Of a stretch of 64,000 nucleotides of DNA, positions 1 to 64,000 are shown in pieces (position 1 is the first letter of the stretch; the number at the start of each line of letters is the position of its first letter). This DNA is from Octopus sinensis (Eukaryota). The translations under genes and the position numbers were made by a program. The stretch spans positions 186,001 to 250,000 of the forward strand of contig NW_021832602.1 in assembly GCF_006345805.1 (NCBI RefSeq). Direction: 5' to 3'. Under the pieces are notes generated by a model. That model did no database searches. It was given only the letters and a program-made list of their open reading frames with translations, and had not been told where the DNA came from.

Positions 1-10
1 CATTATATCG

Positions 11-1605
11 GTGAACGCGCGCTCCTTGTCCGGTAAAGGAGACGCCGTTCAGAGGATGTTGGCCAGCACGAGTGCGGACATTCTGGTGGTCAACAAAACG
101 AAGGTAAAGGGGGGTCCGTACGTAGTTGATGGCTACAACTGTTGTCACATACCCTGGAAACAGGGGTCAATATGTGGCACGGGAACTAGCCTCTTCTACA
201 AGCCGTACCTCGCATTGCAAAGTTCAGGTTTATGTTCTTGTAGCCTATGCGAATTCCTTCAAGTAAGGATTCGTATAGGTAACTTTACATTTCACCTAGG
301 GGCGATGTATTCGAAGAACTTTACGGCGTGTTCCTGGCACGTACGGGAGTTCTTTGGAAAGCATCCAAAGGCGATGGTTGTTGGAGACCTGAATGCCAAG
401 CACATAGAGCTTGGTTTCAGGGTAACCAATGCGCATGGTTTGGCTCTGAAGACGCTGGTTGAAGACCTCGGGCTGGAAATCCGGACTTCAAGTGAGCCAA
501 ACCACATCGATTCGCGAGGCGGACGAGACTGGCTAGGGCTTGCTCTGGTCAGTCCTGTAATGCTAAATTGGGTTAGTAAAACAATTTTATTGCCCGATAT
601 TGGAAGCGACCATCTGCCTCTATTGCACGAACTCCGCGAGCCAGTCCCTCAAAGGGTTCCGGGATACTTCGACCTCCGGTCGGGTTCTTGGGCCAACCTG
701 GAGAGGTTCATGGCCAGCAGGTTGCCCTCACTTCTGGTGGGGAATACCTGTGCCAATATACGTGAGTTGGAGGCGTTAGATAATGGAATCAATGCTGTTC
801 TGACTGATTATATGCGAGATAATTTTAAATAGAACTCAGTGCAGGGTAAGTCACATTCCACGCTCCCATACCGGGTCTTAAATAAAATTAAGTTTAAGCG
901 CCGGCTATCCAGACAACGGGACAAATGCGTTTACGAGGAAAACCGCGTTTGGTTTCGTGGCTGGATTAGCCGGCTTTGGAGGGAGATCAGAAGAGAAATC
1001 CGCGAATTTGAAAGTTCACGGTGGAGCGCGTAGACGCCCGCTTCCCGGACTTCTGGAAACAGTTGAAGAGCCTGTCGGAGAGAGGGGTAGCAAATTCAGT
1101 GCGCCTTAAACGCTCTGATGGAACCCTCGTTTCGGACCCGGTTGAGGTGGCTGAAATATTTTCGACCCACCTCGATAACATCTCTGGAACTGACGGAAGC
1201 CAGTTCGTGGAGACATCGTCCTTTGATACTGTCCAGCAGATATTGTCGTGGGACAAGCGCTGCCAGCTGGGCATATCAAGGAACGATGCAGGCGATATTT
1301 CCGAAGCGGAGATTCTGGCAGCGATCTCCCGAAGTAAGAACACTGCGGCGGGTCTGGATCGGATCCCTATGGCCATCTTTAAGAAGGCCCCGTTGTTGAT
1401 CACCGCCTTACAGGTCTTGTTTAGCGGAAGCTTGCGACTTGGGATGATTCCCTCTAGATGGAAAGTGGCTGAGGTAATCCTTATCGGAAAACCCAGGATG
1501 CCTCATGATGTCCCCGGGGAATACAGGCCCATTTCCTTGCTTCCCGCTGTACCTAAAATTTTAGAAAGGATTATGCACCGAAGGCTCCTGGAGGAGCTGA
1601 CGGTA
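11..1605 (+). mobile_element. Degenerate I/Jockey-group LINE ORF2: APE endonuclease plus N-terminal reverse transcriptase, 3'-truncated
   Basis: VNARSL, GDLNAKH and GSDHLP endonuclease motifs (ORF 11-832). AAGLDRIP...YRPISLLPAVPKILER RT motifs (ORF 1021-1620). Stop and frameshifts lie between them. Confidence 0.9.
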
Positions 1606-1612
1606 CCCTACA

Positions 1613-2329
1613 GTGGATAACTTAATTGCCTCCATTAAAGGACTTGTTCTCAAAAACAGTAGTCGAAGGCAACTATTTTCTGAAATAGGACTACCTCCAG
1701 AACTTATTGTTACTAGATGGGGAAGCTGGCTTCGAGCAACCAAGTACTACGCGGAACATTTCTCCAGAGTGTTGGAAATATGTAATTCGTTAAAAGGAGA
1801 ATCCCTATTGATTCGGAGGGCAAAAGAATCAATAAACCATGAAGGACTTTTTAATGGTTTAAAAGAAATATGGAATCACTATTCTTCATTTGCAGATGTT
1901 TTTCCTGAAATTGAGTCCACAAACTTTTCAATCGAGAAGGCTATTAATTTTTTGAAAATACTCGATCTGAAAGAAGATACCTGCAAAATAAAAGAATATA
2001 TTGATAAAAGAATGAATAAGAATGAAATTATGAAAATTGTTAACGTAGAAGAAAATTTTTCGCCTATGGAAAAGTTGCGACTACTCCAATGTCAGGCAAC
2101 TACATGTTATGTGGAGCGTTCATTTTCAATTCTCCATAAAATTTTGGCAAAAGATCGGAATTTTAAACCGGAGAACCTTAAATTTTATATGATTCTTTAT
2201 AACTCCTGATTAAAAAAATTCTTGGCTCTTTTTAGGTCAACTTTTGGTCAACTTTCGTTTTTTGGGTCAATTTAGTTGACTTTTAGAGGTCAATTTTTGA
2301 TCTTTTAGGTCAACTTTGTGGTTGCCCTA
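1613..2329 (+). mobile_element. 3' half of a CGGBP1-like hAT transposon
   Basis: ORF has TRWGSW and the C-terminal CYVERSFS dimerization-type motif. Subterminal GGTCAA repeats follow. It ends in GTTGCCCTA, the reverse complement of the TAGGGCAAC terminus of the related element at 53137. Confidence 0.8.
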
Positions 2330-3058
2330 GTCATTTCACGTATCATTTTATTATTTATGGTGTGATTACAGAAACGTTTATTCCGAATCTATGCATATAA
2401 TTGTTTATATATTTTATCAGTACAACTTTCAAATGTAGTATTCTTTTTTCGTTTATGACGTTCTGATCCATACAATTGCATTTTCTTCAACGTTGAATTG
2501 ATCACTCCGATAAGAATATAGAACCCCTGAGCCAAATTTTTTTTGATTAACACCAGGAATCTTTTTTGAAATCAACAACTTTTAGTTTTTTTAATTTTAT
2601 AAGTTGTTTTTTATATTGTTCATCCTTGCACACATTGTTTCTTATAAATTAAAGAGTTTAGGGAGCTTAATGAAGCGATTGAAAAAAGAAAAAACCATAG
2701 ATTCAGAATTTACGCAAAAAATTTTGAATCTCTGACAGAAAGGCATTTATTCGAAAGAACAATTGCTTACTCAGATTTTTGTTGTATAGAAGAGGAAGAA
2801 TTAAAGCAAATAATAATAGAGGTTATATAATTTTCCCTATGTTTATAATGCACATAATTCTAATTATTTTGGCAGAGATAGAATGATTAATCAGCTGTCA
2901 GAAAAAATTTACAGTGTTACTCAAAATGAGATTAAAAATGCCATTTAAAATTGTGTTTTTTTTCAGTTATAATAATTAAAATAAGACGTTTAGTTAAAAA
3001 GATTGATGCCAACAAAACCTCCTAAATTTGATCATTATTAAAAATCATTTATTAAAAA

Positions 3059-3641
3059 ATGTCGGTTTTCTACTTGTTGATTTTGTTTTACGAGAGACTG
3101 CAATAAGAGAGAATATATTAGAAACTGATTATATAATTGATTCACAGGTAACAATCATTAATATATGATAAGATGAAAAGAATGGATACCCTAAACAAAC
3201 TACATTCATCACTGAGAAATGACTTTGTTTCAATCTACGACACTGCAAAGACAGTTCATAGAGTAGTCTAAAACATCTTAGAGTACTTTGATTGAGTTGT
3301 TGGGAAAGTTGATTTACAGCCAGTTCGGACTGGATATTCCACAGTTGGACGATGAGATAGAAAGGTGGTGTGAGTGTATTTGTGTGTAGAGAAGTCGTCT
3401 TGAAAAATAGAGCCAATCTGAGACAAGTACTGGAGACGAGGAAAAGTGAGGCTGCTGTGTTTTTGGGAGGAGTGTCCCTCTTGTTTAATATTGTGACTGA
3501 AATGACGTTGCTGATTCCAGGGCGGTGTGGAGGGGTGGTGTGTCGTATGTTAGCGGGGAGTATTACCCCACACGAATGTGCTCTCTTGGCCATGTGCGAG
3601 GGTGACTATCTTTTTTAATTATAGAGAGTGCTTGTCGGCAG
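3059..3641 (+). pseudogene. Putative micro-intron-containing host gene of unknown function, cut at its 3' end by the Helitron
   Basis: A continuous frame (..ETDYIIDSQ|MKRMDTLNKL..|STLIELLGKL..|EVVLKNRANL..CE|ESACRQ) results from removing GT-AG segments of 25, 19 or 28, 25 and 23 nt. No homolog recognised; start codon uncertain. Confidence 0.35.
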
Positions 3642-4420
3642 TTAAAACCTTCCCCCCAAAAAAAAATTAAAAAAAAATTTCTGCATTTTGGTTAAAATGA
3701 ACAACTACAATGTCCTCGAATTACATGATGAAGTCCTTTAAAACCTTCCCCCCAAAAAAAATTAAAAAAAAATTTCTGCATTTTGGTTAAAATGAACAAC
3801 TACAATGTCCTCGACTTACATGATGAAGTCCTTAAAACCTTCCCCCCAAAAAAAAATTAAAAAAAAATTTCTGCATTTTGGTTAAAATGAACAACTACAA
3901 TGTCCTCGACTTACATGATGAAGTCCTTAAAACCTTCCCCCCAAAAAAAATTAAAAAAAAATTTCTGCATTTTGGTTAAAATGAACAACTACAATGTCCT
4001 CGACTTACATGATGAAGTCCTTAAAACCTTCCCCCCAAAAAAAATTTAAAAAAAATTTTCTGCATTTTGGTTAAAATGAACAACTACAATGTCCTTGACT
4101 TACATGATGAAGTCCTTAAAACCTTCCCCCCAAAAAAAATTAAAAAAAAAATTTTCTGCATTTTGGTTAAAATGAACAACTACAATGTCCTCGACTTACA
4201 TGATGAGGTCCTTAAAACCTTCCCGCCAAAAAATCAAAAAATTATTTTCTGCATTTGATTAAAATGAACAACTACGATGTCCTCGACTTACATGATGAGG
4301 TCATTAAAACCTTCCCGCCAAAAAATCAAAAAAATATTTTCTGCATTTGATTAAAATGAACAACGTTAATGTCCTCGACATTCATGATGAGGTCCATTAA
4401 AACCTTCGAGGCAAAAATCT
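3642..4420 (+). repeat. Tandem array of about 95-bp units (about 8 full copies plus a partial) inside Helitron copy 1
   Basis: Unit TTAAAACCTTCCCCCCAAAA..CTGCATTTTGGTTAAAATGAACAACTACAATGTCCTCGACTTACATGATGAAGTCC repeated head to tail with no spacers. Confidence 0.95.
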
Positions 4421-5655
4421 CACGTATTAAGAATATCCTTGATGAAAACGACAGCGAGAATATTAACAATGATGAACTCCCAATTATTCACGATAAAGAA
4501 ATTCAATTCATCCTATGTTTTTCTCTTTAAAATTAAATGCATATATCATTATCGACCATGAATCAAAATTAAAGCTATTATCATATTTGACTTTGACAGA
4601 ATGTGCAATTACAGATTGCACGACCTTGAATAGAGTGTGCAATTAACAGATTTTGAAAAACACTTTGATAGTTGAAACCACATTAGCACAATCATTAACA
4701 CAATTTACCACCAATTGACAGCGCAATCAGAAGAATTTGCGTAAAAATATTAACTATTTAGTTAAGTTTTTCGTAAAGATAGAATTTATTTTCGGTATGC
4801 CTCTTTTCCTAAACTTTCTTATTATTCAAAAATAATTTTTTCAATAGATAACCGAAGGAGGGAAGACGACCTTAAGAAAAGAAGTTTTTCGTAAAGATAG
4901 AATTTATTTTCTGTATGCCTCTTTTTTCCTAATATTTTTTATTATTCAAAAATAATTTTTTAAATAGATAACCTTAGGAGGAAAAACGAAGCTGAAGAAA
5001 AAACGGTCCGCTTAATAAGGTAATTAATTAAATCTATTTTGTGTGTCGCTTTTTTGCCTGCCGCATCTTCGCCTGCCGCTTGAATTTTTAAACTCCTTAG
5101 ATCCCTCTGGAATGCCGAATCATCTTTTAAAATTAAAGATAGGCGTTCCAGTGGTTTTATTACGAAATCTTGCGCCACCTAAATTATGCAACGGAACGAG
5201 GTTAGTTATCAAAAATTTGATGGCTAACGTAATAGAGGCGACGATATTCACAGGTAAGTATAGAGGTGAGGATGTTTATATTCCACGAATTCCGATAATT
5301 TTTGATGAATTACCACTTAGATTTAAAAGGCTGCAATTTCCTTTGAGGATGAGTTTTGCAATGACAATAAACAAGGCCCAGGGACAGTCATTAAAGGTAG
5401 TTGGGTAATTTTTAGAGAGTGAGTGCTTTTCACATGGACAGCTGTATGTGGGATGCTCGAGGGTAGGCAGAAGAGAACATTTATTCATATATGCCAAGGA
5501 AGGACGGACGACAAACATCGTTTATCAACAGGCGATAGAATAGGGTTACATTAAACCAGGTAGTTTTATACATCTACATAAACTTATAGTTGTTTGATGA
5601 AACAGGCCCTCCGCAGGAGCTAGGTCGCGGTGAGCGAAGCGAGCTGCCGAGCTAG
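3642..5655 (+). mobile_element. 5'-truncated non-autonomous Helitron (copy 1) with PIF1-helicase C-terminal remnant
   Basis: [42 protein letters not shown] helicase motifs. GC-rich subterminal segment and CTAG|T end at 5652-5656. Near-identical to 25063-27140 on the opposite strand. Confidence 0.92.
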
Positions 5656-5719
5656 TAATAATTAAAATAAGACGTTTAGTCAAAAAGATTGATGCCAACA
5701 AAACCTCCTAAATTTGATA

Positions 5720-6180
5720 TTCATCACGTATGTGGAAGCGCACTGTGGATACAAGGAAGACGGGAACTATGTGCCGATCTACAACCAAATTGACTGCATT
5801 GTGTGTCGCAAAAGAGACACATGGCTTCTACAAGACTCTCGTTCTTACGGGGGCTCGGTTGTTGACAGTGACCACAAGATAGTCATCGGCAGATTCAATC
5901 TGAAGAAATTATATGTGCTGGATAAAACAAATCGTCAACTCCCTCATAAATCGGACAGATACTTGACAGAAAAACTGGCTCCCTCACTATCGACTCGAAA
6001 CCTCTATAAATCATCCATCGATGAATCCCTTAAAAACATGGAAACTGGACTTATACCTTCAGCCGCTTGGAAGGCAATGTCAGCCAACATTCACTCGGCG
6101 GCAAATAAATATGTTGGAAAGCAGCCAAAAAATACGCACTCTATCGGGCTGTGTCACCCGACAAGGATAAGGGAAAGGTA
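5720..6180 (+). mobile_element. RTE-clade LINE endonuclease fragment
   Basis: YNQIDCI..DSRSYGG..DSDHKIV resembles the endonuclease C-terminus of the RTE at 55892-58909. Confidence 0.75.
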
Positions 6181-6269
6181 ATTACGAATTTAATAATTTT
6201 TAAATTTAACGAATCAATTAAAAACTGAATATCTTCAACTAATTTGAGAACAGCTTATCATTGGATTGA

Positions 6270-6724
6270 AAATAAGTTTTGAACTTAACCGAAGGCAGTT
6301 TTACAGAAACTTGACTGAGAAAAAAGAAGAATACACAGTTTATGTTTGACCAGAGTCAGTGTCTCTCATTCTGGAGAGTGTTTGGGTAAAACATGAGCCC
6401 GTGAGGGACTCGATTTTATTGGATAACCGGGTGACTGGTGCCGAGGACACGACGGCTGATTTTGGAAAAGACACCATTATTGAGATCATTAACCAGCTGC
6501 CAAATTGGAAGGCATGTAGATGCGATGGCATATACAATTTTTTCTTGAAAAAGTTTACTGCGGTCAACGATGACCTCTATAAGAACGTCGCGGATATCAT
6601 ATATGGAAAGTACACACCTGATGAGTGGTTCTACACAGGGATTACCCATCTTATTCCAAAAAAAGAAATTTGTGACTCACTCAAGGACTTGAGGCCGATT
6701 ACTTGCATGTCAAATCTATATTAA
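6270..6724 (+). mobile_element. R4/Dong-like non-LTR retrotransposon RT fragment
   Basis: FELNRRQFYR..NWKACRCDGIYNFFLKK..WFYTGITHLIPKK..DLRPITCMSNLY. Confidence 0.7.
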
Positions 6725-6889
6725 TGAGGCTGTTGGTTCATTTACTATTTTGTCATTTATAGTTTTTTGTGCTGGCTGTTTACAGCGAGATCAAATAATT
6801 TCCGAAATGTACAGACTTTATCACCAAAAACTAAATTTGACAATTTAAAAAAATAATTTAGTAATATGATGAAATGTCTGTTACGACTT

Positions 6890-7200
6890 CAGTTGATATA
6901 TCTGTGATTCTCAAACATGGGTTTACTTCTATAGAAAAAGATGGATTTAAAATCCCAACATGTGTTGTTTGTAGGAAACTCTGTCACAAAATAGTATAAA
7001 ACTGACAACTCTTTTAAGACACTTGCACATAAGTCATCCCATCTGATGCATATAAATAAGGATGTTTTTATTTTATTGCGTCAAAAATAAAGAATCGAGT
7101 ATTGACTCGTTTTATACAAACTTTGCCTCCTGATAATTCCATGCTATTAGCATCTTACATGATTTGATTACGTATTGCGAAAGAAAAGAAACCTCGCAAT
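6890..7200 (+). mobile_element. Buster/ZBED5-like hAT transposase N-terminal fragment (degenerate)
   Basis: KHGFT..PTCVVC..RHLHISH BED finger and LLASYMI*LRIAKEKKP. Confidence 0.65.
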
Positions 7201-7204
7201 CCAC

Positions 7205-8178
7205 CGGTATGGTATTGTCACAAAAAAGAGTGCAGAACTAGTTCTGGATTGAAAGCCGGTATAAAATACGTTGTAAAAATGTACAGGAACTTGGCTAGAG
7301 GGAGCCAGAGTACCTTTGGAGGATATCATAAGATTTATTTTCTTGTGGGCCAATAACATATCATCGGTCAAAGTGTGTTCAGACAATTTGGGGTGGGCTG
7401 GGCATACGACTGTGGATTGGTCGATGTACCTTCGTGATATTTGCATACAATCACTCACATCTCGTCGAAGAAGGAAAATAGGTTAGTGTATATTTAAATA
7501 GTATTAGGAGGTGAAGGAATGGTAGTCGAGATAGATGAGAGTCATTTCTCAAAACGCAAATTTAACAAAGGCCGAGTATTGCCCAAGCAATGGGTATTTG
7601 GAGGGATATGTCGAGAGACAAAAAGCTGTTTCCTTGAGATGATCCCAGACCGTACAATGGAGACTCTCTCAAATGCGATATTGAACAATGTTGAAGAAGG
7701 AACTATTTTAATATCGGACTGTTGGAAAGGATATTCTTCAGAATTCCTTGAAAGTGCAGGATATCATCATTTAACCGTGAATCACAGATACCACTTTGTC
7801 GACTCTACTACGGGAGCACACACAACACATTGAACGGTTTGAAATTAATAATTAGTTAATAGAATGTGTGGGAGCGCGAAATGGCGCAATAAGAGACAGA
7901 GAGGGACTGTCCGCAGGCATATGAATAGCTACTTCTCAGAATTTATCTGGAGGCAAGAACACAAGAAACAGGAATTTGAGAAAATTGTCGAAGCTATATC
8001 AATATGCTGGCCACCTCATGACCAAAGTGGAGGATAAATTAGTTAAATATTTAAAAAAAATTAGTAAATAATTCATTTTTTATAGTAATTAATTATAAAA
8101 CACATATATTATCACTGGAAAAAATAGTATTATTTTGAAACTCGCAAAAAGTGGCTGTAGACTACTACAAAAGTACCC
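7205..8178 (+). mobile_element. Merlin (IS1595/ISXO2-like) transposon, 5'-truncated; transposase has three micro-introns
   Basis: WYCHKKECR..GTWLEG..TVDW..LRDIC..KIGGEGMVVEIDES..ISDCWKGY..VNH..SAKWRNK..SYFSEFIWR. GT-AG introns at 7259-7286, 7482-7507 and 7837-7862. A 2-nt deletion lies in a CA run near 7820. Possible terminus ..AAAAGTACCC at 8178. Confidence 0.88.
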
Positions 8179-8799
8179 AGTGATATATAAAAACACAAAA
8201 AATTTTGTATTGATTTTCTTTTTTACTTTAAAATAAAGTTACAAACGATTAAAATACAGAAAATTTCAATAAAATTAAATTTCAAAAAAAGATTTAAAAA
8301 TAGCAGATTAAAAAAACAAAATCAAAAAATTTCAAAAGTGAAAGAAACAGATTAGAGGAATAAAGTCAAAAAATATCTCAAGAATGATGAAATTTCAGAT
8401 AGATTAATCACTAAAAGAAATTGCATCACAAAATATTCCTTCTGAATCCAATTAAACAAAAAAAATAATATGAAGTATAATAAAAACAAGTACAACAGAA
8501 TAAAAATAACACGTGTGAGTGTTTATCATACTTTTATTAAAAATGTATCTAATTAAACATTTCTTAATTAATAATAAAATTTATTTATATTAAAAATGAC
8601 AAAATAAAAGTTTACCGAGGGGTTACAATTGAGAATCACTGATATAGATTATGATTCACTTGATGAGGTCACTCACATAATATATCTGATCCACTTTCAT
8701 AACCTACATACTATAATTGATTGAGGGAAGAATAAATATTAATAAATACAGTTTTTGCTGCTCTTAACTGTACACGAATAATAAAAATATATTTGCAGA

Positions 8800-9010
8800 C
8801 AATTTGAAGAATGCAGACTACTTTCCAGAACTTGTACGCCTTGTCGTCCAAGAAGAGTGCCGGTAGAATTTTTCGCCACATTCAACTTAATGACTTTGTC
8901 AAGAGGACTCTAAAGTCGACTGGTTTCCCTATCACTCTAGATCCAGTCGACCTTTTCTGGAGCGACGGGAAGCGTTCCGACACGATGACGATCTTTCCTT
9001 TCCTGATTTG
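8800..9010 (+). mobile_element. CRE-clade retrotransposon RLE-domain fragment
   Basis: SAGRIFRHIQLNDFVKRTLKSTGFPITLDPV..DGKRSDTMTIFP. Confidence 0.8.
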
Positions 9011-9074
9011 AAATGTCAGGCACGTCCCTGATTTGAAATGTCATCTCCATCGACCCGAGGATGCCACCCAAAAC

Positions 9075-10950
9075 TTACAGCAACCCAGGTTTCCTACGTT
9101 TAGTCAGGATCGCCTCAATTTCCTTATGAAATTCTGCAGTTTTGAATCCCACTACGCCCGACGTCTCTATTGAGATTAGGACAAAACGGAAAAGTTTTCC
9201 AATCTCCAAATACTTAGATATCTTCGCCTTTTCTGCTTCATTAGCAGCCCAATCGGGAGAATTAATATTTCGGAGAATCATGGAGTTGGAGAACGTATCT
9301 ACACACGTCGCATCTCATGAGAGTGATTTTTCTTGGGAGTTCAGGAAAAGAGTTATTCCATCGAGTCTTCTGCCATCTCCCCGGTCCAGACCAATGGGTT
9401 TTAGTTGTGATGGAAATCCCTCGTCCCTGAGGGTCCGTCGTATTGTGTCGTTAAGTGCAGCATGGCGGGGAGCGCGACCTGCACTCCTCTGGGAAGACAA
9501 GGGATGTAGTCCTTTGGAATCAACTGTTTCTTCGCACCGGCATCTGTGTTCCTGACAAACGTTAAGACCCAGACGTTGTGCAACACCGATTTTCACACAA
9601 TCGTCGTCTATAAGCGTACAGAATGAAGTGCATGGAAATGCTTGGAGCCATGCTCCGCTTTCGTTTTGTGCCCCAGAAAGCAAACAGACAAGACAGTATT
9701 GGTTAAACTCCCGTTTCAGGTCATCAACAATAGCCTTGCACAATATTGCGTCCCTACAATTTCGCCTCGAGACATCATCGGGGATCAAAAGTCCAGCTTC
9801 CAAGCAAACCTCGTAAAATACTGTGTCCAAGGAAAGTCCAGAAGTGTGACGTAGGACTTGCTGGAAGAAATGACTGCAGCTTGAGAGCGATAACAGATCT
9901 TCGGGTTTTTGGAAGGCCAGTGAATGTGCACTGAACAGAAGCTTACTTGCAAGAGGGGGGATATCCCCGTTCAGAATACAAATGACCAGTTCTGTAATTG
10001 ATTTGACAAAGTTGCAGCCAGCCTCTCCAGCAGCCCCAGCCATGAGATCCTTGATGTGACCTGGAAGGAGATCATCGATACCTCCACTGCTGCTTCGCCG
10101 CAGTTTGGCTTCGGTGACAGTTGTCCTTGGCATATCTCCCGGGAGCACGAATGGGCGGTAATCTTCCGGCAGACGAGGATGTTTTCGTCTGATCTATTCG
10201 AGAACTTCAGGCGTTACGGCCAAAACGGTATCGTCGATGGAAACGACCCGCAACGCCGCCCGAACGTCGCCTTCAAGAAGTTTACGTTCCAAAAGAGCTA
10301 TTGATCGGCATCCGGATGTTTTGGTTTCAAAACTTTCGTTTTGTTAATAGATCGTTATTGGAAATCCTGGATATTTTTTTTCATTTTTGAAGAGAGGGAT
10401 TTTCCATGTATGTCACTTTATCTAGTGTTCCGATGTTGTTCTTTTGACTCAATGTAAGCCAAGTGCAAGCGGGGCGAAGCCGAAGAGTTTGAGCCTCTTA
10501 TTCGTTGGACGTGAGTGCATCGTCAATAGCAGAAGTCAGGCATCTAGCTGCAGAAATCCGGACGAATCTTGGGATCTTGAGTAGAATCTTTTTGGCCTTC
10601 CTTTGCTAGGACAAGAAAATCAAGAGAGAGTCCGTATTGTCAAAATCCAACTGCTCATTATATTCGGCAGGCTCATTTGGAATGTTCGCCTGAGTCTTCC
10701 GACCAAACCCCATACATGCACACTTTCTATTCTCTTCTTTCAAAGTTCGCTATTTTGAAATGCTACAATATCGTTAATTTCTTGTCAAAGTACTGTTTAG
10801 GATAATTTATCCGGATTTTATCCCCAGAGTCTGTCTGTGCTGGAAGCTCTGATCGAGTTTTACGAATGACGCCCTCCTAGATATTTTATCACACGCGGAC
10901 TAAATATATAAGATGGACTCCGGGTGGGATGCTTTGGGTTTCCTAGCCGC
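9075..10950 (-). mobile_element. Internally deleted CRE-clade retrotransposon
   Basis: N-terminal IPRFVRISAA segment, partial pre-RT region, SGAWLQAFP..CRC..AGRAPRHAALND..DGRRLDG and IETSGVVG RLE motifs. Confidence 0.85.
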
Positions 10951-10954
10951 ACTA

Positions 10955-11100
10955 CAGTGAACCCTCGCAAATTGGCCATTTTTAGAACATGAAAATTTTA
11001 TGGCCAATTAAAAAAATCAATACTTAAAAAATTAAAATCTTTGTATTCTTGGAATCGATCATCTTTTTTCTCGTGATCGTCTGCGGAATAAATGTGAGAA
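10955..11100 (+). mobile_element. Possible pogo/Tigger-like terminus
   Basis: TA|CAGTGAACCCTCGC resembles pogo TIRs. I found no partner end or transposase. Confidence 0.35.
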
Positions 11101-11623
11101 TCTGTCAGCCAAAAGCTGACACGAAACACTATCATTTTCTTCCTTGTAGTTTATAATTTGTGTTTTTTCATACTAAGTGAGTCGAGTATAACAAATAATA
11201 TCAAAAGATGTATAATTAAAATTTTCTAGTTAAAATTTTCAATATTGCTACGATATCAGCAAAAACCGGGTCGCAGGCTATTCCAATAAATCCTCACATT
11301 TTTTTTTAATATACTTATATTTATTAAAAATATGGAAAGTTAAATTAATCAGAAATCCTCACATTATATCGAAAATCTGAATATAAATACTTTTTTTATT
11401 ACATGTCCGTCGTTTAATGCAGCCTTCGTTGAAGCAACGAAAGTGTTGTCAGAATGAAAAGACCACATATCAAAAAGAAAGATATTGCTAAGACGTCTTC
11501 TAAAAATTTTAAAGCTGAAATAGCATTAAAAAGTGCTGAAATAATATTGATCTGCCATAAAGACATTATGGCTATATTTCCATACGTGCGGCAGTTGAAA
11601 TGATTTTTTTCGACGATCCTTCT

Positions 11624-11850
11624 TCATCCTCCCCTGTTGCATACTAAGCTCCTTATTGTATCCAGATTATCCCCACTTTTAAGCATGCGGTTGATTGATT
11701 TGATCTCTTCCGCTAGTTTAATACGCGGGCGCATCCGATATTTCTTTCCACTTGAGCAAAGTATTTTGCAATAGCCAAATTTGCAAACGACGTTGGGTCC
11801 AATCGTAGGACATGTCCAAACAGTCTCCATCGGGCCTCCATCACATTCCA
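11624..11850 (-). mobile_element. RTE 3'-end fragment
   Basis: [32 protein letters not shown] matches the C-terminus of the RTE at 55937-56509. Confidence 0.8.
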
Positions 11851-11854
11851 GGTC

Positions 11855-12190
11855 ACAAGTGTCGGAGCATGTCGCGTCCCAAATGAGGCATTTCCCATGG
11901 TCGAAGGGAAATGTTGTCATGCCATCTGGGACCTTTCCATCTCCGCGATCCAACCCGACTGGTTCTAACACATTAGGAAATCCCGCAGATTTCAGGGCAC
12001 GGCTTACCACATCATTAAGCCCAGAGTGGCAAGGGAAACGACCAGCGCTACGACGGAAAGATAGCGGGTGTAGTCTCAAGGTGTCAATCGTCTGACATTA
12101 CCGGCATTGATGCTCACGGCGGATGTTAAATCCATGACGCAGAGGCATGACGCCATTGCGATGGCTGTCAGTCAGGCTCCTGAATACTTT
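11855..12190 (-). mobile_element. CRE RLE-domain fragment fused directly to the RTE fragment
   Basis: [53 protein letters not shown]. Confidence 0.85.
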
Positions 12191-12727
12191 AGAGATTCAA
12201 AAGCAGATTGGAGAATCTCATGGACAAGTGGCGTCCATTTTTGGGGAAACCTCTGTTTTTGGAGAATTTTTTTTGAATAGGTGGTCATACTGTGTAGTGA
12301 TTATATAAAAATAGATAATCAATTATTTATTCTGTCAAACTAATTTTTTTAGTTTCTATTTTTTTCGGCCATTTGGGACAAGTGTAGATTATTCGGCGTG
12401 TATTTTATTCGGACTGTTACATATTATATTTTTTTACTAATGTTTTTTATTTTGAATAAAATATATTTTTTAATTCATAAATATTCAAATTGTATTGATC
12501 ATTCATGTTTGGGTTGATCGTTGGATTTATATTTCTCCAAAATATTTTGGCGCAACCTTCCATCTTAATCCCTGATATCTGCCAAGATCAAGTCGCTCCT
12601 TCGAATGACGATTTCTGTTATTTAATACCGGAATATATTTCGGAATGCCAGAGAGAAGTAAAGCGACTAGTCTGCAGCTAATTAATAAACTAATCTTAAC
12701 ATAAGACATTTTTTTCTCGGTTTAATA

Positions 12728-13285
12728 TTGGTTGTTGTTGGTTGTTGTGGTGGTGTCGTAATTTACACAATGGGGAAAGACTTGGCACCCTACCCCGTTT
12801 CTTCTTATAGCCTTGCAAATTCTTCTGACCAATCCTTCACGGATCCTTCTACCCAAATTGTCAATAACGTTAACCCTTTTCCTACTAATGTGCGCATTGC
12901 GGATTCTCACAAAATTGCAACGTGGAATTTAAGAGGATTTAGTACCGGGAAATTGGACATTGTAAAATCTGAAATGCGTCGTTTAAATATTGACTTACTT
13001 GGCATAAGAGAAGTCCACTGGAAGAACAATGCATTTCTGAAATTATCATATTTGGGGCACGTGCTTGGGAGAATGGTATAGGAAAAGAAATCCTGCTGTC
13101 TTCGTTCGCTGGAAAAAGGAAGCAGGGTAGACCGAAACTAAACTGGACATCTGAAGTAGTGAAACTTACCGGACATCATTTGTCGGAAATAGCAGAGCTG
13201 GTGGGGGATAGAGTTTCGTGTAGGGACTTGTCTTACAGAATTGCCAATGGCCGGAATCGGCTGAATATGGCTTAACTTAACTTAA
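12728..13285 (+). mobile_element. Bipartite (internally deleted) RTE/BovB-like element
   Basis: KIATWNLRG..LGIREVHW endonuclease start joined to a C-terminal GKRKQGRPK..W..DR segment, ending in a (CTTAA)n tail. Confidence 0.75.
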
Positions 13286-13756
13286 TATTTTTAAATAACT
13301 GTGACGATTATTCAAGCATCCTGTTGTGTGTTTCATTGAGAAATCGAATTGTCTTTTACAAATAGTATCACATAAAAACCCTTAATCTGCGTAATGTTAT
13401 GTGGAAGTGCTAAATATATGCCATTCAAAATGAGGATGAACTTCCTAGTTGAATGCATCCGTATCACGTGACTATTTGTCCGGTTTCTACCATGGTCTTG
13501 GCGTTTGAATAAATAAAATAAATGACAATTAATTGTTGATTCGTGGATATGCGTGTTCTATGTGGCTTAACTATTCCACTTTTATGACTTTTCACAGTCT
13601 ACTTAATATTTGAAAGAACATATTTTCTTATCCAAGCCGTACGACAATATTCTTCTTACATTTTCACCAATGAAACTGAATTATAATTCTGATAAAGATT
13701 GTCTACTATTTATTAAGCAATTTTAAATGAGGACATCAAATATAATATGGCACATT

Positions 13757-15500
<1,744 letters not shown>

Positions 15501-16019
15501 TCTAAAGATAAGAATTTTGCAAATGCTACACGTCAATCGATTGCTTTTTATATACGAAATTTAAATTAATATTTAATGTAGATTTCTCTTATTCAATAAA
15601 ATAATAAAATAAATTCAAAAAAAATATATTTAATGTTAATTTCTATATTAAGAATCATATCGAATAACAATATTTTTTTGTCTAGAAAGAAGCTCAATAT
15701 ATTGAGATTGAATATTAACGGAGTTACTTTTGAACATTAGGGAAGGCTGAGAGAACTGAGAAAGGCTGGAGTTTTGTTATTTTTCGATATGACCGTGGTT
15801 TTCTGATTCAATAAAATAAAATAAGTCAGAAGTCGGCACTTTGCGGCTTTCAGCCACTTGATTGTGACTCCCGATGGACATAATAAATAACATTGAATGC
15901 TTTTTTATTATATGTTCAATTGGTTGCATAATTTCTCTGTGTTTTAGTTGATATTGTTAAAATATTTTTCAAAAATTTTTTACTTTTTTTAGCAACCTTT
16001 ACGTTTTTTCCGCAAATCT

Positions 16020-16260
16020 AACTGCCTTGAACAAGGTTGATGACGGCCGATTGCAGCGAAACTTTTTTAAAGATTGTCCTGATTAAGTAAAATGCTGATG
16101 GTACGACAACTCGGGTTAGTGTCAAATATGCCTATGAAGCAACAGAGAATGGAGTTTGTCAAATAGTTAAGAAGACTTTAAGGATTCCTGTGTGAAACTG
16201 GATTTTCAGAATGCCCTTAATCTCATTCGACGTGATCATCGCCTGAATGTACTCATTTTC
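16020..16260 (+). mobile_element. CRE RT fragment
   Basis: RPIA..VKLDFQNALNLIRRD. Confidence 0.6.
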
Positions 16261-17495
16261 GCTGTCCGGTTTTATACTTACTTGTACGATTGGCCTACTA
16301 CTCGTAAATTCACGTAATCTATTTCCAGAAAATCATCCTGTTTGAGTCCGGTATTCAGCAGGTTTATCCGGTAGGCCTTTTTTATTCTCGCATATGGTTA
16401 ACCAAACGCCCGTAATCTATCCATAAAGTTCAAGTTATCGATAGCGTCGCTCTGAACAGTCCATTCCAAGTGATCATGGCTGATGTCTTCCACATTATTT
16501 CTCGTTTCTCTGATATCAGACTCAATGGGTCGATTGCGAGATTATCCGCTTATCTGCTGATCGGGAATACTGTCCTTGCTGAACAAAGATATTAAGAAAC
16601 ACCCCTCCTGATGATTTGGTTATTCGACCCCAGACAAAGATGTGGCCTCTGCTCTCGAGGCTAACCTACACGCCTACCCAAGCTGAAGTTCCGTTCTTTT
16701 TAAAAAATTTTATATTCATTCCAAACTTACTTGTTTTCTCTGGTCGTCTCCTCCTTTCTACCAAAGTGAGAGGTTCTTGAAAGCCATCAAGCCAAGGATG
16801 ATCAACGTCAGTTTGCAAATCTAAATGCGGGCTGTCAACCTGAATCCCCGGTGACTGGCAAAAGGAGTTACCTTTGTGGTGGTTACCTGCGCTGAGACTT
16901 TAGCCCACTTTCCTGATTTTTTCAGTAGCGACTCCGGACCATGCTTTGTTCAGGGCAGAGTATTCGAAAATCAAAAAGTATGCTTTTAAATGATCCCCTG
17001 CCTTTGAAACCAGTAACGTCATTAATAAGCATGTACGTGCACTCCTTCAGAGCTCGTTTGACCGTCACGAGACGAGCTGACTATTCAAAAAGATCTTTTT
17101 TGCTATCATCCGAAGCAATTTTCTGTCAATCTAAATTGGTTCTAATTTTGTGTCTGAGTTTTTTATTTAATATCAAAAAATAAAAAAATTTCTTCATGTA
17201 TATTAAATCAATATATCAATAGAAAACTATCAAACAAGAAAAAGTAACATCTTAAAAATTTGCTGAAAATTACCTAATCCAACATGATAGCGGCAAAATG
17301 TAATTTCTAAATTGAAACTATAAGCAAAAGGAAAAATATTATTTTTTTAAGAATGGATCAGATTTTCAGTCAATCACAGCTGCTAGTTTTATAGAATCAA
17401 TAATATTAAAAATTCTATTTATCCCAAAAAACCATATGGCACTATCCTCTAACAATGTACTTAAAAATGACAAACAATTATTTTAAAGATTTATT

Positions 17496-18377
17496 TTATT
17501 CAAACTGGCCAGCAATGACCATAAACAGTACGCCAGCAAAAACAGCAATAATAAGACTCAGTGAATGCTTGAAAGAATCACTGGTCAATTGACCAAGCAT
17601 TCCCACACTGCCCATGTAAACAAATCCTCCAGCAGTAAAAGGAATGAGCTTTTCCCCAATTGACGAACTCAGATGTCCCACCATTAGAGATAATACTGTT
17701 CCTAAAACTGACCCTATTGCAGTTACTAGCTGGAGAAGGATTGCCTAGCCAATCTTCAAACAACTACTATACCTGCTTACGAGAACAATTAGAACTCAAA
17801 AGTAAAGCAAAGTCACCTATTTCATGAGGAATCTCGTGACAAAGAATAGCCAGGGATGTACTCACTCCCATTGAAGTACTGTGGAGGAAGGAGGAGCCAA
17901 TTGCCAGCCCGTCCGTTACGTTGTGAGCAAAATCGCCAACAAAGCTCAAATAGCCCTGGGGACTCATCTGCCCCTTTTTTGCTTTTTGGTGAACTTTGGA
18001 CTTTCGAGACCGTTTATGATTGATATCTTCTGCAGAGGAAGACTCGTGTTCTTTTTGGTGGGGACAAGAAGGTAGAAAAATATTTAGCATTTTTTCGAGG
18101 GTAAAAAAAGAGTAGAAGCCCAAAATAACAACCATGCCATAATGGGAATTTCCCCTTAGATAGGAATGCGGTAGGAGATGCATGAATGCGTCGGCTATTA
18201 AACTGCCAGAAGCAAAAGACAGCATAATCTAAAACATGTAAGATGACTGTTTTATACTTGGAGAGACTTTTTATGTCTTGGAGTATTGTCCACAGTAATA
18301 AAAAACAGGACAAGCGCAGGCAGTACGCCTATCAAAACACTTGCGAGTATGGCCTGCCAAAATGGATCACAAAACAT
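17496..18377 (-). CDS. LIV-1-type ZIP zinc transporter (SLC39A7/A13-like), about 274 aa, 2 introns (29 and 28 nt)
   Basis: [19 protein letters not shown]; [10 protein letters not shown]; [11 protein letters not shown]; [11 protein letters not shown]. Confidence 0.93.
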
Positions 18378-18671
18378 CAATAATAACAACGATTTTTTAA
18401 CTTTAATCTTTTGATGAATGAGAATGAATTAAAATTCAATAATTAAGTAATAATTAATTAAAATTCAATATTTTATGATGTAAGTGTCTTAAGAATTAAT
18501 CCATGATGGAGAGAAACTCGAATAAAACTTTGGCTAGGTGTTACTGGCTACTCATCTCTAAAGTAAGCCTAGTAAAAGTTGCCTACTTAAAAAGTCGTCA
18601 ATTAAATAAAATATTTAAAAAAATGTAAATAGTTTTTAAATCAATTTTATACAATTAAATTATTATTTCAA
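18378..18671. promoter_or_regulatory. Divergent (bidirectional) promoter interval between ZIP and RAD51D
   Basis: Head-to-head start codons are 294 bp apart; regulatory role is inferred from geometry only. Confidence 0.45.
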
Positions 18672-19695
18672 ATGCTGCAATGTGAGGACGATATTTCTCG
18701 ACACAATCGAATTTTATTTCAATTAAAAAAACACGGCTTTGGAAGCATATCCAGATTTGTATCAAACGACATTGAGAAAATAGCTCAAATCAGTTCCATA
18801 CCCTACAAAGTATATGAACCCACATCTACCAACAGGATGTGCTTTGGTACTCCCAATACACCCTCTCCTCCCATCCCTTAGTTATTTTAAACGGCGACCA
18901 ATTGTATGACTGGGAAATGAACAACACGACATTCATTTCCTCAGGAGTTACCAAGTAATGTCTTACCTAAGTACACAGAATTGACGACCTATTGGAGGGT
19001 GGGTTTATCACTGGGGAATTGGTAGAGTTCTGTGGTGAAAGCTTAGCTGGGAAATCACTAGTAAGTCATAGCAATAAAAAATAGTTATGCCTCAGTGTTA
19101 TTGCCACGTTTGTATCCACCACAACTGACACTCGTGTGCTTTACATTCAAAATAGAAATCATTTCAGTGTACTCACTCTACTTGGGTTATTGAATAAGAC
19201 GGACAGTGAAATAGACGTATTTTAGGTGTCTTTACTGTAGACTAGGCAAGAGATTTTACGGAGGATTGAGGTGTTGACTCTTTTTACAGGAGAAGACCTT
19301 CTTCTGTGTATTCAACGACTTATTCGAGCCACAAAGAGATATTCCATGATCATTGTGGATTCAGTTGTTCCCTTTCATGCAAGTTTTTCACGGAGAATTG
19401 TGGAATTGGGGGATTCGCTCAAGTATTTGGCCTCAGTGACGGCGAGTCTGATAATCGTTGATGTGTTATGGACTGACCTCAGTGTACAAATGGACTGGTT
19501 CGATTCGATGGACGAGAATGGCCGGCCTTGGGAAATCGGTGGAGTTGTGTGCCCCATCATCGTCTGATTATTCGCCGTCGTGTGGATCAAGAGAGAGTAT
19601 GTTGTATCAGTAAGAGTACTCGACTGGTATGTGTCGATGTCTCTACGTAGAAATGTGGGAGGGAGTGCACCTACTCTATTCAACTTTCCATATAA
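18672..19695 (+). CDS. RAD51D: RAD51 paralog, RAD51D-like (about 291 aa, 6 introns of 24-26 nt)
   Basis: IDDLLEGGFITGELVEFCGESLAGKS Walker A; MIIVDSV Walker B; TNGLVR..PALGNRWSCVPHHRL..SKSTRL C-terminus typical of RAD51D. Confidence 0.85.
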
Positions 19696-20249
19696 TTCAA
19701 CAGTTTTTATATCAAGAGATTTTATTATTCTAACTTAATTTATTTTCTGTTCTCCGGCTGGGTGTTGCCTCTTAAATGTGGCCCTAAGTTTGTGGCACGT
19801 TGTCTAGAATCTGTTGGAAACCCCCTTTGTTTAAAAAACAAAATTATTTTTTTTACCTTGCTGTGGTAAGACCCACTTTTTTTGGTAAGTATCATATTGA
19901 GAGTCAATGAGAAAAGTGACACATTTGGAATACAGGTCTTCCCTCTATTGCTCGCCATTTTTGGGACCAAGCCAAAATTGTCGACTAAGAGAATTTGTCG
20001 AGTAATCAATATCCTATATTTTATCAAAAATGATTTTCTATAATTTTTAACTACCTATTTGAGTGATTTTAAACATTTAAATAAATATCTGAAACATTTG
20101 TTAAAAAACCAAGATTTCAGGTAAAGTAATCATTAATAGGTTTTTTACTGATATTTTCTCTATATTTTTTGCATTTTTATTAAACTTTCAAACATATTCA
20201 CGTTAAAATGATCACCATGTAAAAAATATTTTTTGAGGTCCGAAACACT

Positions 20250-20889
20250 TTTTATCGCGTCTCGATGTGTAGTACTGTATATCCCAATTCACAACGAAAA
20301 ATTCTTAGTTTTATATTGTGCCTTTTTTGAACTGTTTAAGCCATCCTTTACTGAATTTAAATTCGGAGAGACCGTTTAACGCAGCAAATTCAGCTTCTTT
20401 AGATAAAATTATCTCATCGTTGAGGCAAACTCGAATAGATTCCATGTAATCTATCCAGGTAATGATTTCAGAATCAATTGATGAATATCTGAGTTTCGAA
20501 AAACGAAAACTTCTCCCATAAATTGGATTAATTCCAAGAATCTTCTATTTGTTCAATTTAAGATCGTTAATTGCACGTCTCGAAATTGATTTTTTGAAAC
20601 GCGACGAAAAAATTTCTGAAACACGACTTAAACTAAAAAAGAGTTATCAATAAGATAATTTATAATTTCTTTTTTTTGATTATAAGATAATCTAAAACAC
20701 TTCCTCATGTTACACAAAAAGATACGCGATATTTGAAAAATTATTTTTTTAATAATAAATTCTAATTTTTGTAATAAAAAAACGTGACGAGTAAGAGAAT
20801 TTGGCGAGCAATGGAATTTCCTTAGTAAATTGGCAGTTTTTCAAAAAAGTGGCGAGTTATAGACATGGCGTGCAATAGAGGTTAAACTG
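20250..20889 (-). mobile_element. pogo/Tigger-like transposon 5' part
   Basis: TA|CAGTTTAACCTC terminus at 20889 and CENP-B-type FKFSKGWLKQFKK motif. Confidence 0.65.
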
Positions 20890-21184
20890 TAATTAACTTT
20901 CTTGTTTTTTGAAAATTTTTTTTGTGCCTGCTCAAGTGAAAACCACAGGCCTCTGGTTTTGCGGTCCGCTAGTTTTGTTGCTGTTAGTTTATCAACAATA
21001 AGTTCCGAGATCACGTTGTCCAGTAAACGTTGAGGGGAATATAGAACTGGACACAGGTAGTCCAATCTCGATCTAAAAAAAGTGTGCCTTAAAACTTTAT
21101 TTAAAACTGTTCGTCATGGTAATAGCACAGCAAACTATTTTAATAAATAAATAAATTTATTTATTATTAATATAAATTGCGATA

Positions 21185-23149
21185 ATGACAGCGGCGAGTC
21201 CTGTTGATCGTCAATACATTCCTTTGTTGCTATTCTTTTCACTTTCCTCAGTAAAAATTCGATAATTAAAACAAAGATAATTTTATGTGGCTACTCCATG
21301 TATGTTGGTGTCCCCCAACGTCTGTTTAGTGGATTTGATAACTTTGGCAGTACATGCGGGCTTCACCAAGTCGAACAGAAATATTCCTTCTTCCTGGACT
21401 TGGCTAATCCATTTAGTTCCATAAGAAAATGTGTCTCTCAGTGTCCAGATCAGAGAATTGAGGATATTGACGAATTTCTCGATTATTCGTCAAAAAACAA
21501 TTTTGAGTTGTGCTTGAAGACTCCACCTTCAAATATCTCTACTACTCCGGCCAACTACGGTCCGGGAGGGTACTGTCCGATCTTGCCTATTTTGCAAAGC
21601 GACAATTTCCTCGGTTTTTGTACACCCAGCATTCCCGAACTACTAATGCTTAATGTTTCCACTCGAAAAAAAATTGTCAGTTTTCTCAATTTTCGAATTC
21701 CTCTGCGATTTCAACTTATTTCTGATTTTTTTGTTGGGAAAAAACTTTTTATTACATTGAACATTCTGTCCTTTCTACTCGTCGTCTTTGTGGGAGTTTT
21801 CAATCACTTTCGTGTCCATAAATTAGTACGGATTGCCTCCTGGATGTTTCCAATTTGCCATATAGGTCTTTTGTTATGTTGCGACTGTCTTAGCATCCGT
21901 GGGGTTGTATCTCTGGATATTTATCACTCATTATCTTGAAATTAGTTGGAAAATGACATATTCTGTCCCACTTTTATTAATCCAAGTCCTCTCTGCGATT
22001 ACCTCGGCTATCTTGTTTTGTCTATTTTTACTCAAACTGGTTTTGTGGTGTTCTGTTATTGTAGATTGGCATATTGAATGCTGCATATGTCACATTCCGG
22101 TGGCTCCCCTTATTCTTGGAGTTGCTTAATCACATCCAACATGTCTTAAATTCCCTCAGAGTGTCCTTCATGGTTGTATGCTTTTCTCTTTTGTCCGTAT
22201 TCGTCATATTCTTTATTTTCTGGACACTTGTTTTTATATATCTGGGATCATCAGTTGACATTATCCCACTTGCAAATGGAATTTTTTTGAACGAGATTCA
22301 GGGGACGTTGTATGGGTTTATTCACTTCATCTCATTTTTATTACTGTCCTACACTTTTTTGAACATTGGACGACTTGTAATGACTGACCTTGTTCTCAAT
22401 TGGTACTACTTAATGTTGGAATATTCACGTGTGTACTATATTTAGAGATGCGGCAGATTGGCGAGCTAATGTTAGTTCCTGTATCGGTAATATATTACGT
22501 AATCACGTTGGTTCGGCCGTAGCCGCCAGTCTCTACATAGGGCTTCAGCCTTTTTTCCGTTTTTTTGTATTTTTGATTGGAAAGTAGTAATTTTTATTTA
22601 CTTGTATAGGAAGAGGGTGTGTCACGGGCTGCAAGTTCTGGCCTATGCTCGAGGGGACGTTTTTTTCTACATGAGTAATGTTTGTAGTGTATTCTTTAGT
22701 CTCACAAAATATTGGATTTATCGATGCAGTGCGACAAGTGAGCCACCCATTGATCATGATAGGCTAACTCGGTCACTTCTTCCAGCAGGATTCAATTTGC
22801 AGGCATTGCGAGTATCCTGTGCAGTTTGAATTACGTGATCGGGTCTTTCCCTTCTTCCGTGGTGCTCCTCATTACCACCCCGTTTTATAAAGTACGGTGT
22901 TCCCTCTATTAGTACTATTACTTTGACTCGAACTACATATACACTCCGGTCTTCTTTGTCGTCATATTCTCTTATTTTATGTTCATGTCTTTCGCTTTGG
23001 CAGTTCAAGTGAGGTTGTTTGATGATTGATAGGTCGTTGGTGATGTCCTTTTAGCCGCAGCAGTCCTCGATGCTCATTTTGGATCTGGTCCGTCTTACCA
23101 TCGTCATGTTAAAGTCGATCTTATGGTTTCTTCTTATAAAACAACCTAA
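21185..23149 (+). CDS. Choline transporter-like protein (SLC44/CTL family), about 577 aa, at least 9 introns of 21-31 nt
   Basis: RLFSGFDNFGSTCG..KCVSQCP ectodomain; RNHVGS (RYHLGS-like); multiple transmembrane segments; C-terminal VVGDVLL..SGPSY. The 3' end is uncertain (could extend to 23255). Confidence 0.85.
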
Positions 23150-25926
23150 GGAATGTCTGGCTAAACTCAGCGGATCCATAAAGTTGAGACACACCGGTAA
23201 TCCAGAATCTGTCCCTCGATTGCTCAGTAACACTCCTGCATCTCTCACTTTCTGATGTTATGTGTTTTTTTTTCATTTTTAAAAATATTTTCACTGTGTT
23301 GTAGTTGTGAACTAAAAGTTATTGAAACATTTTTGGATCACCTTTAAATATTTTTTATGTAGTATTTTCGTTAAAATAAGCATGTTTGCTTCTCAAACGG
23401 AGCTAAAAACAGTTATTTTGTTTTTATTCGAGAATTAAAACAGGAAATTCAGATAGTTCCGTTTTCTACTGATAATCCCAATTTAACGTCTTAAGATTAA
23501 AATATAAAAATAAAATCATGCTTGATGTTTCACATTATGTCATATGGGCGACGCTTTTATACCCATAGAGAGCGTTTTACATTTTTGACCTTTAAAATGT
23601 CTTTTAATTATCGGACATTTTTAATGCTTTATTTTGCTTTTCCTGTATTCTTAAAATTTCCAAAACGTTATATTGAACATGGATTTTTAATCGGGTATTT
23701 AAACTTAAATTAAAAAGGTTTTTCTCGGTTTTCAAAGTGGGATTGACCAGAAGCATTTTATTTGTGGCATTTTTTTATTTTCGAGCAATAACTTAGAAAT
23801 CGAAAACAAAACAGAATTTTTCATAGAAAAGAATTCAATATTTGTTCATTGCTGCAAAAGATATTTTCTAGTTCTTTACTTGGAGCACCTTCTCTTTGAT
23901 TTCAATTTGCAAGCATTAAAAATTATATCTGCATATTTTTTCCTTAGTTCAATGGTAGTCACTCAATCGCAGAAGTTAGCTGACCTGAGCAGCAGGTTGA
24001 TTACTCAACACATTCTAGATGCGTGACAAATACCCAAAAAGTCTAAATTTGTATTTTTTTAATATTATTTGTGTTGGGAGGAGTTGGCTATTAGTTACGA
24101 CATGTTCTTTGAGGACTTTAATACTCAACAAAAAGAGAATGATATATTAATAATAAACTAATTCTATTAATAAAGTGATGTAGTAGATGAGTTTATAAGA
24201 GAGAGTGACGAAAAAACGAAATTAGAGACGAGTGAAGTAAATTTTAACAAGATGAGAACAACTTCCACCTTTGCTAGTGGATATAGACGTGTGTGTGAGT
24301 GATGTTGAAGTCCGTAAGAAGACGGCAAAGTCAAACTTAAACTATTTTTGCCCTGATGACACCGTAGAGAGGTCCCCCCTGTGCGCATTGCAAACATTAA
24401 AGCAATTACCACTCATCACTCCCAGTTTTAAAATTTATTAATCATATATTATTTATTAATAATACATGTACACAAACTACTGGTTATATATTACACTTGA
24501 TTCCGTAGGGGCTCCTGATTCGACTGATTGCCCACACAAGAACGCAGACCTGACCTACGAGTGATATTTCTCGGGCACGCCTACTAATCCTCAATTGATA
24601 GTTGTAATAGAATAAGCAATATAGCACAGTTAGCCACATATCCCAACATCAATGAAATATTCCTCCGCAATAATTAAATATCCGACCTTGCTCAAATTTG
24701 TCACCTAAGAGGACTCCCCAATCTCAAGAAGTTATATTCCCCTGCTTACTCAAGGCATCCCCTGTGACGAGGAAAGGCTATATCGGGTCAATGTGATACG
24801 TAATCTACTTTCCCTTGTTTGACTGGACGATATAAGTAATTCTCCACCACATTGAGAAATTGATCCATTGGTGATCAAGAATGAGGTCTTCGAGGAGCCG
24901 GTCATGGGGGAGACAAGAAGTAGCGAGGAGGTGATGGAGATAGTGCTACTTTTATTATTTTTACACACTCTCTGCAATATTTTCTGCGGAGACAGATTTC
25001 CCCTTATGAACTGAACATTTTGATAGATAAAATAAATAATCTGTGACTTTATTTATAATATACTAGCTCGGCAGCTCGCTTCGCTCACCGCGACCTAGCT
25101 CCTGCGGAGGGCCTGTTTCATCAAACAACTATAAGTTTATGTAGATGTATAAAACTACCTGGTTAATGTAACCCTATTCTATCGCCTGTTGATAAACGAT
25201 GTTGTCGTCCGTCCTTCCTGGCATATATGAATAAATTTTCTCTTCTGCCTACCCTCGAGCATCCCACATACAGCTGTCCATGTGAAAAGCACTCATTCTC
25301 TAAAAATAACCCAACTACCTTTAATGAGTGTCACTGGGCCTTGTTTATTGTCATTGCAAAACTCATCCTCAAGGAAATTGCAGCCTTTTAAATCTAAATG
25401 GTAATTCATCAGAAATTATCGGAATTCGTGGAATAATAAACATCCTCACCTCTATACTTACCTGTTAATATCGTCGCCTCTATTACGTTAGCCATTAAAT
25501 TTTTGATAACTAACCTCGTTCCGTTGCATAATTTAGGTGCGCAAGATTTCGTAATAAAACCACTGGCGGAAATGGGGCAGGCAGAGTAGCAGCAGCCAAA
25601 AAAGCGACACACAAAAAGATTTAATTAATTACCTTAAGGTGCCCGTTTTTCTTCAGCTTCGTTTTTCTTCCTTCGGTTATCTATTTAAAAAATTATTTTT
25701 GAATAATAAAAAATATTAGGAAAAAAGAGGCATACAGAAAATAAATTCTATCTTTACGAAAAACTTATTTTCTTAAGGTCGTCTTCCCTCCTTCGGTTAT
25801 CTATTGAAAAATTATTTTTGAATAATAAAAAAGTTTAGGAAAAGAGACATACCGAAAATAAATTCTATCTTTACGAAAAACTTAACTAAATAGTGAATTT
25901 TTACGCAAATTCTTCAGATTGCGCTG

Positions 25927-26236
25927 TCAATTGGTGGTAAATTGTGTTAATGATTGTCTTTTTTGCTAATGTGTTCAACTATCAAAGTGTTTTTCAAAAT
26001 CTGTTAATTGCACACTCTATTCAAGGTCGTGCGTCAATGGTGGTAAATTGTGTTAATGATTGTGCTAATGTGGTTTCAACTATCAAAGTGTTTTTCAAAA
26101 TCTGTTAATTGCACACTCTATTCAAGGTCGTGCGTCAATTGGTGGTAAATTGTGTTAATGATTGTGCTAATGTGGTTTCAACTATCAAAGTGGTTTTTCA
26201 AAATCTGTTAATTGCACACTCTATTCAAAGTCGTGC
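25927..26236. repeat. Three tandem copies of an about 103-bp segment
   Basis: ..TCAATTGGTGGTAAATTGTGTTAATGATTGT..GCACACTCTATTCAAGGTCGTGC repeated three times; single copy at about 4620-4725. Confidence 0.9.
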
Positions 26237-26444
26237 AATCTGTGATTGCACATTCTGTCAAGTCAAATTGATAATAGCTTTAATTTTGATTCATGGTCGA
26301 TAATGATATATGCATTTAATTTTAAAGATAAAAACATAGGATGAATTGAATTTCTTTATCGCGAATAATTGGGAGTTCATCATTGTTAATATTCTCGCTG
26401 TCTTTTTATCAAGGATATTCTTAATACGTGAGATTTTTGCCTGG

Positions 26445-27050
26445 AAGGTTTTAATGGACCTCATCATGAATGTCGAGGACATTCGCGTTGTTCATTTTAA
26501 CCAAAATGCAGAAATTTTTTTTTAATTTTTTTTAGGGGGAAGGTTTTATAGACTCATCATGTAAGTCGAGGACATCGTAGTTGTTCATTTTAACCAAAAT
26601 GCAGAAAATTTTTTTTTAATTTTTTTTGGAGGGAAGGTTTTAAGGACCTCATCATGTAAGTCGAGGACATCGTAGTTGTTCATTTTAACCAAAATGCAGA
26701 AAATTTTTTTTTAATTTTTTTGGGGGGAAGGTTTTAAGGACCTCATCATGTAAGTCGAGGACATCGTAGTTGTTCATTTTAACCAAAATGCAGAAAATTT
26801 TTTTTTAATTTTTTTGGGGGGAAGGTTTTAAGGACCTCATCATGTAAGTCGAGGATATCGTAGTTGTTCATTTTACAAAATGCAGAAAATTTTTTTTTAA
26901 TTTTTTTTGGGGGGGGAAGGTTTTAAGGACCTCATCATGTAAGTCGAGGACATCGTAGTTGTTCATTTTGACCAAAATGCAGAAAAATTTTTTTTAATTT
27001 TTTTTGGGGGGAAGGTTTTAAGGACCTCATCATGTAAGTCGAGGACATCG
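26445..27050 (-). repeat. Tandem array of about 95-bp units (6 full copies plus a partial) in Helitron copy 2
   Basis: Same unit as 3642-4420, reverse-complemented. Confidence 0.95.
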
Positions 27051-27069
27051 TATTGCCAATTTGAAGTTG

Positions 27070-27119
27070 GTGTGCACACACAGACAGACAGAACGACAGA
27101 CAGACAGACAGACACACAC
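27070..27119. repeat. (CAGA)n/(CA)n microsatellite near the Helitron 5' end
   Basis: cacacacagacagacagaacgacagacagacagacagacacaca. Confidence 0.9.
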
Positions 27120-28697
27120 CATACCATTTTATTATTAAGATGCTCGATTAATTGGCAGAGAAGTATGCTTTCTCGGTCATTGTAATGCATTAAATATGCA
27201 AGCTTTATAGAAGACCTGTAGATTTACAACTTCATCATATGTTGAAGAACTTTTAAAACATTTCTGACCAAGAAAGATGCAAATTGTTTCTTTTTATCGC
27301 CGCAGGATAAAATGTAATATTGCTAATAATTTTTTATTTTTCAAAAGGTTAGAAAATTCTAAAGAATCAAAAATTGCCAATTTGCGAAGGTCGAGTGTAT
27401 ATAAATATTAAAAACAACGTTTTAAGTCTAATAATTACTCCAAAATACCCGGCAGAGGTTATATAAGTGAGCAGGGGCTTTCTTTATTTGTAAAAATGTG
27501 TAACAACGGGATATTTCGGAAATAATTGACCATTGAAAATGATCGCATAACAAATCAAATCTAAATTTTAAGTCAATATTTAAAAAAATAAATCCAAGTA
27601 AGCCAAAATCGAGACTTCTTACCAAAAAATGTAAATAGAAAAAAAATCCATTCGAGTTTTTGACCACGATTAAGATACAAAACACGGCTATTTCGATCAA
27701 AGAAGTCATCATACTCAACAATCTTTCAATAATTCAACTAAGAGTAACAGTTATCAATTTTTGTAATTTCATTTTCATTCAAAAAATAAGACATCTTTGA
27801 TCAATTTTCGATATATCCTTTAATTGCGCGAATTTAAAATTACTATTTTTAGTTCAACTATTTCGTATCTGTCAGTAAGTACTTCTTTTCATCTTTCTAA
27901 AGGAGGCCAATTGTCATTTATTTTATGGGACGCTGAAATAGTTTTATGCAATGATAAATCAATTTGTGTTGAAAATTCAAATACAACCGCCAAACAGAAC
28001 AGAATTACTTATTTTTAATTATTATTTATGAAAAATATTTTAATACTTAATTTTGATGTCTAAATTAATTTTTTGATTTTTAGATAAATATCTAAAAAAC
28101 GACAGCAAAAATTTTGCACAGGCCGTAGATAGACGCTATTCCATCTTATAGATTTTTATGAATCGGAATTGTGTGCGCATTGGTGTCTGTCAATGACTCG
28201 GTCTGGATATATTATTTAGGTCGCTGCAGCCTCTTTCTTGTAGTCTCGTTAGAAAAATCAAGCCTGCCTTTAAGAAAAAAAAAGTAAACAAGAAACTCCA
28301 TAATTATCCTACTGGAGCCAGAGTGGAGACAGTACAGACAAAAAATCGCTATCCATCAACGCTAGGATACTCCGGTTAACGACCTCTGAGACAATTAGCG
28401 CTTTGATTGAATAGATAATAAAATTTCTTAATAATGCTCGATAATTCGGGGTTTTTGGAAATAGTCACCATCGAAAAAAGGCTATGTTAAATCTCATAAC
28501 AAGACCGTTTCCTTAACTACATAACCTGTTTTTGTTCTCTTGGTTTCGCGTTAAATAAAATATTCAATTCAATAAAAAATCAAATTTGTCTTTGAATCCG
28601 ACGTTATTTTCCAGATCCCAAATTTGTTTTACTGTGGTTTACAAATAATGAGAATGGAATATATTTTAGAGAAAGACCAAATTAAAAAACAACAAAA

Positions 28698-29642
28698 TTA
28701 AGCCTTGGTAGCCTCAAGAAGAGCATCTTCCTCAGATATCAAGGTCTCTCTTTCCTCCCTGCTAAAAAAACGAACGTGAATATTATTCTGATGGGCATAT
28801 TCGGACATGTTAATTCTCGGCGTCCTCGAAATGGTGGCAACTTCAAACTTTTCCGGGACCAATTTGCCCGACTGTGTTGTCTTGCTCAACACACGGAATG
28901 CCATCCTAACAGCCTCCTCCAAAGACAGATCCTCACTATAAACAGTTTTGAGGTGTTCCACAGCAGCCAAAACATAAAATACATGCAAAACTAACAGCAC
29001 TGTTGTTCCCTATCGACGTGGCCTTGTAACCGACATAATTCCCGCTTGGATCGGACGAAAAGAGCTGGAATCCCCTCTCCTTGTCCCACCCGGCGTAGAT
29101 AAAAGCCACTCCGAAGGGTCGGAGACCTACGGGTCCCTTCATCAGAACAACCTCCGTACAAAGTGTAACTGTGGTTGATCTCACAAACAGAGAGGACCAA
29201 CTCTTCACACAAAATGGGTTCCCGAAACCGAATAAAATGACTTGATAAATGTGATTGAATACTCTTTTGATATTCTTCGGAGTTCTTCGATCAGGACATT
29301 GGCATCCGCTGTTGTTCCCGCCACTGTGCAGATCATGTCACTGTGTTTTATGTTTTATGGGTGTAACTCGTGTAGTTTATATATTTTCTCGGGATGGGAT
29401 GGGACGTCAAGAAGGGGATGGACTGCTCTCTTCTCTGACATGATTACAATTCCTTCAGAGCAGTAGATTCCTATGCAGGGGGATGAGTTCTCGATTGCCT
29501 TCATGGCGTATTCTATTTGATGTAGTCGTCCTTCTGGTGAAAATGTTGTTGTGTGCGAGTCATATTTCCGAGCCTAAAATTAGTTTTATTAAATGTATTA
29601 ATATATATCTTATTTAACACCAGATCAACCAGAACCAACCAT
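28698..29642 (-). CDS. PSMA4: Proteasome subunit alpha type-4 (about 258 aa, 5 introns)
   Basis: M|[23 protein letters not shown]; [13 protein letters not shown]; SDPSGNY. ATG-only first exon with a 66-nt intron. The last intron lacks an AG. Confidence 0.95.
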
Positions 29643-29874
29643 TCTAACACTTGTGATTTATATTATTTTATTTTTAAAAAGTTAACAAATTACAAGTAAA
29701 TTGTTATTATACTAAATATCGTCAAGAGTCATGGTAATCTAAGGGGAATCTGTATGAATCACCGGAATGTCTGATAGACTAATAATTGATTTATATGTTT
29801 TCAATATTTAAACATATTTTTTTTCTCGTAGAATAATTTTTTTATAGAAACGAATACATAATAGGAACAGGTAT

Positions 29875-30740
29875 TTAATTAGCAGCAGAGGATAAGATGG
29901 AATGGGAATTCCCACGCAAGATGGATATTGATATGCGTTGGAAAATCCATGTCCGTTCCCGATGATCATTTCTCTTTCTGCTTGCCAGGTCTCCCAGTTT
30001 AATAAGGAATTTTTTAGTTCTGGGACCGAGGACTCCCGATGTCTCCACTGCGATCGGGGCAAAGATATGGCGGTGAGATAATGCACTGTATTTCTTGATT
30101 TTTAGCGTTTCGGCCAGGTTAGCTGCGGAGCCCGGCTCTGCGGCTGACGTAAAGATGTTTCCGGCAGAGAAGGTGTCCGTGAAAGTTGCGTCCCAGATGA
30201 GCGACTTGCCATTTTCGAAGGGGAAAGTCGTTAGGCCGTCAGGACGTTTACCATCCTCCCAAACCAGACCGACCGGTTTCAACTGTGATGGGAATCCGGC
30301 AGTTTCGAGGGTCCGCTTGACTATGTTGTTCAGGGCAGTATGTCGGGGAAAGCGTCCGGAGCTTTTCTGGTACGATAATGGGTGCAATCCAAAGGTGTCA
30401 ACAGTCGATCCACAGCGGCATCAGTGTTCTTGGCATACGTTTAGTTCCAGGCGCAATGAGACGCCGATCCTCAGGCAATCGTCATTCAATAAGGTTCCAA
30501 TAGATCCCATAGAGATAGCGTTCAACCAAGCCCACCCAAGCGATGTTGGTTAAGCTTAGGCTTGAGGTTGTTCGACTTCTGATCACAGAGAATCCTGTCC
30601 CATTCGTCTTGTCCGTGTGTATTCTTCGGAAGCTCAAGAGACATCCCAAACCAGCGACTTTCTGCGGCGACTGATTCTGAGTCCATAGGAGAATCGGTAA
30701 CGGGTTGGAGAATTTAAACATATTGTCTGTGATCACCTTT
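29875..30740 (-). mobile_element. CRE retrotransposon 3' part with its natural C-terminus
   Basis: SGRFPRHTALN..DGKRPDGLT..WDATFTDT..AVETSGV..FQRISISILRGNSHSIL. Confidence 0.9.
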
Positions 30741-30764
30741 CATTCTTCAATTCCCCCTGTCTGT

Positions 30765-31085
30765 TGGGGACAAATGCGTTTACGAGGAAAACCGTGTTTG
30801 GTTTCGTGGCTGGATTAGCCGGCTTCAGAGGGAGATTCGAAGGGAAATCCGCGAACTCGAAAGTTCACGGTGGAAGCGAGCCTGCAGACGCGTAGACGCC
30901 CGCTTCCCGGACTTTTGGAAACAGATGAAGAGCCTGTCGAGGAGAGGGGAAGCAAATTCAGTGCGCCTTAAACGCTCTAAAGGAACCCTCGTCTCAGACC
31001 CGGTTGAGGTGGCTGAAATATTTTCAACCCATCTCAATACCAACTCTGGAACTAACGAAAGTAGGTTCGTCAAGGCATCGTCCTT
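30765..31085 (+). mobile_element. Fragment of the same LINE family as 11-1605
   Basis: Near-identical to about 920-1222 (GGGACAAATGCGTTTACGAGGAAAACC..GGTTGAGGTGGCTGAAATATTTTC). Confidence 0.9.
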
Positions 31086-33285
31086 TGTTTAATGTTACTG
31101 TCAACTTTCTATTTATTGCCAACAAGGGGACCGACCAAAATAGTGGTAAAAACGAGATTTAAAGCTTGAATGTCATTTTATCATGTTTTTTTAATTAGCT
31201 TGCTATTTTTTGTTTCCAACCGGTTTATTAGTCAAAATAAAGAAAATAAGTTTTTATTTGAGAACATTTTTAGGAAAGCCACTTAAATAATTTATTAATG
31301 TTTTTTTATTTTTCTCCGTTTCTTGTTTAGTATGTTTTCGATAGTTTTATGTAACTAACAATAAATCGAAAAATGTTCGATTCTAACAAAAAATGTTTTG
31401 AAATTTCACTTGAAGGACTTGATTATACCTGCGTATAAATTTTTAATAAATTAATTAAGCACTTAACTAAATTAATTAATAAACATTAATAAAAAATTTT
31501 AATAAGCCTGAAAAAGTGGTAAAAAATAGAAGAATGTTAAAAATAGAAAAACATAAGAAAAAAACAGAATTTCATTTTTTCGATAAAAGGGAGAGAGCAA
31601 ATCATAGAGGTGGTAAATTAGAGAGGTTTGCGTGTATTTTATTTGCCGTTTTGCTCAAAGCTGGGACGCCTAGTATTTTGTGAAGATTAAAAAGAGTAAA
31701 TGAGTTTATCACGCCATGAGAAACCCGAATTTCATATTTTTTGTAATATATTAACTTTCTAAGTTTAATTTATTTTATTGTTTTCAAAATTAATTTACTA
31801 GCATAATGGTAGAGGAGCAATTGTGTACTGATTGTAAAAGAATATATTTATTCATAATTTTTGTCAAAATAATTAGTCAGATAACATTGAAGATTTATTA
31901 TAAATAGAACGATCCGAGATAATCGGAATATTCGAATGGTTAAAAACTTATTTTAATAATTACAGGGTAACATTTGCGGGAAAGGAAATTGCTCAAATAA
32001 TTGTTTGAATTCATCTTATGATTCGGGAGACAGTTTTATATTCTTATACAGAAAAAAATCAACTTTTTTTGAAAGACGTTGGTCAAAAACGAATTTCAGT
32101 ATCAGTAGAAATTATTTCAAAGGGTATAGCATAAAATATTCACTACTTTTAGAAATATGTATATTAATAACTTTAAATACATCAGATTGCTGGAGCGGGG
32201 GAACTTCGGAGATGTATGAAATACATACAATAATAATTTATTTAGGTATCTTTGCATAAATACAAAAAAGATGGGAAATTATATGCCATCAAGGAAGAAG
32301 AGCGGGAAAAACACCGAATTACAATGAATGAGGCTAGAAGAAACGAAATTTATGTTTTTTCTCTAGCAACAAAGTTACAAAACAAATTTTTGTCCCATCT
32401 TCATTCACATTTTTACTCAAAGGTTCTAATATATTAAAAAAACTTCAGTATTTTTCATTCATTGTCTTTGAATATCTTGAATTTGGAAACTTAGAATCTA
32501 TGATATCTACAATGACATTCCAATTGTCAAAATTCTACGCTGTTTGTATTTTGCTTGGTCTCGAGTTTCTCCACGAGCATAATATTATGCATAGGCATGT
32601 CAGTTTTTATAATTTAGCAGAGACTTAACACTGGAAAACATTTCTGTGGGATCAGACGGGTACGCTAAAATTGCTAACTTTGAAAATGTCAAACCAAAAA
32701 TGAAAATGAATTCAAAAATTAAAGAAATTGTGGGAATTGTTGACTATTTCGCTCCAGAAGTTGCTAGAAAAGAAGAATATACCAGAACAATTGATCATTG
32801 GATGTTTGGGGTCTGTCTGTTCCGAATGTTATTTAAAAGAGTTTTCAATTTTACCTTTTATTTTGTAGTTTCCATTTTTTGGTCAAAACTACAATGCTGT
32901 TATAAAAGCAATACTTAATAAAGAACCTGATTATTTTTTCCTCGAACTCCACTTTTCCGAAATAATGAATTGTGAAACAATAGATATTTTGAAAAAAGTG
33001 ATATCAATTTTATATTCTAGTTGTTTGCCAAAAATCCGAAAAAACGTCTTGGTAGTTCGCAAAACGGAATTGGTGACATCATCATCCATCCCTTTTTTAA
33101 GGTACCCACATTAGCCAAGACAAGTTTCATTATAGATGATGGACATAAAAGCTATCCGTACAAAAACCATCTTAATGATTCCGGGAATACAACAACCACA
33201 CGGGAGTAAACGTTCACTATCCGGGACTCTTTAAAATTAGTTTAACATTTATTTTTTGGCATTTTTAATTTTATTTATCTTTTTT
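31086..33285 (+). repeat. Inverted segmental duplication, copy A
   Basis: Aligns over about 2.2 kb with 46894-49385 on the minus strand. Confidence 0.95.
31936..33209 (+). CDS. PKN/AGC-like predicted pseudokinase, copy A (360 aa, 7 introns)
   Basis: M|GNICGKG; ERGNFGDV; YAIK; HR|DLTLEN; ANFEN in place of DFG; FAPE; YTRTIDHW; KRLGSS..HPFF. The spliced length is 1083 nt, in frame. Confidence 0.88.
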
Positions 33286-33479
33286 TGGCATTTTTGATTT
33301 TATTTATGTCCCTGGGTCAGAGTTCTAGAAGTCCTTTTCGGTAGGTATTGAGTGCCTTCTGAGCGTTTCTATATCTGATTGGAAGTTCCAACTGACATGG
33401 TGGACCCCATAACGCCACGCTAAGACCGGAAAGAAGGTAAGAGATCCCCATTTTTCAACTGTGTCGTGCCAGAAGTACT

Positions 33480-33900
33480 CATTTCCTCGCGGGCAGAGGA
33501 ACGATAACGAGAATTGGTTCCAAGATGAAACTAGCCTGCTTCGGAATCGAACCGACGACTGTCCAGATCCCTCGATATCTTTCGAAAGGACTCTGATTTG
33601 AAAATAAGTGTACAGCCTTGTTATAACAGTACACTGCTTTTTCGGAAATTTCCAGCCACTTTTTTCATCTGTGTCTATCATTTTGAAGAGTTTTCGGGTG
33701 ATGGTTTGATTAAAACGTTCTAGAATCCCCTGTGTACGGGGATTGTTTAGTCTTCAATGTATCTGAACTACATTGAACTCTTCGCATTGATTTCTCAGAG
33801 ACACATTCTTGAATTCTGAACCATTATCTGATTGCAAAATTTTGGAAGGTCCTTGTGGCTCCAGTGCTGTACACGTGAGAATCACTGGTCTAGACCACGA
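33480..33900 (-). mobile_element. Ginger/Gypsy-like integrase core fragment
   Basis: GPSKILQSDNGSEF..QGILERFNQTI..W..YN..SPFE across frameshifts. Confidence 0.7.
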
Positions 33901-34049
33901 GAGCATGTCGTTTTTGAAGAATATCAAGTATCCTCTTTCAGCGAGAAAAAGAGAGGCGCTGACCGTTTCTCTATTCTTCTGTTTAAGGATATTGTATTAG
34001 ATTTCCTGTTCTCGATTTTGGTTTACATCTGTAAGACCCTGATTCCATT

Positions 34050-37000
34050 TTAAAACTTAGATCTATGCTTTTTGGTTTTTAATTTAGTATTCAATGTTCT
34101 GATACAGAACTTTAAATCCAAAGTTACTCGGTTAGATTTCTTGAGATAATTTTTTTCTTTGACCAAGGCAGATCTCCTTTGATCACTAATTCTTTGACCA
34201 GCTACTTTAGAATTATTCTCGTAAAGTAGCTCATGGTCTTGTCCAAAGACCTGAAGCTATCCAGACAACAATTTTTTAGTTTAGATTTCTTGGAACAATG
34301 GCCAGTTTGCAGAATTTAATTTTATCCAGCAAGAACTCTCTTGGTGTTGATTTCCCTTTTGATCCCCACAACGATCGGATTGTGGTAGCTTCTTGTTTTG
34401 TAAAGGACTGACCAATCAGTAATAGATGAAAGAAATTAAGAGCAAAATGTTACATCGGTGACGTAAGCAAATTAGTCACGCTGATGAGAGTCCTTGAGTT
34501 TCTCGATGAATTATTCATTATTGGTAAAGAGTCCATTTGAGATAGTAAAAGATTCTTTCTTGTATCTGTTGACTGAGTTTACAGCCATAAGGGTGCTTTG
34601 CATTCAAGTCCCCGCATATGATGACTTCTATTTAAAGAAATTTGGCAACCTATCGCTCCTCTGACAGGAGCCGGAGGGTGAAATGTTGATTGTAGGAAAG
34701 AAAGTCAAGCGGAAAAAACGTCAAGTGGAAAAAAAGTCAAGTCCGTAAGCGGAAAAAAAGTCAAGTGGAAAAAAAGTCAAGTCGTCTTTGTTTACTTTAT
34801 ATTGTATCTTTTTCGCAATAATAGCAACTTTTAATTTTTAACAATTTTTTTCAATACTTGACTTTTTTTCCGCTTTACTTTTTTTCCATTTTTGAAATTT
34901 TCCCTTATAAATTTTCGAAATTTAGCGCAAAACGGAAAAAAAGTCAAGTCCGTAATTTCGTTAACGAACTTGACTTATTTTCCGTCTTAAAATAATCGCT
35001 TTTCCTAAATCAATTTAAGAACTTCAAAGTAATAATAAAAGTGGCCTGACTTATTTGCTTAATCTTACGCCTTGATCTTAAATATTATGCATATTGTATC
35101 TTAAATATATGGATGCCGCAAAAATAAGTGACAAAATGGAGATAATATCATCTAACAAAGGAGGAAAAAAAAATTGTTTCAAAGGTTATATGTATACAAG
35201 GCACTCGACAACAAAAAATTATATAATTTTAATTGTGTTAAAAAGTCTTCGCAAGGATGCAGAGGAAGCTTAAGAACAGATCATAACTTTGAGTTTCCTA
35301 AAGAAGGAACCTCTCACAATCACGAATTAGACGAAACTCAAATAAAACTGACGAAGTTGTGCAACAAGGCAAAACTTCTTGCAAAAAAGAGCCAAGAGAA
35401 TCCCTTACAAATCTATTCAAATGTTGTTTCTCAATGTGATACATCATCCAGATTATTCTCCCTTCTGCAGATTCTTTCAAGCGAACAATAAGAAATCAAC
35501 GCTTGTCTCTACATATTCCAAAAAATATTCTAGATCTAGAAGATATTCCATCATTTTTAACTTCAACTCTTGGTCCGGATTCAGAAAACTTTTTAATTTA
35601 TGATAATCAAAGAAGAAACGATAGACTTTTAATATTCAGCACCAATACTAATTTAACGTTATTGGCAAATTCCAAAGTATGGTATATGGATGGAAATTTC
35701 TCTATGGCACCATGCATATTCAAGCAAATATATTTTATCAGAATTGAGTTCAATTCCAGTCCAATTACAGTTATTTATGGAATATTACCTTCTAAATCAA
35801 GAAAGATTTACGAAGAATTTTTTGAGACTATTCAAAATGCAATTCATAATTTGAATTTGGAATTTTGTCTTGAAACTATTATGGCAGACTTTGAAGATTC
35901 GGTATTTCGAGCTGTCCTTGCAGTATTTGGGAGACGAATACATATTAGAGGATGTTATTATCATCTAAGGCAGTCAACCTGGAGAAAAATTCAAGAATTG
36001 CATTTAGTAAAAGAATATAAAGAAAATATTAACTTCAACATTTTTTGCGCTATGATAGACGCTCTTGCGTTTTTGCCCATTCAAGATCTGGAAGAAGGAA
36101 TAGAATTCCTAATAGATAATATACCAAAAGATGTTCCAGATTCAAAATATATAGTAGATTATTTTGATCGAACATATGTTCGTGGTTATTATCGTTGCTT
36201 AAATAAACAAGAAAACCCTTTATCTGTTAGAATACAGCACATTTCTCCATTGTTCCCTCCAATTTTATGGAATGTGTATGAAGCCATTGTGAAGGATGGA
36301 ACAATAAATTATACAATTTGACGGGATATCGTCATCCATCGATATGGAATATTATATCTTCTTTTCAAAAAGAAGAAAATGACGAAAACAATTATTGACC
36401 AGGATTCCATCGGAAGAAAAATTACGACAAGAAAAAACAAGAGTACACTCGATCGACAACAAAGGCTGCTAAATATATGTCTGGATCGCCAAAACAGAAA
36501 AAAGACAATAGGAGAAACCCTACAAGCAATTGCATGGAATATTAAATATTCTTTTGATTCGAATTAAATAATCCTTTCATCACGTTTAATAAAATCTTTT
36601 TTAAATATTTAAAAATTTTTAAAAATAAAGAAAATCTGGACTACTCTAAGAATTTTTGTAAAATTTATGTGATTTATTTTCCGGAAGAAATGAAACAGAA
36701 TAGATAAAACAAAGGAAGCGAACTATTTCGGCAGGCGAGAAGCTAACGCGAACGAAAAAAAGTTTGCGCATACAATTGCAAGTGATATCAGTTTTAAAAA
36801 ACCGATATTCTGAACCAAGCTTTTAAAATTTATTTTCACAACGTGTTGCTTAGCTGTGGCAGAACATTTAAATGAAATTACAGTCCGTAATTTCGTTAAC
36901 GAACTTGACTTTTTTTCCGTTTTGCGCTAAATTTCGAAAATTATAAGGGAATAAATTTCAAAAATGGAAAAAAAGTAAAGCGGAAAAAAAGTCAAGTATT

Positions 37001-37500
37001 GAAAAAATTTGTTAAAAATTAAAAGTTGCTATTATTGCGAAAAAGATACAATATAAAGTAAACAAAGACGACTTGACTTTTTTTCCACTTGACTTTTTTT
37101 CCGCTTACGGACTTGACTTTTTTTCCACTTGACGTTTTTTCCGCTTGACTTTCTTTCCGCATACCGAAATGTTATATTGAGCAGCCATTGTCTTTCCTTC
37201 ATCTTACCAAACGAGATCCCAATTATTTCGGGAACCTCATCAGCTCAGATAAGATTCCTAACTTTCAAGGTGATGTCTGTCTCTGATTAAAGTGAGCAAC
37301 CACCGTCTCCTTTCGCTTTGCGGTTCATCCTGATAGCATTGTAACCGGAGAATGAGGGCGTAGGATTATTAGGAGATAGTTTGGTCTCTTGTATCTACTT
37401 TGCTTTTTAGGTTTGTCAGATGTGAGCGCGAGTCTTTGGTTTTCCCTTTAATCCCATTAATGTTTAACTGGAGAGCAGTAAAGTGTTTGGTTGTTGTAAA
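34050..37500 (-). mobile_element. Degenerate I/Jockey-group LINE endonuclease region split by the MULE
   Basis: LQLNINGIK (about 37480) and IICGDLNAKHP (about 34600). Removing the MULE and one TSD restores YNISPSGSC. Confidence 0.8.
34688..37165 (+). mobile_element. Complete MULE (Mutator-like) element with about 250-bp TIRs and a FLYWCH plus MULE transposase (frameshifted)
   Basis: Long TIRs built of GAAAAAAAGTCAAG repeats; GAAATGTT flanks at 34680-34687 and 37166-37173; WYMDGNF, MADFE and GCYYH motifs. Confidence 0.93.
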
Positions 37501-38203
37501 TGGTTCTTCCGAGTTCATCATAAACCGTTAAACTTTTAGATTTCTTCTTTTGTGGTAGCATCTTTACAGCATCTTTGCGCTTTGTACTTGTATTTTCTTT
37601 GTTTCTTGGAATTTTGAACTCAATTTCTTTCGCGTGTTTGTGGTTTTTCATGCATTTGATACGTAAATTTTGTAAATAGGGAGGTGATCTATTTAAGGGT
37701 CGTGGATTCCTTTGATAGTTTTAGAAATTATCCAGATTGTGTGATTAGCTACTGATTTTATTTTGTTTATGAGTTTATTTCATAAACTTCCAGTATTTAG
37801 ATTGAGATTAACCGGTTCTATGGCTTGTGATATTTTAGCGGAACAGTCAGTTATGTAGATAGAATTGTTTCTTAAAGTTCGACCACGTATTTAACTTCTA
37901 TGTAACTGTTTTTGACTGTTAATTCAAAATCTCCTTTTTAGAAAACGTTTAATTAATAATAGTGTATAGTAACTTAATGTTAATGTTCCTCTATATGTTC
38001 GAGGATCCAAAGTAGGGCTTTCCGTGGTTGCCGACACAGATAGTAGTCAAGGTGTGTGTTTTTATCAAAAATCCAGATCTTAATGATTTCCAACCATATA
38101 AAGGATCTCCTATATAGATTCTATATTTACATCGACGATGAACGCTTCCGAATTTTTTCTGCATATTTTAATAAAAAAAAATGATTTCATATAAAAAGCA
38201 GAT

Positions 38204-39166
38204 TTATTGACTAAGAAAGAGTCGTTTCTTGGCAGTGTTCATATACGGTCTGAGTACCCACTCGACCTGAGAAGACTGGGTGGTCTCCAATGTACCCAAT
38301 ATCAGTTTATACACTACTAATCAAGCCAAAAACAACTCACATTTCATTTCAAACCTCGGACCAATTTCAGTCAAATCAATGGACTTGGTTTCACGATTCT
38401 TTTTGAATAAATGATGTCTACAAAAAAATATCAAACCTACCGGAAAGACAGGACATCACCAGTGTTAGAAAAAGTCACCAGTCGCTTGGAACTGTCTTTT
38501 GGGACGGGAAACAAATATTTGAGGATGGACATAACTCGTCTGCCAAGAGCGCTTGTCATGTTGTGGAATATCAAATGAGGAAATGCTTGACTCATCGGGG
38601 CAAGTGGAGACTCCTTCGAAATGTCGTGACGGAGAACGGCGTGGGAGAGAGTGAAATAAGCAGTCGGGCCAAACGGGAGGTGACAGACGACCAATCCATC
38701 AGGGTTCCCACGTGTTTCATTAAGGACTATCACATCCGTTATATCATTGGCACGTGCGGCGTTCATCAGTTCGGTCTCTTGGCAATTTCCGCGATTAATT
38801 CGCTGAGAATTGGGGATCAGCAAGTGCATTTCCTGAGCAAACTGACGTAGACGAGAACTTGGATCACGCGATGTCGTTATTATTATCTTTGGGTCATTTA
38901 CCCCTGCCCAACGATACTCATCGTCGCAGTGATTCACGACACCGTCTGCCCCCTTGTCGTCCCAACCCAATTTCTTGTGGATGTTTAATGCTTCTTGGCG
39001 GAGTTCGGGTGGCACAAAATCTCCTGTTTCCAGTACATTTCGAATCTTTCTTTTCTTTTCCTCGATTTGTTGATCTCGTTGTTCAATGGATTTTCTATAT
39101 ATATACTCGCGTCGTAATCGTGCTTGTCTTCTCAGCTAACAATAGATTATTAGTACAACACACCAT
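38204..39166 (-). CDS. IMP4: U3 snoRNP protein IMP4 (about 294 aa, 3 introns)
   Basis: M|LRRQARLRREYIYRKS; DDEYRWAG..DPKIIITTSRDPSSRL; EIGPRFEMK; PYMNTAKKR. Confidence 0.96.
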
Positions 39167-39307
39167 TCACACCACGATCTGCTTTTATAATTTATTTTAT
39201 AAATTAATTAACAAAAAACAATTTTTCACTATAATTATTCACCTTCTTTTTCAAATATATATGGCGTCTTAAAGTCATGCGTCTCTAAAACCTTTCGCTG
39301 CTTTTAT

Positions 39308-39429
39308 GGCCGACATAGACCAGCATTTTAACCCTTTTTTAAAATTGCAAAAAATTGATCAAGTGCCACTCTTTGTCTGTATTGATCTATGATTGATTGC
39401 TTTTCTCAATTGGCCTCTCTTTTCTAATT
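39308..39429 (+). repeat. Direct repeat, left copy, abutting the LINE (TAA)n tail
   Basis: GGCCGACAT..AAGTGCCACTCTTTGTCTGTATTGAT..TTTCTAATT; matches 41716-41827. Confidence 0.85.
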
Positions 39430-41715
39430 ATTATTATTCAACCAAGACCACCATCTAAAAACCCAAAATCCAGGCGCGGTTAAAAGTGGCAACATTTAGT
39501 TGTTCGTTTGGTTCTTCTAAGGTTTTGCAGATTCTTGATTTAATTTTTGAAATTTTTTCCCGATTGGCGTAGCTGATCCTATTTCCTCACGCTTTGCAAG
39601 CGTAGCTAATTGTATGTTTCATGTACTCCTATAGGCGGTTTGGCAAAAGGAAAAACTCTGAGTATGTAGAGTTCCTTCATAAATCTCGTGATCACATCAT
39701 TCACATGCTGCAAGAAAAACATATGAGTGTCGTATGTTACTTCCAAAATATTTTTTCAATTTTTGGAATGGTGTCTCCACATCGTTTAAACACAGCTTTA
39801 CTTGCGCTTTCCCGAATCTCTTTGCTGAGGTAAGGAGGGTCTCTTTGCTAGATTTGTTGGTAGTCGTTTATACTAGTAACCACGCTTCAAGACCGTAGAA
39901 ATAGTTTTGCAGTCATTGCGATTTCTCAGTCGCGAGATGCAACCACAATATCATCCGCATATGATAGAACAATTACATCTTTAGCTTTTGGCATCGGGAG
40001 ATCCGATAAGTATAATTTGAAATAGGCTGATGATAAAGGCAAACCTTTAGGTACTCCATATGGAAAAATACTTCAAGCTTGAATTTGTACTTTCCGTATA
40101 AATTTATTCCCTTTGCCCAGTAAGGAAGCAACCTATCCACTTTTTTAGGAATGAGGAGATATTGCAGAGAAATATTTTCCTAGTCAGTATTTTCCTAGAC
40201 ACGAAGTCAAAAACCTTGTGAATATCCACCGAGCACATAATCATCTTGTCGCTGTAGGGTTTAATTGTTAGTCCTTTCGAGATAAAGTTAGTCAGCGTGG
40301 CAAGATGCAAGGCCGTCGACTTCCCACTTTTAAATCCATGTTGAAAATTTAGGTCAGGAAGGAAATGTTTGATTCGGTTAAGTACATGCTTTTCCAGAGC
40401 TTTAGATAACACGCAGAGGAGGGAGATTGATGTGTATGATGCTGGGTTGTATTTAGGCTTTCCCGGTTTCAGGATAGGGGAAATGTGGGCCATTTTGCAT
40501 ATGGTAGGTATTTAATTGTTAATCAAGAAGTTATAGATTTTAACCATGGCTGCTATTGCTAGTTACTCAAAGTTTTTTAACAGAATTGTAGAAATTCCGT
40601 CAGGTCCACAAGATCCCGTTTTTCTTAGATTTTTGATAGTCTGAAACACTTTTTCGTGATTAAAGATTATTATATCGCGAGTTTCCGAAGTTTAAGGGAC
40701 TTCAAAAATAGTCCATTGTATTTCCTGTGAGGAATATGACTGATTCCGGCATAAAATTTTATTAATTTGTTGGCAATCGAAATCTAGAAGGGAATTTTTC
40801 TAGAAGGGAATTCTAGAAGGGAATTTTCTTACGGTTTTTGACCCGATTTTCCTCTTTTTATGAACAGCTTTTAACCAATCAGGATTATCTAATTGAAGTG
40901 TTTAGCAGCATTATCAATTGAGTCGTAATCATGTACATCAAAAGTTATCAGTACTTTATCAATGTAGCGGGTAAAGTTAACCCAATCGGCATGGTTGTAA
41001 TCGTATTTAAAAATGGGAGGTGTTTTTCTGAAAAGGGATTTGACTTATATAACTATCGGGTTATGATCGCTCTGTAAGTCGTAGATTACGTTCAAATTAG
41101 TCAATGACACCAGGTTAGCGGAGCAAAGAGTCAGGTCGGGCGAAGTAAGTTTGTCCTTTCTGTTGTGTGGGGTTCTTGTGTTGAAAGAAGGATTGTTGAG
41201 AATGACTAGGTTGTCAAGTTGCTCAAGCAGCGACTTTCTACGCAAGTCAGCTTTTTTAGACTTAAGCCACTGTGTGTGCTTTGCGTTCAGGTCACCGCAA
41301 ACAAGAAAGTTTTAAAGTTTATCAACCAGGAGAAGATCTGGGGTAAAACTTTTCGGGCATAATCCCATTGGCGGAATGTACATATTGCAAATAAGTAAAT
41401 TTCCAACAGGAGTAGATATAGTAATTGCAGAAGCCTCCAAGCATCTATTTTGATTTAGTTTAGAGTTAATGAATGCGAAACTCTCCTGGTAGTAAATACC
41501 CTTTTTAATAAGTGTCATGAGACCGCCTCCGCGGACAAATTATCTGTGGGGACCTCGAGGACATGGTGAGTTTTTTTCAGGATTACACAAACATAAATTT
41601 CGTGTTTGGTCGAAAAGGAGTTTAATTCAGTTACCTTCCTGGTAATCCTATTAATGTTCAGTTGAATTAAAAAAAAACTTAATTGTGAGCAAAATAAAAA
41701 TAAATTAAACAAATC
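39430..41715 (-). mobile_element. Degenerate, internally deleted I/Jockey-group LINE (endonuclease plus RT) with (TAA)n tail
   Basis: IQLNIN, NMYIPP, CGDLNAKH, LQSDHNP, SISLLCVLSKALEK, QHGF, GVPKG and SYADD motifs. Tail TGAATAATAATAAT at about 39430. Confidence 0.88.
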
Positions 41716-41827
41716 GGCCGACATTGACCAGCATTTTAACGCTTTTATTCAAAATTGCAAAAAATTAGTAAGTGCCACTCTTTGTCTGTATTGATGGCTT
41801 TTCTCTATTGGCCTGTTTTTTCTAATT
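41716..41827 (+). repeat. Direct repeat, right copy, abutting the LINE 5' end
   Basis: Matches 39308-39429 with scattered mismatches and a 10-bp indel. Confidence 0.85.
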
Positions 41828-41953
41828 CGATGTTTTTTGTAATTAAAAAATTAGATTTAACTGGTCAGGGGTTTCAATACTGGGTTGAATATCCCACCAT
41901 CAGCCAATTTGTATATGTTAATTAAAAAAATAATTTAGCAAAATAATAATAAA

Positions 41954-42389
41954 TTAAACAAATCGGTGAGCAATAGACATAATTTTGGCATATTGGGGTC
42001 CCATTGAACGCAAGGCAGATGGAATTGGGACTGTAATTCTTGTGCCCAGAGGGTTTCCATTGGCATCAACCAACACAACGTTATTCGAGTCAAATCGGGG
42101 AATGAAAGATTTTTGGGACTTTCTCATCCCAACTACGTACGCATGTCTAACCAATCCGGCTACTGCCACAGTTATTCGGTCACCAATGTCAGCCTGGGGC
42201 TTTCTCCCGCGGTTTCCTATCATCCGTGGGTGTCTGTTCTTCACTTTGGCCTGCTTTCCAAGGTCACTGTTGTCCACCACTCGTACTTTGGTCATATTTC
42301 GGAATAGCACAGGCAGAGAGGTTCTATTTTGATTAGTCACTGAATATTAACCCTAGAAATCTTCGAGGTTGTACAAAATGACCCCACAT
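41954..42389 (-). CDS. MRPL14: Mitochondrial ribosomal protein L14 (about 135 aa, one 28-nt intron)
   Basis: VRVVDNS; PRFDSNNVVLVDANGNPLGTRITVPIP (animal mito-L14 type); short putative presequence MWGHFVQPRRFLG. Confidence 0.92.
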
Positions 42390-42484
42390 AAGTGATGTGA
42401 ATAAATGAATTAATTAATAATTATTTTAATGATTTGATTCATATATAATTATATTTAAATAATTAGTGTATATTTTGTGGTCTG
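42390..42484. promoter_or_regulatory. 95-bp AT-rich bidirectional promoter interval (MRPL14 / ATP6V1F)
   Basis: Divergent ATGs at 42389 and 42485; function is inferred from geometry. Confidence 0.55.
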
Positions 42485-42925
42485 ATGAGCTTAGCAGGGT
42501 TAAGAGGGAAGCTGATCGCAGTGATCGGAGATGAGGTATCCCACATATTCATTATAAAGGAAACATGCACGGGATTCCTTCTTGGCGGAATTGGGGAGTT
42601 TAAAAAGCAGTTCGGCGTTAACTTTTTCGTGGCGAACAAATGTATTGTCTTCCCTTTACTTTCCCCAGCCACGAACGTCGAGTCTATTTCGAATGCCTTC
42701 ATGTCGTTTGTCAACAGAGAGGACATTGCAATGATCATAATTAACCAATGCGTATTCACTCGTCATTTGTTGTAGATTGCCGATCTGATTAGGGATGTGC
42801 TTTCGGCTGTTACGACTCCCCTCCCGGCCATACTCGAAATCCCCAGCAAGGACTGTCCCTACGACCCATCCAAGGATTATATCATTAGACGAGCCAAAGC
42901 ACTCTCATCTGATGATTGGAAATGA
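42485..42925 (+). CDS. ATP6V1F: V-ATPase V1 subunit F (about 121 aa, 3 introns)
   Basis: [10 protein letters not shown]|[13 protein letters not shown]; [11 protein letters not shown]; [18 protein letters not shown]. Confidence 0.96.
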
Positions 42926-43079
42926 ACGCTTCACCATTTATTTAATTATTCTAACATTAATTATTCATATTATTCACGCAGTGCGTCATTTGTGTCACAG
43001 CTAATCTGTACTGCGTCATTCCCGCAACTAAATTGTAGAAAACAGGCAATAATGAAACTGCTTAATTACCAGAGTTAAT

Positions 43080-43230
43080 TGATATGAACAAAGTCGTCAA
43101 ACGGGGCCCTAATGTCGCAGGCTTCCCTTTCGTTTCTGGAGCCCACTGATCTTGATCGCGGAGACGGCAAGCGTCTGGACGGAATGACGGTCTTTCCATT
43201 CAGAGAGGGGAAGTGTCTCGTTTGGGATTT
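43080..43230 (+). mobile_element. CRE RLE fragment
   Basis: [37 protein letters not shown]. Confidence 0.8.
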
Positions 43231-43387
43231 AAGGCGACTGGCGAATCGTGATTTTCTAAATTAGCAGATAAATTTAATTACTCGTTTTTCTACGAATACT
43301 TAAAAATTGATATGATCTAACCACAAAATTAGTTAGCATCGAATGGCTAATTAAGAACAGTGGACATATTAGTAATAGTTAAACATG

Positions 43388-46210
43388 CTAAGAAGCCTCA
43401 TTGAGAAAAGACGCGAAGGAGAACGGTTCAAAGCGGACGCCATCTCCTTTAAAGAACTTTGATTGGAACTCCACCCTAACAGTCCCCACGACATAACAAA
43501 CCAGTGAAGTCGAACTGCGTGTAGAAAAGCAGAGAGTCCCTCCATAAGTAGAAGAATGCCAATAGTAAGACAAGCAAAGGGGACAAAGACAATAAAAAGG
43601 GCAATGGCGCCAGTGTGTGAGGACTGCTGTAGTCCAATCCTGAGAATCATAGACCACAACACCTCGGAGAGTTCTAAAATGAGAAATAAAGCAAACCAGC
43701 GTGTGCAAGACTGAGGGCCCACAATCGAAGATATGAGGCAGTGTGTGATATTGTGTTGAGAGTGAACTCGATGGTATGGATGGCTTGGTTGATCATCAAG
43801 TCAGAGAACTCAACCTACCGTAGAATACAAATACAACCTTCGTCTCTGGTTGGTCAATTTGAATGAGAGACTCTGAGAGAGACCCTGCCTTCTTGTTTTG
43901 CCTCCTGATTGTGAGTGGTTTGCCGAGGAGGAGACATGGGATGGATATGAACATGACCAACAGGAGGAACGTTTGGAATGATTGCTGGACTGGGGATGTA
44001 GGCAAACCTGTCCTGAATAGAAGACCAGTGATGAACAAGGCACAGAAGCACTGTCGGTGTCATATCTCATCATTGCCATGTTGATCAGGTCTGCAGAATT
44101 AAGACACAAACCAACGAGTGAGCAGACTGGGGGCACAGTGGGCAGTCGTGGCGTCGTAGGCCAACCATTTATACACCACGAGTGCCACCAAATACACCAA
44201 CAGACTCCCAAAGAACATAATCATGGGCAAAAATTCGACCACAATCATAATCTTCTCCTGGAATCGTCTACCAGTCACACTCACTCAATACATGTGGTTG
44301 ACAATTTGTAGCAATATTCCAAACAACATGTGGAACACTGCAATCACGATCGACAACTTCATTTTGTAGGAATTGGAAAATGTCATCGAGTTGGACGAGA
44401 GTGACCAAATAGGGTCAATTCCGTAAAAGTAGGGATGCCCTGAAAAGTCGGAAGTGTAGTTGGATTGAGGCAGTTGCCGCCGAGGCTCCAACCACGTGAG
44501 TTTGGAGTAATTGGCATAGTTTTGAGGAAGGATGTTATGACCCGAGGCAGACCACGAACTTTGGAAAATATTGAAGGACTTGGAGAAGGCATCATTATAC
44601 ACCAGTCCAGCGTGGATAGAAAAGAGTCCCATCAGCAGAATGACATATCTCCCCCCAAATAGCATTGTCCATATCCAAATAAGACCATCAGCAAACCTCA
44701 TCCTTTATTTTACTCTTGGCAAGTTTCTTCTCATTAAGCACAAGTATTGCAGCAAATATAAACATGATTAGTCCGTGGCCAAAATCCCCGAACATGACCC
44801 CGAAAAGGAAAGGGAATGTGACCACCGTGAAGAGTGCTGGACTCATCAACACGGAATACCCGGGTTTACTTCCAGGTAGGTCGAGATCCCATAGGCGTCG
44901 ACTATGCTTTGGAATGCCGATGTGTATTTATTGGTGGGATTCCACGTAGGCGCTTTCAGGTTGGTTTCCACACGGGTCAGAATTGAGGGGGCAGAACTCC
45001 CCGAACGCAACTACAACTCAGCTAGGAGGACAACTGAGGCTTCCACAAGAATACTCTCCACTTTGGGAATGTCCTCCACTGCACACCAACACTCCCCCAC
45101 GAGGAATCCTTTGCTCACATTGTCACTCAGGTGGTTGAGAATGTAGTACACGGCCTTCACTCTCCGCACGTGTGTCAACCACTCGTCCAATCGTCCACAG
45201 GCCAATTGCAGTAATTGAATTCGGTGGTTTTCTCCCTCTTTAATTATCTTTTTTAAATAATTAGTTAATTCGGTAATAAAATTAATTAATAATATACTAT
45301 ATTTAATTCGAGTAGTCTTGTGGTGATACTTTTGAGTTGGGAAACATGTTCTTGTGGGTCAGATGGCATAGAATACACCGTAGCCCTCATTCTAGGCCAT
45401 CAAACAAATGTAATACGCCTCACAAATAGCCTTTATTCGCTCCTGCAGATGCTCTCCTCTGTAAATTACTATAAAAACTAATTTCGGAATCGAATCCCCC
45501 TACAAATAAAGAGAAAGCACCCACAGTGACTGGATCAATCAATTTCTCAGTAATTTCCCGCGTCTTGAGGATGACATTACCACGGAAAGCCCTCCACAGC
45601 AGTCGATGAAGCACGGACACCCGATCTCTACCCACAACCCCGGAAAGTGTGGATATCATGTCTCCATACCCCTCTCCCTCGTCCACATTCCACATTAAAT
45701 AATCAATAAACTTCCAAATAAAATTCCCGCGTTTTTATAAGGACTTGATTGATTTCCGTCAATTCGACCATGTTTTTTTTGAGGGTTTCCGTGCTGGTGT
45801 TGACTCGTTTTAATTCTGTGTAGAGTCTTTGTGCCTCGGCCTGGAATGACACGTGACTGTCACCTCCATCTCCACCAAACAGTCAGCGTCGAGGACCGAA
45901 CTCAAATCGTCCTGAGTCTCGAGGATTTCAATCCCTGCAGCCTGTGCGTTCTTCTCAATATATTCTGATGGTGTAGTGAATAATATTACTTAGTTTTTGT
46001 TCTATTTCGTCTGCTCTTTTTAGTTCTCCTACGTATTTCTTGTCGAGGACATTCCTGTCTACTTGCATCTGGAAATAGATCACATGAGAGTACATCTCTT
46101 ATCTCCACGATACCCTCCTGTCCTAGTTTGGACACGATTCGGTAGGCTGCCTCTGTTTGTAGGAATAACTGGCATAATGCCATTTCCTTGCTTCTCAGCA
46201 TTTCCACCAT
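43388..46210 (-). CDS. ATP6V0A: V-ATPase V0 subunit a (about 800 aa, 16 introns)
   Basis: [12 protein letters not shown]; FQSIVDAYG; [16 protein letters not shown]; NSYKMKLS; [16 protein letters not shown] with the essential Arg; RLHWVEF. The spliced total is in frame. Confidence 0.96.
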
Positions 46211-46969
46211 CTGGTAACCACAAAATACTTTTTTTTATTTATTTTTAATTAATTTAAATTAAGTTTTAATCAGTATTAAGTTAAAATTTTTTTCAATTAT
46301 AATTTATATAAATTATAATCACTTTTCCTCATTTTCCACAGCGCTTAACCGAGGAAAATGGAGGAGACTCGTTACTAACATTGTTTTGGGTGTTGCACAG
46401 GTGAGACTATTTCGGAAGAATTAGAAACGACCCCTGTGAGCTCAATCGGCTCTTTGAACTTGTCTCAATAGCCGTTCTTAAACGAATAACCAAAAAGTCC
46501 GCCCTCTTCTTTATATCAATCAATAATGCCACGTTTGGGTGCATTTAACCTTGTTTGACTGTTTGCTTAAAAATATAAACTGTTTATTGGTCAGGTCGGT
46601 CATGAACAGTGGAACTGACTTGATCGACTCAGTTTTTACATTTATCTTGAACAGTTGGAAAAGATAATTTTCACGTATCTCTAGAATCGCTAAATAAATT
46701 TTATTTAATTTTCGACTTAATTTTATAAAAAATGTAAGAAGTAAAAGAAAACCGGCGAGAAAATATCCAATTATTGTTTTTAATTACACTCTGGTGTTTA
46801 AAAATAATACTGAAATCATAATCACTAAAATCGTGAAATATGTGTCAGCAACATATATTTCAAAAAAAACAAACTATTGATAACTACGCTTTGAAAAAAG
46901 ATAAATAAAATCAAAAATGCCAAAAAATAAATGTTAAACTAATTTTAAAGAGTCCCGGATAGTGAACGT

Positions 46970-48242
46970 TTACTCCCGTGTGGTTGTTGTATTCCCGGAA
47001 TCATTAAGATGGTTTTTGTACGGATAGCTTTTATGTCCATCATCTATAATGAAACTTGTCCTGGCTAATGTGGGTACCTTAAAAAAGGGATGGATAATGA
47101 TGTCACCGATTCCGTTTTGCGAACTACCAAGACGCTTTTTCGGATTTTTGACAAACAACTAGAATATAAAATTGACATCACTTTTTTCAGAATATCTATT
47201 GTTTCACAATTCATTATTTCGGAAAAGTGAAGTTCGAGTAAAAAATAATCAGGTTCTTTATTAAGTATTGCTTTTATAACAGCATTGTAGTTTTGACCAA
47301 AAAATGGAAACTACAAAATAAAAGGTAAAATTAAAAACTCTTTTAAATAACATTCGGAACAGACAGACCCCAAACATCCAATGATCAATTGTTCTGGTAT
47401 ATTCTTCTTGTCTAGCAACTTCTGGAGCGAAATAGTCCACAATTCCCACAATTTCTTTAATTTTTGAATTCATTTTCATGTTTGTTTTGACATTTTCAAA
47501 GTTAGCAATTTTAGCGTACCCGTCTGATCCCACAGAAATGTTTTCCAGTGTTAAGTCTCTGCTAAATTATAAAAACTGACATGCCTGTGCATAATATTAT
47601 GCTCGTGGAGAAACTCGAGACCCAGCAAAATACAAACAGCGTAGAATTTTGACAATTGGAATGTCACTGTGGATATCATAGATTCTAAGTTTCCAAATTC
47701 AAGATATTCAACGATAATGACCGAAAAATTCTGAAGTTTTTTAATATATTGGAACCTTTGAGTAAAAATGTGAATGAAGATGGGACAAAAACTTGTTTTG
47801 TGACTTTTTTGCTAGAGAAAAAACATAAATTTCGTTTCTTCTAGCCTCATTCATTGTAATTTTGTGTTTTTCCCGCTCTTCTTCCTTGATGGCATATAAT
47901 TTCCCATCTTTTTTGTGTTTATGCAAAGATACCTAAATAAATTATTATTGTATGTATTTCATACATCTCCGAAGTTTCCCCGTTCCAGCAATCTGATGTA
48001 TTTAAAGTTATTAATATACATATTTCTAAAAGTAGTGAATATTTTATGCTATACTCTTTGAAATAATTTCTACTGATACTGAAATTCGTTTTTGACCAAC
48101 GTCTTTCAAAAAAAGTTGATTTTTTTCTGTTTAAGAATATAAAACTGTCTCCCGAATCATAAGATGAATTCAAACAATTATTTGAGCAATTTCCTTTCCC
48201 GCAAATGTTACCCTGTAATTATTAAAATAAGTTTTTAACCAT
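46970..48242 (-). CDS. PKN/AGC-like predicted pseudokinase, copy B
   Basis: Same exon-intron structure as copy A, open frame, same HRDLTLEN and NFE motifs, and roughly 15-20 amino-acid differences by my manual alignment. Confidence 0.88.
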
Positions 48243-48996
48243 TCGAATATTCCAATTATCTCGGATCGTCCTATTTATAACAAATCTTCAATGTTATCTG
48301 ACTAATTATTTTGACAAAAATTATTAATAAATATATTCTATTACAATCAGTACACAATTGCTCCTCTACCATTATGCTAGTAAATTAATTTTGAAAACAA
48401 TAAAATAAATTAAACTTAGAAAGTTAATATATTACAAAAAATGTGAAATTCGGGTTTCTCATGGCGTGATACACTCATTTACTCTTTTTAATCTTCACAA
48501 AATACTAGGCGTCCCAGCTTTGAGCAAAACGGCAAATAAAATACACGCAAACCTCTCTAATTTACCATTTCTATGATTTGCTCTCTCCCTTTTATCGAAA
48601 AAATGAAATTCTGTTTTTTTCTTATGTTTTTCTATTTTTAACATTTTTCTATTTCTTACTACTTTTTTTCAGGCTTATTTTAATTTTTTATTAATGTTTA
48701 TTAATTAATTTAATTAATTGCTTAATTAATTTATTAAAAATTGGACGCAGGTATAATCAAGTGCTTCAAATAGTATTTAAATACATTTTTTGTTATAATC
48801 GAACTTTTTTCAAATGATTGCTTAGTTATTTTTTTAATAAGATTTTCTTTAGAAAAATCAAACACTGGGATTTTTTCAGAATGTCTAAAACATATGACCG
48901 GTACTGTACTATCGAAAACATCAAACAAGGAATTGAGAAAAAAACATTATTAATTTATTTAACTGTCTTTCCTAAGAATGTTCTCAAATAAAACTT

Positions 48997-49202
48997 GCTC
49001 ATCTCAAGAAACTTTGGCGCCTGTGCACCTACCGCTCTAGAGATCCGAGGGAATTTATATTCCTTATTCAGAGGATCTCGCTGGCTGTTTTACGCGGGAA
49101 TTGTCTTTCAATCCTGCGAGCCAGTTCATAATAGCTAGATTTTTTTTGACGATTTCACATTAACAATTAAATGGTTGTTTTATTTAAATAATTAACAATT
49201 AC
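48997..49202 (+). mobile_element. 5'-truncated CRE insertion with an about 10-bp TSD
   Basis: Encodes ..RDPREFIFLIQRISLAVLRGNCLSIL*. Flanked by AATAAAACTT and AATAAAAACTT. Absent from copy A. Confidence 0.85.
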
Positions 49203-49433
49203 AATAAAAACTTATTTTCTTTATTTTGACTAATAAACCCGTTGGAAACAAAAAATAGCAAACTAATTAAAAAAACATGACAGTCAAGCTTTAAATCTCG
49301 TTTTTTTACCACCTCCTCTTTTTGCCACTATTTTGGTCGGTCCCCTTGTTGGCAATAAATAGAAAGTTGACTGTAACATTAAACAGCATAAGAGCACACT
49401 TGAGACAATCTAAGATCTTATTAGTGTTTAAAC

Positions 49434-49640
49434 CAGTGGTTCTCAAGTGCGGCCCCGACTTCCAAACTTTCAACTTAATTTAAATATTTTGATGAATTTT
49501 ATTTTATTTTTTGAGAATGATAAATTTACAATGTTGAATTTAAAGCAAGTATATGTCAGACAAATAATCATTATTGTTGCGAAGGCATGAGAATTTTTTA
49601 ACTAATTAATTTCAAACTAAATCCAGAGCCTTCGAAATGA
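49434..49640 (+). mobile_element. Orphan Buster/Charlie-type hAT left end
   Basis: CAGTGGTTCTCAA TIR preceded by GTTTAAAC (central TA). Right boundary uncertain. Confidence 0.6.
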
Positions 49641-49959
49641 ACAGAGAATGGAATTCCACTCACTACGTTACTTTCTTTCTTTTCTTCTCTGGCTTTGTAG
49701 ACCTCCGAGAAGGTGCAGTCCACCGCCTTTCAAAACAATAACAGCAATGAAAAAATTTTTAATTTGTTTCCTGAACCTTTGAAAGATTATTATAATTTCA
49801 GAAAAATATTAGGAATGCAAAAGAAAAAATCCGAAACCGGAGGGAAATTAAGTGATTATTTTCGTATCCTTAAAAGAGTGATCATCCGGGTAGAAGATTC
49901 GTCAAGGAATTTTGTCCATCAATTTCTGACGATTGATCAAGTCAAAAGCTCTTGAAATA

Positions 49960-50500
49960 TCGATTTCAAGAATGTTTGTCACATTTTTGAACCTTTGAAT
50001 AGTGGAACATCACCATCTATAGCTTCAAACAATATCAGAAGTCCATTTTCATGCACGAAAACCGCTATGGAAAGCAGATATAAATTGTTCCATACAATGA
50101 TTTATTCTTTGTAGAGTAATACAATTGCCAGCACTTTCCGTATGCTATTTATAAGAATTACTGGCCTGAGTTTCTCTAATTTTCCTTTAGCTTTTTTCGG
50201 TTTTTAGACAGTGACCAGTATTTTTTGTCTCAGAGACAAATGGTCGTTTTTTTAAACATTCCATTGAAGAGGTCGGCAATGAGTACATGTAGATTTTCAT
50301 AATTAATAGTTCTGGTCCTAACCTATCTGACACTAGACTATTATTGTTTGTGAGCTTAGTGAATGATATTTAAACTTATTTAGGAGTTATTTCCAACTCC
50401 GATTTTCTGGGATAGCCAATAAATGCTGCAATTACGTTGATCTTTAATTTAAACAATTTCTTAGTTTCTTTAATGAATTAAAATAAAGTATCCAACTACT
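49960..50500 (-). mobile_element. Degenerate RTE RT fragment
   Basis: KLRPVILINSIRKVLA..SGFR resembles 57000-57250. Confidence 0.65.
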
Positions 50501-50757
50501 AATGTTTAATGATTAGTTTCTTTAATAAATTCTGATAAATATTCCAAATAAGGAAGAAAAGTTAAGACAGTTATTGTAAAGGCGCTTTAAAAATAAGGTC
50601 TCCAGTCAGTAGGTTATAATGAGTAACAAATCTTAATTTTTACATGTAAACAAAAGAATAGATTTCAAATAATTTGATTAAATTAAATTTAATCTAAATT
50701 GAAATTATAAATGCATTATAAATTATTTAAAATAGAACGTGGTGCTTTGTTGACTTG

Positions 50758-52355
50758 ATGGGCAAGCTAAATCAAACACTAAACAAATATGAACGAAACA
50801 AAATTGCAGGTAAAGCCCAAGCTAATAATAAGCTCCTGGTAAGAAACGTCCCATGAGAGACCCCTCCACTGCCAAACGTCTATTAATGTACACAAAATCG
50901 AAACCAATAAGGTAAACCACTAAAAAACAATCTTCAGGGACGCCAAAGGAAAAATAATCAAGGCAGCCCCCTACCAACAGAAAACGCCAACAGGCACAGT
51001 CGCTCGAACCCAGCCCTCTAGAAGCTGGTTCGGTAAGCTTAGAGAATATATATTGGCAGGCAATACTCGTTATGTCACTCAGGAGGCCCTCCAGACCTTC
51101 CAATCTGAGATGGGGACTGCAATGTCTGACCCCTACAAGGTGGTGTTGAAACAGACTCGACTTCCCATATCTCTCCTCAGGGAGATGGGATCACAAAAGA
51201 GAAGTCACATTCTGGACAGAGAAAGCTATTCGGCCACATTTGGACCAAATTCTCAGAGGAAAAGACCAACCTTGGCAGTGGGGTCCGTGGAGGAATTGTG
51301 TGAGTCAGCCAAGAGGAGGGCTGAGACCATCGAGGACACTGTTGATAGAGAAGAGGACAAGGACGAGTCAGTTCAGGCTGTGACTAAGAAAGGACAGTCT
51401 AGGAGGATTTGGAATGAGTTATTCAAGGTCGGCAATACTTATAATTTCAGGTGGTTGATTCCTCTGATGTAATTTTGCAAATATTGGATGCCAGGGACCC
51501 CCTTGGCACTCGTTCGAGTTATATTGAAAAGTATTTAAAGAAGGAAAAGCCGTTCAAACATCTCGTTTTTGTCTTAAACAAGTGTGATTTGGTACCCACG
51601 TGGGTCACAGTTAGAGTTGTGTGTAGTACTGTTAGAAACGATGGGTTACTCATTTGTCTTCCCAGTACCCCACACTGGCCTTTCGAGCCAACATAACCAA
51701 GTGTTTTGGCAAGTCGGCTCTCATGCAGTTGTTGCGACAGTTCGCTAAGGTGGGTGGGATATTAACATGGTAGTTACACAAAAACCGCAAGCAGATTTCT
51801 GTCGGGTTGGTGGGATACCCGAATTGCGGAAAGTCTTCGATAATCAATGCCTTGTTGGGAAAGAAGGTGTGCAAAGCTGCTCCCATCGCAGGGGAGACTA
51901 AGGTCTGGCAGTACGTATCGCTCATGAAGAGAATTTATTTGATTGATTCCCCGGGGGTGGTCTATCCATCGGGGGAGTCGGAGACGGATATTATCCTGAA
52001 AGGAGTGGTCGTGTGTGTCTGACTCAGGTGTAGGTGAGGGTGGAGACTCTTGACAATCCCGATTTTTATGCCGAGGAGGTCATTCGGCGAGTGGAGAGAA
52101 AGCACCTGGAAAATGCCTATGGGGTACTCGACTGGGATTCCGAAAGCGACTTTATTGAGAAATTGGCCAATAAGACTGGAAAGTTGATTAAGGTTTGTAA
52201 TCGGGAATATTCAGAAAGGGGAGCCCGACATTAATTGTGTGGCCAAGATGATATTAAATGATTGGATTAGGGGTAAATTACCTTACTTTGCACATCCTCC
52301 AAATCGTGAAGTTGTTTCCCCCACTCCGGTCGTACAAGAAGTGATTGAAAATTAA
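50758..52355 (+). CDS. GNL2: Nucleolar GTP-binding protein 2 / Nog2 (about 466 aa, 8 introns of 22-27 nt)
   Basis: WFGNTR; [19 protein letters not shown]; DARDP; NKCD; GYPNCGKSS; DSPG; [10 protein letters not shown]. Confidence 0.96.
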
Positions 52356-53136
52356 TGTTTTTTTATTTTTATTAAACATTCTATGAAACCTGATTTCTTG
52401 ATACCTATATACTAACACAATATATGGTTGGGTTTTAAAATCTGCCTTTTATATAACGTCTTGATAGGGAAACCTCGACCGAGAGCTATAGACACGTTGT
52501 AGATATAAACAAACTTTCATAATTTCGTATTGAGAGTTTCTGTCCACTTTTAGGACAAATTTGTGTTAGTTAGATGGGTTCTTTTAATCCTTTTATTCTT
52601 TATTGTCCTTGAAGTCTATTTCTGTTGTTTTAATTTTTTTTGTTTATTAAAATCCTATAAACAATGGATTCGTCGTCCATATTGCGAACGACAACAAGGA
52701 GTTGAATTCTTTTTGTAATATCTGAGCTTTCATCCACATGAAGCGCAAAAAATTCAATTTTTTTATTTGCCGAACCAAACTGCTTTCGACCTCATCAGAC
52801 ATATACATGATCCGTCTGCTGACCGAAGTATTTGAAATAGGTAATAAATTGAAGAGTGTCTATCTATTCCAGGTATTTACGAAAAGGTATCATGTTCTCG
52901 GACAGCTGATAGTGAGTATATGAACATTAATGGAAATGTTCATAAAGAAACAACCACTTATTAGCCCTAGTTATCATCATTAAAATGATCACCTAAATGC
53001 AGTATCAAACATTGATCGCATTCATCCTAAGTAGAAGAAGAAACTCGATTCTGCAAACAGAGAAATAAAAAAAATTACAAGCACACGCATAAGTAGGTAA
53101 CATCTATAAAGTCATACAGTCGGAATTCGTTATGAG

Positions 53137-54370
53137 TAGGGCAACATAAGTCAATAAAGTCAACTTCAATCCAGAGTTAGACTTAAGTCTAAAAATAATG
53201 ATTAAATTAAAATAAAGTCAAAAAAATGTTTATATAAAAAGTTCTTTAGGTCAATTTGGTCAGCTTTTTAGATTTTCAGGTCAATTTTTTTAATTAGGTC
53301 AATTTTTAAATAAAAATTTGAATACTATTATTTAAATCATCAAAATAAATTTAAAATAGTCGCAGTGACATTTGTCTCTTATTGTAACAAATTTTAAACT
53401 AAATTATAGTGTACTTATGCCTAAAAATAAACCTTCGGATTTTAAAAAAGCTAAAAATATTTGTGAAAAATATCCTAAAGAGTTTACAATTACACCAAAT
53501 GGAATGCTTTTTTGTAAATTATGTGAGTTACATGTGACATGCAAGAAACAATTTTTTGTGAACAAACACAGGGAAATACAGAAACACTCTTCCCGAACAA
53601 ATAATATATCCACAAATAAAAAACAATTGAATATTGTTCCTCCAAATTATGTCTTCAGAAATTTTGCAACAGACGTAACAGAAGCATTTGTATCCGCAAA
53701 CATTCCGCTCTATAAATTGAGAAATTAAAGCTGTTTCTTACTATGCTACAAACCTGCCAAATGTTATTCAAGTATGCACTTCCTTAGAAGGAAATTTTTT
53801 GCTCATTAAAAGAGCGAAAGAATGTTTATTTAATGAACAACTTCATGAAGATCTAACAACGATAATATCACAATATTCACCTTTATTACATTTGCTTGAT
53901 GATTTAGAATCGACCATTTTACTATAAAAAAAGCATTCAATTATTTGAAAACATTGGATTTTAAGAGACGTGTGTGGAATAAAAAATTATATTATCAAAA
54001 GGATGAATTCCAATGATATCACAAAAATTATGAATTTCGATGATCATTCCATTTCACCTTTAGATTATTCTTTGTTGATGAATGTCAGGCAACATATTGC
54101 GCAGTAGAACGATCATCTTCGATTCTTAACAAAATCTTAACCAAGGATAGGAATTTTAAAGTGGATAATGTAAAATATTACTTAATTGTAAATAACTCGA
54201 TAAACGATGAATAAAATTACTTTAAATTTTCATAAACGTAGTTTATATATGAAAATAAAGTAGTATTTTTACGGTCAATTATTTGGTCAATTTTTAAAAT
54301 TTTAAGGTCAATTAAATTGACTTTTTAAGGGCAATTTTTATTTTTTTAAGTCAATAAAAATGTTGCTCTA
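53137..54370 (+). mobile_element. Complete internally deleted CGGBP1-like hAT element (1234 bp)
   Basis: 11-bp TIR TAGGGCAACAT/TAGAGCAACAT; perfect 8-bp TSD GTTATGAG (53129-53136 and 54371-54378); FCKLCE BED finger and AFVSANIPLYKLRN; GGTCAA subterminal repeats. Confidence 0.92.
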
Positions 54371-54479
54371 GTTATGAGCCATACTTCGAAGATGTTATGA
54401 GCCACCTAAAAATTGCTAAAAACTAAATAGTTTTCAATATATTTGATTTATGCATTCTCCCCCCTCCCCCCAACTCGAG

Positions 54480-55560
54480 GTCGGTGTCCGAAATGGCTGC
54501 TCATTCGATTCGTTAATGAATGGAATCGTCCGAGGAGTTTATCATAATTAAACTCGACGTTTCGAACACAGCCGGAGTGCTGTCGCGAACTGGTTTCCTT
54601 CCTACATCTTTTCGTGGATCTCTCATATGCTTCCCAAGCATCCTTATGTTCAACGATTTTCCTATCTCTTCGTCCATCTGGGTCCACCAGGGTGATCCCC
54701 TGAGCCCCCTACTTTTTGCTTTGGGCGTTAATCGTATCGCCCACTCTGTCGGATCCCCTATTAACATTTGGTACCCGGATGTCGCAACCATTTGTGGTTC
54801 TCCCAATGTTGTTTTCACGACCTCCGCTCTATTTTCCCTTCCCTCTCGGACATCGGCCTATCTATAAATGCAGACAAATCCAAAATTGTGAACATTCATC
54901 CCAATCCAAGTATGTCATCGCCGCAATTTCCATATACCAATTGTTCTTTCAGACGTCCAAATTACATTGTCTGGAAAAATCTTAAACTTATCCAAAATGA
55001 TCGAGAAGCTTAGAGACATCGAACCCCATGTGGCTCTTTTTCTCTTTCGAAACCACTTTTCCGTTCCCAAGATCCTTTACACGTTAAGATGTGCACCATG
55101 TTTTCACAGAGATCACCTTCTTTCCTACTCTGACAATATCATCAGGCTCGGCACGCGCTCATTTTGAAATCTGGCCTTTTACGATCCCGGCTGGACTCAG
55201 GCATTTTTACCTGTGGGCTGGGGCGACCTTGGCATGAGATCCTATTCCTATCTGGCCCTTTCAGCGTTCCTATCCGTTCACCCTGCTTCTTGTTCTCTCT
55301 CAGACATCGTTCTCAGGAACCTTCCCGAACGGAAATTGTCTAAAGATTACTCGGCTGCTTGTGGTCGGTTGGAACCTTGGTTTGGTTCGAGGCTGCTCAA
55401 TTCTCCATTCATCCAACGGCAGTGGGACGAGATCGTTTGTCAGCCGACTTTCGAAGACCTGGCTTCTGTTTCTAATCAACACTGACTCGTTTGCTTCCAT
55501 GCAGGTTGCTGTCAAAGCAGCGGTATTTGGCTAAAGACTCTCCCTCTCCTCTCCATCGGA
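54480..55560 (+). mobile_element. Degenerate CRE RT region
   Basis: VHQGDPLSPLLFAL..NIWY..; PKILYTLRC; GWGDLGMRS; QRQWD. Confidence 0.85.
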
Positions 55561-55562
55561 TT

Positions 55563-55695
55563 AGTCCTTTCAACATTTCGTGTAGTAGTCATCGATTGAA
55601 TTCGAATGGGATTGTTTCTTACCGACTTTGACATTTTCAACTTTAACTGCTTGTTTTTTTATCGCTTTGTTTGATAAATAGCTTCCGCGCAATGC
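55563..55695 (-). pseudogene. ispG: Bacterial-type ispG (gcpE; HMBPP synthase) 5' remnant
   Basis: Across small indels it reads CAEAIYQTKR*KT..AVKVENVKVG..NPIRIQSMTTT.RNV. PI(R/V)(I/V)QSMTTT is the conserved IspG N-terminus (recalled motif, no search run). Confidence 0.7.
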
Positions 55696-55766
55696 AGGAC
55701 TGTCCCTTGAAATTTTCAATCAAAAATTTTACCAAACATTTTGATCCATCTAAAAGTTGGAAGTCA

Positions 55767-58700
55767 ATAGACATCATCATTCAAGCTTTAATCCCCTTTT
55801 TTTCTATTATCCTTCTCGGGTATTTGGCTGGCAGCTTCAAAATTTTGGCAATGGTCAAAGTGATTGTTTAACCTGCCATTGCTTTCCTTTTATTATTATT
55901 AGCACTGTCATAGGAACATAATGTAATTTAAACTAATTAAGTTCCCACATGTGCCACATATGAGACTATCTTTTCGGTCATAATTTTCCATGATGTGCGG
56001 TTGTATGCTATACTCCTGAGAGTATCTAGGTCGTCTCCATTTTTCAGTTGTCTTTTAACGCGTTGTAGTTCTTTTGAGATTACAATAGGTAATGTATTTC
56101 GTGGGCGTCCTCGGGACGCAGATCTTTCGTCCTTTGCGTAATATGATTCCATTGCCCAGTTAGCATAAACATCCTGGTCGAGTCTTAGAATGTGGCCCAA
56201 TAGGCGCCAACGTGCTTCGGTAATGTCCACACTGACGGGTCTGCTGTTGCAGATATTGTATAGGGTGGAGTTCTTGATTTTCTTTGGCCAGTTGATGCCA
56301 ATAAGAATTCTTAACTGTCTTCTATGGAATGCATCAAGAGATTTTGATTCAGACTCAGATATTCCCCATGTTCCTCCGTTGTACAAAAGTATGGGTTTAA
56401 TAAAAGCATTGTATAATTTGGCACGTAAGGCCGTTCCAACCTCGCGGTTTCGTAGCCAAGTGGTCCGCAGTTTGTTAAGTGCAACAGTCGATAGCATCTT
56501 TCTCCTCATAATGTCTTCACTATCTCCTAAAAGAGTTCCAACTTTTTTCGAGTTTCGCCATTTCGTCTGTTCTATTTGCCTCCCGGTTGATTGTTACATA
56601 TTCGGTTTTTTCTATGTTCACTTTTAAGAACCATTTTTCCAGTGCCTGAGGAGCAATGTTCAGCAGTTCTTCGAGAGTCGACTTATCATGAGACAAAAAG
56701 TCTACATCGTCGGCATATATCACTTCAGTTATTGAAGTAGACTTCACTAGTTTTCTCAGATCTCTTAGTGCCGCTTCAAGATAGACAATGAATAGTACAG
56801 GTGATATTGAATCACCTTGGGGCGTTCCAATGCTTGTTTTGAAAGATCTTGATTGTACGGGTCCGATCTTCACCGTTAACTCGGTGTCTATAAGTAGTGC
56901 TCGAACCATTCTGATCGAGTCATTGTCAAGATAGTTTTGAGGATCTCCATTAGCTTGTCTCTGCGGATTGTATCAAATGCCCTGCTCATATCAATGCCCA
57001 ATATTGTGGTCGCCATTTTAAATTTCTGAGATATGGCACAGATCCATCTATGTCCCCATACTACATCTGCAGTTGATCGCCCAGGCCTGAATCCACTTTG
57101 GCTAGCCGACAGATATTCATTAACAGGGTCCTTAATACGTTCCAGTGTTACGAGCGAGAAGATTTTCCTTATTGTGTTCAAGAGTATGATTGGGCGAATG
57201 TTGTTAAGAGGACCTTGCGGCTTGTTGGGTTTTTGGAGAGGAATTAGCGTTCCTTTCCCAATAGGCGGTATGGTATTTCCATGGAACATCTCGTTCAGGA
57301 GATTTGTGATTATAGTTGAGATCTCCATTGGGGAGTACTTTATCAATTCACCGTTGATGTTGTCTGGACCCGCCGCACGGTTGTTTTTTAATTTTTTATA
57401 GCCTTCAAAACTTCAAGGTGTGTTATTTTGTTGTTTAGATAACGTTCTTCACCCTCATCGAGAGCATCGGCCCTGCCATTGAATAGTATTTCGAAGTGGT
57501 CGGCGATTGTATTTACCATTTCGATTGGGTTTCCAATTGTTTTCCCATGTTCATCGTGCACAACCAGTTTTGTTTTCTGTTGTCGTCGGCGTAGTAGTCT
57601 GATGGCTGCGTACATTTGCGCACCATCCTTTAAGTCTTCAACTTCTGATATTCGAGAGTTTAATAAAGCTTTCACGTATTTAAGATTTTCCTTCTTGATT
57701 GTTCTCGATATTTTCCTACGTTCTCTTTTGAGTTTTTCCTTTGCCTCCTTGTCGTTGGTGTTTTCAATTTTCAGTTGGATGGCTTTTTGTTTTGTTGCCA
57801 TTTCGGCAACATTTGGATTCAATGGGTTTGAGTGGTTTCTGAATGCAGTCGTTCCAATGGTTTCCGTTGCAGCTTTGTGAATAAGTTTTTCTAATATATC
57901 CCAGCTTTTGTTTGGGTCTTTTACCGTTTCTGTTACTTTTAGGTTTTCGATGATTGCCTGGGAGTATTTTTCCTTGGTAACATCTGATGTAATCAGTTTT
58001 TCCACTGAGTATCTAATTCGGTTTGATTCATTTTCTTTTGAAAGAGGCGATCCAAAAATTCTTTTCAGTCTCAATCGTGCCACAATGACTTTGTGATCGC
58101 TCAGTGTAAGTGCCCCGCATATGACCTGGCATCCAGCAATCGATGTTTTTCTTCTTGTCTACAGATGATATAATCGATTTGATTATAGATGTTGACGTAC
58201 TCCCCATTTTTGTTTCTTCTAGTCCCGGTCCACGTGGTTTTATGACGTGCCGCATGAGGAAAGACCGTATTGCATAGCAGTAGCTTGAATATGCTGCAGA
58301 AGTTCACAAGCATTTCACCTGGTGCATTTCTTATCCCCCGTCCGTGTCTGCCCATGAACACTTCTTCACCACGGCCTTTGCCTGCCTTAGCATTCCAATC
58401 ACCGGCAATTAGTATAAGGAAGGATGTTTTTATACTCGTGTAGGTCTTTGATAGCATGTGATAGAAAGAGTCTAGTTCATCCACGTTCTTCTTCAGTCTT
58501 CCACTTTGTGGGGCGTAGACATTTATAATGCTGATTATTCGATCCGTGTTGGTCAAAGTTTTTTGTCTCAGTTGTAGTACACATATGCGGTCGTTCACAC
58601 GGTAGTATTTGTGAATTGAATTCCAAAAGGTCTTATGAATGCCAAACCCCTGCCCATAATGACGTGATTCTGATGGAAGGAGAATGATTCGATACTCGTT

Positions 58701-59107
58701 GTGTATCTCATCTAGCCCGCCTTTGACCTTCGTTTCTTGAAAGCATCCGATAGTTGCACCATATGCATTCAGATCCCGGCATAGGATTTTTCGCTTGGAT
58801 AGGTCAGATAGTCCTCTGACATTGAATGATAGCAAAGTAAAATCTCTTTGTAGCCTCATATGTGATTAAGACTTTGTGCAATAGAGTTGCGTCACTAACT
58901 CAACCAGAGTGCTTTCCTTTTCTTATGTAATTTCAATGTTGACCAAACATGTGAATCGGAGAATTTTTGCTGAGTGCATTGCAAACGACTGTGATCTTGC
59001 TGTGCTTATTGACTACTACCAAACCTATTTGCAAAAAGCTTTTTTCAATTCTAATCATTACAGTTACAACATTGCTCATTGTAATTAAACTGGGTTTGAG
59101 GCTTTGA
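55767..59107 (+). pseudogene. AEC (auxin-efflux-carrier/PIN-like) family transporter remnant, internally deleted and split by the RTE (pieces 55767-55891 and 58910-59107)
   Basis: (I)DIIIQALIPFFSIILLGYLAG..; after removing the RTE and one TSD, PAIAFLFLCNFNVDQ; C-terminal LLSAL.TTV..YQTY.QKA..ILIITV. Confidence 0.6.
55892..58909 (-). mobile_element. Near full-length RTE-clade LINE (3018 bp) with a 12-bp TSD
   Basis: SFNVRGL, GDWNAK, NQIDYI, SDH endonuclease; RPIILL, GTPQGDSISP, YADD RT; (TAA)n tail; TSD TGCTTTCCTTTT at 55880-55891 and 58910-58921; four frameshifts and no internal in-frame stops in the reconstructed frame. Confidence 0.95.
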
Positions 59108-59139
59108 GGATCAATTCATTCTTGACAAGAAACATCAAT

Positions 59140-59462
59140 TCATTCTTCAATTTTTGCTGCTAAAATAAAATCGCTTTCACTCAGATCGTTAATTTTATAA
59201 TTCCAAACACGCAATTTGATCATTTCCCATGCTAAGAAAATATTCGGATGATGCTTTTCTTTTTTCCAACTTTTCTTATCACATTGATAAAAACTAACCC
59301 ATCCTTAAAGTTTTTAAACTTATACTATCTTTCCAAATAATGTTCTTCAATAATTTTCAATCCAGAGTCCAATTGCATATAAAGAGGTTTAAGTACCTCT
59401 GCCTGTAATGTTATATCCTCCGAAACACAGGGTACACATTTTTTCTCTGTTAAATTATTAAT
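59140..59462 (-). pseudogene. phhB: Bacterial-type pterin-4a-carbinolamine dehydratase remnant
   Basis: NLTEKKCVPC..ER*YKFKNF..HHPNIFLAW..WNYKINDLSESDFILAAKIE. The CxxC N-terminus and DF.LAAKI C-terminus are bacterial-type rather than animal PCBD. No ATG and one internal stop. Confidence 0.82.
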
Positions 59463-60005
59463 TGGACCGTTTGTGAAAAAACTTCTGTTTCGTCCCAAGG
59501 AAAAACGACAGGAAATCGCTTGATCAGCTTGAAACCTTCGCCTTTATCATATAAATTGAAGGATAACTGATACTTAAAATTATTATTTCAATTGGAAATG
59601 GTTTGTTTGAGTGACCTTAAAATCTCTTCATCTTCTAAAAAGGTTCCATAAATAAAAATAACTCTTGAATCTGGCCATTTAGTTTTGAAAATATCTGTGC
59701 ATTTAAAAGAAACGTTCTTGATATGATGCCCCTTAGCTACATGCTCTGGTAATTTTACAAACTGACAAATCCGTTTAATTCCAGTAAATGGCAGCTGAAA
59801 AAATGTCCTAAGATACTCCACGCCCTCTATCTAAACCCAGTTCAAGAGTTTTGATACTTGTCTCTATTGCCATCTCTTCAAAAGTCAAAAGAGGGGGTTT
59901 TCTATAGGTATACAGTTCTTGAGCTTTTTGTTGCCTTAAAAAAGTTTGCTGATCCGGTAAGGACTACGCATGATATATTTTTTAATAGGGAATAGTCAAT
60001 CCCAC
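59458..60005 (-). pseudogene. Bacterial class I SAM-dependent methyltransferase remnant (Chlamydiae-like by recalled motifs)
   Basis: SPYRISK..YTYRKPPL (YGETP-like)..ELGLDRGR (ELGxGRG)..NVSF..IFIYGT..ED..ISYP..FPW; frameshifts; its stop overlaps the start region of the dehydratase. Confidence 0.7.
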
Positions 60006-60270
60006 CGTATCCGTATCCCCAACAAAGTAAAGCCTCTTATTTTCACGTCTATATCACTTAAATTGACGACATAACCAGCCCAAAGCGTTTTATTCTTGTC
60101 AAAAAGACTTATTCCAGAAAAGTGTTGATTAGGATCAGCTGTCATCTCCAGAGTTAAAGAGGGCTCGTCTTCAACATCAAGAGAGACAATTTCCCACCAA
60201 GCAAGCTCGGAATAATCCAGAACAAGCTGTGAATAAGATTTTATAGAAACAAAGAATAAAGTTCGAAGAC
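60005..60270 (-). pseudogene. MBL-fold metallo-hydrolase (RomA/NAPE-PLD family, bacterial type) internal fragment
   Basis: ELAWWE..QHFSGISLFDKNKTLWAGYVV..LYFVGDT. Confidence 0.78.
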
Positions 60271-60284
60271 AATGTAATTAAAGT

Positions 60285-60345
60285 TGATTTAGGTGTTCAG
60301 TCAATCGATTTTGATACTTACTTTTCATTCGCGTGAGTTTGCCGA
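60285..60345 (-). mobile_element. Short hAT transposase C-terminal remnant
   Basis: AAGTATCAAAATCGATTGACTG on the minus strand resembles 62605-62645 (KYRNRLTD). Confidence 0.5.
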
Positions 60346-60549
60346 AAAAAGCTTTACATGCATAAGATAGTTAAAATATGTAAAAAAAATTTCACCATGA
60401 AAAGTTTACTGTACGAAACAAACAGAAAAAAAGTACAGAGGCTCTTAATTCTGTTATTTTTATTTATTTTTCAAAAGAAAATTTATTCGCCTTTCATAAA
60501 AACATGAAACCTTGAAAAAGAAAATTATTCAGTCAATTTAAAAGTGATA

Positions 60550-60811
60550 CAGTGGAACTTCATATTGGGGCGACCTCGGATTTTGGCATCCTCAGGTTTT
60601 AAGGCACTTTGAATTTCTACTGGAAGTTTCTTTCTATCAAGAATAAATTCTTTATAAGATAAATCCCGTTATGAGGCATTTAACCTTATATATAGTTTTT
60701 AGTACAATTTTTTAAATTTTATTGTATAATAAATAATTATTATATGTTTTTGTTGATATGCCAAAGAGAATTTCTGTCAAAGACAAATTAGAGATTGCGA
60801 AGGGTTTAGAA
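60550..60811 (+). mobile_element. pogo-like element 5' end, interrupted by the hAT
   Basis: TA|CAGTGGAACTTC terminus; ORF start MPKRISVKDKLEIAKGLE (psq/HTH-like) runs into the hAT TSD. Confidence 0.55.
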
Positions 60812-63257
60812 CAGCGGTTCTCAACCGCGGCCCGCCACAATTTTGGTGCAACCCGATTAAAATTATAAAAATATATTAAATATTTTGCACATTAATGTTT
60901 AAATAATATTGTTTGTGATGTCTGATAAACGTGTTAAACGAAGTAGAAAAATTATTCATGAAAATCGTGCATTTAACCCCGAATGAGAGGAAAAATTTTT
61001 TGTTTTTGAAGAAAATGGTAACGCACATTGCCTAATTTGTCATTCTGTCATACGATGTCTTAAGACATATAATGTCGAGAGACATTATTCGAAACATTCT
61101 TCTGAATATGATTCACTTCAAGGTGAATCAAGAAAAATAAAATTTCAAATCGCAAACTACAAACGAATTTGTTAAAACAGCCCCACTTATCAAGATCCGT
61201 AACATTAGCTTCATACAAAATAAGTATCTACTTGCAAAAAATATGAAGCCATATTCAGATGGAGAATTCATTAAGCAAGCTATTCATATATTTACAGAAG
61301 AATGTTGCTCTTCAGAAATTAAAAAAATTGGTCGAAACTTACAGCTTGGCAATGATACAGTTTCTCGGAGAATTGAGAGCATATCTGACGATCTTCATTA
61401 CCAGCTACTCACTTAATCCAAGTTTTTCGTACACTATTCTATTTCTCTTGACATCACTAAAGATATCAGTAATACAGAACAAATGGCCGTGTTTATTCGG
61501 GGTGTCATGCCTGACTTCAAAATTTACGAATAATTTCTCTCGTTACCTAGTTTTCATGGTTCTACTAAAGGAGTTTATATATTTCGCGAATTTCGCGATT
61601 GTCTTGAAATGGCACATTTGAATCCTTCAAAAATGTTTTCAATTGGTACAGATGGATGTCCTTATGGTTGAATGGAAAACTGGATTTCAAGGTCTCGTAG
61701 CTGGATGGCGAGTAGATGATGAGTTGAGTCCTGTGATTTGGCATCACTGCATCCTGCATCAAGAAAATTTAGCCGCGAAATCTATGAAAATGGACCATGT
61801 TACAAAAACGGTCATTTCGATCGTAAATTTTATTCGATCCCGTGCTTTAAATCACCGGAATTTCAAGATATTTCTCGAGGATGTTGACGCCGAGTATGGA
61901 AATTTGCTTATGCATACAACTGTACGATGGTTGAGTCGGGCAGCATGTCTAAAAAGGTTATATAAATTTAAACTAAATCGCATTTAGATTTTATGACCTT
62001 CTCCCGGAGATTATGCATTTTATTGACAATAAGATATTTTATCCTCAGCTTACTGATAAGGAGTGGATTACAGATTTAGCATTTATGGTAGATATTTCTA
62101 CGCACCTTTCAATTTTGAATACTTCTCTGCAGGGTAGGGGCAAACTATGTCATGAATTGTACGGAATGGTTTCTTCATTTATCGAAAAACTACACACCTT
62201 TGGAATAACAAATTGAAAGTAGAGTTTTACCATTCATTTCCCAATACTTTCAAATCACAGGGAAGATGGATTCTATGAAAAATATATCTGCGTTATTAGT
62301 GACTTAATCGATGAATTCGAAACACGTTTTAATGATTTTAAAGAAGCTCTACCTATTATGAAAATATTTTCGTCACCTATGGAAACAGATGCTGCACCGC
62401 TCCATACATACACTGGAACTAATTGAAATGCAGGCAGATTTACAACTTACCGCGCATTTAAGTCAAGTGAACTATTGGATTTTTGGGGTCGAATTCCACA
62501 GTGGAAATATCCGAACTTGGTCGATATGCTCAAAAAAATGCATCAGTCTTCGGACCAACGTATACATGTGAAGCTCTTTTCAGCAAACTTACGCAAATAA
62601 AAACAAAGTATCGAAATCGATTGACTGATGGACACCTAATCAACTTTTACGCACATCGTGTTCGACGTTTATTCCCTGTTTCGACAAAATAATAGACGCC
62701 AAACAGAATCAAGTCTCTGCATTGATTTTTATTACTTAATAAAGCCTTCTTTTCATTAATAACATAAAATATTTTTTGTGCGGCCCGCAAAGATATTCTT
62801 AATTATCGATTTGGACCATGAGCTAAAAAGGTTGAGAACCCCTGGTGCAAATCGACGAGTGTAAATTTTTTCACAGAAAGTACCATCAAGGTCATTGGCG
62901 ATCAGGCCATTGGGTGGAATAGACAGGGAAACTAGAAAGTGCTTTTTTGAAGAAGTTGCTGGTTCTTTTTTCCATTTATCCTTTAGACAGAACAGCGGAA
63001 ACACTTAATGAAGTTATCGTTCGACGCGTACTTCCCGGCACCCATATCATTACTGATGGTTGGGCAGCCTATAGTGGGATTTTTACTCCCTGTTTCGACA
63101 AAATAATAGACGCCAAACAGAATCAAGTCTCGCATTGATTTTTATTACTTAATAAAGCCTTCTTTTCATTAATAACATAAAATATTTTTTGTGCGGCCCG
63201 CAAAGATATTCTTAATTATCGATTTGGCCCATGAGCTAAAAAGGTTGAGAACCCCTG
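60812..63257 (+). mobile_element. Buster/SPIN (GTF2IRD2-like) hAT element with a duplicated right end
   Basis: TIR CAGCGGTTCTCAACC / GGTTGAGAACCCCTG; TSD GTTTAGAA (60804-60811) / CTTTAGAA (63258-63265); CLIC BED finger, HCILHQE, VRWLSR, TYTCEALFS; many frameshifts. Confidence 0.92.
62845..63080 (+). mobile_element. Captured Merlin transposase fragment with a 25-nt intron
   Basis: VQIDECKF..GIDRETRKCFFEEVA|DRTAETL..GTHIITDGWAAY; GT-AG intron at 62962-62986. Confidence 0.8.
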
Positions 63258-63687
63258 CTTTAGAAACTAAAAACCCTGTATACTCGTCATCTTTGGAACT
63301 ACGGAAGATTTAATAGGCAAGAAATTAATGCCGGCCATTCATAACTTAAAAAGAGAAGGCCAGCTCCCAACAATTTTTGTTTGTTGTGGCTTTGCAAGAA
63401 AAGAAAAGACGCACAATGTTTTTCGAGGAGAAATGAAAGACGATGTCAATAAACACTTTCATGTAAAGCCAATTGATGAAATAGTTTGGAGGAACTTCCA
63501 AAACCAGGTTTTTTATGACCAATCTGTATTCGATAACGAAGAAGGTTCCATGACCACTTGTGCGAGAAACTTGCAACGATAATATATGGAAAATATGTAC
63601 CGGATAAGTGGTTCTACACCGAAATCACACATCTTATTCCCAAAAAAGCAGAGAGATAAAAATGGCTCCATAGAGCGTTGCATAAAC

Positions 63688-64000
63688 TTACAAATCATAC
63701 GGGAGGGCCAGGATAGAAAGAGCTGCTGGTACTAGAGAACGTGGGACAAAAAAAGAGCAAAATATTACTGTTTTCCATTGGAATTGACTTCCTAAAAAGC
63801 TAACAAATACCCCAATAAAGCAACTCACAAGCAGAGAAATTGCCGAATATAAAATAATCTCTACAGTCAGTGAATGTGCTATAAATCCCAAAATCTGACA
63901 ACAAAAAAGAATGATAAATAAGAAAAAAGGTAACCAGATTTGCCTTCTTTCAAAATCAAATAGCCCATTGCATTAAAAGCGATCCATTTCTCGAAGCGTT
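63688..64000 (-). CDS. 3' portion of a multi-pass membrane protein gene, possibly CPA2/SLC9B (NHA)-like; runs off the window
   Basis: Hydrophobic exon ending FFVPRSLVPAALSILAL (weakly like WLPKATVQAA); upstream GT-AG intron. The true 3' end is uncertain. Confidence 0.35.

Follow-up and report, generated by a model that had tools for sequence, protein, structure and literature searches.

The window (the whole 64-kb stretch of DNA analysed here) contains two copies of a kinase gene, carried on the arms of a convergent inverted repeat (Table 1). The arms align over 1937 nt at 96.4% identity, bearing out the gene duplication proposed in an earlier, sequence-only reading of this DNA, and are separated by a unique spacer of 13.6 kb that holds intact housekeeping genes for IMP4, uL14m and V-ATPase a. 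Identity varies along the arms, from 87% over the first 150 nt to 94–99% from position 31500 on. Outside arm B there is further similarity at 48908-49385, in overlap with a dispersed repeat of which other scaffolds carry copies too.

Table 1. Positions of features of the two kinase gene copies, numbered from the first letter of the window
Feature	Copy A (+ strand)	Copy B (- strand)	Basis or remark
Arm of the inverted repeat	31352-33285	46894-48828	Self-blastn; arm A spans the gene, its promoter region and 51 nt beyond the stop codon
TATA-like element TATAAATAG	31899-31907	48271-48279	In copy A begins 37 nt 5' of the ATG, with 28 nt between
Kinase gene, ATG to stop, 346 aa	31936-33234	46945-48242	Copy A, splice model; copy B, boundaries carried over from copy A via alignment
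ATG-only exon 1 and 27-nt intron 1	31936-31965 (exon 31936-31938, intron 31939-31965)	48213-48242 (exon 48242-48240)	Splicing gives M-G-N-I-C-G; sequence identical in both copies
Exons 1 to 9	31936-31938, 31966-32123, 32186-32213, 32246-32422, 32449-32594, 32621-32840, 32869-32997, 33021-33101, 33136-33234	48242-48240, 48212-48055, 47992-47965, 47932-47756, 47730-47585, 47558-47339, 47310-47182, 47158-47078, 47043-46945	
Degenerate Gly loop ERGNFG	32193-32210	47985-47968	Residue counts
β5 strand and hinge, including gatekeeper	32449-32475, YFSFIVFEY	47730-47704, NFSVIIVEY	
Catalytic loop HRDLTLEN, interrupted by intron 5	32590-32639	47589-47540	
Intron 5, GC-AG	32595-32620	47584-47559	Splits the HRD codons (CAT AG / A GAC)
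NFE replacing DFG	32676-32684	47503-47495	
Glu206 at the activation-loop phospho-Thr (PDK1) site	32724-32726	47455-47453	
Shortened C-terminal tail, residues 311-346	33090-33231	47089-46948	Without NFD, turn or hydrophobic motifs
Stop codon TAA	33232-33234	46945-46947	Frame backed by PKN C-lobe/tail homology

Reading from the ATG downwards, we see nine exons and eight introns (27, 62, 32, 26, 26, 28, 23 and 34 nt) in an explicit splice model whose frame stays open in both copies, as the sequence-only reading had maintained; the two products are 95% identical. Seven introns have GT-AG boundaries and one GC-AG, all 16 splice dinucleotides being kept between the copies, and alignment of the copy A product with PKN2 and PKN1 shows no gaps at the exon junctions. 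The GC-AG intron is intron 5, identical in sequence in both copies, and its donor is accepted because it is the sole one that keeps the frame and restores HRDL; splicing from neighbouring GT donors was ruled out, a stop being reached within 20 codons. The 3' ends first given for the genes (33209 and 46970) were 25 nt short, having used an out-of-frame TAA, and are corrected here. Upstream, the TATA-like element kept in both copies may represent the core promoter; we word this tentatively since such strings are frequent in AT-rich DNA.

The start of the gene deserves separate comment, for our model places the initiator codon in an exon of its own. Exon 2 is not extendable in the 5' direction because an in-frame TAA stands two codons ahead of it, and the first downstream in-frame Met is residue 90. 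Other start candidates would need introns of 103–533 nt; the ATG-only exon alone is followed by an intron of typical length. The same layout, an ATG followed by a 28-nt intron, is seen in the IMP4 gene of the window, ∼7 kb from the kinase gene, where it is verified by homology. An ATG-only exon 1 giving MGNICG is thus the best gene model for the start, and the sequence MGNICGK matches the PROSITE myristoylation pattern PS00008 at Gly2, with cysteines at positions 5, 10 and 14; the MG-x-x-C start proposed earlier therefore holds as the best model, with IMP4 as its precedent. Gly at position 6 is tolerated by N-myristoyltransferase, though it is not the optimum. Following removal of the Met, we would expect Gly2 to be N-myristoylated and Cys5 (perhaps Cys10 and Cys14 too) to be palmitoylated.

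By its sequence, the product is an AGC kinase domain of the PKN/PKC clade, with PKN closest at about 31–35% identity. The Pfam Pkinase profile (PF00069) matches with E=6e-41 and 141 bits (cut-off 31.7), spanning profile positions 9–260 of 263, and is the only domain that Pfam finds on the product. The best sequence matches in the PDB are PKN2 (1e-45), PKN1 (2e-42) and then PKC theta, the best 60 all being AGC kinases (PKN, PKC, PKA, Akt, RSK, GRK). An AlphaFold model built on a 101-sequence alignment (pLDDT 83.9, pTM 0.82; residues 1–41 disordered), which replaced one with a pLDDT of 60 from a 7-sequence alignment, retrieves 4crs and 4otd as its best Foldseek matches, with AGC kinases throughout the top 50. 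The description of the kinase as PKN-like is thus upheld by both sequence and fold; orthology to PKN is not established, since PKN leads PKC theta by just ∼10–14 bits. The best relatives in our sequence library were HR1-bearing PKN, fungal Pkc1 with HR1 and C1, and C1-bearing PKC, with Pkc1/PKC scoring there as high as PKN.

Searches turned up no close relative. An exhaustive search of 1.84 billion representative proteins found no relative above ∼39% identity, a word-indexed homology search with the kinase returned unrelated kinases alone (∼28% identity), and no further paralogue was found at six loci (125 kb) from scaffolds that share transposons with the window; the lineage-specific family suggested by the sequence-only reading thus finds no support beyond the two copies seen here. 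A literature search found no study of dicyemid kinases.

What surrounds the kinase domain in its relatives is missing here. Full-length PKN, Pkc1 and PKC, run as tblastn queries against all 64 kb of the window, brought up no HR1, C2 or C1 exon, in keeping with the Pfam result and with the HR1/C2 loss noted at the outset. Matches of PKN HR1 at 30814-31029 were rejected as noise (E 3–8), this stretch being a copy of LINE-related sequence at 918-1225. At the other end, the protein stops ∼35 residues past the kinase core and, in the alignment, has no NFD, TP or FxxF motif; Pkinase_C (PF00433), present in nine of nine close relatives checked, was not detected in the product, and residues 334–346 are disordered in the AlphaFold model. 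Neither this loss of the AGC tail nor the replacement of Thr by Glu at the activation-loop site, described below, had been reported in the sequence-only reading.

We compared the catalytic and structural residues of both copies with those of the 99 nearest relatives. In the Gly loop, the first Gly, present in 98/98 relatives, is Glu (G57E); position 63, just after the loop, is Lys in 94/99 and here Asp (K63D); the catalytic-loop Lys, found in all 99, is Thr (K174T); and in the DFG motif, Asp and Gly, found in 99 and 97 of the 99 respectively, are Asn and Glu in both copies (D190N, G192E). The activation-loop site, Thr/Ser in 94/99 relatives, is likewise Glu206 in both. Set against these relatives, the catalytic-loop Thr, NFE and the Glu residues at 57 and 206 are unique to the window protein. 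Retained are the β3 Lys (Lys79), the αC Glu (Glu97), the HRD Arg and Asp (Asp172), Asn177, APE, the αF Asp and Arg296. The motifs listed earlier (NFE, HRDLTLEN, ERGNFG, YAIK and APE) are all present in both copies, and the catalytic degeneracy read from them gains weight from the 99 relatives, in which the phosphotransfer residues replaced here are invariant. The copies themselves differ most densely at the hinge (five substitutions in 21 nt; permutation P ∼0.04), again where the sequence-only reading had seen differences cluster, and the gatekeeper, Met in 83/99 relatives, is Phe in copy A and Val in copy B.

A protein lacking at least one of the β3 Lys, HRD Asp and DFG Asp is a pseudokinase by sequence definition, and with the DFG Asp changed to Asn the window protein is one in that sense; that it is dead as an enzyme too we infer. 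Taken together, G57E, K63D, K174T, D190N and G192E would make the phosphate site ∼4 charges more negative, so that Mg-ATP binding is probably poor or absent. By pairing with the HRD Arg, Glu206 might hold the activation segment in an active-like state without PDK1.

On balance, and with moderate confidence, we favour a reading in which the two genes are functional paralogues, generated by local inverted duplication in a dicyemid genome (see below) and encoding an acylated, membrane-tethered, dead PKN/PKC-type kinase. The 346-residue product would consist of little beyond the AGC kinase domain, preceded by a disordered leader of ∼45 residues. Its lipids would tether the domain constitutively to the membrane, in place of the Rho/lipid-dependent recruitment that PKN achieves via HR1/C2, and once there it would serve as a non-catalytic scaffold, or as a competitor for PKN-type partners and substrates.

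Could the protein nonetheless be an atypical but active kinase? Asn190 might act as a weak metal ligand, as Asn sometimes still does, or the enzyme might use a CASK-like, metal-independent chemistry, with Glu206 as a phosphomimetic giving constitutive activity at the membrane. Asp172, Lys79, Glu97 and Asn177 are conserved, the predicted fold is confident, and the purifying selection described below would fit an enzyme equally well. We nevertheless regard activity as unlikely: four changes fall at positions invariant in 97–99 of the 99 relatives, all of them lining the phosphate/metal site and three of them adding acidic side chains, and the loss of just one of the two, DFG Asp or catalytic-loop Lys, is enough to cripple a canonical AGC kinase.

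A more elaborate proposal, to which we give little credence at present, is that of a dicyemid-specific, tethered AGC pseudokinase held active-like by Glu206, whose empty PIF pocket docks, or acts as a decoy for, the hydrophobic motifs of PKN, PKC, S6K and Akt. The pocket is proposed to be empty because the protein has lost its own hydrophobic motif. PDK1, itself of the AGC group, has by nature no hydrophobic motif of its own, which leaves its PIF pocket free to dock those of other AGC kinases; it differs in being active and in having a PH domain, and the PIF pocket of the window protein is hypothetical. If this proposal were correct, growth and cytoskeletal signalling would be rewired in an animal of ∼30 cells, and the two copies, differing as they do at the gatekeeper/β5, would diverge in what their pockets bind.

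Returning to the pair of functional paralogues, that reading requires both copies to be real. One might instead suppose a single gene, the second copy being an assembly artefact, for instance of two haplotypes, or of dicyemid strains from a co-infection, joined head to head; the DNA probably derives from a mixed parasite population in host tissue, and the arms differ by just 3.6%. A fold-back would, however, yield abutting, near-perfect palindromes, rather than arms with sharp boundaries and varying identity set either side of the 13.6-kb unique spacer and its intact genes, and we find the artefact very hard to credit.

The copies have also been under purifying selection ever since they were duplicated. 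dN/dS between them is 0.29 (Sd 13.5, Nd 16.5; p=0.0008 against neutrality), although dS, and with it the ratio, may be distorted if the arms have undergone gene conversion; the value, which the sequence-only reading had set as a check, is not near 1. No indel separates the copies in 1041 exon nt, as against four in 891 non-coding nt (P ∼0.009). From these two results we take both copies to be selected genes. They weigh heavily against the idea that we are looking at two decaying, functionless pseudogenes, remnants of a PKN-like gene stripped of its regulatory exons, for which one could cite the degenerate catalytic motifs, the truncated N- and C-terminal regions, the transposon-rich surroundings, the failure to find an annotated relative and the GC donor in one intron. 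Yet neither a frameshift, a stop nor a lost splice site is present in 2 × 1041 nt while the flanks have indels, the structural core residues are all retained, and the GC donor is older than the duplication and so was present throughout the period of visible selection; decay of this kind strikes us as highly improbable.

The origin of the DNA is a separate matter, and one that the sequence-only reading did not raise. The window lies, with 100% identity, inside VCDQ01012509.1, a 294-kb scaffold that is unplaced in the Octopus sinensis assembly GCA_006345805.1. Two genes of the window were examined for intron length, and the median of their 11 introns, eight of which belong to the kinase gene, is 27 nt; housekeeping genes on the scaffold use introns of 23–28 nt; IMP4, with its tiny introns and ATG-only exon, aligns end to end with its orthologues. 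Among animals, introns below 30 bp are known from dicyemids and myxobolid myxozoans alone (PMC13644364), dicyemid genes having ∼6 introns each, mostly <30 nt (PMC6736024, PMC6543705, PMC13644364). Dicyema japonicum inhabits the renal sacs of O. sinensis (PMC6854800), and its genome is LINE-rich, with 36.7% GC and 49% repeats (PMC6736024); GC content in the window is 36.8%, a figure that does not discriminate dicyemid from octopus. The LINE family of the window occurs on small unplaced ‘O. sinensis’ scaffolds only, with none in other octopus species or on chromosome-scale scaffolds, and at least seven scaffolds, totalling ∼1.9 Mb, carry the window's set of transposons. The 90% cluster of IMP4 contains no cephalopod member, its next match being 64% identical, and the one gene that NCBI models in the region is chimeric and ends at a 23-nt intron. 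Introns of ∼27 nt, confined transposons and faulty NCBI annotation all point to a dicyemid parasite, and we conclude that the DNA is probably that of a renal-sac dicyemid of O. sinensis rather than of the octopus itself.

No dicyemid protein was among the matches in the IMP4 and kinase searches, the window has no match to an Rfam RNA family, and a literature search found no report of dicyemid contamination in the O. sinensis assembly. Two other candidates were set aside: a nematode or flatworm origin, suggested by the short introns, was overturned by a 99% match to the ‘O. sinensis’ record, and the next-closest IMP4 (Logan SRR13325286), considered as a second dicyemid, proved to be that of an ordinary invertebrate (60% identity, intron of ∼58 nt). 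That this is genuine octopus nuclear DNA, and the gene an octopus gene possibly acquired from a parasite, would agree with the label on the record and with a GC content alike in both organisms, but is scarcely plausible given the housekeeping introns, the IMP4 cluster and the LINE distribution set out above, and the failure of octopus-trained annotation on this scaffold.

If the protein is indeed a tethered dead kinase, it would unite features known separately from PKBR1, PSKH2 and Tribbles. With PKN1/PKN2 (PRK1/2), which are Rho-effector AGC kinases, it shares local signatures such as LHEH ahead of the catalytic loop, GY.KIA, YTR..D.W and RLGSS; it differs in having none of their HR1 repeats, C2-like region or Pkinase_C tail (on which the turn and hydrophobic motifs lie), and in the replacement of their catalytic-loop Lys, DFG Asp and Gly, first Gly-loop Gly and T-loop Thr. 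Dictyostelium PKBR1 is a myristoylated, Akt-like AGC kinase in which an N-terminal myristoyl tether substitutes for a lipid-sensing domain, giving constitutive membrane residence (PMC2930282). The window protein's tether is predicted from sequence, and unlike PKBR1, which is active and is phosphorylated on its hydrophobic motif and activation-loop site by TORC2 and PDK (PMC2930282), it has lost both sites along with its catalytic residues. PSKH2, for its part, is a pseudokinase with a disordered leader bearing Gly2/Cys acylation sites, and its myristoylation, predicted in our case, has been shown experimentally to drive localisation to the membrane fraction (PMC9988210); it belongs, however, to the CAMK group and is degenerate at the HRD Asp only (HRN), with DFG kept (PMC7586955), the homology between the two being limited to the kinase fold. 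PSKH1 is the active paralogue of PSKH2. Tribbles pseudokinases (TRIB1–3) are scaffolds with a Gly loop that starts with Glu (EREHVS, EGDHVF), an x-hydrophobic-Glu motif (SLE) in place of DFG and a Phe gatekeeper (PMC7586955), but fall in another kinase group, are not acylated, have a COP1-binding C-terminal tail and have lost the catalytic-loop Asn.

For kinase biology, the protein would thus be a compact, natural AGC (PKN/PKC-type) pseudokinase, in which a lipid anchor stands in for Rho/lipid sensors and a phosphomimetic for PDK1 input; for dicyemid biology, it would mean that an animal so extremely reduced keeps under selection a signalling gene restricted to its lineage. The larger practical consequence appears to lie with the assembly rather than with the kinase pair itself. 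The RefSeq-annotated O. sinensis assembly appears to include parasite scaffolds whose genes are either unannotated or mis-annotated as octopus proteins; such scaffolds can contaminate analyses of cephalopod gene families and horizontal transfer, and are at the same time a source of long-read dicyemid sequence.

Comparing the window with itself, we see an inverted duplication of 1937 nt at 96.4% identity, the two arms lying either side of a 13.6-kb spacer and each carrying one kinase gene (copies A and B; see table). An explicit splice model, built on copy A and then carried over to copy B via alignment, gives an open frame in each, as the sequence-only reading had proposed, with a product of 346 aa; every kinase motif quoted there is found in both. 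The 3' ends it gave (33209 and 46970) have had to be revised: the TAA at these positions is out of frame and the stop codons lie at 33232-33234 (A) and 46945-46947 (B), in a frame that aligns with the C-lobe of PKN (‘HPFFK’ region versus HPFFRLIDWSALMDK). The introns measure, in order, 27, 62, 32, 26, 26, 28, 23 and 34 nt; seven are bounded by GT-AG and intron 5 by GC-AG in both copies, this GC donor alone rebuilding H-R-D.

Coordinates of features within the window (strand in brackets)
Feature	Location	Second location	Remark
Duplication arms	31352-33285 (+)	48828-46894 (-)	copies A and B
Kinase exon 1	31936-31938 (+)	48242-48240 (-)
Kinase exon 2	31966-32123 (+)	48212-48055 (-)
Kinase exon 3	32186-32213 (+)	47992-47965 (-)
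Kinase exon 4	32246-32422 (+)	47932-47756 (-)
Kinase exon 5	32449-32594 (+)	47730-47585 (-)
Kinase exon 6	32621-32840 (+)	47558-47339 (-)
Kinase exon 7	32869-32997 (+)	47310-47182 (-)
Kinase exon 8	33021-33101 (+)	47158-47078 (-)
Kinase exon 9	33136-33234 (+)	47043-46945 (-)	including stop
IMP4 ATG-only first exon	39166-39164 (-)		homology-checked splicing
IMP4 intron 1	39163-39136 (-)		28 nt; then long exon
IMP4 intron 2	38440-38418 (-)		23 nt; then exon
IMP4 intron 3	38340-38317 (-)		24 nt; then last exon
ZIP zinc transporter	17767-18225 (-)
Mitochondrial uL14	41954-42340 (-)
V-ATPase subunit a	43369-44701 (-)		several exon-sized ORFs, gaps <90 nt
NGP1/GNL2 N-terminal domain	51053-51472 (+)
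Pif1/Helitron-type helicase fragment	5043-5408 (+)
MULE-type transposon	34695-37158		2.46 kb
MULE terminal inverted repeats	34695-34900	36953-37158	206 nt, perfect
MULE ORF	35503-36321		open, 272 aa
Second inverted duplication	3642-5670	25049-27064	~2 kb, 92-97% identity
Non-LTR retrotransposon	55890-58906 (-)		near-intact
Its endonuclease ORF	58101-58859
Its reverse-transcriptase ORF	56520-57346
HPLS-motif ORFs	9315-10148, 11624-12079, 29875-30387 (all -)
Weaker similarity beyond arms	31086-31345	48991-49163	overlaps dispersed repeat

Introns of ~25 nt and a first coding exon consisting of the ATG only are normal for this scaffold, since the splicing of its IMP4 gene is verified by orthologue alignment: the spliced product (295 aa) matches the nemertean and brachiopod orthologues over the full length, and its N-terminus, MLRRQARLRREYIYRK, is identical to that of both. 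NCBI calls a single gene in the 24 kb between 28437 and 52295, leaving both kinase copies unannotated. This call, ‘IMP4-like’ (P0006, 280 aa; 38207-42295, reverse strand), is a chimera in which the N-terminus of the adjacent mitochondrial uL14 ORF is fused to the large IMP4 exon, and it ends at the start of the unrecognised 23-nt intron; uL14m is called in that interval solely as part of the chimera, and V-ATPase a and NGP1/GNL2 are uncalled there.

The start of the kinase is best modelled as MGNICG..., because exon 2 cannot be extended 5' (an in-frame TAA lies two codons upstream), the first downstream in-frame Met is residue 90, past the beta3 Lys, alternative start exons all require an intron of 103-533 nt, and the ATG, intron 1 and TATAAATAG (beginning 37 nt 5' of the ATG) are common to A and B. 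On this predicted start the proposed MG-x-x-C acylation signature holds: PROSITE PS00008 matches at Gly2, and Cys residues at 5, 10 and 14 follow, within a leader of ~41 residues that AlphaFold leaves disordered. These putative acylation sites would have the layout seen in dually acylated, membrane-tethered proteins.

A protein-kinase domain (141 bits) is the sole Pfam match. The best sequence matches in the PDB are PKN2 (1e-45) and PKN1 (2e-42), followed by PKC theta, other PKCs, PKA, Akt and RSK; AlphaFold, given a 101-sequence alignment, returns a confident kinase fold (pLDDT 83.9, pTM 0.82; residues 1-41 and 334-346 disordered), for which Foldseek ranks PKN2 (4crs) and PKN1 (4otd) first. 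On these rankings ‘PKN-like’ seems a fair description of the domain. Saying this, the margin over PKC theta in the PDB search is small and, as had been claimed, HR1/C2 modules are absent, none being found in the product or across the whole window; we therefore assign the domain to the PKN/PKC clade within the AGC group, without asserting orthology to PKN. When 1.84 billion representative proteins were scanned exhaustively with HMMER, no relative exceeded ~39% identity, the top single-domain relatives being HR1-bearing PKN, HR1+C1(+C2) fungal Pkc1 and C1-bearing PKC; every PKN/Pkc1/PKC relative checked has the Pkinase_C tail. Our alignment ends the C-terminus ~35 residues past the core, with no NFD, turn or hydrophobic motif.

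Measured against the 99 nearest relatives, both copies carry Glu57 at the first Gly of the Gly loop (Gly in 98/98), Asp63 after that loop (Lys in 94/99), Thr174 for the catalytic-loop Lys (99/99), Asn190 and Glu192 for the Asp (99/99) and Gly (97/99) of DFG, Glu206 for the activation-loop Thr/Ser (94/99) and Ile210 for the Thr of GT(P)E (96/99). Since the top 45 blastp relatives have canonical DFG in all but one case and RDxK throughout, this degeneration is specific to the gene and older than the A/B duplication. The phosphate/metal site would have lost two key ligands and become around four charges more negative, so that Mg-ATP binding and phosphotransfer look unlikely. Lys79, Glu97, Arg171, Asp172, Asn177, APE, Asp229 and Arg296 are retained in both copies; that the product is an atypical yet active kinase nevertheless strikes us as unlikely.

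We lean, by a modest degree, towards a dicyemid pseudokinase of the AGC group that is under selection, catalytically dead and constitutively tethered to a membrane. Such a protein might scaffold PKN/PKC-type signalling or act in it as a competitor, with the acyl anchor substituting for HR1/C2-mediated recruitment and Glu206 for PDK1 input; this Glu could mimic a phospho-Thr paired with the HRD Arg, steadying an active-like conformation. Closest in working is Dictyostelium PKBR1, an AGC kinase with a myristate tether in place of a PH domain, which differs in being active and regulated via sites that our protein has lost (PMC2930282). PSKH2 is likewise a pseudokinase, with experimentally shown myristoylation, but is a CAMK-group member whose degeneration is confined to the HRD Asp (PMC9988210, PMC7586955). 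Tribbles shares the Glu-initiated Gly loop, x-Phe-Glu for DFG and a Phe gatekeeper (PMC7586955), a resemblance that is convergence, not homology. Pseudokinases and acyl-anchored kinases are known already; new is the meeting of both in a PKN/PKC-clade domain, together with loss of the AGC tail. The suggested ‘lineage-specific family’ is unproven, because no paralogue beyond the pair was found in 125 kb of extra same-organism sequence or in public protein sets.

Doubling of one gene through assembly error is improbable. Decaying pseudogenes are slightly less probable still: instead of a dN/dS near 1 with disabling mutations, we find a dN/dS of 0.29 (13.5 synonymous and 16.5 nonsynonymous differences between A and B; dS 0.069, dN 0.020; p=0.0008 against neutral expectation), zero indels in 1041 exon nt versus 4 in 891 non-coding arm nt (P of zero ~0.009) and all splice dinucleotides retained, the dN/dS and indel estimates being ones that gene conversion between the inverted arms could distort. 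Along the arms, identity rises from 87% at the outer end to 94-99% across promoter and gene. Differences do concentrate at the hinge region, as had been noted, with five in 21 nt at the start of exon 5 (P ~0.04); these alter four beta5-strand residues and place a Phe gatekeeper in A and Val in B. Loosened constraint and a divergence in pocket specificity are both possible readings, between which the data do not decide. The kinase introns (31939-33135; 47044-48239) diverge by 1.6%, four of eight being identical, below synonymous sites (~6.6%) and the upstream flank (5.1%), a pattern that points either to strong selective constraint on introns this short or to gene conversion.

That the kinase is a genuine octopus gene is just as improbable as pseudogene decay, and the window is very probably dicyemid DNA inside the octopus assembly. 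Interval 28437-52295 matches, at 100% identity, a segment of VCDQ01012509.1 (294 kb, in assembly GCA_006345805.1), the scaffold that also bears ‘IMP4-like’; the conserved exon at 38437-39015 (reverse strand) shares 99% identity with ‘IMP4-like [Octopus sinensis]’, after which comes a nemertean match (64%), and the IMP4 90% cluster holds no cephalopod partner. The median of 11 definable introns in the window is 27 nt and, in published comparisons among animals, introns <30 bp turn up in dicyemids and myxobolid myxozoans alone (PMC13644364; also PMC6543705). The renal sacs of O. sinensis are home to Dicyema japonicum (PMC6854800), a species whose genome has a GC content of 36.7% and 49% repeats, among them many LINE ORF2 copies (PMC6736024); the window has a GC content of 36.8% and abundant LINE, MULE and Helitron-type ORFs. 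For an apparently intact LINE endonuclease ORF in the window, close relatives are confined to unplaced ‘O. sinensis’ scaffolds of small size (36-652 kb), with none on chromosome-scale scaffolds or in other octopus species, and these small scaffolds share window repeats at up to 99.4% identity.

At least six more small scaffolds (VCDQ01000828.1, 01011140.1, 01004651.1, 01010000.1, 01013315.1 and 01012770.1; 36-652 kb) carry the window's LINE and satellite families, and their ORFs bear octopus names, e.g. ‘craniofacial development protein 2-like’. We found no prior literature report of dicyemid scaffolds in the RefSeq-annotated O. sinensis assembly; in practical terms, octopus gene labels on parasite scaffolds may count for more than the kinase.

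Similarity beyond the 1.94-kb kinase arms is weaker and overlaps a dispersed repeat with copies on three other scaffolds (87-95% identity), so a repeat element may have mediated the duplication, or the duplication may have inserted beside it. The second inverted duplication has arms ~21 kb apart, each with a 94-95-nt satellite array (8.1 and 6.5 copies), found also on VCDQ01012770.1 (locus L008), and 101- to 120-nt tandem repeats. The HPLS-motif ORFs, a repeated family with HPLS..(R/K)S(A/S)GR.P.H..LN(D/N) and no Pfam match, presumably belong to an uncharacterised transposable element. Between the kinase copies, the MULE-type DNA transposon, whose ORF has a MULE transposase domain, looks recently active. 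The non-LTR retrotransposon shares 99.4% identity with copies on two further scaffolds (loci L005 and L008), implying recent transposition.

Follow-up and report, generated by a model that had tools for sequence, protein, structure and literature searches.

A 64-kb stretch of DNA (the window; positions 186001-250000 of contig VCDQ01012509.1, GCA_006345805.1, filed as 'Octopus sinensis') holds what is very probably a non-functional relic of lateral transfer: DNA from a chlamydia's chromosome in the germline nuclear genome of the animal to which the contig belongs. The window's placement on the contig comes from 100% identity between the two over the 23.9 kb compared. About 1.7 kb of bacterial (non-transposon) DNA survives, as pieces of five neighbouring genes, from a donor piece of at least 2.7 kb. 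The segment belongs to a known kind, the nuclear DNA relic passed from bacterium to animal; its donor and its host are unusual. Five kinds of observation carry this reading: homology; gene order; neutral decay; a target-site duplication made by a LINE; and the context of host genes.

The original prediction named remnants of ispG, an AEC transporter, a pterin-4a-carbinolamine dehydratase (PCD), a SAM-dependent methyltransferase and an MBL-fold hydrolase in about 1.7 kb of non-transposon DNA. That amount holds, and tblastn with chlamydial proteins recovers all five, strands and coordinates included (Table 1). The query proteins came from L001, one of two uncultured chlamydial metagenome contigs used throughout: ENA ERZ27256773 k141_2192059 (L001) and JGI 3300017991 Ga0180434_10000379 (L002).

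Table 1. Remnants of the chlamydial segment, the element inside it, and its flanks (window coordinates)
Feature	Position	Strand	Remarks
Left flank, non-bacterial: 3' part of another LINE-like reverse-transcriptase element	54443..55560	+	read from ORFs
IspG (GcpE) remnant	55569..55697	-	codons 1 to ~45 of a 605-codon chlamydial-type gene; remainder absent
IspG tblastn match	55685..55563	-	L001 aa 5-47
AEC-IspG divergent spacer, 69 bp, non-coding	55698..55766		62/69 positions identical to L002 11949-12017
AEC transporter N-terminal remnant	55767..55848	+	codons 1-27 (tblastn aa 1-29 at 55767..55853)
AEC remnant, codons ~231-246	55849..55896	+	last 17 bp (55880-55896, TGCTTTCCTTTTATTAT) are the left target-site duplication copy
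Non-LTR retrotransposon (LINE), ~3.0 kb, inside AEC remnant	55897..58909	-	boundaries from L002 alignment
Right target-site duplication copy	58910-58926		TGCTTTCCTTTTCTTAT; begins AEC C-terminal remnant
AEC C-terminal remnant	58910..59107	+	codons ~241-316 (tblastn aa 242-315 at 58911..59119)
PCD remnant	59117..59462	-	tblastn aa 1-106 at 59462..59146
Class I SAM-dependent methyltransferase remnant	59459..60005	-	codons ~32-221 of 221 (tblastn aa 39-221 at 59986..59462)
Deletion junction	60005..60010		408 bp of donor DNA (L002 9687-10094) absent
MBL-fold hydrolase remnant	60010..60229	-	codons 162-234 of 336 (tblastn aa 162-234 at 60229..60012)
Right flank, non-bacterial: fragment of hAT-like transposase type	60238..60364	-	inverted copy of 62561-62690

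Window positions 55569-55896 and 58910-60229 match L001 and L002 at 85-88% DNA identity over ~1,640 aligned bases (blastn E-values 5e-89, 0.0 and 7e-74). A comparison of gene order with chlamydial genomes shows that both contigs carry exactly the window's five genes, on the same strands: MBL hydrolase; SAM methyltransferase; PCD, with a 4-bp overlap; the AEC gene, on the opposite strand; and IspG, across a divergent spacer of 69-70 bp. The bacterial spacing proposed for the window agrees in each respect. Starts of the divergent pair, put at about 70 bp apart, lie 69 bp apart; the convergent ends, put at about 30 bp, have stops 33 bp apart as now read (59107 and 59141); and the proposed overlap of stop and start, 4 bp in the donor type, joins the methyltransferase stop to the start of PCD (ATGA, L002 10663-10666). 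The predicted bacterial origin is thus supported by DNA identity, by gene order shared with a bacterial metagenome contig, and by genes without introns. The contigs and the window differ in condition. The genes of L001 and L002 are intact (MBL 336, methyltransferase 221, PCD 114, AEC 316 and IspG 605 codons) and under purifying selection, whereas all five in the window are broken and truncated.

Homologues, tree and neighbourhood alike sustain the proposal of a Chlamydiae-like donor. A search with the L001 IspG gives, as its ten best named genome matches, chlamydial or unclassified metagenome-assembled genomes (MAGs), at 53-67% identity; Verrucomicrobiota come next at no more than 50%. The named homologues of the methyltransferase all come from chlamydiae (Simkaniaceae, Neptunochlamydia, Chlamydiia, Parachlamydiaceae), and in the methyltransferase tree the window fragment is sister to P0001, the intact methyltransferase of a chlamydial contig, with 98% bootstrap. 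The related chlamydial genomes L006 and L084-L088 retain a PFK-MBL-methyltransferase-PCD ... IspG neighbourhood. Because L006 and L084 keep most of this order and lack the AEC gene there, the five-gene order in its exact form is confined to the L001/L002 lineage. Judged from sequence, the donor is a close relative of the L001/L002 bacterium, near Simkaniaceae/Rhabdochlamydiaceae. The signal for family is split: IspG points to Rhabdochlamydiaceae-labelled and unclassified MAGs, the methyltransferase to Simkaniaceae-labelled MAGs. MAGs of these two families (e.g. OY970369.1, 'uncultured Chlamydiae bacterium MFD06092.bin.1.176', and Neptunochlamydia) share the methyltransferase family and a partly conserved neighbourhood. 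Their proteins are 44-67% identical to those of L001/L002 and 35-47% identical to the methyltransferase, PCD and MBL remnants. Low identity, and the lack of the AEC gene at that position, mark these MAGs as the donor's relatives rather than the donor itself.

All five genes in the window are dead. Three have lost the start codon, and the segment carries in-frame stops, frameshifts, and large deletions of 609 and 408 bp. Small indels comprise 17 deletions and 3 insertions. Substitutions are spread evenly over the three codon positions (68:64:62; chi-square p = 0.87), with pN/pS ~0.74. As a control, two intact chlamydial genomes compared over the same codons gave 71:44:196 and a pN/pS of 0.19. 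Polarised with L006 as outgroup, 70 amino-acid changes lie almost all on the window branch (65), with 5 on the L002 branch. This distribution, together with the even spread over codon positions, indicates neutral decay after transfer. Neutral divergence is ~12%, nearly all of it on the animal branch, and changes from GC to AT exceed those from AT to GC (130 vs 46). The bacterial genes were never maintained in the animal genome; no selection for bacterial function acted after transfer. The original prediction of a fossil with long residence therefore gains codon-neutral substitutions, lost starts, stops, frameshifts and deletions in its favour, although such residence does not convert to years.

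The lesions differ from gene to gene. The IspG remnant has lost its start codon (GTG to CTG), 1 bp at ~55655 and 6 bp at ~55585, has gained 1 bp at ~55620, and contains one in-frame stop. It scores below the curated Pfam threshold (GcpE PF04551, 23.5 bits vs a cut-off of 32; NCBIfam PRK00366, 31.3 bits) because only ~43 codons remain. The assignment follows instead from the DNA, which is 88% identical to the 5' end of a gene of 605 codons that has both PF04551 and PF26540. The piece is a remnant of the MEP-pathway family IspG/GcpE, and is not a functional member. The AEC N-terminal remnant has likewise lost its start (ATG to ATA), and at the junction 55848/55849 the 609 bp of donor gene (L002 11258-11866) are absent. 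Its C-terminal counterpart shows deletions of 9, 2, 1 and 1 bp as well as in-frame stops. Against Mem_trans PF03547 the N-terminal fragment reaches 12.3 bits, under the cut-off of 25.7, and a search of the C-terminal fragment with the same profile gave no hit; identity therefore rests on orthology, the intact L001 orthologue scoring 114.6 bits.

The PCD remnant is almost complete, with 106 of its 114 codons alignable at 75% amino-acid identity to L002, and passes the Pfam threshold (PF01329, 65.9 bits, cut-off 26). It has nevertheless lost its start (ATG to ATT) and one base at ~59267, and is interrupted by two in-frame stops; its 72.2 bits against NCBIfam NF002016 lie under the equivalog cut-off of 133, as expected of a decayed copy. 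The methyltransferase remnant, 62.6% identical to P0001 in amino acids, contains five 1-bp, two 4-bp and one 12-bp deletions. It scores 12.6 bits against PF13847, under the cut-off; intact P0001 is recorded with PF13847 and PF13649. The MBL remnant (~78% amino-acid and 88% nucleotide identity to L002) lacks one base at ~60063, is interrupted by one in-frame stop, and reaches 15.5 bits against PF12706, under the cut-off, where the intact L001 protein scores 131.6. The 408-bp deletion takes out the MBL C-terminus, a 6-bp spacer, and the methyltransferase N-terminus.

The host, called 'this parasite' in the original prediction, can be specified further: although the contig was deposited as Octopus sinensis, its DNA most likely comes from a dicyemid mesozoan that lived in the kidney of the octopus being sequenced. 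We infer this because the GT-AG introns are 23-26 nt long and no cephalopod relative exceeds 64% identity. Five host introns, in the genes for IMP4 and V-ATPase subunit a, measure 23, 24, 24, 25 and 26 nt, all GT-AG. We know of no introns this short in cephalopods nor, to our knowledge, does any animal apart from dicyemids have them. The window has 36.8% GC and is LINE-rich. The published genome of Dicyema japonicum has 36.7% GC and 49% repeats. Its source animals were collected from the kidneys of O. sinensis, the filed source of the window contig (PMC6736024). Compared by published statistics, the D. japonicum and Dicyema sp. genomes share ultrashort introns, GC content and LINE-rich repeats with the window (PMC6736024, PMC6543705).

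There is a small chance that the relic sits in some other small-intron eukaryote from the octopus sample. The case for a dicyemid is built from intron length, GC, repeats and the pairing of host and parasite, rather than from comparison with dicyemid sequence. That the host is an animal, however, is clear from the IMP4 exon, which shares 60-65% identity with those of many bilaterians. Among animals with shortened introns, the literature consulted treats two groups, and the intron lengths fit the dicyemid median of 27 bp rather than the orthonectid median of 57 bp (PMC6543705). Dicyemids were, moreover, taken from O. sinensis kidneys for the D. japonicum genome.

That the octopus itself received the DNA is distinctly unlikely. 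The deposition supports it, as does NCBI's annotation of a gene on the contig as an octopus gene. That gene model, however, is chimeric, joining MRPL14 to IMP4 with a cut at the first mini-intron. The best non-self match of the IMP4 exon is 64% (a nemertean); apart from its own gene model it has no relative above 64%, and its 90% cluster has a single member, although further octopus genomes have NCBI annotations. Introns of dicyemid length and at least seven host housekeeping genes within 64 kb also argue against an octopus.

Integration of the segment into the animal genome, as originally predicted, is supported by transposons within it and at both its ends and by intron-bearing animal genes on the contig. 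The LINE that splits the AEC remnant has a single endonuclease and reverse-transcriptase coding region, frameshifted into five ORFs (Pfam Exo_endo_phos and RVT_1), and lacks a poly(A) tail; its size and layout are like those of RTE elements. The 64-kb window holds no second DNA-level copy of this LINE; relatives at the protein level, 36-51% identical, are present. Flanking the LINE is a 17-bp target-site duplication of chlamydial sequence, so the bacterial DNA already lay in a chromosome by the time the LINE arrived, a point against both contamination and chimeric assembly. On the evidence of this one assembly, the segment is physically part of the host chromosome.

Both ends of the segment adjoin transposon fragments. 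On the left, a LINE-like element, in which a Pfam search found no hit, ends beside the IspG remnant. The fragment on the right is an inverted copy, 80% identical, of the stretch that encodes the C-terminus of a hAT-like transposase. Neither fragment has chlamydial sequence beyond it. Because these fragments now bound the segment, the original host-bacterium junctions and the full extent of the insertion are not preserved.

These abutting fragments also give some footing to the idea that the bacterial DNA arrived by an indirect route, carried by a mobile element or virus, and so records no chlamydial infection of the animal. This idea has little to recommend it: the fragments are of unrelated classes and do not form a single element with paired ends; 2.7 kb of contiguous donor gene order is kept, intergenic DNA included; and the window contains no second copy of the segment. 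An assembly artefact, in which reads of a living chlamydia were wrongly joined to animal DNA, is scarcely credible, even though the assembly holds DNA of more than one organism and a contig with dicyemid-type genes was filed as octopus: a living bacterium would have intact genes, whereas here starts are lost, there are stops and ~20 indels besides the two large deletions, substitutions are neutral with respect to codon position, an animal LINE has duplicated its chlamydial target, and more than 40 kb of the 294-kb contig separates the segment from each end.

The preferred reading, direct transfer from a chlamydia, suggests the following history. A chromosomal piece of at least 2.7 kb from a chlamydia, an obligate intracellular bacterium, would have entered the animal's germline nuclear genome, bringing the MBL hydrolase, methyltransferase, PCD and AEC genes and the start of IspG. 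Presumably, DNA from a lysed intracellular bacterium was joined into a break in a germline chromosome. Substitutions biased from GC to AT, lost starts, stops and mostly deletional indels then accumulated, along with the two large internal losses. The host LINE split the segment, and other transposon fragments came to bound it.

Past chlamydial infection of the host lineage is a reasonable inference from this relic, which points to a bacterial association of a dicyemid-type animal that is undescribed in the literature searched. No link between dicyemids and chlamydiae was found in that literature; the D. japonicum and Dicyema sp. genome papers report neither such a link nor bacterial insertions (PMC6736024, PMC6543705). 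More tentatively, dicyemids may carry, or until recently have carried, a Simkaniaceae-related endosymbiont in or beside the germline (axial cell, agametes), the present locus being one of several insertions, some possibly expressed. If so, dicyemids would add a chlamydial host lineage unrecorded in the literature searched, and the locus would offer a dated marker for associations among dicyemids, bacteria and cephalopods.

The nearest precedent comes from Wolbachia, whose insertion into the nuclear genomes of insects and filarial nematodes was reportedly described by Dunning Hotopp et al. in 2007. Wolbachia inserts are mostly non-functional, decay neutrally, are invaded by host transposons, and can hold several adjacent genes in bacterial order. 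The window segment differs in its donor, which is from the Chlamydiota rather than the Rickettsiales; in its host, most likely a dicyemid; in its small surviving size; and in having no living donor known in the host. In other respects the two are alike: pieces of an intracellular bacterium's chromosome in an animal germline, with gene order kept, neutral decay, and invasion by transposons.

The interval 55563-60270 consists of three parts: a minus-strand block of 3 kb, which is a LINE, and a short stretch on either side of it. Translated in all six frames, the two outer stretches yield the peptides named in the original prediction of five bacterial gene remnants. In profile searches the pterin-4a-carbinolamine dehydratase (PCD) remnant is clear (PF01329, 65.9 bits against a cut-off of 26; NF002016, 72.2 bits), IspG matches weakly (PF04551, 23.5 bits; PRK00366, 31.3 bits), and the AEC transporter, methyltransferase, and MBL hydrolase pieces score below threshold. 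Profile searches by themselves would therefore leave these last three unproven.

The stitched methyltransferase fragment, used as a protein query, retrieved a single protein, P0001, which is 60% identical across 98% of the query length. P0001 is encoded by two uncultured chlamydial metagenome contigs, L001 (ENA ERZ27256773 k141_2192059) and L002 (JGI 3300017991 Ga0180434_10000379), which are identical across 20.7 kb and carry the five genes intact. When all 22 L001 genes were compared with the window by tblastn, only these five gave matches; all five predicted remnants are present, in the order and relative orientation of L001. Also kept is the non-coding DNA that separates AEC from IspG (62 of 69 positions identical). 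The 69 bp of this spacer agree with the predicted divergent pair about 70 bp apart; the convergent ends, placed about 30 bp apart, have present-day stops separated by 33 bp (59107 and 59141); and the predicted overlapping stop and start is ATGA in the donor type. The donor sequence represented amounts to about 2.7 kb, of which about 1.7 kb is left after two internal deletions: 609 bp within AEC, and 408 bp comprising the MBL C-terminus and the methyltransferase N-terminus. Outside 55.5-55.95 kb and 58.85-60.3 kb, no more chlamydial DNA was found in the window by tblastn with the 22 L001 genes, by tblastx against five chlamydial loci, or by blastn and tblastx of both flanks against L002.

Features of the window and of the matching chlamydial contigs
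Feature	Window position	L002 position	Strand	Description
Gene 1 (L001/L002)			+	MBL hydrolase, 336 aa
Gene 2 (L001/L002)			+	methyltransferase, 221 aa
Gene 3 (L001/L002)			+	PCD, 114 aa; overlaps methyltransferase by 4 bp
Gene 4 (L001/L002)			-	AEC transporter, 316 aa; end overlaps PCD
Gene 5 (L001/L002)			+	IspG, 605 aa; 69-70 bp from AEC start
Aligned block	55569-55848	12152-11867		87.8% DNA identity
Aligned block	55849-55896	11257-11210		85.4% DNA identity
Aligned block	58910-60005	11226-10095		87.3% DNA identity
Aligned block	60010-60229	9686-9466		88.1% DNA identity
Inserted LINE	55897-58909		-	~3 kb; Exo_endo_phos endonuclease and RVT_1 reverse transcriptase across five ORFs
Relatives of inserted LINE	5756-5860, 11606-11913, 49914-50218			36-51% protein identity
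Left flank	54443 to ~55560			3' part of another LINE-like element, adjoining the segment
Right flank	60238-60364			inverted 80% copy of 62561-62690, C-terminal coding end of hAT-like transposase
hAT-like transposase region	61243-61987, 62561-62690			ORFs, then C-terminal end nearby; last ~130 bp copied beside segment
IMP4 large exon	38437-39015
IMP4 first intron	38420-38442			23 nt
MRPL14	42295-42146			adjacent to IMP4
P0002 gene-model region	38207-39135, 42146-42295
Inverted pair	31352-33285, 46894-48828			1.9-kb copies, 96.4% identical, either side of IMP4, MRPL14 and V-ATPase genes
Transposon-derived ORFs	1-2209, 5043-6724, 9142-12079, 29875-30553, 35503-36321, 40104-40493			by ORF reading only: endonuclease/RT LINE pieces, Helitron/Pif1-like helicase piece, MULE-like transposase, hAT-like pieces

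The donor, as predicted, was Chlamydiae-like. L001 IspG was scanned against bacterial genomes, one per species, and the best matches listed are chlamydial or unclassified metagenome-assembled genomes (MAGs) throughout: uncultured Chlamydiae MFD06092.bin.1.176 (67%), a Rhabdochlamydiaceae MAG (65%), and MAGs labelled Waddlia, Parachlamydiaceae, Chlamydiia, or Parachlamydiales (53-62%). Verrucomicrobiota and other phyla reach at most 50%. Intact P0001 retrieved 824 homologues, and all of those named by organism are chlamydial: Simkaniaceae (54-55%), Candidatus Neptunochlamydia (52%), Chlamydiia, Chlamydiota, and Parachlamydiaceae (44%). (That the decayed query found a single homologue thus reflects the limits of word-based search, not rarity.) The window methyltransferase remnant is nearest to P0001, at 62.6%, with the second-best match at 51%; in a neighbour-joining tree the two are sisters with 98% bootstrap, the window branch long and the P0001 branch short. 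Gene neighbourhood agrees. The related chlamydial locus L006 reads PFK-MBL-methyltransferase-PCD ... IspG, and loci L084-L088 have two hypothetical genes between PCD and IspG in the same arrangement. Neither has AEC at this position, so the exact five-gene order connects the segment with the L001/L002 lineage specifically. The evidence places the donor near Simkaniaceae/Rhabdochlamydiaceae, and no more precisely than that within Chlamydiota. Transfer in the opposite direction, from eukaryote to bacterium, was rejected: IspG is an enzyme of the MEP pathway, which is not known from animals, and chlamydiae conserve this gene neighbourhood.

The stops, frameshifts, and deletions of the original prediction are borne out in the alignment to L002. 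Six in-frame stops arose by substitution; small indels comprise 17 deletions and three insertions, beside the two large deletions; and start codons are lost in IspG (GTG to CTG), AEC (ATG to ATA), and PCD (ATG to ATT). Of the 605 codons of IspG, just 1 to about 45 survive, and of the 336 of MBL, just 162-234. None of the five genes is translatable, so no function is proposed. Substitutions between window and L002 fall on codon positions 1, 2, and 3 in the ratio 68:64:62 (chi-square p = 0.87), and pN/pS, crudely estimated, is 0.74; for the same codons in intact chlamydial genes, L001 versus L084, the control values are 71:44:196 and 0.19. With L006 as outgroup, 65 of the polarised amino-acid differences are assigned to the window lineage and five to that of L002. 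Together, polarised changes and codon-neutral substitutions indicate a donor whose proteins very closely resembled those of the L001/L002 organism, with almost the whole of the ~12% divergence accumulating free of selection, and so after transfer. The claim of long residence gains from this neutral divergence in a qualitative sense, not one convertible into years.

Changes from GC to AT number 130, and those from AT to GC 46; the segment is 34.3% GC, its L002 counterpart 39.5%, and the whole window 36.8%. Hypermutation of foreign DNA was considered for this excess and judged unnecessary: the segment (34% GC) is drifting toward the AT-rich composition of its host.

Integration into an animal genome, as originally claimed, draws its support from the LINE within the segment. 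Across this element the L002 alignment overlaps by 17 bp: L002 11210-11226 corresponds both to window 55880-55896, TGCTTTCCTTTTATTAT, and to 58910-58926, TGCTTTCCTTTTCTTAT. This repeat of chlamydial DNA is a target-site duplication, as produced by insertion of a non-LTR retrotransposon into chromosomal DNA. This implies that the chlamydial DNA lay in an animal chromosome before the LINE arrived, and the LINE itself has since been disrupted by frameshifts. Contamination and assembly chimera, which would place the bacterial DNA outside the animal genome, can in practice be dismissed, given the decay and the target-site duplication. The window holds no other copy of this LINE at the DNA level, and only distant relatives at the protein level. 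Both flanks are transposon-derived, and the inverted hAT-like copy on the right suggests two hAT-like elements or one rearranged. The original junctions and the original insert size are irrecoverable from the window. Nothing favours transport of the segment as transposon cargo.

Whose chromosome this was can be read from its neighbours. The only protein more than 64% identical to the IMP4 exon is P0002, annotated as U3 snoRNP protein IMP4-like from Octopus sinensis (100%), the sole member of its own 90% cluster. P0002 is encoded on VCDQ01012509.1 (294,242 bp) of assembly GCA_006345805.1; a 23.9-kb piece of this contig agrees with the window at 100% identity, which locates the window at 186001-250000. 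P0002 is a chimeric model, in which the first 50 residues of MRPL14 are joined to IMP4. The model ends where the first intron begins; IMP4 proteins of other animals resume alignment past a gap of about 20 nt, and the real IMP4 runs to about 38207. Five GT-AG introns can be read from the DNA: 23 and 24 nt in IMP4; 24, 25, and 26 nt in V-ATPase subunit a. The 64 kb hold at least seven housekeeping genes, recognised from ORFs (with a database search for IMP4 alone): ZIP transporter, choline-transporter-like, SRP54, IMP4, MRPL14, V-ATPase a, and GNL2. The chimeric model, the tiny introns, the dense housekeeping genes, and the isolated IMP4 argue against an octopus host, which the introns in particular contradict.

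Dicyemid introns have a median of 27 bp, two thirds being shorter than 30 bp, whereas the orthonectid median is 57 bp (PMC6543705). The genome of Dicyema japonicum, from animals taken from Octopus sinensis, has 36.7% GC (36.8% in the window) and 48.9% repeats, and is LINE-rich (PMC6736024). On introns, GC, repeats, and source animal, the most likely origin of the contig is a dicyemid whose DNA entered the octopus assembly; nothing favours another small-intron animal. Although filed as octopus, the whole window looks dicyemid, without cephalopod-like protein identity. The abundant transposon ORFs fit a small repeat-rich genome, and the inverted 1.9-kb pair is probably one fairly young transposon present twice. 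No RNA genes turned up in Rfam and tRNA scans of the full 64 kb, so none can help to identify host or donor. Exact-sequence look-up of the ORF guessed to be MRPL14, and of a 77-aa methyltransferase pseudo-ORF, returned no record, and so no independent assembly with the relic by this route.

The favoured reading is that DNA of an intracellular chlamydia was captured into a germline chromosome, accidentally and without adaptive value, and then decayed neutrally amid transposon traffic. Wolbachia inserts in animal genomes show the same pattern: capture, then neutral decay and transposon invasion. To our knowledge, bacterial DNA transfers into animal germlines involve almost only Wolbachia and a few other symbionts of arthropods and nematodes. 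The literature searched contained no paper linking dicyemids with chlamydiae, and none on bacterial DNA in dicyemid genomes. The type of event is known; within the literature searched, the chlamydial donor phylum and the dicyemid host group are both new.

Dicyemids are among the simplest animals, with about 30 cells, and the relic is physical evidence of past chlamydial access to the germline of such an animal. Such access indicates a symbiosis or infection not known to have been looked for, a matter relevant to lateral transfer, chlamydial host range, and dicyemid biology. The near match to one uncultured environmental chlamydia provides a candidate donor lineage for which cephalopod kidneys and dicyemids can be screened. 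There is also a practical warning: a 294-kb contig and at least one octopus-annotated gene model in the public Octopus sinensis assembly appear parasite-derived.

A second uncultured chlamydia, that of L084-L088, has a methyltransferase 76% identical to P0001 and the two hypothetical genes in place of the L001/L002 AEC transporter. It turns up in five or more independent sequencing runs (Logan SRR6403396, SRR5918683, and SRR8815366; ENA ERZ27294992 and ERZ27295396).
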